Of a stretch of DNA of 64,000 nucleotides, positions 1 to 64,000 are shown one piece after another. Both the position numbers and the translations under genes were made by a program. Source of the stretch: Prasinococcaceae sp. CCMP 1430 (lineage: Eukaryota > Plantae > Prasinodermophyta); contig RQSC01000011.1 in NCBI GenBank assembly GCA_013416795.1, positions 112,721 to 176,720 of the forward strand. Direction: 5' to 3'. Numbering within the stretch: the stretch's first letter is position 1; each line of letters starts with the position of its first letter. Under the pieces are notes generated by a model. It ran no database searches. It was not told the origin of the DNA and was given only the letters and a program-made list of their open reading frames with translations.

Positions 1-2604
1 ATGTGGCAGGAGATCAACGAGCTCTTCACGAGCAGAGACGTCGATTCCGCGACTGCTGGGCGCTTTGCCCTAGCGAAAGCGGATGCCCTGCGCGAGCGCG
101 GCGCGTCTCCTGCTGCCGAGCGTGCCGCCGCCTCCGCGGCGTATGATTGGCTCGCATCCGGACCGCAAGATGTTCTCTCTGATCGTGCCGTCGAGCTCTT
201 GCAGCGGCGGGTGTGGCTACTCGGCGCAAAGGGCGCGACAGTCCCTACGCCCGAGGCGGAGAACCAGAGTCTCGTGCTGCTCGCCATATGGAGGCTCCTC
301 GAGGAGGGTCAGGTTGGGGCTGCGGCACGTCTCGCGCAGGAGTGCGACTATCTGCCCCGCGAGCTGGCGCTGTGCGAGGCGGCGGCTGCGGCGGCCGCGT
401 CGCCCCTCCCGCCCGTCACATCCTTGCCGTCGCTAGGCGAAGAGGCAGTGTCGCACCTCCCCCCGGAGGCCCTGACTGTCGGAACTGACGCATTGGCGGC
501 GGTCCGTGCCATCAGCGAAGCCATTGAGCCGGGGCGCGGGCGCTCCTTTGTTGAGAGGGTGGGCGCTGCCCTGGCTGCGGCCAGGGTGCTCGAGAGGACG
601 TACCCCGAGGCGATGGCGGCCGAGCCCCAGGCTTTGCTCGAGGATCTGCTGAGATGGGCGGCCGCGTTCGAGACCGTCATCCCGCGTGAAGGCGAAATCA
701 GCGAGGAGTGGGCTCTGTGTCGCCGCTACGTCAATGCGCACGCGTCGAGCGGAGCGGGCGCGCGCCCGGCGGACGCGCTCGCCTCGCTGCTGCTCGAGGG
801 CTCCCTCGGCGGCGCGGCCCCTCGAGGGGCTCCTTGCCGACGCCTCACGAGGCTGGTTCGGTCGAGTGCTGCGTTGGCCAGGTCGGTGGCCACCTGCGCT
901 GGCACCCATGCTGACGAGGTGGCGCACGCGCTTGTGAGGCGCACCCTGGAGCGCCGCCAGCAGCTGTCCGCGCCAGTCGAAGCCACTGCACTATCGGTGG
1001 CCGCTAGGCTATACGAGAGTGCTGGCGCTCGGGGCCTCGAGGGCGCCGACGTACTCGTATCTATCGCGAGTGCGCAAGCGCTTGACTGGTGTCAACAAGC
1101 GCTTTCGCAGCATCTGAACGATGGGCCAGACCTGCATCGAAAGAGGGACTCCGACGACTGCGCCCCTGCCATGGTTGCGCTTGCCCGCATCGCTTCTGTG
1201 GTGGTAAGCGACGCGCGTGCGCACACGGCCGGGATCGTCGATGCTGTCGTGCGAGGTCGTGCTGTGCGTGAGACGATCAGCGAGTTCCTAGCGCTCGCGG
1301 CGGATCTGGATGCCTTCGAAGGGGGCAGCAATGTTGCCAGGGCCTGTGCGAGTCCGCGTGATAGTGAGATGAACACCATGGGTTCCCTTGGAGGGCGTGG
1401 GAGTGCAGATTTTGGTGCAGATTTGGCGGTTGGCACTGGACCTAACGCCGCGCCCAAGCTCTCCACGTCTGTTGGTCGTAGCTTCATCGCGGCGCTGCTG
1501 GCGGCTGCTGAGCGCGTCGGGGGTGATGCGGGCCGCGAGGCGGCCGCGACGCTAAAGGACACGTGTCGCCTTGCACGCCTCGAGGGAGAGGCCCTTCGCG
1601 AGGCGGCTCTAGACATGATTGCAGCGGTCGCCGGAGTTGGCGGCACGCCATCGGAGGAATTCAACGGTGCTTCCACGCCACTAGGCCATGCCGCATCAGC
1701 AGGCGCGCCCGGCGCGGGCTCGCGTGGAGCGGCGGCCGTCGCGACCCCATCGCCCATCGCGGCGCTCAAGGCGCGTTTCGGTCTTTTCGACAGCCCCCGC
1801 CCAGCCACGAGCCCGTCCACAGACAAAGCCAGGGGCAAGGCGCTTCTCGCATCGGCGCACACGAGTCTCGCGGTGGCGTCGAGGCGCCTCGCCACCGCGG
1901 GCTGTGCGCGCGAGGCGGGGCGCTGCGAGGCGCTAGCCGCCGCGGTGGAGATGGCAGTCGACATGGTGCAGGCACCTATGCGCCTCACGCCCAATGTTGC
2001 AGCGCAGTGGCTCAGCTCCGTCCTCGCGGCGGAACAGGTGGCATTCCGCATGGCGTGCATCGCAGGCGGGCGTGTGCCGGCGGTGGCGGCCGCCGCCATT
2101 GAGGCGTGCGCCGACGCGGCTGCCTCGCCGGGGGGGCGCGCGGGGCCAACTGCTACTCGTGGGGCGTGGTCGCTTGGCGGCAAGGATGCCGCTGCCCTTG
2201 GCATGTCGCTGCCCACACATGCCGCACTCCAAGTGCTCGAGTGGGCCTACCGCGACAGCATCAGCAGCACCACGGCAGCAGGCGGCGGTAGCGGCAGCAA
2301 AACTTCCAAGGATAGGGACAGGGACGGCTCGTTGAGTGTCGCCGCGGCGCTCAGTGGCCTGCAGTCTGTGCTTGGGGAGGGCCTCGCGTGCGCTGCCCCC
2401 CTGCTACACCGGCTCGTGAGCGCGGGGCGCACCGATGGCGGCGGAGCGGGCGCGGCGGGCGACATGGAGGCGCAGCTGGTGGAGGTGCTCGGCGCTGTTT
2501 GTGACCGCTCGCTCGCGCTCACGCTCGCCGAGGCTTCAGGCATGGACTCTTCCGCGAGGGAATTCCGTGTGCGCATGGACGAATGGAAGGCACTGCCATG
2601 TTGA
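1..2604 (+). CDS. SPG11: Spatacsin (SPG11)-like protein, C-terminal part (5' end outside window)
   Basis: 867-aa open frame from base 1 with alpha-solenoid composition; 'WQEINELF...AGRFALAKADAL' followed by 'ELLQRRVWLL' resembles the pattern I recall from plant/animal spatacsin C-terminal halves. Recalled similarity only. Confidence 0.5.
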   Translation: MWQEINELFTSRDVDSATAGRFALAKADALRERGASPAAERAAASAAYDWLASGPQDVLSDRAVELLQRRVWLLGAKGATVPTPEAENQSLVLLAIWRLLEEGQVGAAARLAQECDYLPRELALCEAAAAAAASPLPPVTSLPSLGEEAVSHLPPEALTVGTDALAAVRAISEAIEPGRGRSFVERVGAALAAARVLERTYPEAMAAEPQALLEDLLRWAAAFETVIPREGEISEEWALCRRYVNAHASSGAGARPADALASLLLEGSLGGAAPRGAPCRRLTRLVRSSAALARSVATCAGTHADEVAHALVRRTLERRQQLSAPVEATALSVAARLYESAGARGLEGADVLVSIASAQALDWCQQALSQHLNDGPDLHRKRDSDDCAPAMVALARIASVVVSDARAHTAGIVDAVVRGRAVRETISEFLALAADLDAFEGGSNVARACASPRDSEMNTMGSLGGRGSADFGADLAVGTGPNAAPKLSTSVGRSFIAALLAAAERVGGDAGREAAATLKDTCRLARLEGEALREAALDMIAAVAGVGGTPSEEFNGASTPLGHAASAGAPGAGSRGAAAVATPSPIAALKARFGLFDSPRPATSPSTDKARGKALLASAHTSLAVASRRLATAGCAREAGRCEALAAAVEMAVDMVQAPMRLTPNVAAQWLSSVLAAEQVAFRMACIAGGRVPAVAAAAIEACADAAASPGGRAGPTATRGAWSLGGKDAAALGMSLPTHAALQVLEWAYRDSISSTTAAGGGSGSKTSKDRDRDGSLSVAAALSGLQSVLGEGLACAAPLLHRLVSAGRTDGGGAGAAGDMEAQLVEVLGAVCDRSLALTLAEASGMDSSAREFRVRMDEWKALPC

Positions 2605-2757
2605 GCGTTTGCCAACCATGCATAGTACGTAGTATTACTAAAATAGTGTACCAAGATAGGGGCGTTGCGCAGTAATATTGCGGTAGTACTAGCATTAATT
2701 AGAACTCTGTCTGCTGCGGATGGTGTCGATGTTGTGTCGCGCGAGGCTGGTCCTGCG

Positions 2758-4577
2758 CTACGTGATCCCGCTGGTGTTGCAATGGATGGACTTGAGCCCG
2801 GTCGTCGAATCAGTGTGCGGGAAACACATCCTACGGCAATGGCCAGGAATTGCCTCCTTGAACTTTCTCATTCTGCTCCAAAGCCCGTACCTGGCGGGGC
2901 AAGTGATTGGCGCTGTTAGCCGCGACACCCACGCAGCGCGAGGCGCTCGCGGCGCCATCCCGAAGCTCAGAGCGCTCCGGACCTTCCACATATCGGGACG
3001 CCATACATGCACGCCACCCGACCGCTGAGATGGCTGGGCCTACCCATGGCTCTCTTCATGTCCTGGTGAACGACAGGGAGCACCATTGAGGCAGGTGCAT
3101 CGCAGCCGTTGTTCAGATGCTTGGCTATCATCCAGCGACTGCAGCACTCGAAGGCCGCGTTGAAGTTGCGCAAGCGCGATGCCCCCATTTTGCGGTCCGT
3201 GGCCGCCGCGAGCGCAATCCCCACTCGCGTGTCCTCGAACCACAGTCTGCGCAGCGAGCACTTGTCCTGCAGATCAGTCGCGTTCGCGAAGTAATCGGGA
3301 TTGCCAGCGTCGAACTCCTTGGGCGAAGGGTGCCCAAGGAGCCCCGCTGCCCGCACCCACCCCGCTATGTCGTCGACGCTCGACGCGAACTCGTCCGGCA
3401 GGGGCCCGCCCGAAGCGGGGCCTCGCCACAGCGCCCTCGCGACCTGAAACGCCGCGTCTCGGCTGAGCAAGTACGACCAGCCCGCGGCGTATCGCGTGTG
3501 TGGACAGGTGTCGGGCCACTCGTCCTCGGTCAGGGACCACTTGTGCCCGGGCTTCCTTATCGGAATAAACCCCCATTTGGACTCAAGCGCGCCGGCAAAA
3601 ATGGCCTTGCCGTCGCCGTCGCCCTCCTCCGTCCCCCGGGAAAGGCCCGAGCCGCCGCCTTGCTCTAGCTGCTCCGTGGCCCGTTCACCCTGCGCGTACG
3701 CGCGATCCCATTGTTGCTGCGATATGGCGAACATCGAGAAGTAGATGTGCGCATTGGCCCAATTCACGTAGGCGTCGTCATCTACCTTGAGGATGAGCTC
3801 GGCCCGCGTGTGCGCCAGCGCCCAGAGGATCATCAAGTCGGTCTTGAGGTAGAGGTTATGGTAGCTCTCCTCGACGTCGAGCTTGAGTAGGTCGTCGGCA
3901 TGCCGCAGCTCGCGTACCGCCGCTTCGTTGGCGACACCCTCGTACGCTCGGTCGCCCGGCGGGTGGCCCACCACAAATCTCATATCAACCTGCCCTCGAA
4001 GGGGCGGCAGCTCCCTCACGTCGCGCGCGCCGTCAACGGCGAGGACTGAAGGGGGGAGCCCCGGCGCCCACTGGTGCGCCACGAAGTCCTCGTAGTGCGT
4101 GCGGGGCGACTCGGAGACGCCGGTCCCACCTCCGGCGGCACCGGCGAGGAGCTTCTCCCGCTGCTGAGCGTCAAAGTCAAAGTAGTCGCGCAGGATGGCT
4201 CTTTGTAGGGCGCGTCGCTCGTAGCCCTCGGCGTCGCAGCAGGTGCTCATCAGGCCCACGAACATGGTCGCGCGCCCCGCCACGACCGACGGCGCCGCCG
4301 CCGCGCTCGCCGCGGGGGCCGAGCGCGTGCAGGCGCGCCACCCAGCCCGCGAACTCGGGGGCGTTGGGGATGGTCGCCTCCTCCACACCGGGCCAACAAC
4401 GCGCGCGACGCGACATTGCCGCCGCTCCGCCCCGCGGGGAAGTGCAAGCCACCCACACACGCGAGGGGCGAAGCGCCGGCACCGGGGGGCACGTCGGGCT
4501 GCCTTCGCAGGCGGCCAGCTGTACACACGCGCTCGCGCAACAGCCTCCTCCCGCCGCAGCCACGGGCAACGCCACAT
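2758..4577 (-). CDS. GT31 (beta-1,3-galactosyltransferase family) glycosyltransferase; proposed join(complement 3044..~4577, 2758..2912)
   Basis: GT31 motifs LILKVDDDAYVN (DxD), YAAGWSYLLSRDAA, FEDTRVGIAL. Putative last intron 3043..2913 (donor GTAGGC, acceptor GCTAACAG) gives an in-frame Cys-rich terminal exon. N-terminus uncertain. Confidence 0.8.
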
Positions 4578-5138
4578 GCGAGCGCATGGGAGGGCGCTAC
4601 AGGCCCCACGCCGTCGCCATGCACTAAGGTGCGGCAGCCGGCATCACCGGCGGCTCACGGGAGAGGTGACTGGGGCCGAACCTCGCCGCTGGCAGAAAAG
4701 TATAGGGTTTATGTGTTATAGTAACTTGCATGTGATATGTGTTTGGGTTTGGGTATTGACCGCAAATATCGCGATCGTGCGCGCGGGCGCGCGAGCGCTG
4801 TTAGTCCGCGCGGCGCCGCGCGCGCGCAAATGCGCGCGGCGCCACAGGCCGCGCTTTGCGCGGGCGGGGGCGGGGGAGAGGGGAGGAGGGTCGCGCGTGG
4901 GTGGTGGTGGGGTCGTCCGACAGGAGCGGGGGGTGCGAACCCCGGCAGGCGCGGGTGAACGCGGGGCGAGAGGCGTGTGTGGGGGGGGGGGGAGCGCCGC
5001 GCGCGCGTGCGCGGCGGCGCCCCGGGTTTGGGCCACGAAAAAAGTGTGTTAGGGTTGGAGGGCCGGCCAGGAGGAAGGGGGAATCTTCTGAAAGGTCGGC
5101 GCTGCCGCATTTGCCACCCATCGCAAGGGCGTGCCGCC

Positions 5139-7040
5139 ATGGTGGCGAGCGGCGCCTTGATGGGCCCGCAGCTCTCCGACAGCCTAGAGACGGCGTCCAA
5201 GTTCGTGCGCGACTACGTTGCGGCCGTGTCCGACGGGAGGCTGCAGGGCTACTCGCGCACCGAGCGCCGCGTGCGCGAGGCCACGCGCAATGAGCCGTGG
5301 GGCCCGACCGGCCCCATCCTCCAGGAGCTCGCGGCGATCACCTTCGACCACGCAGAGATCGGCCCGATACTGGCGATGCTGGCTCGCCGCCTCGACTCGA
5401 CGGGCTTCGAGTGGCGACATGTTTACAAGGCCCTCACTGTGATTGAGTACCTCGCCACAAGGGGCTCCGAGGCCTTTGCTGGCGCAGCGAGGGGCCTCGT
5501 GCCCAAGATATCCGTCCTTACGGACACTACCGGCGACGGCATCGGTTTCCAGTACGTGGATCCGAAGACGCACAAGGACGAGGGTATCAACGTGCGACAC
5601 AAGGCGGTACGTGATGTTGATGAGCAGTCTTGGGCCGCTGACAGCAGCACGCCCATTCCACGTCGATGTATCGCGTGCGCCGCGTTCCCTGCGCTTGCAC
5701 CTTGAGGTGGTAGACGGAGCTGCCCTGGGCGCGTTGAGAAAGCATGCACAGTGCTGACAGAGTTGGCCGCGCCGCCCATTATTTCGGCGCGAGCTTGATA
5801 GTCACAGCTGCACGCGCTGCTCAGTGACTCGGACGCCCTGCTCAACGAGCGCTCCAAGGAGCACCGCACATACGGCGGCATGTCGAGCGACGAGTCCAGG
5901 GCGACCGCAGCGCAACAGCCGCCGCCCGCGGACCAGTACACCGCAGCCGCACAGGCCCGTTATAACGGATTGGCCGCGCCACAACAACAACCGCAGCGCG
6001 GTCACGGCGATATGTCATTCGTGTCATCGTATACCTCCTCCACGTCGCAACAGGGCTCCGCCTCCAACTCTTCTACCACGGGTGGGCACGACGGCTTTTC
6101 GCTCGCCACGGGCGGCCCCTCACAAAACCGCGTGGCTACAACCATGGCCACTCCCGAGCCGGCGCGGGTTCCTGCAGGCCAGGGCCGTGCCGCAGGCGAG
6201 ACCAAGGGAGTGACGGCGGAGCAGAACAAAAAGCACCTGCAGGCTTTGGCGCGACTCATGAAGCTGCCACACAACCGAGAGTGCGCGGATTGCAGGGCCA
6301 AGAACCCGCGATGGTGTTCCGTGAGCTGCGGCGTCTTTATCTGCATGAGGTGCAGCGGGATCCACCGTGGGCTTGGCGTCCATATCACGAAGGTGCGCTC
6401 CTGCTCGCTGGACACGTTCCTGCCCGAGCAGGTGCGCTTTCTGGCGCGCACAGGCAACGCTGTCGCCAACTCGTACTGGGAGGCGCGCCTGCCGCCCAAC
6501 GAGCGCCCTCATTCGGCGGGCCTCGAAGGGAAGACGACCATCAACATCGAGCGCTTCATTCGCAACAAGTACGAGGGCAAGTGGGTCGCGCCAGGTTCAA
6601 TCTGGCCGCCGCCTGGAGACGCCCCCCCAGCGACTGCCGTGGACCCGGCCAACGGCGCGCAGCCCCCTCATCACAGCGTGTCAGCGCCGTCTCTCATCAC
6701 CGCAGGAGCGCAGCAGGCGCAACAGCAGCCGTCAAACATGGACGCGCTCTTTGGACTGCAGATATCGAGCACCGCCGCTCCTGCGTCGGCCGGACCGGCT
6801 GCGGCAGCTGCTGCACCCGTGGAGTACGGGCTGGCCAGTACACCTGCCGTGCAACAGGCTCCTGAGGAGGATGCCTTTGCGTATCTGCACAGCCCTGGCG
6901 GCAGCAACAACAGCGCGCCGGTCGCTGTCGCCGGTGCCGGCCCGCCTGCTGCGTCGGGGGGCAACATGCTAGCTGCAATGCTCCAGACGCCGAGTGCGGC
7001 ACCCGCCAATGCGAACAAGGGCTACGATCTGCTGCTGTGA
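5139..7040 (+). CDS. ENTH (epsin)-ArfGAP fusion protein; join(5139..5606, 5802..7040)
   Basis: ENTH motifs [34 protein letters not shown]; intron 5607..5801 (GTACGT...TAG; alternative acceptor 5807) continues SQLHALLSD in frame into an ArfGAP zinc finger CADC-x16-CMRC-x4-R (AGD5/SMAP-like: [25 protein letters not shown]). Confidence 0.85.
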
Positions 7041-7191
7041 GTACGGGCGGGGCGTGCCCGCGCCCAGACGACGTAGCTCTCGCATCGGTTGCTTCTTCTG
7101 AGCTAGCTAGCGACAGCGGCGTCGGTGGATCGCCACGTGATTTGGTCCATTGTTATTACATGAAAGTTTTGATTGCGCTCCTCCGTCGCGA

Positions 7192-8547
7192 TCATGTGCT
7201 TGGTCTGCCGCCCGTGGCCGCGCAGCGCGCAGCGCATGCAAGCATGGTCACGACGTCGCGGATCCCGGACCCCTCGATGCTCCTGCTCTTCATGTCGTAG
7301 AGCGCGCGACTGTGGATCGAATGCCTGTTGAACACAGGCTCGAACTCACTAAGCTGGAGTTGGCCGTCTCCGTTTTGGTCGAAGATGAGGTACATGACAT
7401 CAACCATAACGTCAGTGATGAGACCTTGGCAGTTCGGGTTGGCTGCGACCAGCGCGTGCTTAAAGTCGTGCTTGCTGAGGCCACGACTCGCATCACGCGC
7501 GTACGCATTGAGCGCCACCATGAGCTGCTCCGCGCGCTCGTTGCGCAGCTCAGCCATGGCACAAAACTGCTCGAAGCTCACGAGGAACTGCGGGTCCTCG
7601 CTATCTAGCGGCAAGCCCAGGCTCGGCAGCTGCACCAGGCGGCGCTTGTACGCCGGCACATCGCGGCTGTGCGCGTTGGCGATCAGCGACTCTGCGAAGT
7701 CGCGCAGCGAGATACTGCCCCTGTTCTCCACGTCGTAGTGCTCAAACTCGAGCCGCATAACGGCGCGATGCACGCGCATGAGCATTTCCTGGAAAGCGGG
7801 AAGCGTGATCTTGCGGTCAAGGCGCTCACCGAAATGGTGGCGCATGAAGCGCGTGCGCTTCCAGTCCACGTGCCTTGTGTCCCAGGTGAAGGTACGCTTG
7901 CGACATAGCACCGTCACCGCCTGCGTGAACTCGTCCGCGTCGATGACGCCATTGCCGTCGACATCAAACATGTTGAAGGCCACATCAGTGCGGCCACCCG
8001 ACGTGGGGATGTTCAGCATAGCGTGGAAGAGCACGAACTCGTCGAAGGAGATGAGGCCGTCCTCGTCCAGGTCGAAGTCGTCGAAGAGCGCTCTCGCATT
8101 GCGCGTCGTCGAGCGCAGGGCTCGCTCGCGGACCTTGACAGCAGAGGCGCTGCCCGACGCGTCCGAGCCCGGGCCCTCGTCCGGCGCGACCGCATCCGCC
8201 TTATGGCGCGGCGCCCTTGGAAACGTTGGCACGCACCCTCGGAGGAAGTTGTCGCGCGTCATCTTGCGCTCGCCCGTCGCCGGGTCCGTGTGCTTCGCAA
8301 AGGCCGCGAAGATGGTGTGCGCAGGCGCGGCCTTCAAGGCGAGGAAGCCGTCACCGAACATGTACGCGTCTGCGTCGTCCTTTCCATCGCCATCCTGGCT
8401 GGTGCCCCCGTCACCGCTCGAGCCGTCGTCGCCTGCGCCCGCAGCTCGGCGGGCCTCCTCGGCGAGGAGCGTGCGACCACCAAACGCCATGCCGAGGCGC
8501 GCGACGAGCCCCGCGCCGCCGGCGCCGTTCGCGCCCGCACCAAACAT
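7192..8547 (-). CDS. MICU: Mitochondrial calcium uptake protein (MICU family, EF-hands); 5' exon(s) uncertain
   Basis: KMTRDNFL, EF-hands DLDEDGLISFDEF, DVDGNGVIDADEF, DQNGDGQLQLSEF and 'VMRLEFEHYD' match the MICU layout. ATG at 8547 is provisional; the ORF is open to 8922. Confidence 0.8.
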   Translation of the reverse strand: MFGAGANGAGGAGLVARLGMAFGGRTLLAEEARRAAGAGDDGSSGDGGTSQDGDGKDDADAYMFGDGFLALKAAPAHTIFAAFAKHTDPATGERKMTRDNFLRGCVPTFPRAPRHKADAVAPDEGPGSDASGSASAVKVRERALRSTTRNARALFDDFDLDEDGLISFDEFVLFHAMLNIPTSGGRTDVAFNMFDVDGNGVIDADEFTQAVTVLCRKRTFTWDTRHVDWKRTRFMRHHFGERLDRKITLPAFQEMLMRVHRAVMRLEFEHYDVENRGSISLRDFAESLIANAHSRDVPAYKRRLVQLPSLGLPLDSEDPQFLVSFEQFCAMAELRNERAEQLMVALNAYARDASRGLSKHDFKHALVAANPNCQGLITDVMVDVMYLIFDQNGDGQLQLSEFEPVFNRHSIHSRALYDMKSRSIEGSGIRDVVTMLACAARCAATGGRPST

Positions 8548-9166
8548 GCCACCTTCCTCGACCACATCGCCGCCGCACCCGTCCGCTCGCTCGTGCTCCG
8601 GCCTACCCCTTGCCGACGACACCGAAGTCGTCGTCAGAATCGCCCGACCGCGCCCATCGCGACCCCGGGCTCCCGCGGGCCCCTGCCGCGCCGCGCGCGG
8701 CCACAACCCCTCCCGCCCCCCCTTGTTTGCGCAAGCGCAGGCTGGGGCACGCCGCGGGGAGAGGTGTGCGGGTGGGGGAAGGCAGCGCTGTGGCACGCGC
8801 GCACAAGCGAGCTCCATGAACGCGCGCGCGCGCGCGCGCGACAAAAACAGGACGAAAAAAAGAAGAAAACAAACGACGAAGGCGTTTTTTTGGGGGGATT
8901 TTCCTTTTTTTTTTTGCCACACCGACCCCCGGATCAGGACCTCGGTCGGAAGGAACCGCCTCCATCGAAAGGCACCCGAACGTGTCGCGCCTCATGCGGA
9001 TGCTCTCTTCGAGTTCCTCCGAGCGAACCGAACCAAAGCTCGAAAATGGCAGTTTTTTTTTTCTTTTTTCGGGCGCGCGCGTGTCGGTTTCGTGTGTGTG
9101 TGTGTGGAATGCAGGCGGACTTTGGGGCCACACCGCAGCGCTGGCGAGGGGCTGCGCAGCTGCCTT

Positions 9167-9179
9167 CCCCCCCCCCCCG

Positions 9180-9231
<52 letters not shown>
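9167..9231 (+). repeat. Poly-C tract (~65 nt, one G interruption at 9179)
   Basis: Directly visible homopolymer between the divergent MICU and EAF6 genes. Confidence 0.95.
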
Positions 9232-9338
9232 TGCTCCCGCTCCCGCTCCCCCGCCCGCCCTCCCCTGCCTGCCTGCCTGCCGCCACAGCCGCGCGCGACG
9301 CCCGCGATCCCCCCCTCCCCCACACAGGGCCGCCGCCG

Positions 9339-9794
9339 ATGAGCGTGCTGGACAAGCTCCAGGAGCGCAAGGCCAAGCTCGAGGAGGAGCTCGTCAACGT
9401 CGAGGCGCAGGTGCGCGGGCGCCGGGGCGCCACGCGTGCAACCCTAGCGCGCGGGGCGGTGGGCGCGAGCGGACGGCGCGCGGCGCGGCGGGCGGCTGGG
9501 CGCGCGCCGGCAGCATCCCCTGCCATCTCCGATCCCTGAAAGACCGCCGCCGCAGCCGCCGTGCTAACCGCTGGCACGCGCGCCCGGCTCCTCTGCACAC
9601 AGCTCTTCGACCTTGAGACGTCCTATTTGAACGACTCGGCGGCGTGCGGCACCGTGCTGCACGGCTTCGAGACGTTCCTGACCGCGAACAAGACAGCCTC
9701 GAGCGCGAAAAAGCCCAAGGCTTTCAAGCCCGAGGAACGCCTGTTCTCCCTGAGCAGTGTGACAAGCCCAGCGTCGCGGGACGGTGCGCATTAG
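9339..9794 (+). CDS. EAF6: NuA4/MOZ complex subunit Eaf6; join(9339..9410, 9603..9794), 87 aa
   Basis: MSVLDKLQERKAKLEEELVNVEAQ | LFDLETSYL...GTVLHGFE...EERLFSLSSVTS; phase-0 intron GTGCGC...GCTAAC...CAG. Confidence 0.9.
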
Positions 9795-9963
9795 CTTCGG
9801 CGGCCGCCAGAACGGGGAGGAGCGTCGGCGAGAGGGGGCCGCTCAACTTGATTGCAGCTAGGGGCGCACGAACACGCCCACGGCGTCTGTGCGAAAAGGC
9901 GCTTGGTCGGGAGTCGAGGCACACTGCAGCCGCTCGGCGTCTGGAGGCGCACCCGGCGCGCAT

Positions 9964-10728
9964 ATGGAGGACGCAGACGTGCAAGGCGAGGGTGGGGTCC
10001 CGGCGGCTGACGGCGCCGTGCTGGATGTCGCCGCCGAGGATGCCGCCAAGGCGAGCACGTTTCACCCCACACAAAAGGCTGCGGACGGCGGCGAGGATGA
10101 GGACGAGGATACTGTGCCAGGAGGGCGTTGCATGGTGTGCATCGTCGCACGCGCGCACGGCTGTGGCACGAACACAGCGTCGGAGCGGTGCACACGCAGG
10201 ATTGAGCTCGAGCGCTCTGGGCTGGCGGTGCCAGAGGGAATACCACCGCTTGAGCGCGCCGAGGTCGCCGAGGCCGCAGTAGCCGAAACCAGCGGCCGCA
10301 TCCCTCCGTCCGAGGACGATGTTGAGCCATCTAAAGGTGCGCTGGACATTGTCGCACGTATGGTTGTGGAAGCTCAACCGGAGCTCGGGCCTGTGCTGGA
10401 AGCGCTCGCGGACAGGCAGGAGCCTCCCCGAGCACCAGTCAAAATTGCTCCGCCCGCGCCTCCGCGGCCGGAAGGCCTCAAGACTCTCGACCTGCGCGTG
10501 GCGTCGCGCTCCGCGGTGCTGACAGCCGTGAAGGCGTCCGCAGCGGGCGATGCAACCAAAGACTTCGACCGCGGTCTGGAGCCACCTGAACACCTGCGCG
10601 ACGCGGCCAAGGCGCTGGCAAACGAGGCATCAAAGGCGCGCAAGGTGTTCAAGCGGAAGCACGGCGGTGCACACCCTGCACGGCGGCCCAAGAAGGTGGA
10701 ACCGAAGTTGGAGGTCAACTTCTCTTGA
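9964..10728 (+). CDS. Hypothetical protein with putative C4 zinc finger (C-x2-C-x7-CGT-x6-C) and basic C-terminus
   Basis: Acidic N-terminus, CMVCIVARAHGCGTNTASERC at 10129..10191, C-terminal KVFKRKHGG...RRPKK; followed by an AT-rich convergent terminator region. Confidence 0.65.
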   Translation: MEDADVQGEGGVPAADGAVLDVAAEDAAKASTFHPTQKAADGGEDEDEDTVPGGRCMVCIVARAHGCGTNTASERCTRRIELERSGLAVPEGIPPLERAEVAEAAVAETSGRIPPSEDDVEPSKGALDIVARMVVEAQPELGPVLEALADRQEPPRAPVKIAPPAPPRPEGLKTLDLRVASRSAVLTAVKASAAGDATKDFDRGLEPPEHLRDAAKALANEASKARKVFKRKHGGAHPARRPKKVEPKLEVNFS

Positions 10729-10894
10729 CACGCTCTACTCTAGCTCCAGAGCTACTGTAGCAACAATAGGTCGCAAGTAGGTCTCTCTCTATGCTTGGTA
10801 GGGAGAGCTCTAGCCTAGCCAACAATGGTTGTGAGTACACCTTGTAGAATACTATTTGAAGACTCCTAGAATGTTATATTAGGCGGGCGGACTT

Positions 10895-13800
10895 TCATTT
10901 CGCCTCGGCACACACCTCACTAAGCAGCGCGTCAAGCATATCGTCGATGGTCGTCGCCTCATCCTTCTCGGTTTTGGCGCTCATACTCTTGGCCACCTTA
11001 GTGCGGTCTTGCCTGCCGCGCACGACGGCCTGAATCTTGGTGGCAGCTGCGGCGCGCTCGTTATCGATGGCCTGGAGCGGCGTCAGGTCATCCTTGCCCT
11101 CGATGATAGAAAGCGGCGTCACGCCTGCCGCGATGAGCTTCTTGTGCAGCTTAAGGCGGCGGCGCTCGAGCGCGTCCATTTCCTTCTTCTTCTTCTCCGC
11201 CTTGCGGCGCTGCTCCTCTTCGAGCTTCGCAGCATCGGCCGCCGCCTTCTTGCGCCTGTATTCCGCAACGCGCGCGCGCTGTGCGGCGCGCTTCTCACTG
11301 GCGGCCTTGGCTAGGCGCGCGCGCTCCTTGGCGTCGGCCTGAGACTGCTTCTCCTTCTGCTGTTCGGCGGCTTTCTGTCGCTGCCGCCGCTCCTGCCGGT
11401 CGCGCGCGACTTTCTTGCGCAGCTCGTTTGTGTGCTCCTGCTGCTTGCGTCGCTCCTCCATGAACGACCGCTTCTGCAACTCCATGTCCGCCGCCGCCAG
11501 GCGCTTCGCGCGACGGATGCGCGCGTCTGCCTGGCGCATGGCCACCTTGGGCGACTGCGCCGAGACGCCTGCGGGCTCCGCAACGTTGTCAATGCTGATC
11601 TTGAGGGGAGACGCCACGGCGGCAGGCGCCTTGGGAGGAGACGCCACGGTGGCAGCCGCAGCGTTGACCGCGGCGCCCGATGCACGGTGAACGAGCGTGC
11701 GCAGGATCGAATCAACGTACTCGCTGATGAAGGCCTTCGCCTTGGCGTCCGTGAACTTCATGGAGAGGGCCACTGCGGTTTCCGTGCCGTCAAGCCGCGG
11801 CAGAGCGCCCCTACCCCTACCAGGGGCTGTCGAGGCCCTGCCAGGGGCTGTCCTGGACAGGTCGAAGCGACCCGCGCCGGGCTGCTGGCGCTCCCTGCCA
11901 CGAGCGCCTGCGGCACCCTTCACGCTGCGCCTCCGAGACCTGTCGCCGGGCTTGGGAGCGCCGCGCAGCGACGCGCGTGACCCGCGCGTGGGCGTGGGCG
12001 CACTCAGCGGCGCGTCGGGGATGCCGTCCGGTGGCAGGTCACCAGTAGGTGCCAGCCGGGCCTCGTACTGTGCGGGAATGGGGGCGCCCGCCACCGCGAC
12101 GTAGCCCATGGGCAGTACCGTGTTCGCGTCGGATGCAAGCCTCACATTCATCTCGTTGAGCACTGCTTTAGAGGCGTTGATGCCCTCCACCTCTGTGCGC
12201 TTGATGAAGCCAGCTGGCACGCCCGCCGCGGGGTCCTTGCGAAGCATGACATTGAGCAAGGCAATGTCGGCCTCGACGTCGGCAGGCTCGTCTTTGCGCG
12301 CAGCCATTGGAAGCACGTGCTCGCCGCCCAAAATGAAGTCGTCAGCGAGCAGGGCATCAAGTGCGAGCTCAACCTGAGCATCGTCATCGCTCAGACCCTC
12401 CGGCAGCACAGGCGCGTGTGCGGCATCCACCTCGGCGACGTATGCCACCGCTGCCACCAGTGTTGGCTTCTCCTCGGCTACCAGCACGCGCACAAAGCCC
12501 GGTGGCAGATCTGTGGCATCACCATGCGAGGCACGCCCCGTCCGCCTACCTCGGGCGCCAGCGAGCTGATCCGAGCGCGGCGTGGCAAGATGGCCGCGCT
12601 TCCCCGGAGTGACGTGCGAGGAGCTCGCCTGGCCCGACCCGCCGGAGAAGAAGATCTGGCGGCGCGCATTCACGCCGTCACTTGACACACTCCTGGAAAG
12701 CCTCTTGCGAATTCGCGCATTCTTCCTCTCCTCTGCCTCCTTCGCCTCCTTCGCAGCCTTGATTTTGGCCAGCCGCTTCTCCTTCGCGAGCTCGATCTCC
12801 TCCCTGCGCCTGGCTAGCAACTTTCGCTTCATTTCCTGCCGCCGATAGTCCTCCTTGTTGCGAGCGCGTCGGCGAAGGGCCTCGCGCTTCTGCTCGAGGG
12901 CCTCTTGCTCGGCGGCCGCGCGCGTCTCCTCCTCCCTGCGTGCCGCCCTGCGGCGCTGCGCGAGGGTCGTACTGCCGCCTGCATCAGCCGCGTCCCCATG
13001 GGGCTCCCTACTCGCGGGATGCGAGTGCGTCGAGGCCAGAGTAGGCTGCTTGGACAGGCTCCGCTGCTTCAAAGCCGGTCGCGGCGCACTCTCGCCAGTC
13101 CTGGGCACGGCTGGCTCCCGCGGCTGCTGTGTGCCGCGGCCGCCACGCGGCGCAGGAGGTGGGACCGCGCCCGCCCCCTCCGCTGCGCTCATCGCGGCTG
13201 TCCACTGGTCCTCAGTCCATCCCATCGCTGCAAGCATTGCCGCCTTGTCGAACGCCTGGGCTGGCTGCTCAATGGGAGCTACACCGTCCGCATGGGTCGA
13301 GCCCGCGCTTGCCTCGGCTTGCAGCGTGCTCACAGGTGACACCCGCTCCTTGCCATCGGTGGCATCAGCGTCATGGTCGAGCATCTTGGCGTCATTTTCG
13401 GGGAGAAGTGGTCCTGGTGGCACCTGGTCGATGGCAGCGAGCAGCTCTTGCAGGCGCGGGTGTGGCGTGTCGTTGAGATGGGCCCAGTCGGAGCACGCGC
13501 GCGCGAGCAGCGGCTCCATCTTGGCGCACAGCGACGGCGAGCCCACGCCCACGAGCGACTCGAGCGTGTCGAGCGCGGCAGCCTGACGCTGCGCGCTGCC
13601 AGGGACGCCGAGCGGCTCGTGGAATGTGCGTATGCACGTCTCCACGAAAGCCACGAGCTGAGACTGGACATCAGGCGAGCGCTCGAATCGGCGCGCCATC
13701 GCCACTAGCGGCCAGAGCGCGCGGTTGCCGTATGCGCCCCCAGCGGTCGGTCCTGCGGCCTGCGCGTCAGCATCCGTCTGAAGCGCTGAGCGCGCGAGCA

Positions 13801-15514
13801 GCGGCGCGAGCATCGCCGCGTGCTTGGGCTCCAGGCGACCGTGCGCTGCGAGAGCGTCCAGCAGCACGGGACGAATGCCCGCCTGCAGTGTGCCCCCTTG
13901 TGCGCCGTCATGCAGCATCGCGTGCTTGCACATGGGCTCGACCAGCGCGCCCACCGCCAGCCCCTGCTGCGCGCGGAAGAGCTTTGCCACCTGCTCATCG
14001 AGCAGCTGGCGCACGCCCACATTGTGCCAGTTCTCCACCAGGGAGAACACCATCGCATTGAAGACCACGGGGACGAAGGCGTTGCCGTCGATGGTGAACG
14101 CCTCAAGTAGCTCCACCAGGCATTGATGGCTCGCCTCGACGACAGTCTGGTCGGCGGCATCGCGGCAGCCGCGCTTGAGCAGCGCGAGCACGGCCTGGCA
14201 GCTCTCCGCACGCGACTCGAGCTCGGCGGGAAAGAGCGCCCACAGGCGCGTCGAGAGGAGCGCGGCCTCCACCTTGAGCGCCCCCGGCGCGGCGCCGTCC
14301 GCGTAGGTCGAAGCGCGCTGCGCCAGCATGGCGGGCACGCCGCCGTCGGCGAAGGCGCGGCGCATGGAAGCGTGTGCCGCCACATGCGGCAGCATGCGGC
14401 GTGCGGCCTCGAGCTGTGCGCGTGGCTCCGGAACGTGCGCCACAAGCGCGTGTTCGAAGAAGTGCACGAGCGAGCGCCTGGCGAAGCGATCGATGACAGC
14501 TATCGAAGCCGCCACCACCTCGTCGCCCGCGTGCGTCTGCCACGCGCCAAGCAGCGGCGCCAGCGCGCCCTCGTCGCCCACGAACCACTCGTATATCTCC
14601 GCGGCGCGCGCGCCGGCGGTGCTGTGGTTGAGCTGGCGTGCGACGGCTGACAGCACGCGCATCGACATTCCCACCATCGTCTTGGAGCGCGAGCGCAAGC
14701 CCGCAGAGAGCGCCGTGAGCATCGCCGCCCGCGCCTCCGGCGTGTCGGCGTCGAGCGCGTCGGCAAACTCCGCGCCACGAGCGAGCAGCGCGCGCAGCCA
14801 GGCGCTGACAGCCGAGAAGTCGCCCGCGGGTTTGCCCTCGATGAGCCAGCCGCAGAGCTCATGCGGCGCCCCGCCCACGACCAGGTGCGCCTCGTCAGCG
14901 TCGACGCCCATGGCCTCAGCATACGCCAGCGACTCCGCCAGGAACTCGATCGCCGCACCTGGCGTGCGCGCGCCCGCCGGCTGCGTCTTCGCCGCCGGCG
15001 CGAATCGGGTCTGCTGCTGCGCAAACGCGCCGGGAGTGCCGCGCGGCGTCGGCTCGACGCTCGAAGCGCCGCCGCCCTGGATCTCCTCAAACATCGCGCG
15101 GTCGGCGATGCCATCGCCGGGCTCGGTCAGCATCGACGCACGCGGGGGCGCGGGTCCTGGCTCCTGGTGCTGCTCTGCGGGCTGCTGCCGCGCTGGCGCC
15201 CCGTCATCGCCGCCGGCACCGCTGTCCTGTCCGACGACCCGCTCGTAAAATCTGCACAGCAGGCCGGCCACCACGTCGAGGTCACCTGCGACGATTCGCG
15301 CCTTTGTGTCCGTGTCGATCTCGATGTCGAACGGGCGCAGCGCGGGCGCGAGCAGGTTCCAGTTGTAAAGCTTCGCAACGGGCGACGCGCCCTCCCGCAG
15401 CGACGCGAGCGGCGCGGGCGGCGGCAGGCCGCGCAGGCGGCCGAGGGCCGTCAGCAGGTCACCCACGCCACGGCCGCTCTCGAACAGGTCCGATGCCTCG
15501 CCGTCGAGGTACTC
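10895..15514 (-). CDS. Large protein: N-terminal CH-like domain (SPEF1/CH_2-like), ARM/HEAT-like helical region, coiled coils, C-terminal IQ motif; first exon in the N-gap
   Basis: >1,500-aa ORF; AKLYNWNLLAPALRPFDIEIDTDTKARIVAGD (CH-like), ATKIQAVVRGRQDR (IQ); acceptor GCGCAG at 15515 extends the frame upstream of the listed start. Confidence 0.75.
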   Translation of the reverse strand, partial: EYLDGEASDLFESGRGVGDLLTALGRLRGLPPPAPLASLREGASPVAKLYNWNLLAPALRPFDIEIDTDTKARIVAGDLDVVAGLLCRFYERVVGQDSGAGGDDGAPARQQPAEQHQEPGPAPPRASMLTEPGDGIADRAMFEEIQGGGASSVEPTPRGTPGAFAQQQTRFAPAAKTQPAGARTPGAAIEFLAESLAYAEAMGVDADEAHLVVGGAPHELCGWLIEGKPAGDFSAVSAWLRALLARGAEFADALDADTPEARAAMLTALSAGLRSRSKTMVGMSMRVLSAVARQLNHSTAGARAAEIYEWFVGDEGALAPLLGAWQTHAGDEVVAASIAVIDRFARRSLVHFFEHALVAHVPEPRAQLEAARRMLPHVAAHASMRRAFADGGVPAMLAQRASTYADGAAPGALKVEAALLSTRLWALFPAELESRAESCQAVLALLKRGCRDAADQTVVEASHQCLVELLEAFTIDGNAFVPVVFNAMVFSLVENWHNVGVRQLLDEQVAKLFRAQQGLAVGALVEPMCKHAMLHDGAQGGTLQAGIRPVLLDALAAHGRLEPKHAAMLAPLLARSALQTDADAQAAGPTAGGAYGNRALWPLVAMARRFERSPDVQSQLVAFVETCIRTFHEPLGVPGSAQRQAAALDTLESLVGVGSPSLCAKMEPLLARACSDWAHLNDTPHPRLQELLAAIDQVPPGPLLPENDAKMLDHDADATDGKERVSPVSTLQAEASAGSTHADGVAPIEQPAQAFDKAAMLAAMGWTEDQWTAAMSAAEGAGAVPPPAPRGGRGTQQPREPAVPRTGESAPRPALKQRSLSKQPTLASTHSHPASREPHGDAADAGGSTTLAQRRRAARREEETRAAAEQEALEQKREALRRRARNKEDYRRQEMKRKLLARRREEIELAKEKRLAKIKAAKEAKEAEERKNARIRKRLSRSVSSDGVNARRQIFFSGGSGQASSSHVTPGKRGHLATPRSDQLAGARGRRTGRASHGDATDLPPGFVRVLVAEEKPTLVAAVAYVAEVDAAHAPVLPEGLSDDDAQVELALDALLADDFILGGEHVLPMAARKDEPADVEADIALLNVMLRKDPAAGVPAGFIKRTEVEGINASKAVLNEMNVRLASDANTVLPMGYVAVAGAPIPAQYEARLAPTGDLPPDGIPDAPLSAPTPTRGSRASLRGAPKPGDRSRRRSVKGAAGARGRERQQPGAGRFDLSRTAPGRASTAPGRGRGALPRLDGTETAVALSMKFTDAKAKAFISEYVDSILRTLVHRASGAAVNAAAATVASPPKAPAAVASPLKISIDNVAEPAGVSAQSPKVAMRQADARIRRAKRLAAADMELQKRSFMEERRKQQEHTNELRKKVARDRQERRQRQKAAEQQKEKQSQADAKERARLAKAASEKRAAQRARVAEYRRKKAAADAAKLEEEQRRKAEKKKKEMDALERRRLKLHKKLIAAGVTPLSIIEGKDDLTPLQAIDNERAAAATKIQAVVRGRQDRTKVAKSMSAKTEKDEATTIDDMLDALLSEVCAEAK

Positions 15515-15573
15515 CTGCGCTCACGGGCGCCCGCACGTCCGGCGCGGGGGCGCGCGGGGGCGCGGAGGCGCGC

Positions 15574-16167
15574 NNNNNNNNNNNNNNNNNNNNNNNNNNN
15601 NNNNNNNNNNNNNNNNNNNNNNNNNNNNNNNNNNNNNNNNNNNNNNNNNNNNNNNNNNNNNNNNNNNNNNNNNNNNNNNNNNNNNNNNNNNNNNNNNNNN
15701 NNNNNNNNNNNNNNNNNNNNNNNNNNNNNNNNNNNNNNNNNNNNNNNNNNNNNNNNNNNNNNNNNNNNNNNNNNNNNNNNNNNNNNNNNNNNNNNNNNNN
15801 NNNNNNNNNNNNNNNNNNNNNNNNNNNNNNNNNNNNNNNNNNNNNNNNNNNNNNNNNNNNNNNNNNNNNNNNNNNNNNNNNNNNNNNNNNNNNNNNNNNN
15901 NNNNNNNNNNNNNNNNNNNNNNNNNNNNNNNNNNNNNNNNNNNNNNNNNNNNNNNNNNNNNNNNNNNNNNNNNNNNNNNNNNNNNNNNNNNNNNNNNNNN
16001 NNNNNNNNNNNNNNNNNNNNNNNNNNNNNNNNNNNNNNNNNNNNNNNNNNNNNNNNNNNNNNNNNNNNNNNNNNNNNNNNNNNNNNNNNNNNNNNNNNNN
16101 NNNNNNNNNNNNNNNNNNNNNNNNNNNNNNNNNNNNNNNNNNNNNNNNNNNNNNNNNNNNNNNNNNN
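15574..16167. other. Assembly gap (N run)
   Basis: Run of N; probably hides the first exon of the CH/IQ gene. Confidence 1.
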
Positions 16168-16631
16168 GTGCGCGCGCGCGCGCGCGTGTGGCCCGCGGCC
16201 GGTGCGCGCGCGGGCGAAAACGGGTAGGAAAACAACCGCAACCGATCGACGGACGCGCGCGCGCCCGAAATGCGACCCCGCGAAACGCCCGCGAAACGCC
16301 CGCGCGCCCCCCCCCGGGGCGGAACCGGAACCGGAAGGCTCCCCCGGCACCTCCCCCCCGGTGGGAACGAAAAGAGACCCTGGCAGAGGCGCCGATGCCG
16401 CCATCCACCCCGGTGCAGTTCCGGCGCGCGCCCTCGTCCGCGCGCGCTCGCCCGACCAAAAAAACCGTTTGCGCCCGTTCGAAAAGCGGCGCGTTTCCGC
16501 GAAATGCTCCGGGAGGGGCGCGCGAAAAAAGCGCGAGAGCGTCGCGCGCGGCCGCGCCCTCGGCCCGAAGCCCCGCCAACCGAACCGGCCCTCCGATCTG
16601 ACCAGCTCAGCTCAGCTCCGACGCCAAATAC

Positions 16632-16639
16632 AAACCCTA
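16632..16639 (+). promoter_or_regulatory. Telo-box-like AAACCCTA; further copies (TAGGGTTT) at 4703..4710, 17136..17143, 45935..45942
   Basis: Exact plant telo-box 8-mer; the four copies seen all lie in non-coding DNA upstream of genes. Confidence 0.45.
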
Positions 16640-16987
16640 TCCAAAACCCAACCCAAACGAAGCTTTCTCGTTCGCGCCCCGTCGACGCCCGAACGGGGGC
16701 GGCGTCGAGAAGCGCGCGGAGGGAGGATCGGAGCACCCACGGGCGAGCATTCCTCACGCAGCCGACTGAAGGTCAAAACGAAAGGCGCATCGCGTGACAC
16801 GTGCGACCGGTCCCGTCGAGAGCTGAAGCGGCCGGCGTCCGACGCGTGCGTGCAATTTGACCTCGCGTTTCAGTCGCCGCACCCGAAGAAAAAAGTAAAA
16901 AAAAAAAAAAAAGCGATGCAGAGAGTCCTTTCGCGATCCGCAGCGCGAGTGACCGTTGGTGCGCGGGTTTCGTTTTGATGGAGATGT

Positions 16988-17012
16988 GTCGCCCGTGGGT
17001 ATATGACACGTT
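16988..17012 (+). promoter_or_regulatory. Shared 25-mer GTCGCCCGTGGGTATA(T/G)GACA(C/G)GTT, copy 1
   Basis: 23/25 identical to 53243..53267; both copies lie in divergent intergenic regions. Confidence 0.5.
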
Positions 17013-17286
17013 CTGAGAGGATGAGAGGCGCAGAAGCGGCGCGCGCGGCCGGCGCCCGGCGGGTCCTGAGCCTTCATGGCGTGCCCAGCATCCATCTTGC
17101 GCTGCGCCTCCTCCAGCTACAAAAGGGTTTTGTGATAGGGTTTAGTAAGGCGGGGGCGGCATGCGCGCGTGGGTCGGCGCGGTGCGCGTGCTCGCGCGCG
17201 AGCGTGCGGTGAGGAGGGGCAGTTTGGAGGGGGGCGGCGGCAAAGGCGAGGTCCGAGCCGTTTCCGGCGAGGACGCCCCGCGCGCG

Positions 17287-19395
17287 ATGGGAGCGCCGAC
17301 GGGGGCGGCGCCCGCGGGCGCGGCCGCGGCGATCCTCGAGGCGGTCGCCGTGGACAACGGACAGCTGCGCCTCACCGACCGCTTCCTGGGCGACGACGGC
17401 GCCGGGGCGCTGCTCGCGGCGCTCGAGGAGCAGGGACGCACGGCCGAGGTGACGGCGCTCGACCTGACGGGCTGCAACCTCCACGAGTGCACCTCGGTGG
17501 TCGCGCTCGTGCGCGGCCTGCCGTCGCTCAAGCGCCTGAGCCTCGAGTGGCACGCGGTTGGCCTCGACGAGGCGGGCTTCGGCACGCTGGCGCGCGCGAT
17601 CGCCGAAGCGCCCATGCTCGCGCAGGTGGACATGCGCAACAATCGCGTGGGGGTGGCAGGCGCGCAAGCCCTTGGCGCAGCGCTCGGGGATGCCACCCCA
17701 GGCGCGCTTCGCACGCTCGACCTGCGGTGGAACGACCTCGGCGGCGACGCAGGCGTGCAGGCGCTGCTCGGCGGCATCAGAGACAATACGTCGGTGCAGG
17801 ACCTGCGCCTCAACCCTGTGCTGCTGAGCGTCGCGGACGAGCAGGCGCTGGAGCTTGTGCTCGCGCGCAACCGTGGTGCCGCGGACAACTCCGCCGTGGC
17901 GAGCGCGAGGAATGCCGCCCACGCCGCAGCCCTCGGGGCCAGGCAGGAGGCGGCGGGCGCGGCGCGCGATGCCGCCGCGATCGCACAGGAGCGCGGGGGC
18001 TCCGCAAGCGTGTCGCTGGTCGAAGCCGACCTCGGATCGGGCGAGCCGCTGCCAGTCATCGGCAAGCCCACCCTCCGCGAGGTCGAGCTCGCGGAGCGCA
18101 TCGCTGGTCTGCAGGCGGAGGTGCTCGAGGCCAAGCAGCGCTGCATATCCCTGGCCGACGAGAACGATGGGTGGGCCAAGAGGTTCGAGGGTGCGCAGGA
18201 GGCCCTCAAGGCTGCGGAGTCGCGCGCGGAGGAGCACCGCGCTGCGCTTGCGACCACGCAGCTTGATCTGGAGAAGGCGCGCCAGGAGGTCGAGGCGGCC
18301 AACGTGAAGATGCGCGACGCGAGCAGCGCAGCGGCCGCGGCGTCCGCAGAGATCGAGAGCTTGCGCCGAACGGTGACGGCCGCAGCGGAGTCGCGCTATC
18401 GCGCCGAGGCCGCGCGCGCAGACAGCTCGGAGGAGGCGGCTAAGGAGCTGCGGTCCAAGCTCACGCACGCCGAGGCTGAGATTGGGCGCGTGCGCGCGGA
18501 GCTCGACAGGCACAAGGAGGGTGAGATGTCCAAGGTGCAGGCGCTCGAGAGCAGGCTGGCCCTCGAGGCGGAGTACCACGCGAGCGAGGTGGCACGAGTG
18601 GAGGAGGGCGCGCGCCGATCGGTCGCCGCCTCCACGGCGGCTCTGAACGCGGCGCGCGAGCGCTCGACGCTCGAGGTGACGCGCGCGGGCGACGAGCTCG
18701 TGCGGGTCGCCGAAGCGCGCGATGAAGCGCTGCAGCAGCTCGAACAGGAGCGGGCCAAGGCGCTCGAGTCCGCCACCGAGCACCAGGAAGCGCTGCGGCA
18801 ACGCGAGGAGCGCCACGCTGAGGAGGTCGCTGCGCTCGAGACCGCGTGGGGCGGGCGCGTGCAGGCTGCGGAGAAGGCGCGCGAGTCCGCCGCCAAAGCC
18901 GCTGCTTCGGCGGGTGCACGCGCGGAGAAGGCTCGGAAAGCCCACGCGGCCGCGCAGGCACTGCACGAGGACCAGCTCAGGCGCGCGAGGGAGCAGGTGA
19001 GCAAGGTGGAAGGTGAGAAGGTCGAGATGGAGACGCAAATTCAATCGAGCAAAGCGTCCGTGTCCGTGGCGGAGCACCGTGCAGCCACCGACGCAGCTCG
19101 TGCGGAGGCCGCCGAGGCGACGCTCAAGGCATGCAGGGAGCGCTTCGAGGGGCAGCTTGCCGACCTCTCATCGCGCGCAGATGCGCAGCAGGAGGTGCTG
19201 GCGAGCGAGCTGGACGCCTCGCGCGCGCGCTTGGCTGAGGCCGAAGACGCGGCACGCACCGCGCGCGAGGCGGAGCAGTCGCGCCGGCGGGAAGCGGAGC
19301 GCTGCCTGGCGGGTTTCGAGAGCGGCCTCGCCGCATGGGCTAAGGCGAACGTGAGCCAGCTGCGCGCGGACCTCGCGGCGCTGGGCAGCAAGTAG
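17287..19395 (+). CDS. LRRC45: LRRC45-like leucine-rich repeat plus coiled-coil protein
   Basis: RI-type LRRs LKRLSLEWHAVG, LAQVDMRNNRVG, LRTLDLRWNDLG match the LEW/LRNN/LRWN series of LRRC45, followed by ~450 aa of coiled coil. ATG 17287 (or 17161). Confidence 0.7.
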   Translation: MGAPTGAAPAGAAAAILEAVAVDNGQLRLTDRFLGDDGAGALLAALEEQGRTAEVTALDLTGCNLHECTSVVALVRGLPSLKRLSLEWHAVGLDEAGFGTLARAIAEAPMLAQVDMRNNRVGVAGAQALGAALGDATPGALRTLDLRWNDLGGDAGVQALLGGIRDNTSVQDLRLNPVLLSVADEQALELVLARNRGAADNSAVASARNAAHAAALGARQEAAGAARDAAAIAQERGGSASVSLVEADLGSGEPLPVIGKPTLREVELAERIAGLQAEVLEAKQRCISLADENDGWAKRFEGAQEALKAAESRAEEHRAALATTQLDLEKARQEVEAANVKMRDASSAAAAASAEIESLRRTVTAAAESRYRAEAARADSSEEAAKELRSKLTHAEAEIGRVRAELDRHKEGEMSKVQALESRLALEAEYHASEVARVEEGARRSVAASTAALNAARERSTLEVTRAGDELVRVAEARDEALQQLEQERAKALESATEHQEALRQREERHAEEVAALETAWGGRVQAAEKARESAAKAAASAGARAEKARKAHAAAQALHEDQLRRAREQVSKVEGEKVEMETQIQSSKASVSVAEHRAATDAARAEAAEATLKACRERFEGQLADLSSRADAQQEVLASELDASRARLAEAEDAARTAREAEQSRRREAERCLAGFESGLAAWAKANVSQLRADLAALGSK

Positions 19396-19685
19396 CGCGT
19401 GCCGCGTGTGGACCTGGCCCGCCGCGCGGTAGAGTAGATGTACAGTCGCATGCAGACGAAATAAAGAATCCAATGGCAATCGCAACCGCACGCAGCGCCG
19501 GCCGCCAGCGCATCCCTACGGGCGCGGTGGATGGAGGGTTTACATGTGCGCCGACAGCGATCGGCACGCGCGTGCACGTGTGCTCTGCGTGTTACAGGCG
19601 CTGCGGCGGGCGCCGCGTCCATGTGGCTGCTGCCGCGCAGGACCGAGGAGGCAATCACGGGGGCGTGGCCGCCACTCGCCCGCGG

Positions 19686-20669
19686 CTACGCGCGCCCGCC
19701 GGCACCCTGGCCGCCGCCGCCGAGCAGCTCTTCCCACAGGCGGTCGGCAATCTTGCTCCCCCCGATTGGGCTCGGTTCCACCATCGCCACGTAATCGTCG
19801 GGATCCTTAGGGTCGAGCACTTCAGAGAGGGGCACAGGTACGACCGGGATATGCCGTCCACGCACGCGCAACCTGATCTTGCTGACCGCGCGCTCGTGTA
19901 TGGTCTTGATGATTAGTTGGAGCTTGGCGGGGTCCGTGTCGTATCGCAGCTTGCGCAGCGCAAACGAGGCCCATCCGTCGCCTGTCTCGCAAGGATAGTA
20001 TATTGAACACACAGCACATCGAGAAGGGAGTGCGCCCGCGCCTTCCAAGACGTCCTCGAGATAGCGCTCGACCGCGCGGCCAAAGAGCCAACAGATGTGG
20101 CGCATGGGCCACCAATCCGACGAGTCCGGCGAGCAGATGCGCTCTGGCGAGGCGTGCACCAGACGGAGCATCGACAGAATGGTCATCACGGTTGGCCGCA
20201 ACGCAACGTCGTTTCCTCCGATTGAGACAGCAACGACGTCGTCGTGCTGCATCTTTGCCGCCGCAAATGTGTCTTGCTGCCAGAGTGTCTTGCGCAGCCC
20301 GAAGAAGCGCCGGCGCGACGCGAGGGTTGTCGCCTCGACCGCACAGTTGACGCACGCCACCTTGGCATCCTCGCGCGCCGCGCGTGCATTGAGCCAGTAG
20401 CACACGTCCCGTCTGCTCACCGGCGGGTCGAGCACGTGCTCGTAGCCGTTCAGCGCCGCAGCCTTCGGCTCGTGTCCAACCCACGCCTTGTTGTCCAAAG
20501 AGCTGTCCCCCAGCAGCCAGACGATCCGCCTACCGCCCTCTCGTGCGGCGGGATACACCACTTCGAGGTGCTCGCGCGTGTGCCCGTGCCACTCGCGGTA
20601 GTACGTGCGCGCCGGCACGCGCACGCACCCCCCCGCACTCGCTGGCGTCCGCGTGACGCCGCCCCTCAT
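19686..20669 (-). CDS. SGNH/GDSL hydrolase-like protein
   Basis: Block I VWLLGDSSLDN, block III VSIGGND; block V region reads DDYVAMVEPS. Confidence 0.75.
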   Translation of the reverse strand: MRGGVTRTPASAGGCVRVPARTYYREWHGHTREHLEVVYPAAREGGRRIVWLLGDSSLDNKAWVGHEPKAAALNGYEHVLDPPVSRRDVCYWLNARAAREDAKVACVNCAVEATTLASRRRFFGLRKTLWQQDTFAAAKMQHDDVVAVSIGGNDVALRPTVMTILSMLRLVHASPERICSPDSSDWWPMRHICWLFGRAVERYLEDVLEGAGALPSRCAVCSIYYPCETGDGWASFALRKLRYDTDPAKLQLIIKTIHERAVSKIRLRVRGRHIPVVPVPLSEVLDPKDPDDYVAMVEPSPIGGSKIADRLWEELLGGGGQGAGGRA

Positions 20670-20922
20670 GCGGCGCGCTCGGCGTCGCCGGGCGGAAGGC
20701 GCCACTGCGCACGCGCGCGCGCGCGCGCGCGCCGCACCCGTGCGCAGGACGGTGCGACGGCGCAGCGACGCCCAGTGTGTCGTGCTCTGGACGTAGTGGG
20801 TGCCGGTTGCTGGATGGTGGTCGCGGGGGGACGGGGGGCGTCCTACGCGCGCGTTGTGGGGTGCGGACTGAGCGACGCAGAGACTTTCATAGAATCGTAA
20901 CATACACAGTACAAATACATGT

Positions 20923-22395
20923 TCATCGCGCCCCAGCGCGAGCGGCTGACTCCTCGACGCGGATGGCTCTGGCTGCCCGCCAGCACGCAGTGTTGCCCAC
21001 GAGCGTCAGCAGCCCCTGCACGCCCACGATCCACTCGACGCTGGGGTCGTTCCAGTAGACGTGGAATGCCACGGCCGAGACGCCGCCGCCGAGGAGGGGC
21101 ACCATCGCCCGCGCCAGGCCCACGAACGCTGGCCGGCGCGCTGCGAGTGCGTACTGCTGCGTGAGGGCCATGGCGACGCCCCATTCGAGCAGCGAGAGCA
21201 CGTGCACTGACCACGTCGCCAACGACAGCCCGTTGGGCGGCAGCTCGAGCGCGGCCGCCTCGGCGGCAGGGAGCGCCCATGGCTCCAGAGCGGCCGCAGC
21301 GGCGGCGGCGGCGGCGAGCGCGCCGAGCGCGAGCGACGCGGCGCCGACGCTGTCGTCGACGCTGCGCCCGCGGCCGGCAACCGCCTCGTCACCGCCTATT
21401 GCGGCAGCGGCGAGCGCGCACGGCGCGGCCACGAGCGCGAGCGGCCCAACGACGGCGGCCGCACCCCCGTCGCGAAGGGCGAGCAAGGTGTGCTGCAGCA
21501 CACCGCCACGCTCGATGGCGAGCGCGCCTCCCAGCGCGGCGGCGAACAGCGAACCGAGCAGCAGCGCATCGCCGCGCGCCCCCGGCGCGGCGGCGCCGCG
21601 CGGCCGCCCCTCGCGCGCTTCGCGGATGGCGTCGAGCAGCGACAGCACGATCGCGAGGTTTGTGCCGGAGACGAGCGACTGCGCAGCGAAGTGCAGGGAG
21701 TCGACATTGCTCACCAGCTGGCCGTAGGTCTCCTCGGTGTACGACTCGAGCGGAATGCTCGCCACCACGAACACGAGCAGGCTCGAGAAGGCCAGCGTCA
21801 CCCCGCGCGTTTCGCGCCCGCACCTCCACAGCTCGTACACGAAGAGCAAAAACGGCGCCAGCGACAGTGTGAACAGCATCACCTCGGGGTGCGTGTGCGC
21901 CTGCCGCAGCGCGACCGCGGCGGCCGTTGCGCTGGTCGCGGCAACCTCGCGCACCACCTCTGGCCCACCGGCGAGCGCGAGCAGCGCGCTGAAGCAGCCG
22001 ACGTCGCGCACGCCGCGCCACGCAGCTGCGGCCGGGCGCGGAGGCACCCACGTATCGCCAGCGGCGCCAGCACCGCGAACGGCGCTGGGTACCGCCGCCG
22101 CCGCTACGTGATCATCGTGCTCACCGTTGGGTCGCGCCGCTCGCTCCACGATGGCGGCACGCTCATCCCTCGGATGCGCCTGCCGTTCCGCCGCGCTCGC
22201 CGGGCTCGCCGCGGCCGCGGCCGCGCCGCCCGCCTGCTTGCACCCCCCCCCCCCCACACACACACCCGCGCGCCCTCGCCACGCGCGCGCGGAGTGGCGC
22301 TCGCTTGGGGTTTGGTGAATCCACTCAAACGTTCCCAACCCCAACCCCGCGCAACCCCCACCGGCGAAAGCCCCCCCATCAAACCGCGCCCTCAC
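20923..22395 (-). CDS. Ycf49-like membrane protein (DUF3593 + DUF2499), divergent paralog; start uncertain
   Basis: SLAPFLLFVYEL, LLVFVVASIP, VDSLHFAAQSLVSGTNL, NGLSLATWSVHVLSLLEW, FHVYWND align motif-by-motif with the neighbouring canonical copy. Confidence 0.8.
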   Translation of the reverse strand: MRARFDGGAFAGGGCAGLGLGTFEWIHQTPSERHSARAWRGRAGVCVGGGGCKQAGGAAAAAASPASAAERQAHPRDERAAIVERAARPNGEHDDHVAAAAVPSAVRGAGAAGDTWVPPRPAAAAWRGVRDVGCFSALLALAGGPEVVREVAATSATAAAVALRQAHTHPEVMLFTLSLAPFLLFVYELWRCGRETRGVTLAFSSLLVFVVASIPLESYTEETYGQLVSNVDSLHFAAQSLVSGTNLAIVLSLLDAIREAREGRPRGAAAPGARGDALLLGSLFAAALGGALAIERGGVLQHTLLALRDGGAAAVVGPLALVAAPCALAAAAIGGDEAVAGRGRSVDDSVGAASLALGALAAAAAAAAALEPWALPAAEAAALELPPNGLSLATWSVHVLSLLEWGVAMALTQQYALAARRPAFVGLARAMVPLLGGGVSAVAFHVYWNDPSVEWIVGVQGLLTLVGNTACWRAARAIRVEESAARAGAR

Positions 22396-22857
22396 TCGCG
22401 CCCGAAGCCACGAAAACGAACCCTGACGCCGACGAAACCCAAATGCTCGGGCGGGGTCCCCGCCGCTTCGCGCGTTGGAGATTCTCGCGATCCGCCCGCG
22501 CGCGTTGGCGCGCGCACGCGCGTCGAAATTTCACGCGTATGAACGAAGAAAGACGTAATATTACGGTCATACACCGCATCAGAACCCCCATCCGTCGCTT
22601 TTTTAATTTGGACGCCGTTTTTTTTTTTAAAGGCGAGTGCGTGTGCGGGGAGGGTGCGTTTTGCGCGCGTGCGTTTCGATGGGCGTCCCGCTTTCATCGC
22701 CGCGATTTCTGCATCGCCCCCTGATTCTTGTTTCGGTTTGAACCGATCTCGTCCCGGAATGCGCCGCATTTCGGCGTCTCGGCGCGGGCCGGCCGGCGGG
22801 GGACGGTCGTTGGTGTGTTCGGGCCGCGCGCCCGCGCGCGCGCGGAGGGGGGATTCG

Positions 22858-24075
22858 ATGGCGGGCGGCNGGAGGAGGAGGGGGGGGGGTGGCGGAGGGA
22901 GGAGCGCGGCCGCGCTCGGCGGCAGCGACGGCGCGGGCGCGCTGCTGGCGGCGGTGCCCACGACGCCCGCGGAGTGGGAGCAGCTCGAGGGCGCGCTGTT
23001 CGGGGCGTCGCTTTTCCCCTACCTGGCGTTCCTCTACTTCCTGGGCAAGGAGGAGACGAACGCGCCGCCGCTCGCCAACACGGGCTTCCGTTTCCTGTTG
23101 GTCTTCGTCTTCGGCTCCATCCCGGCGGCCATCGCCGCGAAGCTGCTCTACGGGGGCGCCGTGCTCGCGGACGTGGACCCGCTCCACGGCGCCGCGGAGA
23201 GCCTTCTGACCATCACCAACCTGCTGATAGTGCTGGGCTTCAGACAAGGGCTCAGGGAGGCCGCGGCGGAGGCCAACAGTGAGGGCGCTGCGACCGCGCC
23301 GCAGCCCGACCGTACCGCGCCGCGCCTCGCAGCGGTCGGCGCGGCGGGTGCGTCGGCGGCGCTGCTGGTGCCCGGCATCGGCATCGCAGGCTCCGAATCC
23401 GCGAGCGCGCTCCTCGGCTGGCACGCCGAGCCCGCCAACGCGCTGTCGATCCCAACGTGGGCGATCCACGTGAGCTCGTTGGTTGAATGGGTCATAGCGA
23501 TGGGCTACATCTGGCAGTACGCCGAGGCGAGCGGAAACCCGCGCTGGCGCGGACTCACGCTCGCCATGATCCCCTGCCACTCGTCGGGGCTGTGCGCGGT
23601 CACGTGGCACCTGCTCTACAACTCGCCGGCGCTCGCGCCCGTCGTCGCCGCGCAGGCGGCGCTCACCACCTTCGGTAACACGACCATCGCCTTCGCCGCC
23701 TGGCGCATCGCAAGCTTCGAGGCCGAGCGAGCGCTCGACAGGCAGCAGGCGGGGGAACGCGGTGGCGCGGAGCAGGCCGAGGCGCAGGAGCACGAGCAGG
23801 GTACGCAACTGCAGCAGGCCACCGAGAAGCGACGCGCGCGCGCGGCGCGCGACGCCGCGGAAGCCCTCGGAGACGACGGCTCGTACGTCCTCAACCTAAC
23901 CGCGGCTTCGGTGGTTGCGGCGGCCGCGCTCAAGTGGGGCTCGCTGGCGGTCGACCCGCTCTTCGCCCCCAGCAACGCGCTCGCCTTTTCCATCGTCGGC
24001 GCCGCGACTGCTGCCAACGTCCTCAAGTGGTCGAGGAATAGCGCTGCGGCGGCGGAGGCGGCGGCAGTAGAATAG
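22858..24075 (+). CDS. Ycf49-like membrane protein (DUF3593 + DUF2499), canonical copy
   Basis: SLFPYLAFLYFL, DVDPLHGAAESLLTITNL, NALSIPTWAIHVSSLVEW, LCAVTWHLLYN. Single N at 22870 near the 5' end. Confidence 0.88.
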   Translation: MAGGXRRRGGGGGGRSAAALGGSDGAGALLAAVPTTPAEWEQLEGALFGASLFPYLAFLYFLGKEETNAPPLANTGFRFLLVFVFGSIPAAIAAKLLYGGAVLADVDPLHGAAESLLTITNLLIVLGFRQGLREAAAEANSEGAATAPQPDRTAPRLAAVGAAGASAALLVPGIGIAGSESASALLGWHAEPANALSIPTWAIHVSSLVEWVIAMGYIWQYAEASGNPRWRGLTLAMIPCHSSGLCAVTWHLLYNSPALAPVVAAQAALTTFGNTTIAFAAWRIASFEAERALDRQQAGERGGAEQAEAQEHEQGTQLQQATEKRRARAARDAAEALGDDGSYVLNLTAASVVAAAALKWGSLAVDPLFAPSNALAFSIVGAATAANVLKWSRNSAAAAEAAAVE

Positions 24076-24291
24076 CGGTAAAGTAGTGCTGTGTCGGGCG
24101 TACGATCCCCGCGCAACGGCGCCGCGCACGCGCCTCGGGCGAGCGCAGGACGCACGGAGGCACGCGTATATACACAGTCGCTCGTCCCCACCTTAAAATG
24201 AGCGCTCGCGGGGCTCGCGCGACCGACAATTCACGCGGCGACCCCCGCGCACGCCGATAAATTATTCGCACGCTCTTTCGCTCGCTCCGCC

Positions 24292-25700
24292 TCACGCGCT
24301 CACGGCCTCGGCCGCGGGCGTCTCCGCCTTGCGCACCTCGCGCGAGACCGTGCGCATGGTGACGAACTCCTCCGCAGAGCTCGGGTGGATGCCCACGGTC
24401 GAGTCGAACTGCTTCTTGGTGGCGCCCATCTTGACCGCGATGGCCAGCCCCTGCATGATCTCCGCCGAGTCCTCGCCCACCATGTGGCAGCCGACCACCT
24501 TGTCGGTGGCAGCGTCCACCACGAGTTTCATAAAGGCGCGCTCGCTGCTGCCCGACAGCGTGTGCTTCATGGGTCGGAATGACGAGGTGTAGATGTCCAC
24601 GTCGCCCAGCGCGGCGGTGGCCGCCTCCTCGGTCATGCCCACGGTGGCCACCGGCGGCTGCGTGAAGACGGCGGCCGGCACGTTGGAGTGGTCGGGGACC
24701 TGCGGCACGCCCTTGATGACGGTGGAGACGAAGGCCATGCCCTCCATGAGCGCCACGGGAGTCAGGTTGATGCGGTCGGTGACGTCGCCCACCGCGTAGA
24801 TGGAGTCGATGTTGGTACGCGAGTACTCGTCGACCTTGATGGCGCCGTTGGGCGCCAGCTCGAGGCCCACTTCCGCCGCGCCAATGTCGCCGGTGTTGGG
24901 CTTGCGCCCGGTGGCGAACATGACCGCGCCGGTGGCGATGTCACCGGTGGAGGTCTTGAGCACCATCGAGCCGTCGTCCTGCTTCTCGACGGCGGTGGGC
25001 GAGGTCTCCGCGTGGATGGTGATGCCCTTGACCTCGAGCTGCTCTTTGAGGAACTCGCGCACCTCCTGGTCGAAGCCACGCAGCGGCAGATCCGCGCGGT
25101 ACACCACGTCCACCTTGGCGCCCAGGCCAGCGAAGATGCACGCGAACTCGAGCGCGATGTAGCCGCCGCCCACGATGGTGATGCTCTCGGGAAGCTCCTC
25201 CAGGTCGAGCGCGTCGTCGCTGGTGAGCACGAGCTCCTTGCCCGGGATGTCGGGCACGTAGGCGCGGCCGCCCACCGCGACAAGAATGGTCTTGGCGGTC
25301 ATCTTCTTGCCGTCCACCTCGACGGTGTGCGCGTCCACCATGCGGCCGCGCCCCTCCAGCAGCTCGACGCCCGAGCCGTTGAGCAGCTTGAGGTAGATGC
25401 CGTGCAGCCTGTCGAGCTCCTTGTTCTTGTTGAAGATGAGCGTGCGCATGTCGTGCGTGGGCGCCTCGGGCACGGTCCAGCCGAAGCCCTCGCAGTCCTT
25501 GAACGCATGGGCGTACTCCGAGCCGTACATCATCAGCTTCTTGGGCACGCAGCCGCGGATGACGCAGGTACCGCCAACGCCGCCGGTCGTGTCGCTCGCC
25601 TTGGTGCTGTACGGCATCTCGCACACCGCGACGCGCGCGCCCGCCGCCGCGGCCATCCATTGGGCGACCTGGCCTGAACCCAGCCCAGCCGCCTCTTCCC
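24292..25700 (-). CDS. GR: Glutathione reductase, plastid type; 5' part unresolved
   Basis: VAVCEMPYSTKASDTTGGVGGTCVIRGCVPKK (redox-active CxxxxC), VGGGYIALEF, AVGDVTDRINLTPVA, GIHPSSAEEFVTM. Confidence 0.95.
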
Positions 25701-25751
25701 TTCTGCCCGCCGCCCGCCGCGCGCCGCCGCGCGCGCCCTGTGCCGCCGCAC

Positions 25752-25753
<2 letters not shown>

Positions 25754-25807
<54 letters not shown>
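25754..25807 (+). repeat. (CAG)18 trinucleotide microsatellite
   Basis: Direct count; lies just 5' of the recognisable GR coding region. Confidence 0.95.
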
Positions 25808-25809
<2 letters not shown>

Positions 25810-26434
25810 GGCTGCCGCCTGCGCCGCGCGCCCTCGGCGAAACGAGGGCTGTTGCGTTGCGTCATCCGCCATCAGTTGGAAATTTGAAGGCGTTCGAACG
25901 AATATCAAGCGCAAACCCTTTTCTGTTTTGTGCTTTTTGCATCAACATGTGTTGTCTTGACCTCAAATCTGTCTGTGGGCGAGCGGCGAGCACTCGCGCT
26001 CGTGCCATCAGATACAGTTGTGTGTACCGTCGTACCGTCGGTACCAGGGGCGGAACCGTTACCCCGAACCCTCGGCTGGCTCCCACGCCTCCCACCTCGC
26101 GATGCGCGCCGCCTCGCGTCACCTCGCCAGCCGCCGCGCGCGCGGCGCAGGCGGGCGCGATGGCGCGAGAGGTCGCCCGTCGCGCGGCGCGAGGCGGCGC
26201 GAGGAACGCGAGGTGTACGCTGGCGTCGGGGATGTGCGGCGCGGCCGAGGCAGCTGTGCGTCGTAGCGGCGGGCCGCTGCAGCGGCGGCGGCGGTGGCCA
26301 CAGGGACGGAGGCACTGGACTGCACGTGCGCCCAGTTGCCGATGTGCACAAGCGCGCGATGTTTACTGTAATTGAAAAATGAGGGGTGCGTGCGTGCGCG
26401 GCCAGCTGCTGCGGGGTGGTGCTGCTGCAGGTGC

Positions 26435-26807
26435 TTACTTCTTGCCCTTGCCGTTGCGGCGCACGTCCTTGGTGAGCTTGTCGTACACGCCACCGCTGGC
26501 CGAGAAGAGGAAGTCACCGTTGCGGCCGCCCGAGAGGAAGGAGATCGGCGAGCCCGAGTACTCGGTCACCTGGCCGTCGACCTGTGGCGAGCGCGCCACG
26601 GGAGCGAGCGAGGGGGATCAACGGGCGAAGACACGGCAGGGGGGCGCTCGAGTCAGCGATGAGCGCAGCGCCCTCGCGCCTCGGTTTTGCTCGCGCCTGC
26701 GCTCGCGGCCAGCCGCCTCCTGCAGCGCTCGCACACACCTCGCGGCCGGGCAGGAAGCTGAGGAAGCCACCGGACGCCTTCTTGGCGGCGGCCTTCTTGG
26801 CGGGCGC
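26435..26807 (-). CDS. Small orphan Lys/Gly/Ser/Phe-rich protein; exons 26807..26739 and 26581..26435, first exon not located
   Basis: CACAG|APAKKAAAKKASGGFLSFLPGRE|GTGTGT...GCTGAC...CACAG|VDGQVTEYSGSPISFLSGGRNGDFLFSASGGVYDKLTKDVRRNGKGKK-TAA; both exons phase 0 with almost purely G/C third positions. Confidence 0.75.
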
Positions 26808-27339
26808 CTGTGGTAGCAGCGGCAGTGGAGCGGTGCGCCATGCGCCGTGCGTCAGCGTCGTGTCGCGGCATGGGGCGCGTCGCGCTGCTCCTCTCTACGC
26901 AGCGTTTCGGCGCACTGGGCGGTCTGTCCTCGCGTTTTCTCGCGAATTTCACGGAATGCGCTTCCATCGTTCCGAGAATCGGATGCTTTTTGCACGTTCG
27001 CTTCGCGAATTCGCGTCCCGCGCGCGCTCGGGGCCGCCGGCGCCACAAGATGGAGCAGGGGTGATGTGGCCGCGCGTGGAGCGCCGACGCCTCGCAGCAG
27101 CGCCCACCCGCACGCGCTCGCGCGCCGCCAAAAAAAAAAAAAATGGCTCGCCGCGCGCCGAATTTCGATTCGACTCTCCGACGATCCGTTCGATGCATCG
27201 GATTGCAAAATCGGCGGAAGGATGCGTCGGTGCGCGGACGGTCACGGCGACTCATTTGCGCTCGAATTTTGATGGCGCACGTGCACCTGCACGCGACCGA
27301 GGCCCGAGACGGGGGGCGGCGGGGCGCTCGCTCGCTCTC

Positions 27340-27472
27340 GTGTGTGTGTGTGCGTGTGTGTGTGCGCGTGTTTTTGCTCGTGTGTGTGTGCGTGTGCGTG
27401 CCTGCGTGTGTGTGTGTGCGTGTGTGTGCGCGTGTGTGTGCGTGCCTGCGTGTGTGTGTGCGCGTGTGCGTG
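27340..27472 (+). repeat. Imperfect (GT)n microsatellite
   Basis: Directly visible TG/CG dinucleotide array. Confidence 0.9.
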
Positions 27473-27801
27473 CTTGCATGCGGCGTGAGGCCGCGCGCGG
27501 CGTGTGCGGGTGAGGGTTGCTGGCTCGGCGCGCCACGCGCCGGACACGCGCCACCCGAGGTTTGCAAACGCACGCGCGCGCGCGTGGCGAATGAACTCGC
27601 CCGTGTGTACATTAAATATATACTTACAATACTAGAGTGGTGCGTAAGGAATTACAGAAGAGCCGCTGCGCACGCGAGTGCCGCTCGTATTCGTGCCGCT
27701 TCTTTTGATGGCGGAGGCGGAGGCTTGAGGGCGCGGCGCGCGCGCGCGAAATTCTCTTCCGTCGATTTCGCGCCGCGCGGCCGCGCGCGCGCGCCGGTGG
27801 C

Positions 27802-27802
<1 letters not shown>

Positions 27803-27854
<52 letters not shown>
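27803..27854 (+). repeat. Poly-T tract (~52 nt)
   Basis: Directly visible, upstream of the F-box gene. Confidence 0.95.
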
Positions 27855-27856
<2 letters not shown>

Positions 27857-28024
27857 GCGGCGCGGGTGCGGGTGCGGGGGGAGCTGCGGGGGTGCCACAG
27901 CGCGCGCGGGGGGCGAACGGCACGCGCGGCGCGCGGGACGGACGCTCGGACGACTGGGCACGCGTTTCGCCAGACGCTCCCTACCGGTCGAGGCCCCCGA
28001 CCCCGGGCGCCCGCCCCTGCCGAA

Positions 28025-29800
28025 ATGTCGGGGATGGCGTTCGCGACGCCCGTGTCCGGGCCGGCGGCGGTGTCGCCGGCGGAGCTCGCCAAGCTTGACG
28101 AGATCACGTGGGAGGCATCGACCTCGGCGTCGGCGTCGACATGGGCGTCGGCGTCGGCCTCGATATCGGCGTCGGCATCGGCGTCGGTGACGGCGGGCGC
28201 ACAGCCGCGCTCGCCGTGCTTCGAGGGGTGCGGCGACGAATGCAACAGCGGCAGCGCGAGCGCGGTGGATCGGCTGCCCGAGGACGTGCTCGGCGCCATC
28301 TTCGAGCACCTGTGCGAGCGTCCGCGCTACCTGGCGGCGGCGGCAGGCGTGTGCAAGCGCTGGCGCGAGCGCCTGCTCTCCGACGACACGCTTCTCGCGG
28401 CATGGAACTATGACGACACCAACGGCGACGGCAGCGCAGGCGACGAGACGCCCTCGGCCCCCAACGTGCTGCGCTCGCCGGTGCACACCGGTCGCTGGAC
28501 GATGGGCACCACAGCGGAAGACGTCCCCGTCGATGGGGAGGTGTGCACGCCACCGCCGCAGGCGAGCGCGTCGCGCACCGTCTCCGACGCGTGTGCGACC
28601 CCCGCAGGCCCCGCGCCGTCCACCTCGTCCTCCTTCGCCGATTCGCCGCGCACGCCCTCGCCCGTGCAGTTCGCGCGGCCCGCGCTGACGCCGCTGGAGG
28701 CCATCGAGCGGCGGCTGGCGCCCGTCGGACGATACGTGGGCAGCATCGACATCCGCAGCTCGAACCTGAATGCCGCTGCCGCCTCTGCGGCCGTGCGTGC
28801 CTGCCCGCGCCTCAAGGTATTGCGCGTGAACCACCTGTGCGATGTGGCCGACTCGCAGCTCATGGGCGTGCCGACCCAAAACCTGGCGGCCGCCCCGCGC
28901 GTGTATCGGCCGAGCGGCGCGATAGCAGCTGCTCACCGCGCAAGCATGGCGGTCGCGGGTGGCGCAGCGCCGTGCTACCAGCCCCGCTGCGGCTGCGCCG
29001 CGTGCCCCCCCGCCGCCTTCAGCGATCTTCACGTGCACTGCCCCGGCCTGGAGGTGGCCGAATTCGTGCTGCAACACGTGGCCTTCGGCCGTGAGCTGCG
29101 TCCGCTCATGCACTCGCTGGGGCAGCTCAAGCGACTCAACACGCTGGCGATCGAGCTGCGCAAGCCTGCGTTTGGTGCGTCGGTGCGGTCGGCGTGCCTT
29201 TGGGGGGAGCATGCGCGCGTGTCTGCTGTCGAGCTTCGCGCGCTGCTCGACGGCACACCGGCCGCCCAGAGTCTGGCCTCGCTGAGCATCAACCGCTGCG
29301 ATCCGGGTAAGGCGGGCGCGGAACTGCTGCGCCGCCGCGCGCCGGCGTTGCGCGCGCTCGCGCTGCACTCGGACGTGGCAGGCGCGCTGGGACCACGCAC
29401 GACCGTTGGCGGCCTCGCTGCCGACTCGCTCGGCGAGCTCGGTGGTGGCGAACTCGGCGGCCTCGAGGCGCTCGCGCTTGGACAGGTGCACACGGAAGGC
29501 AGCGCAGGCCGTGGTGCACACGAAGCGCTGGCGGCGTTGCAGGCACCCGCTTTGCGGAGTCTCTGCGTGGAATGCCTCGGCGCGCCGCCGCCCGCAGCGG
29601 CACTGCTGTCGCTGCGCGCCAAATGCCCGCACCTGCGCACGCTGCGAGTGAGCTACGCCGCGCGGGGCGTCGGTGAGCGCGAGGACACCATCAGGCTGCC
29701 GCACCGCGAGGTGGAGGCAGAACAGGTTCTGCGCAGGTGGGAGGCGCGCGTGCGAGCTGAGGTCGCCGACGCCGCCGACCAACGCAGCCCAATCCGGTGA
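28025..29800 (+). CDS. F-box protein with degenerate LRR-like C-terminus
   Basis: F-box DRLPEDVLGAIFEHL...AGVCKRWRE; later CPRLKVLRV, CPGLEV, LKRLNTLAI, CPHLRTLRV. Confidence 0.8.
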   Translation: MSGMAFATPVSGPAAVSPAELAKLDEITWEASTSASASTWASASASISASASASVTAGAQPRSPCFEGCGDECNSGSASAVDRLPEDVLGAIFEHLCERPRYLAAAAGVCKRWRERLLSDDTLLAAWNYDDTNGDGSAGDETPSAPNVLRSPVHTGRWTMGTTAEDVPVDGEVCTPPPQASASRTVSDACATPAGPAPSTSSSFADSPRTPSPVQFARPALTPLEAIERRLAPVGRYVGSIDIRSSNLNAAAASAAVRACPRLKVLRVNHLCDVADSQLMGVPTQNLAAAPRVYRPSGAIAAAHRASMAVAGGAAPCYQPRCGCAACPPAAFSDLHVHCPGLEVAEFVLQHVAFGRELRPLMHSLGQLKRLNTLAIELRKPAFGASVRSACLWGEHARVSAVELRALLDGTPAAQSLASLSINRCDPGKAGAELLRRRAPALRALALHSDVAGALGPRTTVGGLAADSLGELGGGELGGLEALALGQVHTEGSAGRGAHEALAALQAPALRSLCVECLGAPPPAAALLSLRAKCPHLRTLRVSYAARGVGEREDTIRLPHREVEAEQVLRRWEARVRAEVADAADQRSPIR

Positions 29801-29894
29801 GGCCGCGGTCGAGCTCGCGAGCCTCCTTGCCGCACGCGCGTGGTCGCTCGATCGCTCACGTCGGCCCAGCTAAAGTACACGATATTACTTGACC

Positions 29895-32800
29895 CTACTC
29901 CTCTAGGTGCTGCCTTGTGCCCAAGAGCTTGACGGTACCGTCAGCGCCGCAGCTGAGAAGGCCGAGGTGCGGCGCCTCGGCGAGCCCCACGGCCGCCTCC
30001 GCCCCGCCGCCGCCCACTGAGGCAAGCGCGCCGAGCACGCCTGACTTCCGCTCGTGCACGCCCGCCCACTCGCGCGAGAGCTCGCCCGTTGCGGCGTCCC
30101 ACAGGCGCACTGCGCCATCGCGGCCGCACGAGGCGATCAGCGCGCCGCTGCAGAGTGCGATCGCGCACCGCACGCCGCCTGCGTGCCCCTCCGCGTGCGA
30201 CCACAGCCGGCGCGTCTCCCAGCGACCGCCCCAGCCGAGCCCTGGTGGCATGCGCAGGTCGATGGCAGAGAGCGCGCCGCCGCGACCGCCGATGACCACG
30301 ATGCTGCCGCCCGCCACCCCGGCACACAGGCAGCGCGCGCCAGCGCCGTCGGAGTTCACACGCGCGCTGGCAACCACCGACGCGCGGGGTGGCAACAGCG
30401 AGTCCCACACGACCACGTCCTCGTGCGCGGCAGCGCCCACACCTGCGGCGGCGACCACCGAGGAGCGCGCCGACACACCCGACGAACCCTGCAGCCAAGT
30501 CACGCCGCACGCGCGGTGCTGGAAGCAGCGGCGGAAGTCGCGCGCGCCGTGCAGGCCGCGGCCTCCGCAATCGAGCCGCCAGAGCGATAGCACACCGCCG
30601 TTGTCGCCCGCCGCGAAGTGCGTGCCATTGTCATCGAACGCCACGTCGCAGACAGAGAAGCTGGAACCGCCCTCGCCGTACGCCGCCAGGGGTGCCTCAG
30701 TGCCGAAGCCCCACAGTAGCGCCTGCCCCGCCGAGGTGCCCGTGACGAAGAGGGGCTGCGTCGGATGCGACGCCGCGCACGTCACCGGCGCGTCCTCCCG
30801 CCGCACGTCTGCAAGCGCCGAGCGCAAAGGCGAGTCCAAGACGTCGTCCGCGTGCATCAGAGTGGGCGTGCGAGTGGCAATGGGCTCAAGTCCGAGGCTC
30901 CAAGGGCTCGTCGCGCCCGCAGCGGCGACCATGGGGAATGCAGGAGGCGACGTCATCGGATTGGCGCCCGGCGAAGACGTTGTCATCGGACTGCCACTCG
31001 AGCCGGCCGCAGCGTGCGCTTGGCGCGCCGGGATGCCACTCGCCTGCTCGGACCCGGCGGTGTAGCCTCTGCTCGCGCTCGCAGCAGCTTCTGCGGAGAG
31101 AGGCACGCCGCCGGGCGCGTCGCTGCCCTGGATTACGACAGCAGGCATCATCCAGCGCGAGGCATAGGGCGGAAACGCGGACGCGCTCGCGAGCAGGAGC
31201 GGCGACTCGGCATGGTGAGCAGTAGCCGGCGGTGTGCCCAGAACGGATTCCCGCACGATCCCCTCGACAACACCGCGTCGGTGCGTGACAACGGCGAAAT
31301 GACACGACGACGGCTCATCCGAGGGTCCGTTGCGGACCGACACGCCCAGCAAGTGCTCGCCCGGCACGCGAAAGACCTCGACCGGGTCGCTAAAGTGCGA
31401 AAACGAGAGTGCCCCACCGAGCGCATCCGCGGTGGCGCCGACAGCGTGCTCGTCGGCCGCATCTCGTTGCTCGCCCTGTCGCTGGCCCCCATCGCCCTCC
31501 GCCCCGCCAAAGCGGCCAGGAGCCTCCACTCGTACGGCGGCGCGCTTCGAGTGCAGGGACGCCAAGTGCTCACGCTGAGCCTCACCTCGCGCACATACGA
31601 CAGAATCGCCAAAATGGCGGGCCAGAGCACGCAGCGCGTCATCAACGCACCCCCCATCGTCCGGATTGCCCACACCCTCGTCGTGCCCCGCGCCGCCGGT
31701 GGCTGACCAGCACGCACACAGCTTGCTGAGCCTGCCCATGACGGCAGCTCGAGAAGACTCGCGTACGCCACCGCCGGCGCTGTCACTGCTGCCGCTCACC
31801 GCGTGCAATCGCCTCAGGGCTGCCAGCGGTAGCCCAAGACCCTCAAGCGTGTGCGCGGCGCCCGCGGCGAGAGCTTCGAGCCCTTTATTGGAAATGAGGC
31901 TACCGCGATTTGAATGTCCCAATCGTCGCGCCATGGCGTCCACCATATCGAACGCCCGCGCGTCCATGCGCCCGCGCGAGGCGAGCGCTGCCGCTGCTGC
32001 GTTCGAGTCACCCGCGCACGCGTGGAGGACGCACAAGTTCCACGCGCAGCTCTGCCGATGCTGCTCGGCGGAGACGCCTCCAGCCTGCTGCGACTCATCC
32101 GCCTCGGCCGCACGCCGCTCGGCGCTCTCGATCTCGGCGCGCATGAGTCCCTTCGACACGTCGCCGTCCGCGCCCTCGACGATCGCCGCGATCATAGCCG
32201 CGAGCTGCCCGTCGGGTTCCTTCTGCTTGAGCACAGACACAGCCTCCTTGAGATTGCATGCGAGCAGGAAAAACGCGGCCGCCAGGCGAAATCTGTGCTG
32301 GCCCAGCAGCGCGTACGCGTTCTTGGCTGCTGCCACGCGGTTCTTCTCCTCGTCAAAGTCGCGACTGAGGAATCCTACCAGCTTGGTGTCGCTGCAGCTG
32401 CGGTAGAGGCCAAGAAGGACATTTCGCCGGCCGAGCGCCAAGTACCAGAGCGCGACGTCCTCCGCTTTGCGCGTGGCCGAAAATTCCGCGCGCGCGATGC
32501 GCTCGGCGACAGCGCGCGCAACGAGCGCGCCGCGTCCGCCGCGGGCGAGCCACCAGCCGGCGCCAAGTGCGGCCGCGCGCGACCATAGCAATGGCGCACC
32601 CTGCGTCATGCACGCGTCAAGCAGTGCCTCAGGCGTATCTGAGAAGCACGCCCACGCCATGGACGTCCACGAGAACACCATGTGGCGCCCACTGTCTGCG
32701 CCCGGCGCACCGCCCGCTGCGCCAAACGCTCCCACTCCCGACGATGAGTCGCTCGCACCACCGTTGCGCGTCTTGGCGGCGCTGCCGGTCACAGTCGTGC

Positions 32801-35800
32801 CCCCTAGCCATGCGCGGTCAGCGTAGTAGTCCAACGCGCCGCGCTGCGCAGCGGTGCCTTCTTCAGCGGCCAGCTCATCAATCAGGTGCAACAGCTCCAC
32901 GCGCTCCGAGGGAGACACGCGCGGCAGCTGCGCGGTGGTGCTCACCAGCTCAGCGAGCTCCTCCGCCTCAAGCGCGCCAAATCGCCCGCTCGCCGACGCC
33001 GGGGCAGGCGAGGATCCCAAGGCAATATCGCTGGAGAATGATGATACACCCATTGAGAATGGCGACGGCTTCGATGGTTCACCGCTCATACTTGCTGAGG
33101 TTTGTGTCGCGCCTAGTCCGCCGCCACCGAACCCAAACATGGAAGGGTCAAGCATGCCTGATGCCATGGGGTCGACCACCGCGGCGGAGGCGCTGCCGTT
33201 GCTCGAGGACGGCCAACCGTGGCCGCTGCTGCCTCCTACAGCACCGCCTATGGCACTCTGTTCAGATGCGTCAAGCAGTTGGGCGAGCGGCATGGGCTCG
33301 AATGGGCGCTCTCGCTCCCCGCCGTCGCGGAGCCACTGCGCCAGACGCCGAAGCACGGCGCGCGCTGTGGCCTTGTCGCCGACAGCCAACCGCTCCCCCA
33401 CAGCCCTAGGGTGGTAGATGGGCACCGGCCCCGCGCAGGGCCACACGCCCGAGGCGACTGTGGTCGAGCTGAGAGCAGCGACAGCGGGACCGCCGCAGAT
33501 GACCGCCAGGACACCGCATCGGAGCGCGGGAGCAGGCACAGCAGCGACGACAGCCCGCCCGCTCGTAGATGCCCCGCACTCGGCTCGTCCCAGCGCCGCC
33601 CACGCCATTGGTGAGCCTGCGCGCGTGTCCGGCGCTAGCGTGGTCACACCTCCGCCTGTCGCGGCCAGCAACACGCGCTGGCCGCCAACCTCTGCAAAAC
33701 TCATGTTCCACACGCGCGTGCCCACGCGTGCCTCGCCGATACGGGTAGCGGCGCCACGCGAGTGTCGCTCGTCGCCGCCACCGCTCAAAGAGCACTTGTC
33801 CCAAAGCGTAATCTTGTCACAGTCGCCGCTCACAGTAGCCAGCGTGCCGCAAGCGCAATCGATAGCGAGCGCACGGATGGGATCCTCAGCGCGCGTGGCG
33901 CACGGGGACGAGGAAAGCGGCAAAAATTGCAAGCGAGGGCCGCCCCCAGGGCCCTTGCCGAGCGCCCACGTACGGACGTTGCCCGCGCGAGTGCCAACGC
34001 ACACGATGGCAGCGACGTCTCCGGCCTCGTCGAAGCACGATACGCTCAAGCAAGTCCCGGAGTCGCTCTCGACAGTCGCAGTGATCGGAGGCATGAGAGC
34101 ACACGAGCTGCCTGCGAGGACAACGCGACTCGCGATCAGCGATTCACCGCCCTTGCCGAGCATCACAATCCACCGGGTGCGCTGGCCGTTCGCATCTGCC
34201 ACGTCCGCGCTCGTCGCAGCGACCAACGGGACGTGCTCAGCCAAATCGAATGATTTGACCACGCCTCGTCCAGCGACAAGCACGTCAAGGCCCCCTTCGC
34301 GCACGCACGCTACCGCTTGCGTGCCCACAGCGGCCTGCAGGAGCAGAGCGTGCGTGCAGCCCGCCGGCGTCCTGAGCGCTGACCCAGCGGACGCGGGATG
34401 TGGAACCAATGCATCTTGAGCGAGGGCCCACAGGCGCAGCCCACCTCCCTCATCGATGGTCACAGCGGTGACGCTTCCAGTTGTGCTACCACCACCACCA
34501 GGATCGGCATACATCACGTCTGTCGATATGACCTCGCGGCCGTGCCCGCAGAGCACGGCCGAGCTGCTGGCTCGGCCTTCCATCTCTGCCGCGGAGCTAC
34601 CGCCACTGCCATCGTCGCGAAGCATGCAGACCGAAAGCGTTTCCCTCTCTGCGTCGAAGCGAGAGATGGTCAGGTCGCCTGGCACACCCGCGACGTGCCA
34701 CGCGCGGGCGTCTGCGAGTGGGTCGAGAGCATCCCGTACCACGCATGCGCTCACCAGGGCAGGTGCCCTCCACGCACCGGCGCCACCGCCTTCAGCAGCG
34801 CTCCCGCACCACGCTACCGCCCACACATGCACGTCACCAGCTGCGCTGATGCCGGCGATGGCGGCCGATCGTTCACCGCCCGTCCCACAGCGCGCGGCCT
34901 CCAGCAGCCACTCGACGGCCACCAGGCGGTCACACACGCCCCCCCTGCGCAGCGCGGGCGTCGTCGAGGCCAGGCACATGGGCTGGGCGGAGGTATCGAC
35001 GTCCGGACCTGCTGCACGCGCATCCGACCATTGCACGTCCGGCGCCGCCACCCACAAGCGGGCGGTGCCCCTACCATCGAGCGTCAGCAGCGCCTCGTCA
35101 AAACCGCCCCCACCCCACCGCACCTGCACCACGCGCCCGCGATGTGGCAAGCGCCGCTGCTGCCTGGCCGTGTCGTCGCTGCCTTCCCTGCGGCCGCCCA
35201 GCCGGGAAACGTGCACGGCCGCACCACGCGCAGCGGCCACGGCCCCGCTCGCGGCAGCGTCGAGGGCGACGCATTCGTAGTCCATCGCAGGCTCGTGGGG
35301 GAGCGAATCCCGCCAGCGCTCTTCCCATCTGCCTGCGCTGCCGTGTCGTTCCCATCGCGTCACCTCACCTTGCTCATCGCACGCGGCGAGAGCGTCGCCG
35401 CCGGGTGCCACGCTGAGCTGCGAGATGGGCGCGCGCGTGGCCACGCTGGCGTCGCAAGCATCGCAGGCGACGTCCACCCCGCCGCCGATGCTTTGGCCGT
35501 CGGACGAGCACTCGTAGCCGAGCACGAGCACCGAGCTCCCGTACGAGACCGCCAGCGTGCCGTCCCTCGCGGCGATTGCGCCGGCGGCGACTGCACCTGC
35601 ACCCCCGCCATCGCCACCGCCGCGCAGCGCCCGCGCAACTGCGACGGACACTGCGGGCACACCCTCAGCCGCGCCCCCGCGCGCGCAGCCGACTGCGCCC
35701 ACTGGGGGCTCGGCCGCCGCGGAGACGCCGCCCGACCCTTCCTCTCCCTCCGCCTCCCCCCCTTCCCCCCCCCCCCTTGGGCCACCAACACCAACACCCA

Positions 35801-35813
35801 CACCCGCGTCCAC
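29895..35813 (-). CDS. DMXL: DmX-like / Rav1 (RAVE, rabconnectin-3 alpha) WD40 protein
   Basis: 1,972 aa; N- and C-terminal WD40 repeats; Rav1p_C signature VALWYLALGRRNVLLGLYR...FLSRDFDEEKNRVAAAKNAYALLGQHRFRLAAAFFLL. Confidence 0.92.
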   Translation of the reverse strand: MDAGVGVGVGGPRGGGEGGEAEGEEGSGGVSAAAEPPVGAVGCARGGAAEGVPAVSVAVARALRGGGDGGGAGAVAAGAIAARDGTLAVSYGSSVLVLGYECSSDGQSIGGGVDVACDACDASVATRAPISQLSVAPGGDALAACDEQGEVTRWERHGSAGRWEERWRDSLPHEPAMDYECVALDAAASGAVAAARGAAVHVSRLGGRREGSDDTARQQRRLPHRGRVVQVRWGGGGFDEALLTLDGRGTARLWVAAPDVQWSDARAAGPDVDTSAQPMCLASTTPALRRGGVCDRLVAVEWLLEAARCGTGGERSAAIAGISAAGDVHVWAVAWCGSAAEGGGAGAWRAPALVSACVVRDALDPLADARAWHVAGVPGDLTISRFDAERETLSVCMLRDDGSGGSSAAEMEGRASSSAVLCGHGREVISTDVMYADPGGGGSTTGSVTAVTIDEGGGLRLWALAQDALVPHPASAGSALRTPAGCTHALLLQAAVGTQAVACVREGGLDVLVAGRGVVKSFDLAEHVPLVAATSADVADANGQRTRWIVMLGKGGESLIASRVVLAGSSCALMPPITATVESDSGTCLSVSCFDEAGDVAAIVCVGTRAGNVRTWALGKGPGGGPRLQFLPLSSSPCATRAEDPIRALAIDCACGTLATVSGDCDKITLWDKCSLSGGGDERHSRGAATRIGEARVGTRVWNMSFAEVGGQRVLLAATGGGVTTLAPDTRAGSPMAWAALGRAECGASTSGRAVVAAVPAPALRCGVLAVICGGPAVAALSSTTVASGVWPCAGPVPIYHPRAVGERLAVGDKATARAVLRRLAQWLRDGGERERPFEPMPLAQLLDASEQSAIGGAVGGSSGHGWPSSSNGSASAAVVDPMASGMLDPSMFGFGGGGLGATQTSASMSGEPSKPSPFSMGVSSFSSDIALGSSPAPASASGRFGALEAEELAELVSTTAQLPRVSPSERVELLHLIDELAAEEGTAAQRGALDYYADRAWLGGTTVTGSAAKTRNGGASDSSSGVGAFGAAGGAPGADSGRHMVFSWTSMAWACFSDTPEALLDACMTQGAPLLWSRAAALGAGWWLARGGRGALVARAVAERIARAEFSATRKAEDVALWYLALGRRNVLLGLYRSCSDTKLVGFLSRDFDEEKNRVAAAKNAYALLGQHRFRLAAAFFLLACNLKEAVSVLKQKEPDGQLAAMIAAIVEGADGDVSKGLMRAEIESAERRAAEADESQQAGGVSAEQHRQSCAWNLCVLHACAGDSNAAAAALASRGRMDARAFDMVDAMARRLGHSNRGSLISNKGLEALAAGAAHTLEGLGLPLAALRRLHAVSGSSDSAGGGVRESSRAAVMGRLSKLCACWSATGGAGHDEGVGNPDDGGCVDDALRALARHFGDSVVCARGEAQREHLASLHSKRAAVRVEAPGRFGGAEGDGGQRQGEQRDAADEHAVGATADALGGALSFSHFSDPVEVFRVPGEHLLGVSVRNGPSDEPSSCHFAVVTHRRGVVEGIVRESVLGTPPATAHHAESPLLLASASAFPPYASRWMMPAVVIQGSDAPGGVPLSAEAAASASRGYTAGSEQASGIPARQAHAAAGSSGSPMTTSSPGANPMTSPPAFPMVAAAGATSPWSLGLEPIATRTPTLMHADDVLDSPLRSALADVRREDAPVTCAASHPTQPLFVTGTSAGQALLWGFGTEAPLAAYGEGGSSFSVCDVAFDDNGTHFAAGDNGGVLSLWRLDCGGRGLHGARDFRRCFQHRACGVTWLQGSSGVSARSSVVAAAGVGAAAHEDVVVWDSLLPPRASVVASARVNSDGAGARCLCAGVAGGSIVVIGGRGGALSAIDLRMPPGLGWGGRWETRRLWSHAEGHAGGVRCAIALCSGALIASCGRDGAVRLWDAATGELSREWAGVHERKSGVLGALASVGGGGAEAAVGLAEAPHLGLLSCGADGTVKLLGTRQHLEE

Positions 35814-36119
35814 CTCGCCACCAGCCAGCGCGCCCGCACTTTTTCCTCAAAACTTTTGCGAAGAAAATGGTTTCAAAATCAAAATCGGCGCCTCCTGTTG
35901 CTGCGCTGTTGTTGGATTCGTGGCTCGGTGCGGCCCGCCTAAAATTCCCCCCGCGAGTGCGCGCGTCGGCCCTCCCGTGGGATTAAATCGTTGGGTCACC
36001 CACCGTTGCCGAATCCGCGGCGGCGAGGTCTTCGGGATGGGCCACAAGCGCGCGAGGGCGCAGTGGCGGCGGAGGGGGGCGGCCGCCGCGTCGGGTCGGT
36101 CTCTGCGACGGTGGTGGCG

Positions 36120-36896
36120 ATGGTGGCGATCGGCGCATCGCTCATGGTGGCAGGGCGCGCGCGTGGCGTACGAAGGCAGGGGTGCGGCGCGCGCGCCCGC
36201 CGCCGTACGGCCCGCGCCGACGCCGATGAATACGCGGCGTGCCGGTTGGCGCGGCCGCTCGGGCTCGCGCTGCGCGGCGGACCTGGAGACGTGGGCATGT
36301 TCGTGGAGGACCTGGTGGCCGGCGGCAACGCAGAGCAAGGGGGAGTCATCAAAAAGTTCGATCTCATCTCGCGCGTTGGCAGCGTGGCATGCGCAGGGGA
36401 GTCGTTCGCAGACATAGCGCGATTGCTCGCCGGCGAGGAGGGAACGGATGTCGAGATAGAGCTGTGCCGGCGTGGGCCGCGTGGGCTCACCAACCACGCC
36501 GGGCGCGTGTACCTCGCCGCCAACGCGCAGCGCGAAGGCGTGACCGTAACGGCGTCGGGCCTGCAGTACCGCTGGGTCGAGCGTGGCGACGACGACGGCG
36601 CGCGCGTCGCTGACAGCGGTGGCGCGGACGCACTTTGCCGCGTGCATTATCACGGCACGCTCGTGAGCGGCGTCTGCTTCGACAGCAGCTACGACCGTGG
36701 CGCGCCCATCGATTTCAAGCCGACGCAGGTCATCAAGGGCTGGGGTGAGGCGCTGCTGCTCATGCGCGAGGGCGATATCATGGAGTGCGCCTTGCCGTGC
36801 GAGCTCGCTTACGGCAGCGGCGGCGCCGGAGACCTCATCGACGGCGGCGAGGCGCTCATCTTCAAGATCGAGCTCGTCCGTGTGATCCCTCCATGA
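36120..36896 (+). CDS. PDZ-domain + FKBP-type peptidyl-prolyl isomerase, putative organelle transit peptide
   Basis: PDZ-like RPLGLAL...FVEDLVAGGNAEQGG...DLISRVG; FkpA/Mip-type lead-in YLAANAQREGVTVTASGLQY; FKBP core VHYHGTL..FDSSYDRG..VIKGW..LAYG. Confidence 0.85.
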   Translation: MVAIGASLMVAGRARGVRRQGCGARARRRTARADADEYAACRLARPLGLALRGGPGDVGMFVEDLVAGGNAEQGGVIKKFDLISRVGSVACAGESFADIARLLAGEEGTDVEIELCRRGPRGLTNHAGRVYLAANAQREGVTVTASGLQYRWVERGDDDGARVADSGGADALCRVHYHGTLVSGVCFDSSYDRGAPIDFKPTQVIKGWGEALLLMREGDIMECALPCELAYGSGGAGDLIDGGEALIFKIELVRVIPP

Positions 36897-36990
36897 GCAC
36901 GCCGAGCTCAATACTGTATGTACAGACTTAGTGTATTACATCTCGCTGATTCATGGTACAGAGACACGGCCTGAGGCCGGCCTGTGGCGT

Positions 36991-37575
36991 TCATGCGGCG
37001 GCGCTGAAGGCCACGCTGACGACGAGTGAGCATGTCGAGCACTGCACGAGGGCGGTCCCGGCGCAGAAGGCGCTGGCGCCTGCGCTGGCGCCAGTCTCGC
37101 CCCCGCTATCGCTCTCCATGAGCGCCTCGAGCTCGCCTTCGGTGATGGCGTAGCGTCCCCCGCAGCGGCACGAGCGCGAGAACTCGTACTCGCCGTCAGC
37201 GAGCTGCCGTTGCTCCATCGCATCGAGGTCGATGTGTTCGGTCACTGCCACGCGCCGCGCGCGCGCCGCAGCGGCGAGCGCGGCATCGTACTCGCGCCTG
37301 CGTGCGTCATCCGAGAGCACCTCGTACGCCTGCCTCACAGCATCGAACGCGTCTGTGTCTACCCCTGTCTCCTCCCTGTCCCCACTGTTGTCCCCGCTCG
37401 CTCGCCCTCCGCCGCCGACGCTCCCCGCCCCTGCCTCCGCGGCTTCCCCCCCATGCGGCTGCCGCTGCTGCGCCCGGCGCGCGTCCGGGTGCGTCTCCCT
37501 CGCGCGCGCCCGGAACGCGGGGCCGAGTTTCGTGAGGGGTTTACGCGAAATGATCGAATAATGAACACAATGTGA
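36991..37575 (-). CDS. DPH4: Diphthamide biosynthesis protein 4 (J-domain + CSL zinc finger); 5' end lost at single N 37576
   Basis: HPD motif, FDAVRQAYEVLSD..RREYD, CSL finger CRCGGRY...CSTCS. Confidence 0.85.
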   Translation of the reverse strand, partial: SHCVHYSIISRKPLTKLGPAFRARARETHPDARRAQQRQPHGGEAAEAGAGSVGGGGRASGDNSGDREETGVDTDAFDAVRQAYEVLSDDARRREYDAALAAAARARRVAVTEHIDLDAMEQRQLADGEYEFSRSCRCGGRYAITEGELEALMESDSGGETGASAGASAFCAGTALVQCSTCSLVVSVAFSAAA

Positions 37576-37576
37576 N

Positions 37577-38613
37577 CCGCCTGGGTCTTCGTCGGGAACA
37601 GGCGCGCGCGGCGGATGCGGTGGGGCTGCCGGCGAGGTGGAGGTCGGCGCGGGCGTGCGCGACGCCGGCGGCGACCCGTCGGCGCGTGCCGAGGCCGTGG
37701 AGCAGCGTGTGCCCGGTGCGGAGACGGTGTACGTGCGCACGTTTGGCTGCGCACACAATGTCTCCGACGGCGAGACGATGGCTGGCACGCTCGCCGCCGC
37801 GGGCTACCGCGTGGTAGGCGATGAGGAGCGCGGGGAGGCGCACGCGTGGGTCGTCAACAGCTGCACCGTCAAGGGGCCCTCGCAGGCGGCGATGGCCAAC
37901 GCAATCAAAAGCGCGCGCGACGCGGGCAAGGCGGTCGTTGTCGCCGGTTGCGTGCCGCAAGGTGACCCCAAGTCGAAGGAGCTCGACGGTCTCAGTCTCC
38001 TTGGCGTCACGCAGATCGGGCGCGTCGCGGAGGTCGTCGGCGAGACGCTCAAGGGCAACTCGGTGCGCCTGCTAAAGAAGGGCCCGCTGCCCAGCCTGGA
38101 CCTGCCAAAGATCCGCAGGAACGCGCACGTGGAGATTGTTCCCGTCAACGCGGGCTGCCTCGGCTCGTGCACCTACTGCAAGACCAAACACGCCCGCGGC
38201 GACCTCAAGAGCTACCCCGTGGCAGAGATCGTGGCACGCGTCAAGGCCGCCGCAGCGGAGGGAGTGAGTGAGGTGTGGCTTTCCAGCGAGGACACCGGTG
38301 CGTACGGCATCGACATTGGCACTGACGTCGGCGAGCTGCTCCGCGCGGTCTGCGACGCTCTTCCGCCGGGCGGAGGCACCATGCTGCGACTGGGCATGAC
38401 CAACCCCCCGTACATCCTGGAGCACCTCGACGCAATCGCCGAGGCCATGCTGCATCCGTGCGTCTTCGAGTTCTTGCACCTGCCCGTGCAGAGCGGCTCG
38501 AACGCAGTACTCGAGCGCATGAACAGAGAGTACACCGCCGAGGAGTTCGAGCGCTGCGCAGACGCGCTGCTGGCCAGGGTTCCCAATCTGCACCTCGCCA
38601 CGGATGTCATCGC

Positions 38614-38644
<31 letters not shown>

Positions 38645-39604
38645 GAGGCGACGGTGCGGCTCGTCGAGAAGTACAGGTGAGCGCGCCCTCTAGTGCGCGC
38701 GTGCGGGCGAGTTCGCTCTGTCGCACGCTGCCAGCGTCGCTCGCGATGTTGCGTGTTGTGACGCTCGGGCCAGCGCTGACGGCGGGGCGCGTGCCTCCTC
38801 TTCAGGTTCGCGGAGCTGCACATATCGCAGTTCTACCCACGGCCGGGCACCCCGGCCGCGCGCATGCGACCCAGGGTCGACGCGAAGGTCGCCAAAGCGC
38901 GCACGCGGAGGCTCACCAGGCTCTTCGAGTCCTTCAGGCCATACGACAGGGTGCGTGCCGCGCAGCCGGCGCATCGCTGTGCGAGCGCGGCGAGGCTGGC
39001 ACGACAGCGCTGGGCCTGCGCGGCGCCGCTGACAATAGCCTCTACGCGCACGCGCGCCGCGGTCCTCGTGCAGTATGTGGGCACCACGCAGCGCGTGTGG
39101 GTTTCGGACGTTGCCGCGGACGGCGTGAGCCTCGTGGGTCACACCAAGGATTACGTGCAGGTGCTGCTCCGGCCGCGTGATGGCCTCATGGGCAGCAGCG
39201 TATTCGCGAGCATCAAGTCAGCGGGGCGTTGGTCGGTGAAGGGCGACGTGGTCGAGGCGGTGCTGCCGGCGAAGCTCGATGGCGCGGGGTACTATGAGGC
39301 AGCCCACAGACCGGAGGTGGACGTGGATGCGCTGAACCGGCAGTCGGAGCAGAGGCCTGCTCGACGCGGGAAGGAGGCTGCCGAGGCGCAGCGGGTGGCG
39401 GCCCCCGCGTCAGGTGCGGAGGCTCGAGACAGCCCGGGCTGGCGGCGGTCACAACTTCCTCACACGCTGTACGCAGCGTGGGCGGCTATGGATGCGACGG
39501 ATGCTGCCCTGTTGGCAGCGCTCGGCGCGTCGTTGGTAGGCGCTGTGGCGGCGGGGGTGGTGCTGGCTGGGCGCGCGCGAGCTGGCGCGGTGCGCGGCCA
39601 CTGA
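37577..39604 (+). CDS. CDKAL1: tRNA t6A methylthiotransferase (CDKAL1/e-MtaB); join(<37577..38676, 38806..38950, 39074..39604)
   Basis: [25 protein letters not shown], radical-SAM [28 protein letters not shown] domain [11 protein letters not shown] and C-terminal TM helix; two GT-AG introns restore the frame. Confidence 0.93.
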
Positions 39605-39616
39605 GGTGTACAAAAG

Positions 39617-39621
39617 TGTAA
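39617..39621 (+). terminator. TGTAA chlorophyte-type polyadenylation signal (others: 50532..50536 +, 47416..47420 +, TTACA 7156..7160, 19592..19596, 36936..36940 for minus-strand genes)
   Basis: Each lies shortly downstream of a stop codon in the correct orientation; UGUAA is the established chlorophyte near-upstream element. Confidence 0.55.
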
Positions 39622-39780
39622 AATCGCAACCCATTCTTCTACTCTTGCCGGTGCACAGGCAGACTAGGCCGTGTGCTGGCGCCGCGGTCGCTCCACGTTC
39701 GCAGCAGCCTTTTCCGTTTTGCTCTGTCTCTCTCACTCTCCCTGCAGCAGCTCCGCTGCTGCGAGTGGCGCCCGCCGAAT

Positions 39781-42700
39781 TCAATCCTGGCCACTCTCCG
39801 CCCTCTGCGCCCTCTTGCGCTCCCTGCGCTTCCTCCGCCGATCCGGGTCGCGCGTAGGTGCCTCGGTGGGTGGCGCGACGGGTGGGGCTTTGGTGGGGCT
39901 TTTGGTGGGGCTCCTGGTCATCCGCCTGTCGGTGGGCGCATCTGTAGGCGCGGCGCTCGGCCTGGCGGTGTCTGTCGGAGACTTGGTTGGGCTCGGCGAG
40001 GGGCGCCTGGTTGGCGACTTCGTCGGCGGGGCGTTGATTGGACGCGTGGGTGGCTCGGTGGGCGCCGCGGTCGGCCTGCGCGTGGTGATCGGGGCAAAGG
40101 GTGCGTCCGTTGGCATCCGCACCGGCTGCGGCGTCGGCTGCTGCGTCGGCTGCGGCGTCGGCTGAGGCGTCGGCTGAGGCGTCGGCTGCGGCGTCGGCTG
40201 CGGCGTCGGCTGAGGCGTCGGCTGCGGCGTCGGCTCCCGTGTCGGCTGGGGCGTCGGCTGGGGCGTCGGCGCAGGCGTCGGCGCAGGCGTCGGCGCAGGC
40301 GTTGATGCGGACACAGGCGCTGTGGTTTCGGCCCTGGTCGGAGGCGGTGTCGGTGTGGTGGGAGGTTCCACTGGCGCTGCGATGGGCGCTCTGGTGTCAG
40401 AGACCTCCGTACTCTCTACCGGCGCTGCCACGGGAGCTTCAGATTCAATGGCCATGGCGGCTGGCAGCTCAACGGGGGAAGCCTCCGGAGTTTCCGTTTG
40501 GGAACCCCCCACGCCGCACGTCTCAGCTGCGTCCGGGCAGCAGTCACCACTGGACGCGCAGAGTTCATCACAGAAGCACTGGCCAGCAGCCGAGCCGACG
40601 CCACACAGACCCTCGCAGAACTTCTGACCATCCGCGACGTTCGCGTCGCCGCCCCCAACGGCCACCGCCTCGAAGCACTGGCTTGCGTTGAGCTGCTCCA
40701 CATTCATGTTCTTGAAGCTCGCGAAGCCGTGATCGGGCGGCGTCGCGCAGATGCGGTCTCCCGGAGAGAGCGCGGTGGCGAGCTCGAACACCGCCCAAGT
40801 CACGTACTCCCGCGGGATCATGGTGCCGTTGGCCTGCGCGGCTGCGCTCCTGTTCTGGCCCGACCGATCGGTGAAGACCGTCGAGGTGGGCGTCTGAATG
40901 GGCAGGAGGCCGGAGCGCACCAGCAGGCCGTCGTCGAGGCGGACGGCGTTGATCGGGATGAAGTTTCCTTGGCAGTCGTCAAGCCTGATGACCATCTCGG
41001 TGACGTTGACGCTGTTGGCGACTTGGAGCACCACCTCGGTCACGTTCTGGTCGCGCGTGGTGGCCCCGGTAGCCTGCTTGGGGCGGAAGGTGTACGACAC
41101 CGGGTACGACGAGGACTGGCACGACGGCAGACCGAGCTCAATGAGCGGGTCTGACTGCGGCGGCAGTGACGGCGGCTGCGTCGGCGCGGGGGTGTCCGGT
41201 TCGCCCACGCTGCCACCGCCGGGCGACGTGCCGTTGGACGTGACGTTGCCGGCGCCATCAGGCTCGTCCTGCACCTCCTCCAGATCCTGATCGGGCGCCT
41301 CGCCGTCGCCGGGGCACCCGACGCCGCAGGTGTCGCACGCGTCGGGGCAGCAGTCGTTGTTGAGCGAGCACGCGGCGTCGCAGAAGCAGTTGTACGTGCC
41401 ACTGCCGACTCCGCACAGGTTCGCGCAGGCCACGACGGGCTGCTCGTCGGTCGCGTTCGGCGCAGCCGGGGGGGTGCCGCTGGAGTTGGTGGCTCCGCCC
41501 TCGGCCTTCTCGGCGCACTGCGAGCTGGAGAGGACGTTTCCCGCCGAGTCCTGGAAGGTGGCGTTGCCGCGGTCGGGCGGCGTGGCGCACAGGACGGCCC
41601 CCGGCTCGATGGGTCGCGCGAGCTCAAACGTGACCCACAAGTCGTACGAGCGGGGCGTCTCGATCGCGTCCTGCTGGCGCGCGTCGCGCTTCTTCTTGAT
41701 TTCAGCGTCGCCCTGCGCGGGCAGGGTGCGGTTGAGTCCGCTCCTGTCCGCGAAGATGATGTTGCCCTCCGAATCCGTCTGCGGCAGCATTCCACTGCGC
41801 ACCAGAAGCCCCTCGTCCAGGCGCACGCCCACGACGGGGATCGTCTCTCCGAAGCAGTCGTCGATGCGCACGGAGGCGGCGCCCACCGGCGCCGCGTTCG
41901 CGACGTACCAGGACACCTCCGTCACGTTGTGGTCGCGGCTGGTAGGCGCGGTCTGCTGCTTGGGCCGGAAGAGGTGCGACACCGGGAAGGTCGACTCGGA
42001 GCAGCCCGGAAGGTCGTCGAGGGGCTGGGCCTCGCCGCCGGTCCCGCCCCCCGGGCTCTCGACTTCCGCTCCGCAGCCGACGTTGCAGGTAATGCACGCG
42101 TCCCAGCAGCAGTCGGACGTAAACGAGCACTGCGTGTCGCAGAAGCAGTCGGCCACACCGTTGCCCGCGCCGCACAGCCCCGTGCACAGTGGCTCACGGC
42201 CCTCAGCAGCGCCGGCGCCGCCGCCGTCACCGCCCGCCGCCGTGCCATTGGCGTCCGGCTGCGCGTCTGGTCCTTCCACCGGCGCGCTCTCCACGCACTG
42301 GTTGGTGCCCGACACCGGCAGCCCCCCGAAGCGGAACTGCGCGTCGCCGAAGTCTGGTGCCTGCGCGCACACGAAGGAGCCCACCGGGAGCGGGGAGACG
42401 AGCTCGAAGGTGGCCCACAGCTCGAAGTGGCGCGGATCCGCTATGTGGTCCTCGGCCATGGCAGGCACGCTCCGGTTCTGGCCGCTGCGGTCTGCGAAGC
42501 TGACGTACGTGCCGACGGCTTGCGGCAGCATACCGCTGCGCACGAGGAGGCCCTCGTCCAGTCGCACCGACCTCACGGGCACGAAATGGCCCAGGCAGTC
42601 GTCCAGCTGCAAGGAGATCTCTCCCACCGGCACTGCGTTGCTGACGAAGAGCGAGACCTCGCCCACCCCCGTGTGCGAGCGATGCGCCGCCTTCGGCCGG

Positions 42701-44225
42701 AATTGGTACGAGACGTTGGCCGTCGCGTTGTGGCACAACGGCAGGTCGGGGGTGGGGTGCTGCGTAGGGTCTGTGTGGTCGTGCCCACCATCCGTGGCCG
42801 GTGGGTTTGCGTCCGTGGTGTTCGCCGCCTGCTCGCCGTCCGAGGCAGCGGCCCCGCCGCCGTCGTTACCCTCGTCGCAGTGCCCACACGTCTCGCACGC
42901 GTCCCAGCAGCAGTCCTGAGTGAGCAGGCACTGCGCGTCGCAGTAACACTCGTACTCCGCGTTGCCTCCGAGGTTGCACAGGCCGGCGCACAGGGGCTCC
43001 TTTTCCTCCCCGGGCTCGCTGCCGCTCGCGTCCGCGCCGCCGTCGGGCTGGGCTGGCGTCCCTTCGACGCTCGTCGAGTTCGGCTTCTGCGAGGCTTGCT
43101 CCACGCACTGGCAGCTCGTGGCGTTGGTTGGCGTAAACTCAGCGTCGCCGAAGTCGGGCGGTTGGGCGCACACGTAGGCGCCGGGAGGCAAGGGGTCCAC
43201 GAGCTCGAATGTGGCCCACAGATCGAACGGGCGCGGAGAAGCGCCATCAGTGCCCTCCGTGGCCATCGCGGTGCGGTTCTGGCCGCTCCTGTCGGCGAAG
43301 GAGACGTGAGCACCGTCGGCCTGGGGGAGGAGGCCGCTGCGAATGAGGAGCCCCTCGTCGAGACGGACCGCCTTCACCGGCAGGAAGTGTCCGAAGCAGT
43401 CGTCGAGCTGCACGCGCAACTGCGATACTGGCGTCTGGCTGGATACGAACATGCTCATTTCGGTCACCGAGTGCGCGCGATGCGCTGCCTTGGGGCGGAA
43501 GAAGTACTTGATGTCTGCTGTCGCGTTGCTGCACAGCGGGAGATCTGGGAAAGGGTGCTGGTCCGGGTCGGCGTGATCGTGCCCGGCGCTGGCCGACGGC
43601 TCCTGCTGCGACGCACCGTCTGCGCCCCCGTCGGTCGACGGCGCGCTCTCCGAGAGTGGGAGCTGGCACTGCGTCGCGCCGATCGCACCGTCCTGCGCAG
43701 ACACGGCGAACACCATGAGGCCGAGAGGGTCCTGCGCGCACGTCTGGGCGATCCCGGTGCCCGCGGGGAACGAAAACGTGGTCCACAAGTTGTACTCCCT
43801 CGCCGCGCCTTGCCCCGCCGCCTCGATCTCCGGGACCACCAGATTCTCCGGGTTGGCGAACGCGAAGTTCCCGTCGAACGTCTGCGCCACGAATCCCAGC
43901 TCGCCGAGGAGGCCGCCGCTCGCCGCGACAGGCGACAGCTCGCCGCCGCCGCAGTCGTCAAGGCGCCCGCTGAGGCTTGCGAGGGGCACGCGGTTGGACA
44001 CGTACAGGTCCACGAGGCTGCCGTTGTTGCGCTCCGTCAGGAAGTATGCGATGTCCAGCGTCGCCACCGAGCAGAGGGGCAGCGGCGGCTCGAACGGCAG
44101 CGGCTGCGCCTGCTCGGGCAGTGACGTGCCCGCCACGGTCGGCGGCGGAACCTGTGACGCGGCCGCGCCCCCATCCTGCGCCGCCGCCAATCGCGGCTGC
44201 GAGGACGCGGCCACCAGCGCCGCCG
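39781..44225 (-). CDS. Secreted modular protein: 5x unrecognised ~140-aa domain, 4x somatomedin-B-like domain, Pro/Thr-rich stalk; start probably in the 49-nt gap
   Basis: Signal-peptide-like AALVAASSQPRLAAAQD; SMB-like CxCDxxCxxxxDCCxD four times; repeated LPxC...FRPK...DDC...VRLDEGLL.RSG.LP...DRSG.NR...W.TFEL...CA.PPD.G.A.F...QC; PTPQ repeats; many NxS/T sequons. Confidence 0.85.
40123..40302 (-). repeat. 12-nt tandem repeat encoding (PTPQ/PTPA)n
   Basis: Directly visible GCGTCGGCTG(C/A)G-type units inside the secreted protein gene. Confidence 0.9.
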
Positions 44226-44274
44226 NNNNNNNNNNNNNNNNNNNNNNNNNNNNNNNNNNNNNNNNNNNNNNNNN
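44226..44274. other. Assembly gap (N run)
   Basis: Run of N at the 5' end of the SMB-repeat gene. Confidence 1.
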
Positions 44275-46354
44275 GTGACGCTGCGCTTGGCCAAGGCGCG
44301 GGAGGAGGTCGCCAGCGAGCAATAGCGAGGTCGCCTGCAAGCAACGGTTTTGTACACCCAGTAAACTTTTGATAGCCTAGCATGGCAGCGTTCTTGACAC
44401 CTCTCGCTGTACACTCGAGGCTGCGCGCGCGCGGGCCCTCCATTGCCACGACTGGCGGGCCTCTCCATCCTTCCAAAAAAAAGGTCAAAAAGCACGCGTT
44501 GTGGGGCGGAATCTCCACCGTGAAAGACAAAATGCTCGACGGCGGTGCCGACATTGCGGGCAGCCTCGGCAGCCTCGGCAGCCTCGGGCCCACGGCAGGC
44601 GTGCGCGCGCGCGTGCCACTGGTGTGGCGGCGGGGAGGGGGCAGGCCCGGGCGTCCTCAGCACCTCCTCAGCACCTCTTCACCTCACCCGCGAAAATCTT
44701 CTCCCGCGCGCATCCCCCCGCCGGGCGGCACGGTGGGGGTCCCATCCTCGCTGGCGCAGGGAGCCACGCGCGCCAAACGCATGGTCGTCGCGCACGCGCA
44801 CACGAGGAGAGCGCTTGCAGCCGCACGTCGATGCTTTCGGAAGGGTCGTGCGCGGAAGAGTCGTGAGCAGGCGGGGTCATAGAGTAATCAGCAACCATGG
44901 GTAGGAGCAGGCACGCAGCACGCCTCCCACGCGCACGCACGCGCAGCGAAGGGTCAAGGATTCATGCGCGGTCAACCGCGCGCACATCGACGAGGTGCAG
45001 GCAAACGGCGTGCCAAACTTGCACTGCCAAGTGGCAGGCGGCGCCACGCCTAGCGCCGCAGCGGAGCGAAGGCTCCTTCGTGGCGTTCCGAGGTAGGCGC
45101 GCCGTCGCAAATATCGTATGTCTCAGCGCTGGCACGCGTATGCGTCGCTGCACCTGCTGTAGGGGCGCCGCGCGCGTCGCTCGGGAGCGCGGTGCGGTGG
45201 TGCGGCCCGCGTCCCGCGGCGCAGGACCGCGCGCCTCAGCTCCCCCCTACCTCGCCGCCGCTCTCGCGCGCGGCGAGGCGGAGGCGCGGGCTGCGCGCGG
45301 CGACCCGCGGCGTCGCCATAAACACTCCCGTGGGTTATCTAATACTAAAGTGAAATTGAGTATATGCTGCGCCACTGCCCATGTAAACCCTTTCGCAAGC
45401 GCCTTCGAATTTCCCTAAAGGCCACACCGAAAGTTGGGGTCGGGCGCCCGCGGTCGGTCGGCGCGCACGCCCACCATGCGATCTCGCCCGACGACGCCTT
45501 CTCGTGCCTTTTGATGCAGTACGCAACACCTTGTCACCCACGGGAGACTTTTTTAAACGCAATTCAAAGTTTTGATCGCGAGGCCCGGCGCGTGCAGGGC
45601 CACACGTTCGTTCGTTCGCACGCGTCCCACGGACGGCAGCCGCGGCGCCCTGTGCTCTATTTCAAAAAAAAAAGGCGCCGTCGAAACGAATGCGCGCCAC
45701 GGAAAAAAAAAGGGAAAAAGGCGGCGAAAAAAGGATCGACGCGCGAGACGGGCAATTAAAAAAAAATGTGCGCTGTCGGCCTTCGATTTGACGTGCGGGG
45801 GGGGGGGCGAGCGGCCGGGGCTGAAAAGCGGGCGAAAAGGCGCCGTCGCAGGCAGGCCAAAAAGCGCGCTCGCATTGACGTGGCGGTCGACGGGCCCCGC
45901 ACGCCTCCGCCCCATTTGAGGTCAGATACGTAATTAGGGTTTGATTTCAGCGCCACATGCTATTATTTTTGATACGATTACTGCGTAGATGGGGTTTGGG
46001 TTTGGCCGCCGCCCGGGCCGCGGGTGCGCCCCGCAGGCCAGGTGCGCGGAAGCGGTAAATGGATAAGCTGATCGGCTGCGCGTCCGGGGCGTAGATCAAA
46101 ACGCATGCGTTTTGCGCCGGCGGCCGACCGGCCTGCTGCGGAAAGCCCTCGGTGCGCGCGCGCGCGGGCGCGGCGGCGGCGGCGGCGGCACGGGGAAGTG
46201 GGGGACGAGGCCTGGTGAGGGTGGGTGGGTGGGTGGGGGAGGATGTGGAGGTGGGTAGGACGAGTGGCTGGGCTGGGAGGGTGCCACTCCGAGCGACCGT
46301 AGCAGCCCCACTCCTCCCCCTCACTCCCCGTCCCTTTTCCCCCTCTCACCAGCG

Positions 46355-47369
46355 ATGGCGTTCACTGCTGCGAAGGGCGCCTCTGCGTCGCTGCGCGCCG
46401 CCGCGCGCGCGCCCGCCGCGCGCCACCCGCCGGCGCGCTGACGCGCTCGCGCCCGCCGCGCCGCCCGCCGCCGACGAACAGCCGCTCGTTGGCACCCAGG
46501 CGCCCGACTTCGAGGCGACCGCCGTGTTCGACCAGGAGTTCGTCGACGTGAAGCTCTCGGACTACAAGGGCAAGTACGTCGTGCTCTTCTTCTACCCGCT
46601 GGACTTCACCTTCGTGTGCCCGACCGAGATCACCGCGTTCTCCGACCGCATGGATGAGTTCAAGGCGATCAACACCGAGGTGCTCGGCTGCAGCGTCGAC
46701 AGCGAGTTCTCGCACCTCGCGTGGGTGCAGACCGATCGCAAGGCGGGCGGCCTCGGCGACATCGCGTACCCGCTGGTGTCGGACCTCAAGAAGGAGATCG
46801 CCGAGAGCTTCGGCGTGCTCTCCCAGGAGGACGGCGTCGCGCTGCGCGGCCTCTTCATCATCGACAAGGAGGGCGTGGTGCAGCACTCGACCATCAACAA
46901 CCTCGCCTTCGGCCGCAACGTCGACGAGACCATCCGCACGCTGCAGGCGCTGCAGTACGTGCAGGTACGTGACAGCAGCGCGCCGCGGGGGAGCGCGACG
47001 CACCGATTGCGTCACGCGCAGCTCAGCGCTTCGCGTGCGCGTGCAGCGCGCGCGCACACTTCGCCACCACGCGCAGGTGCTGACAGCCTGCTGCGCCGCC
47101 GCTCTCCTGACCCGCGCCGCAACAGGACAACCCGGACGAGGTGTGCCCCGCCGGCTGGAAGCCCGGTGATGCTACCATGAAGCCCAACCCGGAGGAGTCC
47201 AAGGAGTACTTCTCGGCACTCTGTAAGTTGCCGCGAGGCGCGCCTGCGAGCCGATCGATCGCGCCCGCGCGGCAGTGCGAACGCCCCTCGTTGCGCGCCG
47301 ATACTGACGCCCGTGCGCCCGCTCTCTCTCTCTCTCTCTATCTATCTCACGCGCGCGCGCTTCACAGAA
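46355..47369 (+). CDS. BAS1: Plastid 2-Cys peroxiredoxin; mature exons ~46470..46964 and 47126..47222, stop completed at 47368..47369
   Basis: [33 protein letters not shown] (peroxidatic Cys), [14 protein letters not shown] (resolving Cys), EYFSAL. The transit-peptide exon from ATG 46355 is out of frame with the core. Confidence 0.95.
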
Positions 47370-47693
47370 ACGCCTCGTCCGCGCGCAGCGCGTCAGGGGG
47401 GTGGCGGCGGTTGCCTGTAACTCGGGAAGCAAGAGGCGCAATTGCGCTGCCTTCTCCGACTGTAAGTGAATGAGCAATAGCACCCACGATGCACCGATGG
47501 TGGAGTCGCGCACCGCGTCCACGCTCGCGCGGATGCCGCGCCCTCACCAGCTGAAAGGGTGGGGGAGCGCCTGGGCCCGGGGGCGGAGGGGCGAACGTAT
47601 CAACACCTAACTTGTTACCTGATCCAAGCATGGCGTCTCCAGAGAAGGAAAAAGAACACATCAGGCGGCCTCGCCCCGTGCCCGTCCCCGCCT

Positions 47694-48349
47694 TTACTGC
47701 TCCGGCGAGGCCTTGGCGCTGTCGGCGCCCACGAGGCGCTTGAGGCGCTGCGCGACGGATGGCCTGGGCGCCGTCTTCATCGAGCCGTCCTCGTTGGGCA
47801 TCTCCGCAGGCAGCGCGGCCGCAGCTGCGCGCGGCGGGAGGACGGCCAAGGGAGGCAAAGCAGGGCGCGGCCAGGGGCGCGTTCAGGCGGGTCAGCAGTG
47901 CAGCCGAGCACCAAAGGATCGCTGGCGCTCGCTGGGCGCGGGGCGTCGCCGGCGGACACCCGCGCACCCGCCCGCGGTGGTGCGCGCTCCGCCCTCGCGC
48001 GCTGCGGCGGCGCACCGTTTGTGAAGAAGTTCAGCGAAACGAACGCCAGAATGGGGCTGAAGTCGAGCCCGCCGAGCGGCGGCACGATGCCGCGGAAGAG
48101 GCCGAGGTACGGGTCGCACAGCGTGGAGAGCGGGCCGACCAGGGCGCGCGGCGGGTTGGGGAACCACGTGAGGATGAGGCGAATGATGAGCAAGGTGTTG
48201 TAGATGTTGAGCGTGGACGCGATGCCCGTGGTGATGACGTACTCGGCGGGCGACGATCCCGGGATGATGGCCGCGAAGCACCCGCGGCGGCGCGGGTCGA
48301 CCGCGACGGCGTCCACGCTCGCCGGCGCCGCGCCCTCGGGCGCGCGCAC
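47694..48349 (-). CDS. YLMG2: YGGT/YlmG family protein (YLMG2-like); join(complement 48016..>48349, 47694..47824); start missing
   Basis: LNIYNTLLIIRLILTWFPNPP...LSTLCDPYLGLFRGIVPPLGGLDFSPILAF; intron 48015..47825 gives FTN|AAAALPAEMP, typical of YLMG2. Confidence 0.88.
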
Positions 48350-48361
48350 GCGGAACGCGCG

Positions 48362-49074
48362 AGTCCTCTTTACTTTCGTCGGTGCCTGCCTCGAACAGTA
48401 GCTTCAAGCAGTCGACGTGCCCGAGCTCGGCTGCGACGTGCACAGCAATGCGTCCCGAGTCTGATACCATCAGCTCCGTACTCGCGTCCAGCTTCAGCAG
48501 CAAGCGAAGGCGGTTGGCGTTTCCACTCTCGGCAGCGAGGTACGCGAGAGGCCTTGGGTGACCATCGAGCGTGTCAGGCTCCATTCGGTCTATGTCGGCG
48601 CCCGCCGCAATTAGCAATCGCAAGCAATCCTCGTGGTCAAACTCTGCTGCTGCGTGGAGAGCGGTGCACTCATCGACGTTGAACTTGTGGATGTCAGCAC
48701 CCGCCTCGATCAATAGGCGCAGGCAGTCTACGTTGCCCCGCTTTGCGGCGTAGTAGGTAGGAGTCTCTCCATTAGCGTCTTGCTTGTCCTTATCGGCACC
48801 CGCTTCAAGCAGCACCCGCAGGCAGCCGACGTTGCCCTCCTTGGCTGCGCAGTGAGCAGGGGCCATTCCGTAGAAGCCTCTCTTGTCCTTGTCGATGCCA
48901 GCCTCGAGCAGCATCTGCATGTTCTCGGAGTTGCCCCACGATGCCGCGTGGTTCGCGGCGACGCTCACACCAATGCGCGCAGCGTCGCGTGACATCCGCA
49001 GGCTGCGCAGGTACGCCGCGTTCACCCCCTCCGTCTCCGCCAGGAGCAGCACCGACTGGCGCGCGGTCTCCGCC
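48362..49074 (-). CDS. Ankyrin-repeat protein fragment (about six repeats), lacking its own start and stop
   Basis: Repeats such as GADKDKQDANGETPTYYAAKRGNVDCLRLLIEAGAD; visibly more AT-rich third positions than flanking genes; bounded by N at 49075 and by YLMG2. Confidence 0.8.
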
Positions 49075-49339
49075 NCGGCGCGTCCGCGGCGCCAGGCGCG
49101 GCCTGCGGCGCCCCGCCGCGCGGCCGCCTCCAATTGACTGCCCGCGCCAGAGTCCAGCGCGGGCGGACAGATACGGGCGGTACATCCGCACGCGCCATGC
49201 CATGCGCGCGAGCGAGAAAGAGACGGAGCGAGCGAGTGCGTCGTGCGCGGCGATGCGAGCTGACCCCGCACCTGCTTCACTGCGCGCGTGCGCCACAGGC
49301 GGCTGGGGGCGACGTCGAGGGCGAGCGAGTGCGAGAGCC

Positions 49340-50512
49340 ATGGCTGCTATGGCTGCGATGACCCCCGCGGCGCCGGCGTCGCAGATGCACGCCGCGCGTG
49401 GCAACACGGTGGCGGCACCCCAGCCGCAGCGGTCCAGCGCGCTGTCCGCGAGGGGAGGGGTGGTACGGCGCTGGGGTGCTGCGCGCATGCGGCGGGGCGT
49501 GGTGGCGGCAGCGGCGGCGGGCTCCCAGCAAGCACCCGAGGAGAGCAGCGGCAGCGAGGGCAGCAAGAGCAGCGGGCAAGGCATCGGCGGCGGCCTGCTT
49601 CGTCCGCTGCGCGACTTCGGGTTCGGCTCGAAGTCGATAGCCGAGGGCGGCGTCGGGCTGTTCCTCGTGACGGGCGTGGGCTTCTTTTGTGCGGTGTTCG
49701 GGTGGGTGAGCAAGCAGCGCATGGCGTCGCTGTCGACATCGTACGAGGCGACAATGAGGTTTCCGATGGCGTGCGGCATCGAGGTGGGCACGCCGGTGCG
49801 CATCCGTGACGTGCGCGCGGGGCAGGTGCGGTCGGTGCGCCCGACGCTCGCCGCGGTCGAGGTGGTGGTCGACATGGTCGACGAGACGTGCATCATCCCC
49901 AAAAACGCGAAGGTGGAGGTGAACCAGCACGGCCTGATTGCGGAGACGATGATCGACATCACACCGCAGCTGCCGCTGCCCGAGCCCAAGCATTCGCCGC
50001 TCGATGTGGAGGCGTGCCGCCGCGAGGGCGCGCTGATCTGCAACGGCGACTCCGTCGACGGCGAGACGGGCGTGAGCCTCGACGACCTGGTGGCCATCAT
50101 GACGCGCCTGAGCCGCGAGACCGAGAAGCACGGCCTCGACAAGCTCTTCAAGGCGGCGGACACCGCGGAGATGATGATGCGCGACGCGCATCCGCTGCTC
50201 GACCGTGTTGAGAAGATCTCAGCCGAAATCGCACCCCTGCTCAAGTCGGCCAACGACGAGGACATGCTCAAATCGCTGCAGGCGCTCGTCGACAACGCGG
50301 CCGCGCTCGCCGATGATGTGCACGAGCTCAACAGGGTGGTTCTCACGGACGAGAACAAGGGGCTCATTCGGGACTCCATCGCGACGCTCACGGAGACGCT
50401 GCGCCACGTGGAAGGCATCTCGGGCGACGTCGGCAAGATCACCGGCGACGATGGCACGCAGTACAACCTCAAGCAGCTCGTCGAGGCGCTCAGTCGCATG
50501 CTCAACGAGTAG
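49340..50512 (+). CDS. TGD2: Trigalactosyldiacylglycerol 2 (MlaD/MCE domain plastid lipid transporter subunit)
   Basis: Transit peptide, then FGFGSKSIAEGGVGLFLVTG (TM), CGIEVGTPVRIR, VEVNQHGLIAETMIDITP, C..EGALIC, GVSLDDLV. Confidence 0.93.
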   Translation: MAAMAAMTPAAPASQMHAARGNTVAAPQPQRSSALSARGGVVRRWGAARMRRGVVAAAAAGSQQAPEESSGSEGSKSSGQGIGGGLLRPLRDFGFGSKSIAEGGVGLFLVTGVGFFCAVFGWVSKQRMASLSTSYEATMRFPMACGIEVGTPVRIRDVRAGQVRSVRPTLAAVEVVVDMVDETCIIPKNAKVEVNQHGLIAETMIDITPQLPLPEPKHSPLDVEACRREGALICNGDSVDGETGVSLDDLVAIMTRLSRETEKHGLDKLFKAADTAEMMMRDAHPLLDRVEKISAEIAPLLKSANDEDMLKSLQALVDNAAALADDVHELNRVVLTDENKGLIRDSIATLTETLRHVEGISGDVGKITGDDGTQYNLKQLVEALSRMLNE

Positions 50513-50639
50513 GGCACCCGGTTTGGCCTGCTGTAACTGCAAGAGGTTGGTGTTGTCGCGACGAGACAGGCGTTTGCAGTGCGCAGCCGTCCGCGCGGCG
50601 CGCGCGTGCGCCGCTGGGTAGTTGGTAAAGAACAATTAT

Positions 50640-51398
50640 TTACTCCGAGGCCTCCCCGCCAAAGCCCGCGCCCTCAGCCTGCAGGCGCTCCTCCTCCTGC
50701 CTGGCCGCCTGCTCCGCCAGCATGATGCGCTCCTTGAAGGCGGCCGCCATCTCGTGGGCCTTCTCGTACACCAGCTCCGGGTTCTTGAGCATGTCGCCGG
50801 GCGACGGCTCGAGCTTCTTCGTCGAGAGCGAGATGCGGCCGCGCTCCTTGTCCTGCGAGAGGATCATGACGCGCAGGCGGTCGCCCTGCTTGAACACGTC
50901 GTCCACCGACGACAGGCGGTCATGCGAGATCTGCGAGATGTGCAGCAGGCCGTTGGAGACGCCGAGATCGACGAAGCAGCCGTACGGCTTGACGCTCGCG
51001 ACCACGCCCTCGACAACATCCCCCACCGAAAACTCCTGAGTGCGCTGCTCGGCGAGCGCGCGGCGGTTGGAGAGCACCACACGGCCGCGGTCCTCGTCGA
51101 CCTCGAGGAACTTTAGGGGGATCTTGTTGCCCTCGAGCTCATCCGGCTTGTAGTGCGGCGACATGTGGCTCGTCGGCACGAAGCCGCGCAGGCCCTCCAC
51201 CATCACAAGCGTGCCGCCGCGGTTGGCGCTGACCACCTCGCCCTCGACCGTCGCGTCCTCGGCCATGAGCTCACGGAAGCGCGTCCAGAGCTTCTCGAAC
51301 TCGATCTTGCGGATGGAGATGACCATCATGCCATCGCGGTCGGCCTGCTGGATCACCTGGAACTCCCTCTCGTCGCCCGGCGTCATCACGTCGGCAAC
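50640..51398 (-). CDS. PRPS1: Plastid ribosomal protein S1, 3' exon (5' exons in gap)
   Basis: S1 domains ANRGGTLVMVEGLRGFVP, VKPYGCFVDLG.NGLLHISQISHDR, DKERGRISLSTKKLEPSPGDML; acceptor CCGTAG at 51399. Confidence 0.93.
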   Translation of the reverse strand, partial: VADVMTPGDEREFQVIQQADRDGMMVISIRKIEFEKLWTRFRELMAEDATVEGEVVSANRGGTLVMVEGLRGFVPTSHMSPHYKPDELEGNKIPLKFLEVDEDRGRVVLSNRRALAEQRTQEFSVGDVVEGVVASVKPYGCFVDLGVSNGLLHISQISHDRLSSVDDVFKQGDRLRVMILSQDKERGRISLSTKKLEPSPGDMLKNPELVYEKAHEMAAAFKERIMLAEQAARQEEERLQAEGAGFGGEASE

Positions 51399-51832
51399 CT
51401 ACGGCGCGGCGACGGAGGAGGATGTCTCTGTTAGCACGAGAATGCACCAGCCGCGCGTGCGGCGCACCCCAGCGCACGCAGGCGAGTGGTCGGCCAGCCA
51501 CGAGCATCGGGGCGCGGCAGGCTCGACGCGCTGGCAGCGCTTGCGGCACAGCGCGCTTGCCCTCCAAAGCGCGACCAGAGCGATGGATCAAAGCGGCAAC
51601 CGCACGTCCGGCTCAGCCAGCAGCGGGGGGGGGGGGGAGCGAGCGAGCGCGAAGGAGACCAATCCGATCGCCGAATGGCACCCGCGCCACACCGCGCCAC
51701 CAGGCGTGGGCCGCCGCCTCGTCAGGCCGGCCGCGGCGGGGCTGGCTCCGCGCCGCCGAGCAAGCCGGCAAGCGCGCCGCTGGCAAAACAAAACGGTGCA
51801 TTCGCGGGCGCGCCGCCGCAGCGGCGTAAGCG

Positions 51833-52716
51833 NNNNNNNNNNNNNNNNNNNNNNNNNNNNNNNNNNNNNNNNNNNNNNNNNNNNNNNNNNNNNNNNNNNN
51901 NNNNNNNNNNNNNNNNNNNNNNNNNNNNNNNNNNNNNNNNNNNNNNNNNNNNNNNNNNNNNNNNNNNNNNNNNNNNNNNNNNNNNNNNNNNNNNNNNNNN
52001 NNNNNNNNNNNNNNNNNNNNNNNNNNNNNNNNNNNNNNNNNNNNNNNNNNNNNNNNNNNNNNNNNNNNNNNNNNNNNNNNNNNNNNNNNNNNNNNNNNNN
52101 NNNNNNNNNNNNNNNNNNNNNNNNNNNNNNNNNNNNNNNNNNNNNNNNNNNNNNNNNNNNNNNNNNNNNNNNNNNNNNNNNNNNNNNNNNNNNNNNNNNN
52201 NNNNNNNNNNNNNNNNNNNNNNNNNNNNNNNNNNNNNNNNNNNNNNNNNNNNNNNNNNNNNNNNNNNNNNNNNNNNNNNNNNNNNNNNNNNNNNNNNNNN
52301 NNNNNNNNNNNNNNNNNNNNNNNNNNNNNNNNNNNNNNNNNNNNNNNNNNNNNNNNNNNNNNNNNNNNNNNNNNNNNNNNNNNNNNNNNNNNNNNNNNNN
52401 NNNNNNNNNNNNNNNNNNNNNNNNNNNNNNNNNNNNNNNNNNNNNNNNNNNNNNNNNNNNNNNNNNNNNNNNNNNNNNNNNNNNNNNNNNNNNNNNNNNN
52501 NNNNNNNNNNNNNNNNNNNNNNNNNNNNNNNNNNNNNNNNNNNNNNNNNNNNNNNNNNNNNNNNNNNNNNNNNNNNNNNNNNNNNNNNNNNNNNNNNNNN
52601 NNNNNNNNNNNNNNNNNNNNNNNNNNNNNNNNNNNNNNNNNNNNNNNNNNNNNNNNNNNNNNNNNNNNNNNNNNNNNNNNNNNNNNNNNNNNNNNNNNNN
52701 NNNNNNNNNNNNNNNC
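51833..52716. other. Assembly gap (N run)
   Basis: Run of N; probably contains the PRPS1 5' exons. Confidence 1.
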
Positions 52717-53242
52717 AGCCCTCGCCGCGTGCGCGCGCGCGCGCGCGCGCGACCGCCCCGCGGGGCCCGCGACACCGCGGAGTTCCAATCCCGACCCGAC
52801 GCGGCCGACCTCGTTTTATTACAATCAACTTCGCGCGGGCTTCGCGGAAAGCCGCCCCGAAATGGGAGCGAAATCCGCCGCGTCGGGCGCACGTCAAAAA
52901 GGCCGCGCGAGCGCGCGGGCGTGAGGCCACGTCGGCCGCGCGGGCGCCGCGCGCCGCCGCCATCAAAAGGCACGCGGGCGGGAACGCCTGCGTGCGCGCT
53001 GATACGGGCGGGGGAAAATGCATGCGAAGTGACGGACGCAACGTTTTCCGTGCTGGAGGGTGTTTGTAGGGCACATCGCAGGCGCGGCCGCGGCCGCACA
53101 CGGGTTCGGAATGCACTGCCAAGCGTCAAGCGTTTAGGTTAGGGAGGATTTTGAGCTGCATGTTGGGGTTTGAGAGAGAGGGTCCATCACAGGCGCCGCT
53201 ATGGTGCGATTTGATATGTCAGCCGTGCGGCGTGTGAACGCG

Positions 53243-53267
53243 GTCGCCCGTGGGTATAGGACAGGTT
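53243..53267 (+). promoter_or_regulatory. Shared 25-mer, copy 2
   Basis: 23/25 identical to 16988..17012. Confidence 0.5.
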
Positions 53268-53581
53268 AAAATGGATGTTGTGCGTTGGCGAGGCGAGCGG
53301 GCGCGGCGGCGCCGCGCGCTGCTAACGGCGGCGCCGGCGCCGGAGGCCGCCGCCGCCGCGCCCGCGCGCTCGCTCCCGACCTCGGCGACCGCCATTATGG
53401 GTCCGGTCAGGGGCTGCACACGCCGGTGAGGGGGGGGAGGGGAGAGGCGGTGGGGGAGGGGGGAGGGGCGGTAGCGGCGCTGTGTGGTAACCTCTCGCCA
53501 CCCCGGCCTGCTGCGCGCGGGCGGGTGGATAAGCATAGTCTGCCCACACAGGCACCTCCAGCTCCGCCTCGGCCGCCCGCG

Positions 53582-53611
53582 GCCATCAAACGCCATCAAA
53601 CGCCATCAAAC
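53582..53611 (+). repeat. (GCCATCAAAC)3 tandem repeat containing the CCATCAAA/TTTGATGG promoter word
   Basis: Directly visible; the same 8-mer recurs singly in other promoters. Confidence 0.85.
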
Positions 53612-53736
53612 GCGCATGCGCGCGCGCGCCGTGGTCAAAAACGCATGCGCCGCGCGGCCTCGCTCGCCCGGGCTTTTTTTTTTTTTTTTGGCGGTTCGAG
53701 CTCGGTTCCGGTTCCGGCCCTTCGAGGGGAGGGGGG

Positions 53737-54289
53737 ATGCGGAAATCGCACGCAAAAATCAAAACAAAAATCAAAATCAAAATCAAAATCAAAATCAAAA
53801 AATATCGAAGGCAGAGTCAGATCAGAGTCCGCGGAGGGGAATTCGTATCAAGGGCCATTCGGGCGCCTCCCCCCCCCCCCCCGAAAACGGCACCGCGAGG
53901 GTCGCGCGCGCGCGCGCCGCGCGCATGCTCGGGCGGGCGGGGCAGGAAAAGGAGGAGGCCGACGCCGAGGCTGGCGCTAACGACGCGGCCGCCGGGCGGC
54001 GCGGCGGCAAAACCCGAGGTCATCAGGGCGCCCGTGGCCGTCGCGGCCGCTCCCGCCGGCGGCTCGGGGCAGGGCTCGCCGCCGTGGCTCGCGCCAGGCA
54101 ATCCCCCCAAGGCGGCGCCCAAGCTTGCGGCGGGCGAAGTTGCGGCGGGCGAAGTTGCGGCGGGCAAGCTTGGGGCGGGCAAGCTTGCGGGGGGCGGGCG
54201 AGAGGCCGCCGGAGAGGCTGCCAAGGAGGGTGGGGGCGCGGCGATCGCCTCGAGTCGCCCCCCCGGGCGGCGGCGACGACGCGTCATCG

Positions 54290-54343
<54 letters not shown>

Positions 54344-56268
54344 GCAGCTCCTCCTCGGGCGGCGGCGACGAGGGCAGCAGCGGCCTGCCGCCGTGGGCGT
54401 GGAAGGCCGGCGTGGCGCTCGCGCTGGCGCTGGTCGCGTGGCAGCAGGAGCTCCCCAAGCAGCTCGTGGCGACGAAGCGCATCATCGCCTTCAAGAAGCG
54501 CACCAAGGCGGTGTTCAAGAAGACCGGCGGGCAGTACCAGATCCCCGAGTACTTCGCGAGCGTCGTGGCGAAGCACGGCGACAAGGTGGCGTACGTCATG
54601 GGCGGGCGCGAGGTGACGTACCGCGAGGTGGACGAGTACTCCAACCGCGTGGCGCGCTGGGCCGCCGAGGACGCCAAGATCCCCGTGGGCGCGACGGTGG
54701 CGCTGGTGGCGTACAACTCGCCCGAGTTCGTGGGCTTCTGGCTGGGGATGGCCAAGGCGGGCTGCAAGACGGCGCTGATCAACACCAACCTCGCGGGGAA
54801 GCCGCTCGCGCACTGCCTGCGCGTGGCCTTCGACAACAACGACAAGGACGCGGACAGCGTCGTCGTTGTGAGCCCCGAGCTCGCCGACAAGGTGGGCAAG
54901 GTCCGCGGCCAGATCGGCGGGGCGCGGCTCTTCGCGCTCTCCGGCGAGGCCGCGCAGGCCGGCGCCAAGCCGCTCGGCGAGGCGCTGGCCAAGCTGCCCG
55001 CGTCGGCGCCCCCCGACCGCCGCACCTCCAAGGCCTTCAAGGACGTGCTCTTCTACATCTACACCAGCGGCACGACGGGCCTGCCCAAGGCGGCCAAGAT
55101 CACCCACCAGCGGTTCTACATGGGCGCCGTCGGGTGCAAGGAGCTCTACAACATCACCCCCAAGGACAAGTACTACTGCGCGCTGCCGCTCTACCACAGC
55201 GCGGGCGGTATCCTCGCCGTGGGCTCGTCGTGGGAGTGCGGCATCCCCTGCGTGCTGCGCCCCAAGTTCAGCGCGAGCAACTTCATCAAGGACTGCCGCG
55301 ACAACGGCTGCACGGTCGCGCAGTACATCGGCGAGCTCTGCCGCTACCTCATGCAGACGCCCACCTCGCCCATCGACCGCGACCACAAGCTGCGCCTCGT
55401 CGTGGGCAACGGCATGCGCCCCGACGTGTGGACGCCCTTCATGGAGCGCTTCGGCATCAAGGCGGTCGGCGAGTTCTACGCCGCCACCGAGGGCAACGCC
55501 AACGTCTTCAACTTCGGCCTGCCGTGCCCGGCGGGCACCATCGGCTACCTGCCGGGCATCATCCGCGCGATCTACCCCGTCAAATTCTTCGCCATCGACC
55601 AGATCACCGAGGAGCTCGAGCGGGACCCCAAGACGGGCCTCTGCCGCGAGGTCAAGCCAGGCGAGCGCGGCGAGGCCATGGGTCTCATCACCAGCGATCC
55701 GGACCGCCAATTCGATGGCTACACGAACAAGGCCGCCACCAAGAAGAAGATCGCCGAGAACTGCGCCAAGCAGGGCGATCAGTGGTTCCGCACCGGCGAC
55801 CTGCTGCGCATGGACTCCAAGGGCAACGTCTTCTTCTGCGACCGCCTGGGCGACACCTTCCGCTGGAAGGGCGAGAACGTGGCCACCACTGAGGTGCAGG
55901 AGGCCATCTCGGGGGCGCGCGGCGTCTCGGAGGTGAACGTGTACGGCGTGCTTGTGCCCAAGTGCGACGGCCGCGCGGGCATGGCATCGCTGGTCGTCGA
56001 CGGCAAGCCCGAGAGCTTCGACTTCAGCGGACTGTACAAGGCCGCTCAGGAGCTGCCCGCGTACGCGCGCCCGCTCTTCGTCCGGACCGTGCCGTCGGTG
56101 GAAATCACCGGCACGCTCAAGCACAAGAAGGTCGACCTGCGCAACCAGGGCTTCGACCCGAACGCCATCGACGACCAGCTCTTCTTCAAGGACGATGTCA
56201 AGAAGACGTACGTGCCGCTGACGCCCGAGCTCTACACTAAGATCGCCTCGGGCGAGATCAGGGTGTGA
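53737..56268 (+). CDS. FATP: FATP/SLC27-type very-long-chain acyl-CoA synthetase / fatty acid transport protein; true start uncertain (conserved part from ~54400)
   Basis: AMP-binding FYIYTSGTTGLPKAA, PLYHSAG, VAQYIGELCRYL, GNGMRPDVW, EFYAATEGN, WFRTGDLL, FATP signature DRLGDTFRWKGENVATTEV, YGVLVP..DGRAGMA. Confidence 0.93.
53754..53802 (+). repeat. (AAAATC)n hexamer array
   Basis: Directly visible; two units also at ~35875..35886. Confidence 0.85.
54121..54195 (+). repeat. Five 15-nt units encoding KLAAG/EVAAG/EVAAG/KLGAG/KLAGG
   Basis: Directly visible in the FATP N-terminal extension. Confidence 0.85.
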
Positions 56269-56577
56269 GGCCCGACAGCGAATGACGAGCGCGCCGGAGC
56301 GTCGACCGCTCCCGAACGCCTCAGCCTCGAGGAGGCGCGTGGGAAGGCTCGCGCCGCGAGGCGGCGGCCGTGCTCTCCGAGCCGCTGTGCAGCAGCACGC
56401 AATGTGATTAACGCCATCCTTACGGTGGACTTCAGTGCGACGCTGCCGTCCACGCGCGCCGCCACGCTGCGCTGCGCTGCGCTGTGCGCTGGGCTGTGCG
56501 CTGCGCGCGCGCCCCCTCCCCTGCGTGGCCGCATGGGTGTCGCCTCCGCCAGGCCAGCATCGCAGCCCCCGTCCCCG

Positions 56578-58695
56578 CTAGCTGAAGGAGATCTTGGCAG
56601 GCGTGGGCGCCAAAGTGCCGTGCCGGCCCTTGGCGAACTCAGATCGCCGCAACCGCCGCTCAGCCTCGGATGAGTGACCTCCCGAGCCGCGGCGCACCGA
56701 CTGCGGGAGGCTACTGAGTCCCGGACTGGGGGGTGCCCAGAGCCTCTCGCCCGGGGAAGGCGTGGCGCCCACGCGCAGCGCGCCCTGGTGCACTTGGCCA
56801 TCCCCGCGGGTGTCAAAGAGAGCGACGGCCGCGACGGCGGCGGCGCACACGAAGGGATGGCTGGCCGCGAGCGCGCGAGCGCACACGCCCGAGACGGCGT
56901 CCGCCGTCATGGTCGAAGCAGAAATGGGGCCGAGAAGCTCCTTCTCTGCGACTGCATCGTGGAGCTCAGCGAGCGCCTCCTCACGATTCTCCTGCGCATA
57001 CTCGATGATCTCGAGCGCGCACGCGAGCGTGCAGGCGTCGCCCGCGGTGTGTACGACTGCCGCCAGCCACTCCAACGCCCCCTCTGCGTGCTTCCCGGGC
57101 GATGCGAGTCGGCGCGCAGCGGCCACAGCTCCGTCCATACCCCCAGCAGTACACGAGGCGCCGTCCGTCGCGACTCTCACGCGTAAATCTTGCGTGAGTC
57201 TCGCGACCGCCGACGGCGCCCCGCCCGCGTGCGCGGGCGTCGTCGGTGCGCGCTTCGCCGCGGACCGCGGGGTCGCGTGCTGCCGCAGCGCCTCGCGCAC
57301 AGCGCGGCGCGCTGAGGTAACTGGGCTCTCTGTATACACCAGCACTCCTCGCGAGCGCGTCGGCGTCACGAAACCGCCCTGCAGGTCGGCACCACCCCGC
57401 ACCGTCGAGAGTGCCGATGGGCGGACCCGCACGCGAGAGCGCCACCACATCCAGTTCGCGATCGCCAGCACTGCTACCAAGCATGGCACCCAGCCGCCTG
57501 CAATCCACGCGTCGTGTATGAGGTTCAGAGGCACCCTCGCAGTCCAGTGCAACGGCGGCTCCACGACCGGCGGAGCCGGCACGAGCGCATCGCGCGCCGC
57601 GCGCGCGAGCAGCAGGGCGAGCGGCGCGGCCGGGACGGCGAGCGACATGCCGGCACCGCCGGCGCCGCCGCCCGCCGCACTCGCAAGCACGGCCGCGGAA
57701 GCGCGTGCTGCGCGCCACGTCGCCATGGCCGCGTCGCCTCCGTCCGTCAGGGACCCCTCGCCATCGGCCGCCGCGCCCTGCTCCTGCTCGTCGCCCCCGC
57801 CTAGCCTCGCGCCGCCCGCTCCCTCGTCGCCTCCGCCGCCGCCCGTGGCTGGCGTCGACGCAGCCACGGCGGCACACACGCGCAGGCCGAGCGCGGTGTC
57901 GTCAAGCGAAGTGGCGCCGCCGACGCCAGAGTCCTCGCGCGCCGGACCACTGCAGGGCGGGGCGTCCGTGCCACTCGCGGCGGCGACGCCTAGACGGCAC
58001 GCCGCGACCATTGCCACGCCAGCGGCGTGGTGCGCCTCGCGCGTGACGCAAGCCGCGTCGCTCTGCAGCACGTTGCACAAGCTGCTGACGATCTCCCTGC
58101 CGCTGGCGTTGAGCCGGGGCGGCGCCACGCCCTGCGGCGCGTCGAGGAAGGCCCTCGCGTTTCGCTGCAACAGCGGGACCGCGTTCTGCAGGGCGGCCTC
58201 GCACATCTCCGCGTCGCCGGCCGTCGACGAGCCGGCGGCGGCCCGCCTGAGCGTCCCACGAGCGATGCGCACCATCGCACACACGGCAGCACCGGCGCAC
58301 TCGCGCAGCGCGGCGTCGGCCATCGCCCCTGCCGTGCGCTCGCCGAGGCTGCCCACGCAGTGCACCAGCTCGGCGGCCGTCGCCGGCGAGGACACGCCTC
58401 CACGCTCGAGGGCATCCGTCCCCGCCTGCACGCCCGCGGCGAGCTCCAATGCTGCGGCCGCGCGGCACGGTTCGGGCATCGCGCTTGCCACCCTGATGCA
58501 CTCGCGGTGGAGCGGCCGGCTCTCCGGGACGAGCATGAGCGCGCCGCAGAGGCGCGCACACTCGAGCGCGGCCGCGCCGCCGGCCTCGCCCTCCCCGCCG
58601 GCCCGGAGCGCCTCGCCTGCCACCCGCAGCGCACCCACCTGTTCGGCGCACGTCGGCATTTCCGCGATGGCCACCAGCGCCTCCGCCGCGCGCAT
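56578..58695 (-). CDS. Hypothetical protein: THADA/Trm732-like N-terminal helical region joined to a membrane-anchored C-terminal region
   Basis: ARLCGALMLVPESRPLHRECIRVAS recalls the THADA N-terminal 'SRPLHR' motif; later a TM helix (GGWVPCLVAVLAIANWMWW); no DUF2428 seen. Confidence 0.45.
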   Translation of the reverse strand: MRAAEALVAIAEMPTCAEQVGALRVAGEALRAGGEGEAGGAAALECARLCGALMLVPESRPLHRECIRVASAMPEPCRAAAALELAAGVQAGTDALERGGVSSPATAAELVHCVGSLGERTAGAMADAALRECAGAAVCAMVRIARGTLRRAAAGSSTAGDAEMCEAALQNAVPLLQRNARAFLDAPQGVAPPRLNASGREIVSSLCNVLQSDAACVTREAHHAAGVAMVAACRLGVAAASGTDAPPCSGPAREDSGVGGATSLDDTALGLRVCAAVAASTPATGGGGGDEGAGGARLGGGDEQEQGAAADGEGSLTDGGDAAMATWRAARASAAVLASAAGGGAGGAGMSLAVPAAPLALLLARAARDALVPAPPVVEPPLHWTARVPLNLIHDAWIAGGWVPCLVAVLAIANWMWWRSRVRVRPSALSTVRGGADLQGGFVTPTRSRGVLVYTESPVTSARRAVREALRQHATPRSAAKRAPTTPAHAGGAPSAVARLTQDLRVRVATDGASCTAGGMDGAVAAARRLASPGKHAEGALEWLAAVVHTAGDACTLACALEIIEYAQENREEALAELHDAVAEKELLGPISASTMTADAVSGVCARALAASHPFVCAAAVAAVALFDTRGDGQVHQGALRVGATPSPGERLWAPPSPGLSSLPQSVRRGSGGHSSEAERRLRRSEFAKGRHGTLAPTPAKISFS

Positions 58696-58725
58696 GGCGG
58701 CCTGCGCGCGCTGCTCCCCCTCGCC

Positions 58726-58782
58726 NNNNNNNNNNNNNNNNNNNNNNNNNNNNNNNNNNNNNNNNNNNNNNNNNNNNNNNNN
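58726..58782. other. Assembly gap (N run); single-N joins also at 22870, 37576, 49075
   Basis: Run of N. Confidence 1.
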
Positions 58783-59101
58783 CGCTGCGCGCGTGCGCGC
58801 CGCGCACCCGCGCGTCGCCTGCGCGGCGCGCAGCAGCGGCCTGCGTTTTTTGGGTTGAAATTCTCGAGAAATGCGGGCGGAAAAAAGCGGGCGGCCGGCG
58901 CCCGCTGCGCCCTCGCCCCTGCTCGAGCTCGCCCACGCTCGCGCGCATGCTCCCGCTAACAGCTGTCGCCGCCTCCTACCCCCCCCCCCCTCCTCCCCTC
59001 CCCTTCCCACCCCCGTGCTCACGCTCACGCTCTCACCCCCTCGGCTGGTCGCCCGCTGTACCCGCCAACGCGCTCGCGGGTGACCGCCCCCGGACGAGCA
59101 G

Positions 59102-61021
59102 GCGCTGAACGCCGTGCCCGCGTTCCGGCAATACATGCTCTCGAAGGAGACGGTCGCGCTTGTTGCGCGTGCGCGCAAGCTGCGCGGCCTGCAGGAGCAG
59201 GCGCCGGCGGCGGCGGCGCTGCGCATCGGGGGGGCGCGCGAGGGCGGGGGCAGCGACGGGATGAGCGCGTTCCGCGGCGGGGCGGCGCCGTCGCTCCGCA
59301 CGCGGCGCGGCGCGGCGGCGATGGCCGAGGCATTGGCGGTTGGCAAGGCCGAACCGATCGCGGCGGAGGTGCAGGCGCTCCTCGAGGCCATCTGGAGCGG
59401 GCGCGAGTCGGTGTACGACCCCATGGACCTGCTGCGTTCCGTGTGGACTGCGCTGCCGCACTTCGCCGGACGAAACCAGGAGCAAGACGCGCACGAGTTT
59501 CTGCAGTGCGCGCTGGATGCCATCAGCAGGGAGCTGCGTGGGGAGACCTCCACGGGGTCAAAACGGCCGCACTCGGAGCTCGAGCCCGGGATCCAGGTGG
59601 TGGATCTCACCGGCGAGGGGGTCGCGCGCCTGCCCGTGATCGTGCCGGCGCCGCGCGGGCGCGTGGGAGCCGTCGATGGGATGGACGCCTTTGGCGCCGA
59701 TGCGGGCGAGGATGAGGCGCTCGCAGGTGAGGAGGGCTTCATCGTGACCTCGCGCTGGGGGCCCAAGCGACACGCGCCCGGGTGCGTGTGCCGCAGCTGC
59801 AAGCGTCAGAGACGAGAGCTCCGAGCGGCCACAAAGGCGGCCGCTGGCGCGCTCGCCGCGGCCTCGACGCCCCTGCGCCCGCCCCAGAAGCCCCGCACAA
59901 CTCCCACGCGTAGGCTGCTGCCGTCCACCAGGCCCATCGCGCCGCCCGTGCCTCCCGTGGACCCCGCCATACCGGGGGCTCTGGAGCAGAAACCGACCCT
60001 CGCACCTCCGTCCGCGCCGAGGCGAGTGCCTCATGCGATGGAGAGCACCCCACCGCCGCCGTTCGCCGCCAAGCTGCGGGCCAAGGCCACGACCACGCCA
60101 CCGCTGTCTCCCACTCCGCGACGCGATCCCATGTTCGCCCTATTCGGCGGCGTCATCCTCAGTCGCACGCGCTGCCGCCACTGTGGGGCCACTACCGAAA
60201 ACCGCGAGCCCTTCACGGACCTGAGCATACCCATCCCGCGGGCGATGCGCGCGCCGAGCGCATGCAGCGGGGACACCCTCAACAGCGGCGCGGCCGGCGG
60301 CATCGGCGGCGGCCTGGCCGCCGACGCCGTCGCCAACATCAACCGCGGCGGGGCCGACGCCACGCTGGGGGGTGTCGCCCTGGAGGCCTGCCTGCGCGCC
60401 TTCTCGAGCAGCGAGGAGCTCGGCGGCGTGCACGGCTACGCCTGCAGCCAGTGCGGCAGCAGCAGCGCCACCAAGGAGACGGAGATCGTCGAGCTCCCGC
60501 AGATCCTCTGCCTGCACCTCAAGCGCTTCGAGTGCATCCCGAGTATGGGTGGTGGCGGAGCGGCTCCTACCGAGACCGCGGGAGACGAGGCGAATGGCGC
60601 AGGCGGGAGCGGCGAGGCAGGCGACCAGAGCGGAGGCGGCGACGGCGCCAGCCGCGGCGACTCCGGCGGTGGCGGCAACGTCATCAGCGGCAGCGGCGGG
60701 GGGGCGGCGCTCGGGGGCGTGATCGACAAGATCGACACCGCGGTGACCTTCCCGCTCTCGGGGCTGGACGTCGCCCCGCACACGAACAGCGAGCGGCTCA
60801 AGCAGCGCAGCACGGTGTACGACCTGTGCGCGGTGATCAAGCACCACGGCGAGCGCGCCGACAGCGGACATTACACCGCCATGGCGCACAACACGAGCAC
60901 ACGCCAGTGGCTGTCGTTCAACGACCACAAGATCGAGGAGTGCCGCGCCGCGGACGCCGAGAACGCCACCCGCAGCTACATATTCTTCTACTCGCGCAGG
61001 GCGGATGACCGCGGCGCCTGA
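59102..61021 (+). CDS. Ubiquitin-specific protease (C19 family), 3' exon; Cys-box exon not found
   Basis: Acceptor CAG|ALNAVPAFRQY; QEQDAHEFL, CRHCG...EPFTDLSIP, LEACL..F...EEL, CSQC, LPQILCLHLKRF, His box YDLCAVIKHHG...SGHYTA...WLSFND. Confidence 0.88.
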   Translation, partial: ALNAVPAFRQYMLSKETVALVARARKLRGLQEQAPAAAALRIGGAREGGGSDGMSAFRGGAAPSLRTRRGAAAMAEALAVGKAEPIAAEVQALLEAIWSGRESVYDPMDLLRSVWTALPHFAGRNQEQDAHEFLQCALDAISRELRGETSTGSKRPHSELEPGIQVVDLTGEGVARLPVIVPAPRGRVGAVDGMDAFGADAGEDEALAGEEGFIVTSRWGPKRHAPGCVCRSCKRQRRELRAATKAAAGALAAASTPLRPPQKPRTTPTRRLLPSTRPIAPPVPPVDPAIPGALEQKPTLAPPSAPRRVPHAMESTPPPPFAAKLRAKATTTPPLSPTPRRDPMFALFGGVILSRTRCRHCGATTENREPFTDLSIPIPRAMRAPSACSGDTLNSGAAGGIGGGLAADAVANINRGGADATLGGVALEACLRAFSSSEELGGVHGYACSQCGSSSATKETEIVELPQILCLHLKRFECIPSMGGGGAAPTETAGDEANGAGGSGEAGDQSGGGDGASRGDSGGGGNVISGSGGGAALGGVIDKIDTAVTFPLSGLDVAPHTNSERLKQRSTVYDLCAVIKHHGERADSGHYTAMAHNTSTRQWLSFNDHKIEECRAADAENATRSYIFFYSRRADDRGA

Positions 61022-61186
61022 CGCCGCGGCTGCGGGCGTCTGTGTGCTGCTGCATGCTGCCGCATGCTGCTGTGCGCTGCTGTGTGCGACGGGGCCTCCC
61101 GCGACCAGCCGCTGGCAGGCATGCGTAATATGTTCTTCAAAAAATTTTCTTCAGCTCGGCCACCGCACCTTGGCACATGCGCGCGC

Positions 61187-62004
61187 CTACTGCAGCATGC
61201 TCGGCGGGCTCTGCGAGACGAACTTCTTGAGCATGTCCATGCCGAAGCTCGAGTCCGTGGCGGAGGGCGTGGTGATGTCGAAGGGGAAGCACACGACCTC
61301 GGAGCTCACCACGGGCGGCAGGTGGTCCTTGCGCGCGTCGGCGAGCTCGAGCACGCGCTCCATGCAGCGCAGCACGCCCGCCTCGGCGGCCGCGTGGCGC
61401 CGCGCGCGCGCCGCGCCGTCGACGAGCTCGCCCTGCAGGCCGGGGCGCACCACCGACAGCTTCAGGCGCCACTTCTCCCAGTACACGCGCTCCTCCGACT
61501 TGGAGAACCACACCTGCTTGGTGCGCCGCTCGTAGAAGCCCATCTCCACCGCGAAGGTCGCCGCGGAGGACGCGCCGGCGGCGCCCCCGCCCTGCGCAAC
61601 ACCCCACGTCAGCGCCTGTGCGTGCGGTCGAGACGCGCGTGCGGGAGACGCACACACACGCGCGCGCGCGCACACGCACACGCACGCACGCACACACACT
61701 CAGGCTCTCGCTCGCGCTCGCTTGCGCGCGCGCGCAGGGTCCGTACTCTGGCCAGCTTGGCGACCGTCTGCTCGAAGGCCTTGCAGCACTTGGCGATGCG
61801 CTCCTCGACGAGCTCCTCGCCCGCGGCGTCGCCCACCGTGGCGTAGCTCACCCCCTCGAAGAGCTCGCTGGGCACGTCGCGGGGGCGCGCGAGGCCGAGC
61901 GCGCGCTGGAAGAGCACCGTGTGCAGCACGCAGCGCAGCGCCTCGCGCAGCTCGTACGGCTCGAGCTCGAGCTCGGGCAGCTCGAACACCTCGCACGTCG
62001 ACAT
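61187..62004 (-). CDS. ATG101: Autophagy-related protein 101; join(complement 61747..62004, 61187..61615)
   Basis: LREALRCVLHTVLFQRALG..RPRD, FYERRTKQVWFSKSEERVYWEKW (WF finger), KDHLPPV...CFPFDIT; phase-0 intron GTACGG...CAG. Confidence 0.93.
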
Positions 62005-62199
62005 CGCCGCCGCGCGCGCGGCGGAGGCGCGCTCGCACGGGGCGGCCTCGGCGCGCCGCGCGAGGACGGCAGAGAGGGGCGAGAGGGAGGCACGGGCCGG
62101 GGGCGGGGGCGCCCTCGCCCCCCCCCCGCTCGCGCGCAAAAAGAGCGCGCGCCGCGCGGGCGGTGTGGCGAGCGCACGTACGCGCGAACCAGCGTGGAC

Positions 62200-62401
<202 letters not shown>

Positions 62402-62644
62402 CCGCATCCGCACGAGCCGAGCGGCGTCGTGCGGTTTAGGTTTTGATTACGGTTAAACGTCCGTTACGAACGTGGGCCACGCGTCCACATGCGCATGCAT
62501 TCTGACCTTCGTCTGCGCCGTACTGGCGCCGTGGCTGGCCTGTACGAGTAGGGTTCGAAGGACGGTGCGTTTTGATGGTGTTTTTCTCGCGTTGGGCGGG
62601 TGCGCTGCGGCGGCGCCGGCGCCACAGCGTGCGGGGTGGTGGTG

Positions 62645-64000
62645 ATGTGTGTGGGGGAAGGAGCTGTTGGTGGTGGGGTTGCGGTGGCGGCGGCGGCGGC
62701 CGTGGCGGCGCTCGCGCTCGGGGTGGGGCTGGGCTCGGCGGCCGCAAACGAGGAGGGGCCGCCGCTCGTTGTGGTCGCCGATCGTGTCTTGGTTGCCGCG
62801 AGCGGTCGCGCCGCCGATGTGCGCGCATTGAAGCCCGCCGCAATCGAGGTGAACGCCGACGGCACCATCGAGCGCGTTGCGCGCGGCGAGCGCGCCATCG
62901 GCACCGTGCTCTCCAAGGCGCGTCGTGCCAACGTGTACGTAAGGCGCCGGCGCGCTTCCACGCGTTCGCGCGTGCGGCCCGCAGCACGCTGACACAGCCA
63001 CGCGCGTGCCACGTTGCCTTCCCTTCCCCTCCTCCCTCGTCCCGCATTGAAACTGCCTCCAACATCTCGCCGCTCCGTGTCGGCGAGCACAGCCGCGTGA
63101 TTGACGTGCGAGCCACAAGCGCAGTAGTCTACCCGGGACTTGCCGACTACCACACGCACGTGGTGGCGGGCGGCATGCTCCTCACGGGCCGGAAGGTCGA
63201 TCTGAGCGGCGTTTCGACGAAGACGGAGTTCGTCGCCGCCGTCAAGGATGCTGCCGGAGCGCTCGAGCCCGGAGAGTGGATGCTCGGCGGCGGCTGGGAC
63301 GCATCGGCGTTCGCTGCCGGCGAGGGGCCGAAGCGAGCGTGGCTGGACGGTGCGCTCGGCAGCAGCGTGCCCGCGCTGCTGCACTCGCACGACATGCACT
63401 CGGCGGTGGCGAGCAGCGCCGCGCTTGACGCCGCAGGCGTGGATGATGGTGCGGTGGACCCACCTGGCGGAAGTTACGCTCGCGACAGCTACGGCCGCCT
63501 CACCGGCGTCCTGGTAGACGAGGCCGCGGCCCATGTGCTTTCGTTCGCACCGCCCGCACCCCTCACCGCGCGCTTGGAGGCCGCTCACGCCGCCTCGCGC
63601 GCCGCTGCCAAGGTGGGTGCCACGCTGCTGTGTGACATGACAGACATCTCAGTCCCGCAAGAGATGGCCTTCGCCGATCTGCAGGACGTGTACGCCAGCG
63701 CCGCCTCGCAGTCGCTGCTCTCGACGCGCGTTTTCGCCTACGCTCCGCTTTCGCAGCGCGCAAAGCTGGCTGCCCTCGTCAAGTCAAAGGGCTACACAGA
63801 CTCCACCGGCATGGTGAGCTGGGGCGGCCTCAAGGCCTTCTTTGACGGCAGTCTGGGGTCGCGCAGTGCGCTCTTTGACGCGCCATACGAAGGTGAGGAT
63901 GCTGAGGAAGGGAACGCGGGCCTCAATGTCACCTCGATCGCACATATCAAGGCCGAGGCGCGCGCAGGTGCCGAGGCGGGGCTGTCTCTGGCGGTGCATG
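62645..64000 (+). CDS. Amidohydrolase 3 (YtcJ/LAF3-like), runs off window; join(62645..62934, 63093..>64000)
   Basis: Hydrophobic N-terminal anchor; after intron 62935..63092 the frame reads RVIDV...VVYPGLADYHTH, GEWMLGGGWD, HDMHSAVASS, DPPGG...GRLTGVL, GLKAFFDGSLGSRSA, LSLAVH. The second exon is absent from the ORF track because it has no stop inside the window. Confidence 0.9.

Follow-up and report, generated by a model that had tools for sequence, protein, structure and literature searches.

Within the window analysed here, a 64,000-nt stretch of the genome of the alga Prasinococcaceae sp. CCMP 1430, positions 5139-7040 of the forward strand form one two-exon gene that is transcribed and spliced, and whose product carries an epsin-like ENTH domain followed by a SMAP/AGD5-like ArfGAP domain (Table 1). 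ENTH-ArfGAP proteins constitute a conserved, undescribed family that spans the core Chlorophyta and the deep-branching lineage of this alga. Taken as a whole, the reading of this locus as one spliced ENTH-ArfGAP gene, belonging to an ancient family and coupling membrane binding to Arf-GTP hydrolysis, is in our judgement highly probable.

Table 1 Features of the ENTH-ArfGAP gene, in window coordinates
Feature	Position	Strand	Basis
5' UTR, minimum extent	4988..5138	+	X1 contig begins at 4988
Exon 1, coding part (156 aa): N-terminal helix region and ENTH helices 1-7	5139..5606	+	ATG at 5139; Pfam ENTH
Intron, 195 nt, GT..AG, three in-frame stops	5607..5801	+	Skipped by X1, X2 and X4 contigs
ENTH helix 8, start of exon 2	5802..5879	+	Contiguous alignment with helix 8 of fused homologues
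Low-complexity A/S/G/T/Q-rich linker	5880..6191	+	Composition
AGETKGV motif just upstream of the GAP domain	6192..6212	+	Conserved in most fused proteins
ArfGAP domain	6240..6581	+	Pfam ArfGap (PF01412), exon 2 aa 147-260
Zinc finger CX2CX16CX2C and Arg finger	6282..6368	+	Sequence reading, SMAP1 alignment
A/P-rich tail	6582..7037	+	Motif scan
Tail motif LFGL	6747-6758	+	Common to closest relative P0002
Tail motif EEDAFAYL (acidic-Phe)	6864-6887	+	Common to closest relative P0002
Tail motif DLLL, C-terminal	7026-7037	+	Common to closest relative P0002
Stop codon TGA	7038..7040	+	Read from sequence / ORF list
3' UTR, up to X1 contig end	7041..7178	+	X1 contig

Gene structure and transcription

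No ATG occurs in the transcribed stretch upstream (4988-5138), so the start codon at 5139 is the transcript's first AUG. Exon 2 (5802-7040) opens with SQLHALLSD, stays free of stops until the TGA, and encodes ENTH helix 8, the linker, a complete ArfGAP domain and the tail; summing the exon translations (156 + 412) gives a product of 568 aa. The ORF list breaks this gene into two entries, 4977..5705 and 5880..7040. An initial annotation made from the letters and that list had already pointed out the break, and had proposed instead that the ENTH exon ends at GINVRHKA|GTACGT (5606) and resumes at 5802, a junction on which the sequence and the RNA contigs agree.

Evidence for transcription comes from assembled contigs rather than raw reads. 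The X1 contig (1996 nt) aligns to 4988-5605 and 5801-7178 with zero mismatches and spans both domains, while the X2 (2382 nt) and X4 (314 nt) contigs carry the same 195-nt GT..AG joint. These three contigs represent runs from three studies with the identical intron removed, so that the exons are joined in a single mRNA across 5606/5802, as had been anticipated, and none of the RNA contigs covers the intron. Since the intron contains in-frame stops at 5703, 5796 and 5799, read-through of the unspliced sequence is impossible. An alternative in-frame acceptor at 5808 (tcacag|CTG) is used by no contig. Position 7178, the end of the X1 contig, is a provisional 3' boundary, because the X2 contig continues into a convergent neighbouring gene. 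An additional, GAP-only product may also be made from the internal start ATG at 5880.

A reading of the locus as two separate genes, one ENTH-only and one GAP-only from ATG 5880, would require the joined contigs to be assembly chimeras or rare read-through. It can draw on the way ORF callers split the locus, on database entries of exactly that split kind (P0001, 387 aa, and P0083, 175 aa), and on the fact that RNA support comes from contigs and not raw reads. We nevertheless consider it extremely improbable given the identical GT..AG joint in three studies with no coverage of the intron, the exact restoration of ENTH helix 8 at the junction, a syntenic orthologue carrying both domains in one intron-free genomic ORF, and 18 fused homologues. 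A similar split in another database contig (L001) is likewise explained by an intron: its ENTH ORF and the ArfGap ORF that follows are joinable, by sequence reading, via a predicted 79-nt GT..AG intron (4419-4497) that brings the frames together.

The RNA contigs also contain natural variants, 8 of 10 of which are synonymous. The two non-synonymous variants fall in the linker (at 5940) and in the tail, and all variants within the ENTH and ArfGAP domains are synonymous.

An epsin-like ENTH domain completed by splicing

Database searches were run per exon, and structure prediction was made on the closest intron-free relative, P0002. Exon 1 matches Pfam ENTH (PF01417) at 7e-29 (100.8 bits, cut-off 24), with aa 38-156 covering profile positions 1-111 of 124, and P0002 covers positions 1-123 of the same 124. 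When aligned with full-length fused homologues, the two exons meet exactly: the final residue of exon 1 stands directly before the opening residue of exon 2, without gap or overlap. The splice completes ENTH helix 8, in line with the initial annotation. In the AlphaFold model of P0002, which consists of two confident domains and disordered segments joining them, the residues matching helix 8 (148-174) are modelled as a helix at pLDDT above 90. The modelled ENTH domain has pLDDT of 88-98 and TM values of 0.8-0.9 to epsin ENTH structures, and Foldseek matches the two domains of the model to epsin ENTH and to the SMAP1 GAP. An ESM Atlas look-up with P0002 yielded ENTH clusters alone, at scores below 0.8, and was uninformative.

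The best solved relative of the exon 1 ENTH domain is epsin-1 (87 bits, 41-42% identity), against 72 bits for Ent3 and 66 bits for epsinR. The domain is epsin-like but not orthologous to the Arabidopsis ENTH protein MTV1 (At3g16270): the MTV1 ENTH structure (PDB 1vdy) is not matched by sequence at E<=10, and in the structural comparison it ranks 34 with 20% identity, vs. 41-42% for epsin-1. The residues of epsin-1 that contact PI(4,5)P2 are reportedly R8, K11, R25, N30, R63, K69 and H73, a set ascribed to Ford et al. 2002. Four of these seven are kept in the window protein (R25, N30, R63 and H73, corresponding to R46, N51, R84 and H94), and in the same alignment K69 is replaced by F90, R8 by A29, K11 by D32 and the neighbouring R7 by A28. 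Other basic residues, K21, R24 and R34, lie close by. No UIM was detected in the window protein with Pfam, and no NPF or DPW motif in a motif scan.

A SMAP-type ArfGAP domain, linker and tail

The ENTH and ArfGAP domains are separated by a disordered linker of ~100 aa, and the matching residues of the P0002 model (178-260) have pLDDT below 50. Just ahead of the GAP domain, most fused proteins share the consensus AGE[TM]KGV[ST]xEEN, which is diverged in two (Sanguina P0152, P0133). Stand-alone green AGD5-like proteins start with MNxKRxVSxEEN at the position of AGETKGV.

The second domain matches Pfam ArfGap at 5e-39 (133.4 bits, cut-off 28.7), and its best solved relatives are SMAP1 (2crr, 105 bits) and SMAP2 (2iqj, 98 bits). 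Pfam, PDB matches and phylogenetic trees thus agree with the domain identities first proposed for both halves, and the uninterrupted run into a complete zinc finger with its catalytic Arg bears out as well: exon 2 has an intact CX2CX16CX2CX4R motif, in which C161, C164, C181 and C184 form the zinc finger and R189 is the Arg finger. With this catalytic motif preserved, GAP activity on Arf1/Arf6 is predicted.

One domain could instead be a relic, non-catalytic or non-binding, in which case the protein would be a plain ArfGAP or a plain epsin. The partial conservation of the PIP2-contact residues and a Pedinophyceae member of the clade annotated without a GAP domain are compatible with such decay, but both domains exceed the Pfam thresholds by a wide margin and are conserved throughout the family, zinc finger and Arg finger are preserved, and the natural variants inside both domains are all synonymous, so that we regard this reading as improbable.

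In the model of P0002 the tail is disordered, and its only short helices are the three spots matching LFGL, EEDAFAYL and DLLL, which are putative coat-binding motifs. The motif scan of the window tail found no canonical clathrin box (L-phi-x-phi-[DE]); most chlorophyte members of the family carry one, e.g. LMDFD or LLDLD.

A conserved and undescribed family with a probable single origin

The initial annotation implied that this architecture was unique, and here it did not hold: 18 green-algal and metagenomic proteins with an ENTH domain followed by an ArfGAP domain are already public in NCBI/UniProt under generic names ("hypothetical protein", "AGD15 isoform X1"), so that the fusion is not confined to this genome and the architecture is largely already common across green algae. 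Its related remark, that it knew of no described protein of this architecture, agrees with our full-text literature search, which found no paper on an ENTH-ArfGAP protein, though this does not prove absence. The fused proteins come from Chlorophyceae, Trebouxiophyceae, Ulvophyceae, Chlorodendrophyceae and metagenomes, with Micractinium, Chlorella, Auxenochlorella, Picochlorum, Tetraselmis, Edaphochlamys, Pleodorina, Sanguina and Ostreobium as the named sources. The closest relative, P0002, encodes both domains in one uninterrupted 528-aa ORF on Tara Oceans contigs (L002-L004). Next after that ORF comes a convergent EF-hand gene, which shares 44% identity with the gene neighbouring the fusion in the window.

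Phylogenies of about 125 columns for each domain recovered the fused proteins as a clade both times, with the window protein, which also has the AGETKGV motif, inside each. The fused clade of the ENTH tree has UFBoot 100 and SH-aLRT 99 (97 in a quick tree) and is separate from the green EPSIN, CLINT1 and Ent3 groups. In the GAP tree, whose sampling was confined to the SMAP/AGD5 subfamily, the fused clade (SH-aLRT 94) sits within a green group (88) that also holds plant AGD15 and stand-alone GAPs of chlorophytes. Since each half forms a single clade, one ancient fusion probably gave rise to the family. The window protein and its Tara relative branch first. Of the named sources, Prasinococcus gives the best GAP match.

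Other green algae and plants have stand-alone paralogues, namely canonical EPSIN-type ENTH proteins and AGD5-like ArfGAPs. The stand-alone green EPSIN clade includes Cymbomonas, Mesostigma, Chara and a fern, and both a fused protein and a stand-alone GAP occur within the single genus Sanguina. ENTH-only rows within the fused clade were mostly rejected as true stand-alone genes, these being calls of 136-333 aa on short contigs; the Pedinophyceae member P0123 (589 aa), annotated with ENTH only, is an exception.

Several members closely parallel the window protein. The Micractinium conductrix "AGD15 isoform X1" (P0004) and Chlorella vulgaris P0075 have the same domain order and fall in the same ENTH and GAP clades, as do Edaphochlamys KAG2490744.1, Pleodorina GLC33495.1 and Ostreobium CAD7695412.1, and AGETKGV is found in most family members. 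Whereas the other members reach 600-945 aa, the window protein and the Tara relative are short (568 and 528 aa), and, unlike most chlorophyte members, these two have no canonical clathrin box; they share their own LFGL, acidic-Phe and terminal GYDLLL motifs.

Proposed function and comparison with known coat proteins

The most likely role of the window protein is that of an accessory factor of clathrin coats, linking membrane binding with the hydrolysis of Arf-GTP. Judging from the domains it combines, its ENTH domain would place it on a phosphoinositide-bearing membrane, either at the TGN/endosome or at the plasma membrane, and may bind SNARE cargo too; the tail motifs could then bind clathrin or adaptor ears, and the tethered GAP domain would trigger GTP hydrolysis on Arf1-type GTPases within the forming coat. 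A single chain would in this way do the work of separate partners, namely MTV1/EPSIN1 and AGD5 in plants, and CALM and SMAP2 in mammals.

The fusion might be real and yet serve endocytosis at the plasma membrane instead of the TGN/endosome, with an epsin-1-like PI(4,5)P2-binding ENTH domain and a GAP domain of the SMAP1 type directed at Arf6-type GTPases. SMAP1, the best GAP match, has a role in endocytosis; the ENTH domain is closer to epsin-1 than to the TGN protein epsinR or to Ent3, and the PIP2 pocket residues R25, N30, R63 and H73 are kept. On the other hand, the helix-0 basic residues of epsin-1 (R7, R8 and K11) and its K69 are lost, the NPF, DPW and UIM motifs are absent, and a canonical EPSIN clade is separately present in green algae. 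Green AGD5 proteins related to the GAP half moreover act at the TGN (PMC9274083). We thus judge a purely endocytic role rather unlikely, though well within consideration, next to the broader proposal of a clathrin-coat accessory protein.

Each half has well-known counterparts. As in epsin-1, epsinR/CLINT1, Ent1-5 and EPSIN1-3, a full ENTH fold stands at the N-terminus, ahead of a disordered region that carries short motifs, but the window protein differs from epsins in having no UIM, NPF or DPW and in carrying a predicted catalytic GAP domain. Its GAP domain resembles those of SMAP1/SMAP2, Age2, AGD5 (NEV/MTV4) and AGD15, being nearest to SMAP1/SMAP2 and grouping with AGD15 and chlorophyte AGD5-like proteins. 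SMAP and AGD5 proteins begin with the GAP domain and have no further folded domain, whereas that of the window protein is preceded by ~300 residues, i.e. ENTH domain and linker. The tail is disordered as in the SMAP subfamily, with a putative DLL-type and a variant clathrin-box-like motif, but unlike SMAP2, which has a clathrin box plus DLL (PMC10846627), it lacks a canonical clathrin box. The window protein also shows no recognisable CALM-binding region or helix of the KKSILSLY type.

The combination itself also has precedents in trans. Arabidopsis MTV1, an ENTH protein identified as At3g16270 (PMC9828777), cooperates with AGD5 at TGN clathrin vesicles (PMC9274083, citing Sauer 2013), and mammalian SMAP2 has clathrin and CALM, an ANTH protein, as binding partners (PMC3756916, PMC10846627). 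The MTV1/AGD5 pair offers a Rosetta-stone parallel, an ENTH adaptor and a SMAP-type ArfGAP that act as separate proteins in the formation of clathrin-coated vesicles (PMC9274083). The Rosetta-stone interpretation originally put forward for this locus fits both partnerships. The ENTH half itself does not belong to the MTV1 type: with 1vdy unmatched and only 20% structural identity, the likeness to MTV1/AGD5 lies in the pairing, not in ENTH orthology.

Implications for coat biology and green-plant phylogeny

If the proposed function is correct, this uncharacterised family would represent a one-chain coat nucleator and Arf timer, where land plants use separate ENTH and AGD5 proteins. A covalent ENTH-ArfGAP link, long kept in green algae, would independently back the coupling drawn from mouse SMAP2/CALM genetics and from Arabidopsis MTV1/AGD5 genetics. 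One polypeptide would also offer a simple system for the timing of membrane and cargo recognition vs. Arf-GTP hydrolysis.

The fusion is a possible rare-genomic-change marker for deep green-plant relationships. We put forward tentatively, and lean slightly against, the reading that it is a single rare change common to this Prasinodermophyta lineage and Chlorophyta and absent from Streptophyta. Prasinodermophyta have been placed both as sister to Chlorophyta (PMC10495350) and as sister to all green plants (PMC7455551), and if the single change is true, the fusion would provide an independent character on this disputed placement. A single gain fits the sister-to-Chlorophyta view, while the sister-to-all-green view requires a later loss in streptophytes.

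The family also exposes an annotation problem, several database entries being halves of fused genes that were called as separate ORFs.

Gene structure and transcription

The ENTH and ArfGAP domains at 5139-7040 form a true domain fusion, encoded by a real and expressed gene (see table). Exon translations were always analysed separately: Pfam identified ENTH in exon 1 (7e-29, profile positions 1-111 of 124) and ArfGap in exon 2 (5e-39, aa 147-260), and sequence and alignment showed an intact CX2CX16CX2C zinc finger and an intact arginine finger 4 residues further on. The sequence thus bore out both the exon boundaries of the initial annotation (GINVRHKA before GTACGT, restart with SQLHALLSD) and its stop-free run into a complete ArfGAP zinc finger with the catalytic arginine. 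The annotation had also proposed that splicing restores ENTH helix 8; when both exons were aligned with complete homologous proteins, exon 1 indeed stopped in the column directly before the one in which exon 2 began, and together they complete this helix. As it had likewise noted, the mechanical ORF list cuts the gene in two (4977..5705 and 5880..7040).

Features of the ENTH-ArfGAP locus and its neighbours (window coordinates)
Feature	Position	Strand	Evidence or remark
Start codon ATG	5139	+	sequence
Exon 1	5139-5606	+	ends GINVRHKA, then GTACGT
Intron	5607-5801, 195 nt	+	GT..AG ends; in-frame stops 5703, 5796, 5799
Exon 2	5802-7040	+	opens SQLHALLSD; frame runs to TGA 7038-7040
EF-hand protein gene, convergent	7192-8922	-	synteny with Tara relative, 44% identity
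536-aa ORF, divergent upstream neighbour	2967-4577	-	Galactosyl_T (PF01762) match

The predicted junction 5606/5802 was found as one spliced mRNA joint in contigs from three different studies. Four RNA runs were placed on 4500-7500, all of them assembled contigs, which establish that the spliced form exists and carry no information on expression level. A 1996-nt contig of run X1 spans 4988-5605 and 5801-7178 with 0 mismatches, and contigs of runs X2 (2382 nt) and X4 (314 nt) have the identical joint, each omitting 195 nt with GT..AG ends; no contig of the four runs covered the intron. The transcript contains no AUG 5' of 5139, and an additional internal start may be used in the gene beside the spliced product. 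Among 10 natural differences in metatranscriptome and related-strain contigs, 8 were synonymous and the two replacements fell in the linker and the tail, one in each, as expected for a protein constrained in both domains.

In the stretch 7041-7636, the X2 contig continues from the ENTH-ArfGAP gene for at least 440 nt antisense into the coding region of the convergent EF-hand neighbour, reflecting either overlapping 3' ends or two transcripts merged by unstranded assembly. Four ENA metagenome proteins (P0001, P0003, P0083, P0249) are 97-99% identical to single exons of the gene, P0003 also with frameshifts; they stem from prokaryote-style ORF calling on contigs of eukaryotic origin, and each represents half of the real protein.

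An uncharacterised family of green algal proteins

The closest relative, a 528-aa protein from Tara Oceans genomic contigs (P0002/P0245), carries both domains in one uninterrupted ORF and matches the ENTH exon at 66% identity and exon 2 at 41%. Downstream of this ORF, in convergent orientation, lies an EF-hand gene with 44% identity to the window neighbour at 7195-8922, so the fusion is present in the genomic DNA of an orthologous locus without splicing.

The novelty initially attributed to this architecture must shrink, since members from several green algal classes are already public. With exon 2 as query, a word-index search gave 6 proteins with both Pfam domains; the ENTH portion of a Micractinium protein as query gave 4 more, and exhaustive HMMER searching with exon 1 gave at least 8 further ones among the best 150 representatives. 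Named sources (Micractinium conductrix, M. tetrahymenae, Chlorella vulgaris, Auxenochlorella, Picochlorum, Tetraselmis chui, Edaphochlamys, Pleodorina, Sanguina, Ostreobium) span Trebouxiophyceae, Chlorodendrophyceae, Chlorophyceae, and Ulvophyceae, under labels such as "hypothetical protein", "Arf-GAP domain-containing protein", "AGD15 isoform X1", or "arf-gap domain 5". Full-text literature searches found no paper describing ENTH-ArfGAP fused proteins; the family is old, widespread in green algae, and so far uncharacterised. Most members carry AGE[TM]KGV[ST]xEEN directly before the GAP domain, at the position where stand-alone green GAPs start with MNxKRxVSxEEN. The best named match to the GAP region, a transcript fragment from Prasinococcus capsulatus (71% identity), has this motif in the diverged form AGHTKGVS.

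One clade of the ENTH tree unites the fused proteins with nine entries that are short or fragmentary (SH-aLRT 97 in a quick tree of 163 rows; UFBoot 100 / SH-aLRT 99 in a careful tree of 75 rows), with the window protein and its Tara relative as first branch under midpoint rooting. Green EPSIN proteins (Cymbomonas, Mesostigma, Chara, a fern, and EPSIN2-like sequences of angiosperms) form a clade of their own, so the fused ENTH is paralogous to the canonical epsins of plants. The fused proteins also form one clade in the GAP-domain tree (SH-aLRT 94). This clade is nested in a green group (88) that also contains plant AGD15 and AGD5-like stand-alone GAPs of chlorophytes (Chlamydomonas schloesseri, Raphidocelis, Sanguina); Sanguina, also in the fused set, thus has both kinds of GAP. 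The fused proteins are one family, probably derived from one fusion event.

Some entries in the fused ENTH clade lack a GAP domain. On metagenome contig L001 (3694-6004), the gene caller placed an ENTH ORF (284 aa), then 50 nt, then an ArfGap ORF (468 aa), and splicing out a GT..AG intron of 79 nt (4419-4497) would connect both frames (..KQYW|AVSSSETK..). By its sequence, L001 would be another ENTH-ArfGAP gene, with an intron site unlike that of the window, and at least some short ENTH-only entries would be ORF-caller artefacts. The 589-aa model P0123 (Pedinophyceae sp. YPF-701, CAG9464728.1), within the same clade, has ENTH only, without an ArfGAP domain, and an epsin-like tail (LLDFG, DLL); either its GAP half was truly lost or exons were missed. 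Other ENTH search matches included P0132 (839 aa), with two ENTH stretches and then a protein kinase domain, and P0085 (673 aa), which has two ENTH stretches plus a VHS match that is weak and below threshold.

If the window lineage belongs to Prasinodermophyta, the fusion is common to Prasinodermophyta and Chlorophyta; no fused protein from streptophytes was among the matches listed (best 150 representatives for the exon 1 HMMER search). One gain would then be the simplest account if Prasinodermophyta are sister to Chlorophyta (PMC10495350), while a position as sister to all green plants (PMC7455551) would require loss in streptophytes.

Domain affinities and putative function

Endocytic epsin-1 provided the nearest ENTH by sequence (87 bits, against 72 for Ent3 and 66 for epsinR). 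Structural alignment gave 41-42% identity to epsin-1 and only 20% to the ENTH domain of Arabidopsis MTV1 (1vdy; At3g16270, PMC9828777), which was also unmatched by sequence at E<=10, and an MTV1-type ENTH was rejected. The nearest relatives of the GAP domain are SMAP1 and SMAP2. Of the residues by which epsin-1 contacts PIP2, R25, N30, R63, and H73 are retained in the aligned window ENTH, while K69 and the helix-0 basics are not.

The structure model was made from P0002: AlphaFold predicted its ENTH with pLDDT ~90-98, a moderately confident GAP domain, a disordered linker, and a tail whose only short helices correspond to LFGL, an acidic-Phe motif, and a C-terminal DLLL, all three shared with the window protein. 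A motif scan found no canonical clathrin box in the window protein, in contrast to most chlorophyte fused members.

The suggested coupling of ENTH recognition to Arf inactivation is reasonable and has published parallels in MTV1/AGD5 and SMAP2/CALM. In the summary of Sauer 2013 given by PMC9274083, Arabidopsis MTV1 (ENTH) and AGD5 (SMAP-type GAP) are described as each binding clathrin, being incorporated into clathrin-coated vesicles, and acting together in vacuolar transport from the TGN. Mammalian SMAP2 binds clathrin as well as CALM, an ANTH protein, at the TGN and early endosome (PMC3756916, PMC10846627), and yeast Age2 reaches the membrane via its own, required amphipathic helix (PMC10846627). 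Most plausibly, the ENTH domain would direct the tethered SMAP-type GAP to membranes, and perhaps also to cargo, with the tail potentially connecting the protein to the coat, either at the TGN/endosome or at the plasma membrane.

Local sequence context

The ~560 nt between the start codons of the Galactosyl_T ORF and the ENTH-ArfGAP gene are very GC-rich with G-runs, and may represent a shared bidirectional promoter. Beyond the EF-hand gene, a long C run (G opposite) at ~9150-9260, read as poly-proline/poly-glycine in several ORFs on both strands, is a simple repeat, intergenic or within a UTR. GC content falls to 0.57 in 52001-56000, the rest of the window ranging from 0.65 to 0.72.

Follow-up and report, generated by a model that had tools for sequence, protein, structure and literature searches.

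The longest open reading frame in its part of the 64,000-nucleotide stretch analysed here (the window) lies on the reverse strand at 39781..44340, and it appears to encode five copies of a domain, here called X, arranged with four somatomedin-B (SMB) modules. The locus raises the question of whether such a protein is real, where it would act and what its modules would do. The reading frame is interrupted solely by an assembly gap of 49 N; its visible part is intronless and, when read from 44223, runs for 1480 stop-free residues. The translation bears out the layout proposed by a sequence-only reading of this DNA, namely X1-X2-SMB-X3-SMB-X4-SMB-X5-SMB followed by a Pro/Thr-rich stalk and a polybasic tail, and each X copy falls within about 12 bases of the position first given for it (Table 1).

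Table 1. Features of the gene and its predicted product, in positions of the window
Feature	Position	Strand	Details
Assembly gap of 49 N, a nominal length	44226..44274	.	Conceals the start codon and first 10 residues
Visible coding sequence of the predicted secreted modular protein	39781..44225	-	1480 codons plus stop (39783..39781); colinear with the three-exon ortholog
Rest of probable signal peptide, Ala-rich hydrophobic core ending AAA/Q	44176..44223	-	Full N-terminus on L001; ortholog signal peptide at the equivalent place
X1, subtype A	43654..44094	-	169 bits to X profile; groups with single-domain Prasinoderma proteins (100/100)
G-H-D-H-x-D-P-x-Q-H motif (conserved His/Asp), directly before X2	43555..43584	-	In the ortholog, before X2 and X3
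X2, subtype B	43102..43554	-	250 bits to X profile
SMB1, 10 Cys	42877..42990	-	PF01033, 24.3 bits alone
Second G-H-D-H-x-D-P-x-Q-H motif, directly before X3	42757..42786	-	
X3, subtype B, copy chosen for modelling	42289..42756	-	AlphaFold2 pLDDT 87.5, pTM 0.85, nine strands
SMB2, 10 Cys	42073..42186	-	PF01033, 18.7 bits alone, E 0.002
X4, subtype B, Lys-rich loop insertion	41509..42024	-	237 bits to X profile; insertion also in ortholog
SMB3, 10 Cys	41314..41427	-	PF01033, 21.0 bits alone
X5, subtype B	40669..41142	-	240 bits to X profile; pairs with ortholog X5 (100/98)
SMB4, canonical eight Cys	40516..40617	-	PF01033, 29.5 bits alone
Pro/Thr/Ser-rich stalk, 213 residues, 57% P+T+S, PTPQ repeats	39874..40512	-	Last third basic
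Polybasic C-terminal tail, core D-R-R-R-K-R-R-E-R-K-R	39784..39873	-	Conserved as the very C-terminal end of both the ortholog and the P. singulare UniRef entry

A metagenome contig (L001), 99.06% identical to the window over 4032 bases, spans the gap point. It possesses an ATG 27 bases upstream of the start of the match, preceded by an in-frame stop, and its first 118 bases (L001:1-118) have no match within the window. Closing the gap with this contig reveals the signal-like N-terminus that had been looked for there, lacking a charged n-region. The expected absence of a membrane anchor is also upheld, as the best 19-residue Kyte-Doolittle mean anywhere in the protein is 1.34, with no segment resembling a transmembrane one, and the C-terminus is hydrophilic, polybasic and not GPI-like. 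The protein is predicted to be secreted on account of the signal-like N-termini of L001 and of the ortholog described below, its Cys in fixed patterns (fifty-nine across the protein) together with SMB knots, its N-glycosylation sequons (twenty-two) and the lack of a transmembrane segment.

An ortholog was identified on a second Prasinoderma-like contig (L002:10001..14980). It consists of three exons separated by two GT-AG introns, encodes an identical domain order and bears a clear canonical signal peptide; at the level of the predicted proteins, the whole layout is thus demonstrably conserved between two species. Comparison of the two genes gave dN/dS values of 0.15-0.53 for the domains and 0.75 for the linkers. 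Synteny between the window and L002 is weak, through the upstream ankyrin gene. The ortholog's protein shares a cluster with an entry in UniRef that bears the name Prasinoderma singulare, spans the C-terminal half of the protein and finishes at the same basic tail. This entry is presumably of MMETSP transcriptome origin and points to a transcript, the existence of which the sequence-only reading had left to be checked. The open reading frame is considered real rather than a product of chance because of the colinear ortholog under purifying selection and this matching transcriptome-derived entry.

X is a domain of roughly 150 residues that occurs in two subtypes. Among its invariant columns are L-P-x-C, D-D-C, C-A and Q-C, and the four Cys of these motifs, picked out from the outset and present throughout the five-copy alignment, probably form two disulfides. 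The alignment likewise agrees with the earlier description of FRPK, VRLD(E/D)GLLxRSGxLP, DRSGxNR and WxxFEL (there W.(T/V)FEL) as near-invariant in X2-X5. These four copies share 44-64% identity pairwise. X1 had been taken for a diverged copy, and at 34% identity to X2 it is one, but it is not simply decayed: it falls in a distinct subtype with strong support (100/100), which also occurs as the lone X domain of shorter Prasinoderma proteins. Searching a six-frame translation of the window with a profile of the five copies returned each copy at 169-253 bits and nothing else.

The X family is undescribed, carrying no annotation in the databases searched. Searches of Pfam, NCBIfam and PDB sequences with X gave no match, in agreement with the initial failure to recognise a named family, and where a family member has a name at all, it is the automatically assigned 'SMB domain-containing protein'. 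When 1.84 billion representative proteins were searched exhaustively with a profile, seven X-related clusters emerged, two of which are named, both Prasinoderma, the remainder being unnamed marine metagenome or metatranscriptome sequences. A profile of fourteen X sequences found nothing further among 5.8 billion proteins, and a whole-length search of proteins of 814-2590 aa returned only the 99% identical metagenome copy. Judged by its two named clusters, the family is lineage-restricted. Bacteroidetes CHU_C/Ig-repeat proteins (P0006, P0007, P0009 and P0010) were rejected as spurious relatives: their matches amount to 5-15 bits per repeat, summed over many Thr/Ser/Asn-rich repeats, and hhalign against the X profile gave a probability of 1.2%. 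A literature search yielded no paper tying Prasinoderma to somatomedin B, cohesin or dockerin, and the supplements of the genome paper are silent on them too.

The four modules between and after the X copies are identified by their sequence as somatomedin-B modules, putative disulfide knots. Pfam Somatomedin_B matches the protein as a whole with 33.2 bits in four stretches (gathering cutoff 23.1); when scored singly, SMB1 and SMB4 pass the cutoff and SMB2 and SMB3 fall just short (E <=0.002). The modules cover positions 3-38 of the 40 of PF01033, the domain of animal proteins such as vitronectin, the ENPP family and proteoglycan 4, which are also extracellular; vitronectin itself is matched only weakly (E 0.27-0.5). 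SMB4 has the exact C-x3-C-x8/9-C-x-C-x3-C-x5-CC-x6-C framework, and all Cys columns are invariant in seven SMB modules of the two species. The extra Cys that had been ascribed to the modules were found in SMB1-3, where the first seven Cys are in register and there are three further ones (an extra pair in each), but not in SMB4, which has the plain eight. The replacement of the usual aromatic after CC-x-D by Ala held for all four modules of the window, while SMB4 of the ortholog retains Tyr. The Ala and, in SMB1-3, the extra pair distinguish these modules from most animal SMBs, beside which no X-like domain has ever been described. AlphaFold2 modelling of X5-SMB4, from an alignment of seven sequences, gave a pLDDT of 53.5 overall and 31-49 over the SMB part, and this model was rejected.

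Modelling of X3 with AlphaFold2 was more successful (pLDDT 87.5, pTM 0.85), and this copy is confidently predicted to fold as a nine-strand, cohesin-like jelly-roll beta-sandwich, much as the sequence-only reading had surmised. Foldseek analysis of the model retrieved cohesins and family 2 carbohydrate-binding modules (CBM2) at E about 1e-3. With VIA-align, cohesins took ranks 1-10 of 48,161 representative chains and 1-22 of Foldseek's 1000, types I, II and III all being among them, at Z values of 7.1-8.1, which VIA-align itself grades as middling. The alignments comprise 112-124 of about 140 residues and about 85% of the cohesin, with rmsd 3.3-4.1. As Z is just 7.2-8.1 for the twenty-two best PDB chains, all of them cohesins, the likeness is read from the model as one of fold, short of demonstrated homology. 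None of the fourteen X sequences matches Pfam Cohesin (PF00963) at E up to 10, and the X profile found no cohesin among PDB sequences.

The cohesins that match the X3 model best in the PDB (for example accession nos. 4uyq, 4uyp, 6kgc, 5aoz, 1aoh and 2xdh) share with it the nine-strand beta-sandwich and a size of about 140-150 residues, and scaffoldins are likewise secreted, with tandem modules on flexible linkers and an anchoring region at the end. In contrast to cohesins, to which it has no detectable sequence similarity, X possesses four invariant Cys and conserved loop motifs, and its copies are interleaved with SMB knots in a eukaryotic host, cohesins being bacterial or archaeal. A precedent for reuse of the cohesin fold in eukaryotic extracellular adhesion molecules is the TMEM132 family (PMC6030884). 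These are membrane proteins with one cohesin domain amid Ig domains; their architecture is unrelated to that of the X protein and they have no sequence relationship to X.

With a confidence somewhat above even, we take the locus for a genuine nuclear gene that is expressed in a marine green picoalga, almost certainly Prasinoderma, and its product for a modular protein of the cell wall or extracellular matrix that is secreted, heavily glycosylated and not membrane-bound. We infer this location, O-glycosylation of the stalk and binding by X as parts of one mechanism, in which glycosylation and anchoring are proposed by analogy. Hydroxylation and O-glycosylation may turn the stalk into an extended rod, as in the hydroxyproline-rich glycoproteins (HRGPs) of green-algal walls, and electrostatic attraction of the basic end may hold the protein in a polyanionic wall or matrix. 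Nine small binding modules would be lined up on the acidic head, and these would cross-link partner proteins or glycans into a multivalent scaffold, X most likely making contact through its conserved loops RLDEGLLxRSG, DRSGQNR and PPDFG. The underlying charge dipole (net -101 for the head, net +14 for the last 105 residues) is conserved in the ortholog.

The walls of Chlamydomonas and Volvox are built of HRGPs, and volvocine HRGPs (GP1, pherophorins and sexual agglutinins), with secreted globular domains likewise set on a long Pro-rich shaft, are the main building material of these walls without cellulose (PMC10762512). No pherophorin or other known HRGP globular domain was detected in the protein studied here, for which Pfam gives Somatomedin_B only. 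Its stalk repeats, PTPQ and SPT(K/R), differ from the (SP)n and PPSPX types of the volvocine HRGPs, which belong to another phylum than the alga of the window, Prasinoderma being the representative of the third green-plant phylum. The thick wall of P. coloniale is of unknown composition, and the genome of this species (GC 69.8%) lacks genes for the synthesis of cellulose, mannan, xylan and xyloglucan (PMC7455551). The protein of the window is conserved, lineage-restricted, built of several modules and predicted to be a secreted glycoprotein; it would be a concrete candidate component of the Prasinoderma wall or colony matrix, and its combination of a cohesin-like shape, a five-fold tandem array and pairing with SMB has no described counterpart.

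What X would bind can be read in other ways. It may be a carbohydrate-binding module of the CBM2/CBM3 fold, making the protein a multivalent lectin for cross-linking wall or capsule polysaccharide, a reading that we regard as unlikely. Foldseek places a cellulose-binding domain of family 2 first (E 7.8e-4), with further matches to the CBM-like domains of a GH20 enzyme and of chitinases (Z 5.3-6.9). Multivalency fits polysaccharide cross-linking, and a Ca-dependent site for sugars might be built from the acidic loop motifs that X conserves. However, the alignments with CBM2 and CBM3 are poorer than those with cohesins (TM 0.33-0.41, Z 5.3-6.1), and no CBM family was matched in a Pfam scan of X at E up to 10. 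There seems unlikely to be a planar aromatic strip, as each copy has only 1-2 Trp and 2-3 Tyr and the single invariant Trp lies in the middle of a long strand. It also counts against this reading that P. coloniale has no synthesis genes for cellulose, mannan or xylan (PMC7455551).

The ranking of cohesins of three types at the top of both structural comparisons, and the layout of five tandem modules on linkers ahead of an anchoring region, suggest instead that the X modules might be working analogues of cohesins, capturing dockerin-tagged secreted proteins in a multi-protein surface assembly. Such a five-socket eukaryotic scaffoldin, perhaps helped by its SMB knots, would assemble a protein-based wall or surface machine, and it would mean a cohesin-dockerin-type system native to a eukaryote, in a green-plant phylum without the usual wall polysaccharide genes. 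It is judged quite improbable, both as a role for X and as an account of the whole protein: no X sequence is recognised by the Pfam Cohesin profile, Z values of about 8 or less are at background level for the aligner, and a search of the window and of L002 for Ca-loop motifs of the dockerin type turned up only an EF-hand protein, leaving the window without a dockerin motif.

It is distinctly doubtful that the protein acts instead as a non-structural adhesin between cells or towards a partner, whether in colony cohesion, in gamete recognition of the Chlamydomonas agglutinin kind or in attachment of bacteria. Agglutinins do have a globular head on a Pro-rich shaft, SMB domains of animals mediate protein-protein adhesion, and the linkers evolve fast (dN/dS 0.75); the cohesin-fold domains of TMEM132 are also found in adhesion molecules (PMC6030884). 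Against this, the ortholog's protein clusters with an entry of P. singulare, and the description of this species as solitary, in a title cited in PMC10762512, argues against a role specific to colonies as far as that title goes. No sequence feature separates an adhesin from the favoured scaffold of the wall or matrix.

The DNA of the window has a GC content of 68-70%, and long spurious open reading frames are common on both strands, for example one of 731 aa opposite the gene. A chance frame in such DNA, or a contaminant or bacterial gene, is nevertheless refuted by the significant Pfam scores of the SMB modules, the five-fold internal repeats, the intron-bearing ortholog under purifying selection, the transcriptome-derived protein entry and the eukaryotic surroundings, and its probability is negligible. 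A low-GC stretch at 51.8-52.7 kb was rejected as a real signal, being merely an N gap. The neighbouring genes are ordinary eukaryotic ones: a Rav1-like gene, a methylthiotransferase of the MiaB/CDKAL1 type, a peroxiredoxin and the ankyrin gene.

The X-SMB gene occupies an open frame running from 44340 to 39781 on the minus strand of the window, its sole break being a run of 49 N at 44226..44274. Translation from 44223 gives 1480 residues with 59 cysteines and 22 N-glycosylation sequons, and the coordinates checked in this way confirmed the layout proposed in the sequence-only reading, namely five copies of an undescribed domain (X1 to X5) together with four somatomedin-B modules (SMB1 to SMB4), a Pro/Thr/Ser-rich stretch and a basic tail (see table). 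The start of the gene could be read from a near-identical marine metagenome contig, L001 (99.06% identity over 4032 bases), which spans the 49-N gap and carries an ATG with an in-frame stop ahead of it. The N-terminus encoded there is hydrophobic and Ala-rich, ending AAA/Q. The protein called on L001 goes out of frame within X5 and ends early owing to small indels relative to the window near 40750 (L001 about 3500..3645), and these indels may stem from misassembly or mark a naturally occurring frameshift allele. No membrane span of sufficient length was found in the window protein (top 19-residue Kyte-Doolittle mean of 1.34). Its head is acidic (net -101, pI 4.2) and its end basic (net +14 across the last 105 residues).

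Coordinates of the modules of the X-SMB protein, the introns of its ortholog and the neighbouring genes (window positions unless marked L002)
Feature	Position	Strand	Basis or remark
X1	44094..43654	-	translation
G-H-D-H-x-D-P-x-Q-H motif, ten residues	43584..43555	-	directly before X2
X2	43554..43102	-	translation
SMB1	42990..42877	-	translation
G-H-D-H-x-D-P-x-Q-H motif, ten residues	42786..42757	-	directly before X3
X3	42756..42289	-	translation
SMB2	42186..42073	-	translation
X4	42024..41509	-	translation
SMB3	41427..41314	-	translation
X5	41142..40669	-	translation
SMB4	40617..40516	-	translation
Pro/Thr/Ser-rich stretch	40512..39874	-	translation
Polybasic tail	39873..39784	-	translation
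Ortholog intron 1	L002:10343..10825		GT-AG, 483 bases, phase 0; inside X1
Ortholog intron 2	L002 about 12495..12638		GT-AG, about 145 bases, phase 1; inside SMB2
Rav1/RAVE-like WD40 protein gene	29898..35813	-	neighbour
Methylthiotransferase gene, MiaB/CDKAL1 type (radical SAM + UPF0004 domains)	37637..38680	+	neighbour
Peroxiredoxin gene	46152..47180	+	neighbour
Ankyrin-repeat protein gene	47892..49280	-	neighbour

An ortholog of three exons was identified on L002, a 32-kb contig (67.6% GC) from a second, P. singulare-like alga. Its spliced product of 1450 residues is colinear with the window protein, in the order signal peptide, X1, X2, SMB, X3, SMB, X4, SMB, X5, SMB, Pro/Thr stalk and polybasic tail; the signal peptide is canonical (two Arg, then a Leu/Ala core) and the charge dipole is also present. 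The window gene lacks both of the ortholog's introns, indicating intron gain or loss between two close species. Between the two species the domains share 54-68% of their amino acids and the linkers 34%, with dN/dS values of 0.15-0.53 and 0.75, respectively, these being rough as dS is near saturation. An ankyrin gene lies upstream of the X-SMB gene in both the window and L002. The stop codon of the window gene is considered genuine, since this basic tail is also precisely where a UniRef protein of P. singulare terminates. This entry is presumably of MMETSP transcriptome origin and, if so, the gene is transcribed. The window protein is shown to be secreted, disulfide-rich and non-membrane, with a conserved module order.

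Pfam analysis of the window protein returned Somatomedin_B only (33.2 bits, where the cutoff is 23.1, over four stretches), and by Pfam's own criterion its sequence is that of an SMB family member. Scored singly, SMB1 (24.3 bits) and SMB4 (29.5 bits) lie above the cutoff, with SMB2 (18.7 bits) and SMB3 (21.0 bits) just below it. SMB4 possesses the plain framework of eight cysteines and each of SMB1-3 an additional Cys pair. In the window modules Ala follows CC-x-D, a position that is usually aromatic; Tyr is retained there in SMB4 of the ortholog.

An alignment of the five X copies spans about 155 columns, 26 of them invariant, and L-P-x-C, D-D-C, C-A and Q-C are among the invariant positions. 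Pairwise identity is 44-64% among X2-X5 and 34% between X1 and X2. A profile of the five copies scores each at 169-253 bits and matches nothing further when the window is translated in all six frames. None of 14 X sequences matched Pfam at E up to 10, nor was a match found in NCBIfam or, using the X profile, among PDB sequences; the protein falls outside the cohesin, CBM and pherophorin families as judged by sequence. Seven genuine X clusters were found when 1.84 billion representative proteins were searched exhaustively with HMMER, and repeating the search with a broadened profile yielded no more. Two clusters are named, both from Prasinoderma: the UniRef entry of P. singulare (titled 'SMB domain-containing protein') and the P. 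coloniale gene model PRCOL_00003163. The others comprise unnamed marine metagenome sequences and one metatranscriptome. Bacteroidetes Ig-repeat proteins were rejected as spurious relatives (5-15 bits per repeat, hhalign probability 1.2%). In these searches the family occurs only in Prasinoderma-like sequences. The domain family and the X-SMB architecture are both undescribed, and a literature search found no paper joining Prasinoderma with SMB, cohesin or dockerin.

The X family tree contains two subtypes, their split supported at 100/100. Subtype A comprises X1 from both species and the lone X of shorter proteins, while subtype B comprises X2-X5. These shorter proteins (P0033, which is PRCOL_00003163, P0004 and P0023; 300-460 residues) represent a second architecture, consisting of a signal peptide, an unrelated N-terminal module that is rich in Cys, Trp and Tyr and matches nothing in Pfam, then an acidic linker and a single X of subtype A. 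X5 of the window protein pairs with X5 of the ortholog. X2 and X3 are mutual nearest relatives inside each species, with support of 100/99 in the ortholog, which suggests that these middle repeats either evolved in concert or were duplicated independently.

The AlphaFold2 model of X3 (14-sequence alignment) is confident and all-beta, with nine strands (pLDDT 87.5, pTM 0.85). The best Foldseek matches in the PDB were a family 2 cellulose-binding domain and cohesins (E about 1e-3, TM up to 0.52). In a Foldseek-independent scan of 48,161 chains, cohesins occupied ranks 1-10 (Z 7.1-7.9; 113-124 residues aligned, rmsd 3.3-4.0), and on re-alignment of Foldseek's top 1000, ranks 1-22 were filled by cohesins, with types I, II and III all represented (Z 7.2-8.1). 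Below these came the copper protein YcnI, the N-domain of a GH20 enzyme and macroglobulin-type domains. The aligner itself cautions that Z values under 8 often arise as background, and the likeness is therefore claimed for the fold and not for homology. Given the uniform top ranks and near-full coverage of the cohesin domain, a cohesin-like fold for the modelled X is credible, and the initial guess of a loosely cohesin-like domain is borne out. The strongest-conserved motifs of subtype B lie mainly in inter-strand loops of the model, which suggests a putative loop-based site. The G-H-D-H-x-D-P-x-Q-H motif is confined to its two sites before X2 and X3, both kept in the ortholog (L002 exon 2); with three His and two Asp, it may form a metal site. 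As a separate observation, a copper-binding protein, YcnI, is found among the structural neighbours of X.

The window protein fits within the well-known class of secreted, modular glycoproteins of walls or adhesion and is similar in overall design to algal HRGPs, from which the walls of volvocine algae are built (PMC10762512). By analogy with these, its stalk may be rigidified through hydroxylation and O-glycosylation; the basic end would adhere to a polyanionic wall or matrix, and the head would present nine small binding modules, cross-linking partners. P. coloniale has a thick, chemically uncharacterised wall, and the synthases that normally make wall polysaccharides are missing from its genome (PMC7455551), which lends some weight to this favoured reading as a wall or matrix scaffold. 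The protein could instead serve in cell-cell or cell-partner adhesion, which sequence cannot separate from a scaffold role; TMEM132 provides a precedent for cohesin-fold domains within eukaryotic adhesion proteins (PMC6030884). X could also be a CBM-like lectin, as its modelled fold class permits, but CBMs score below cohesins as structural matches, only a single Trp per X is invariant, and cellulose synthesis is absent from the alga. The most striking alternative, that X modules dock dockerin-bearing partners as in scaffoldins, which the protein resembles in shape and layout, is regarded as improbable.

Outside its two gaps the window has a GC content of 62-73%, and that of P. coloniale is 69.8% (PMC7455551). 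The neighbours of the X-SMB gene are ordinary eukaryotic housekeeping genes, with no wall-related genes clustered among them. P. coloniale or an alga very closely related to it is the probable source of the window. The second N run (about 51800..52700) is an assembly gap, which composition profiles misleadingly display as an island of low GC. On the minus strand at about 7200..9000, a motif scan identified three EF-hand-type calcium loops in an ORF of ~600 residues.
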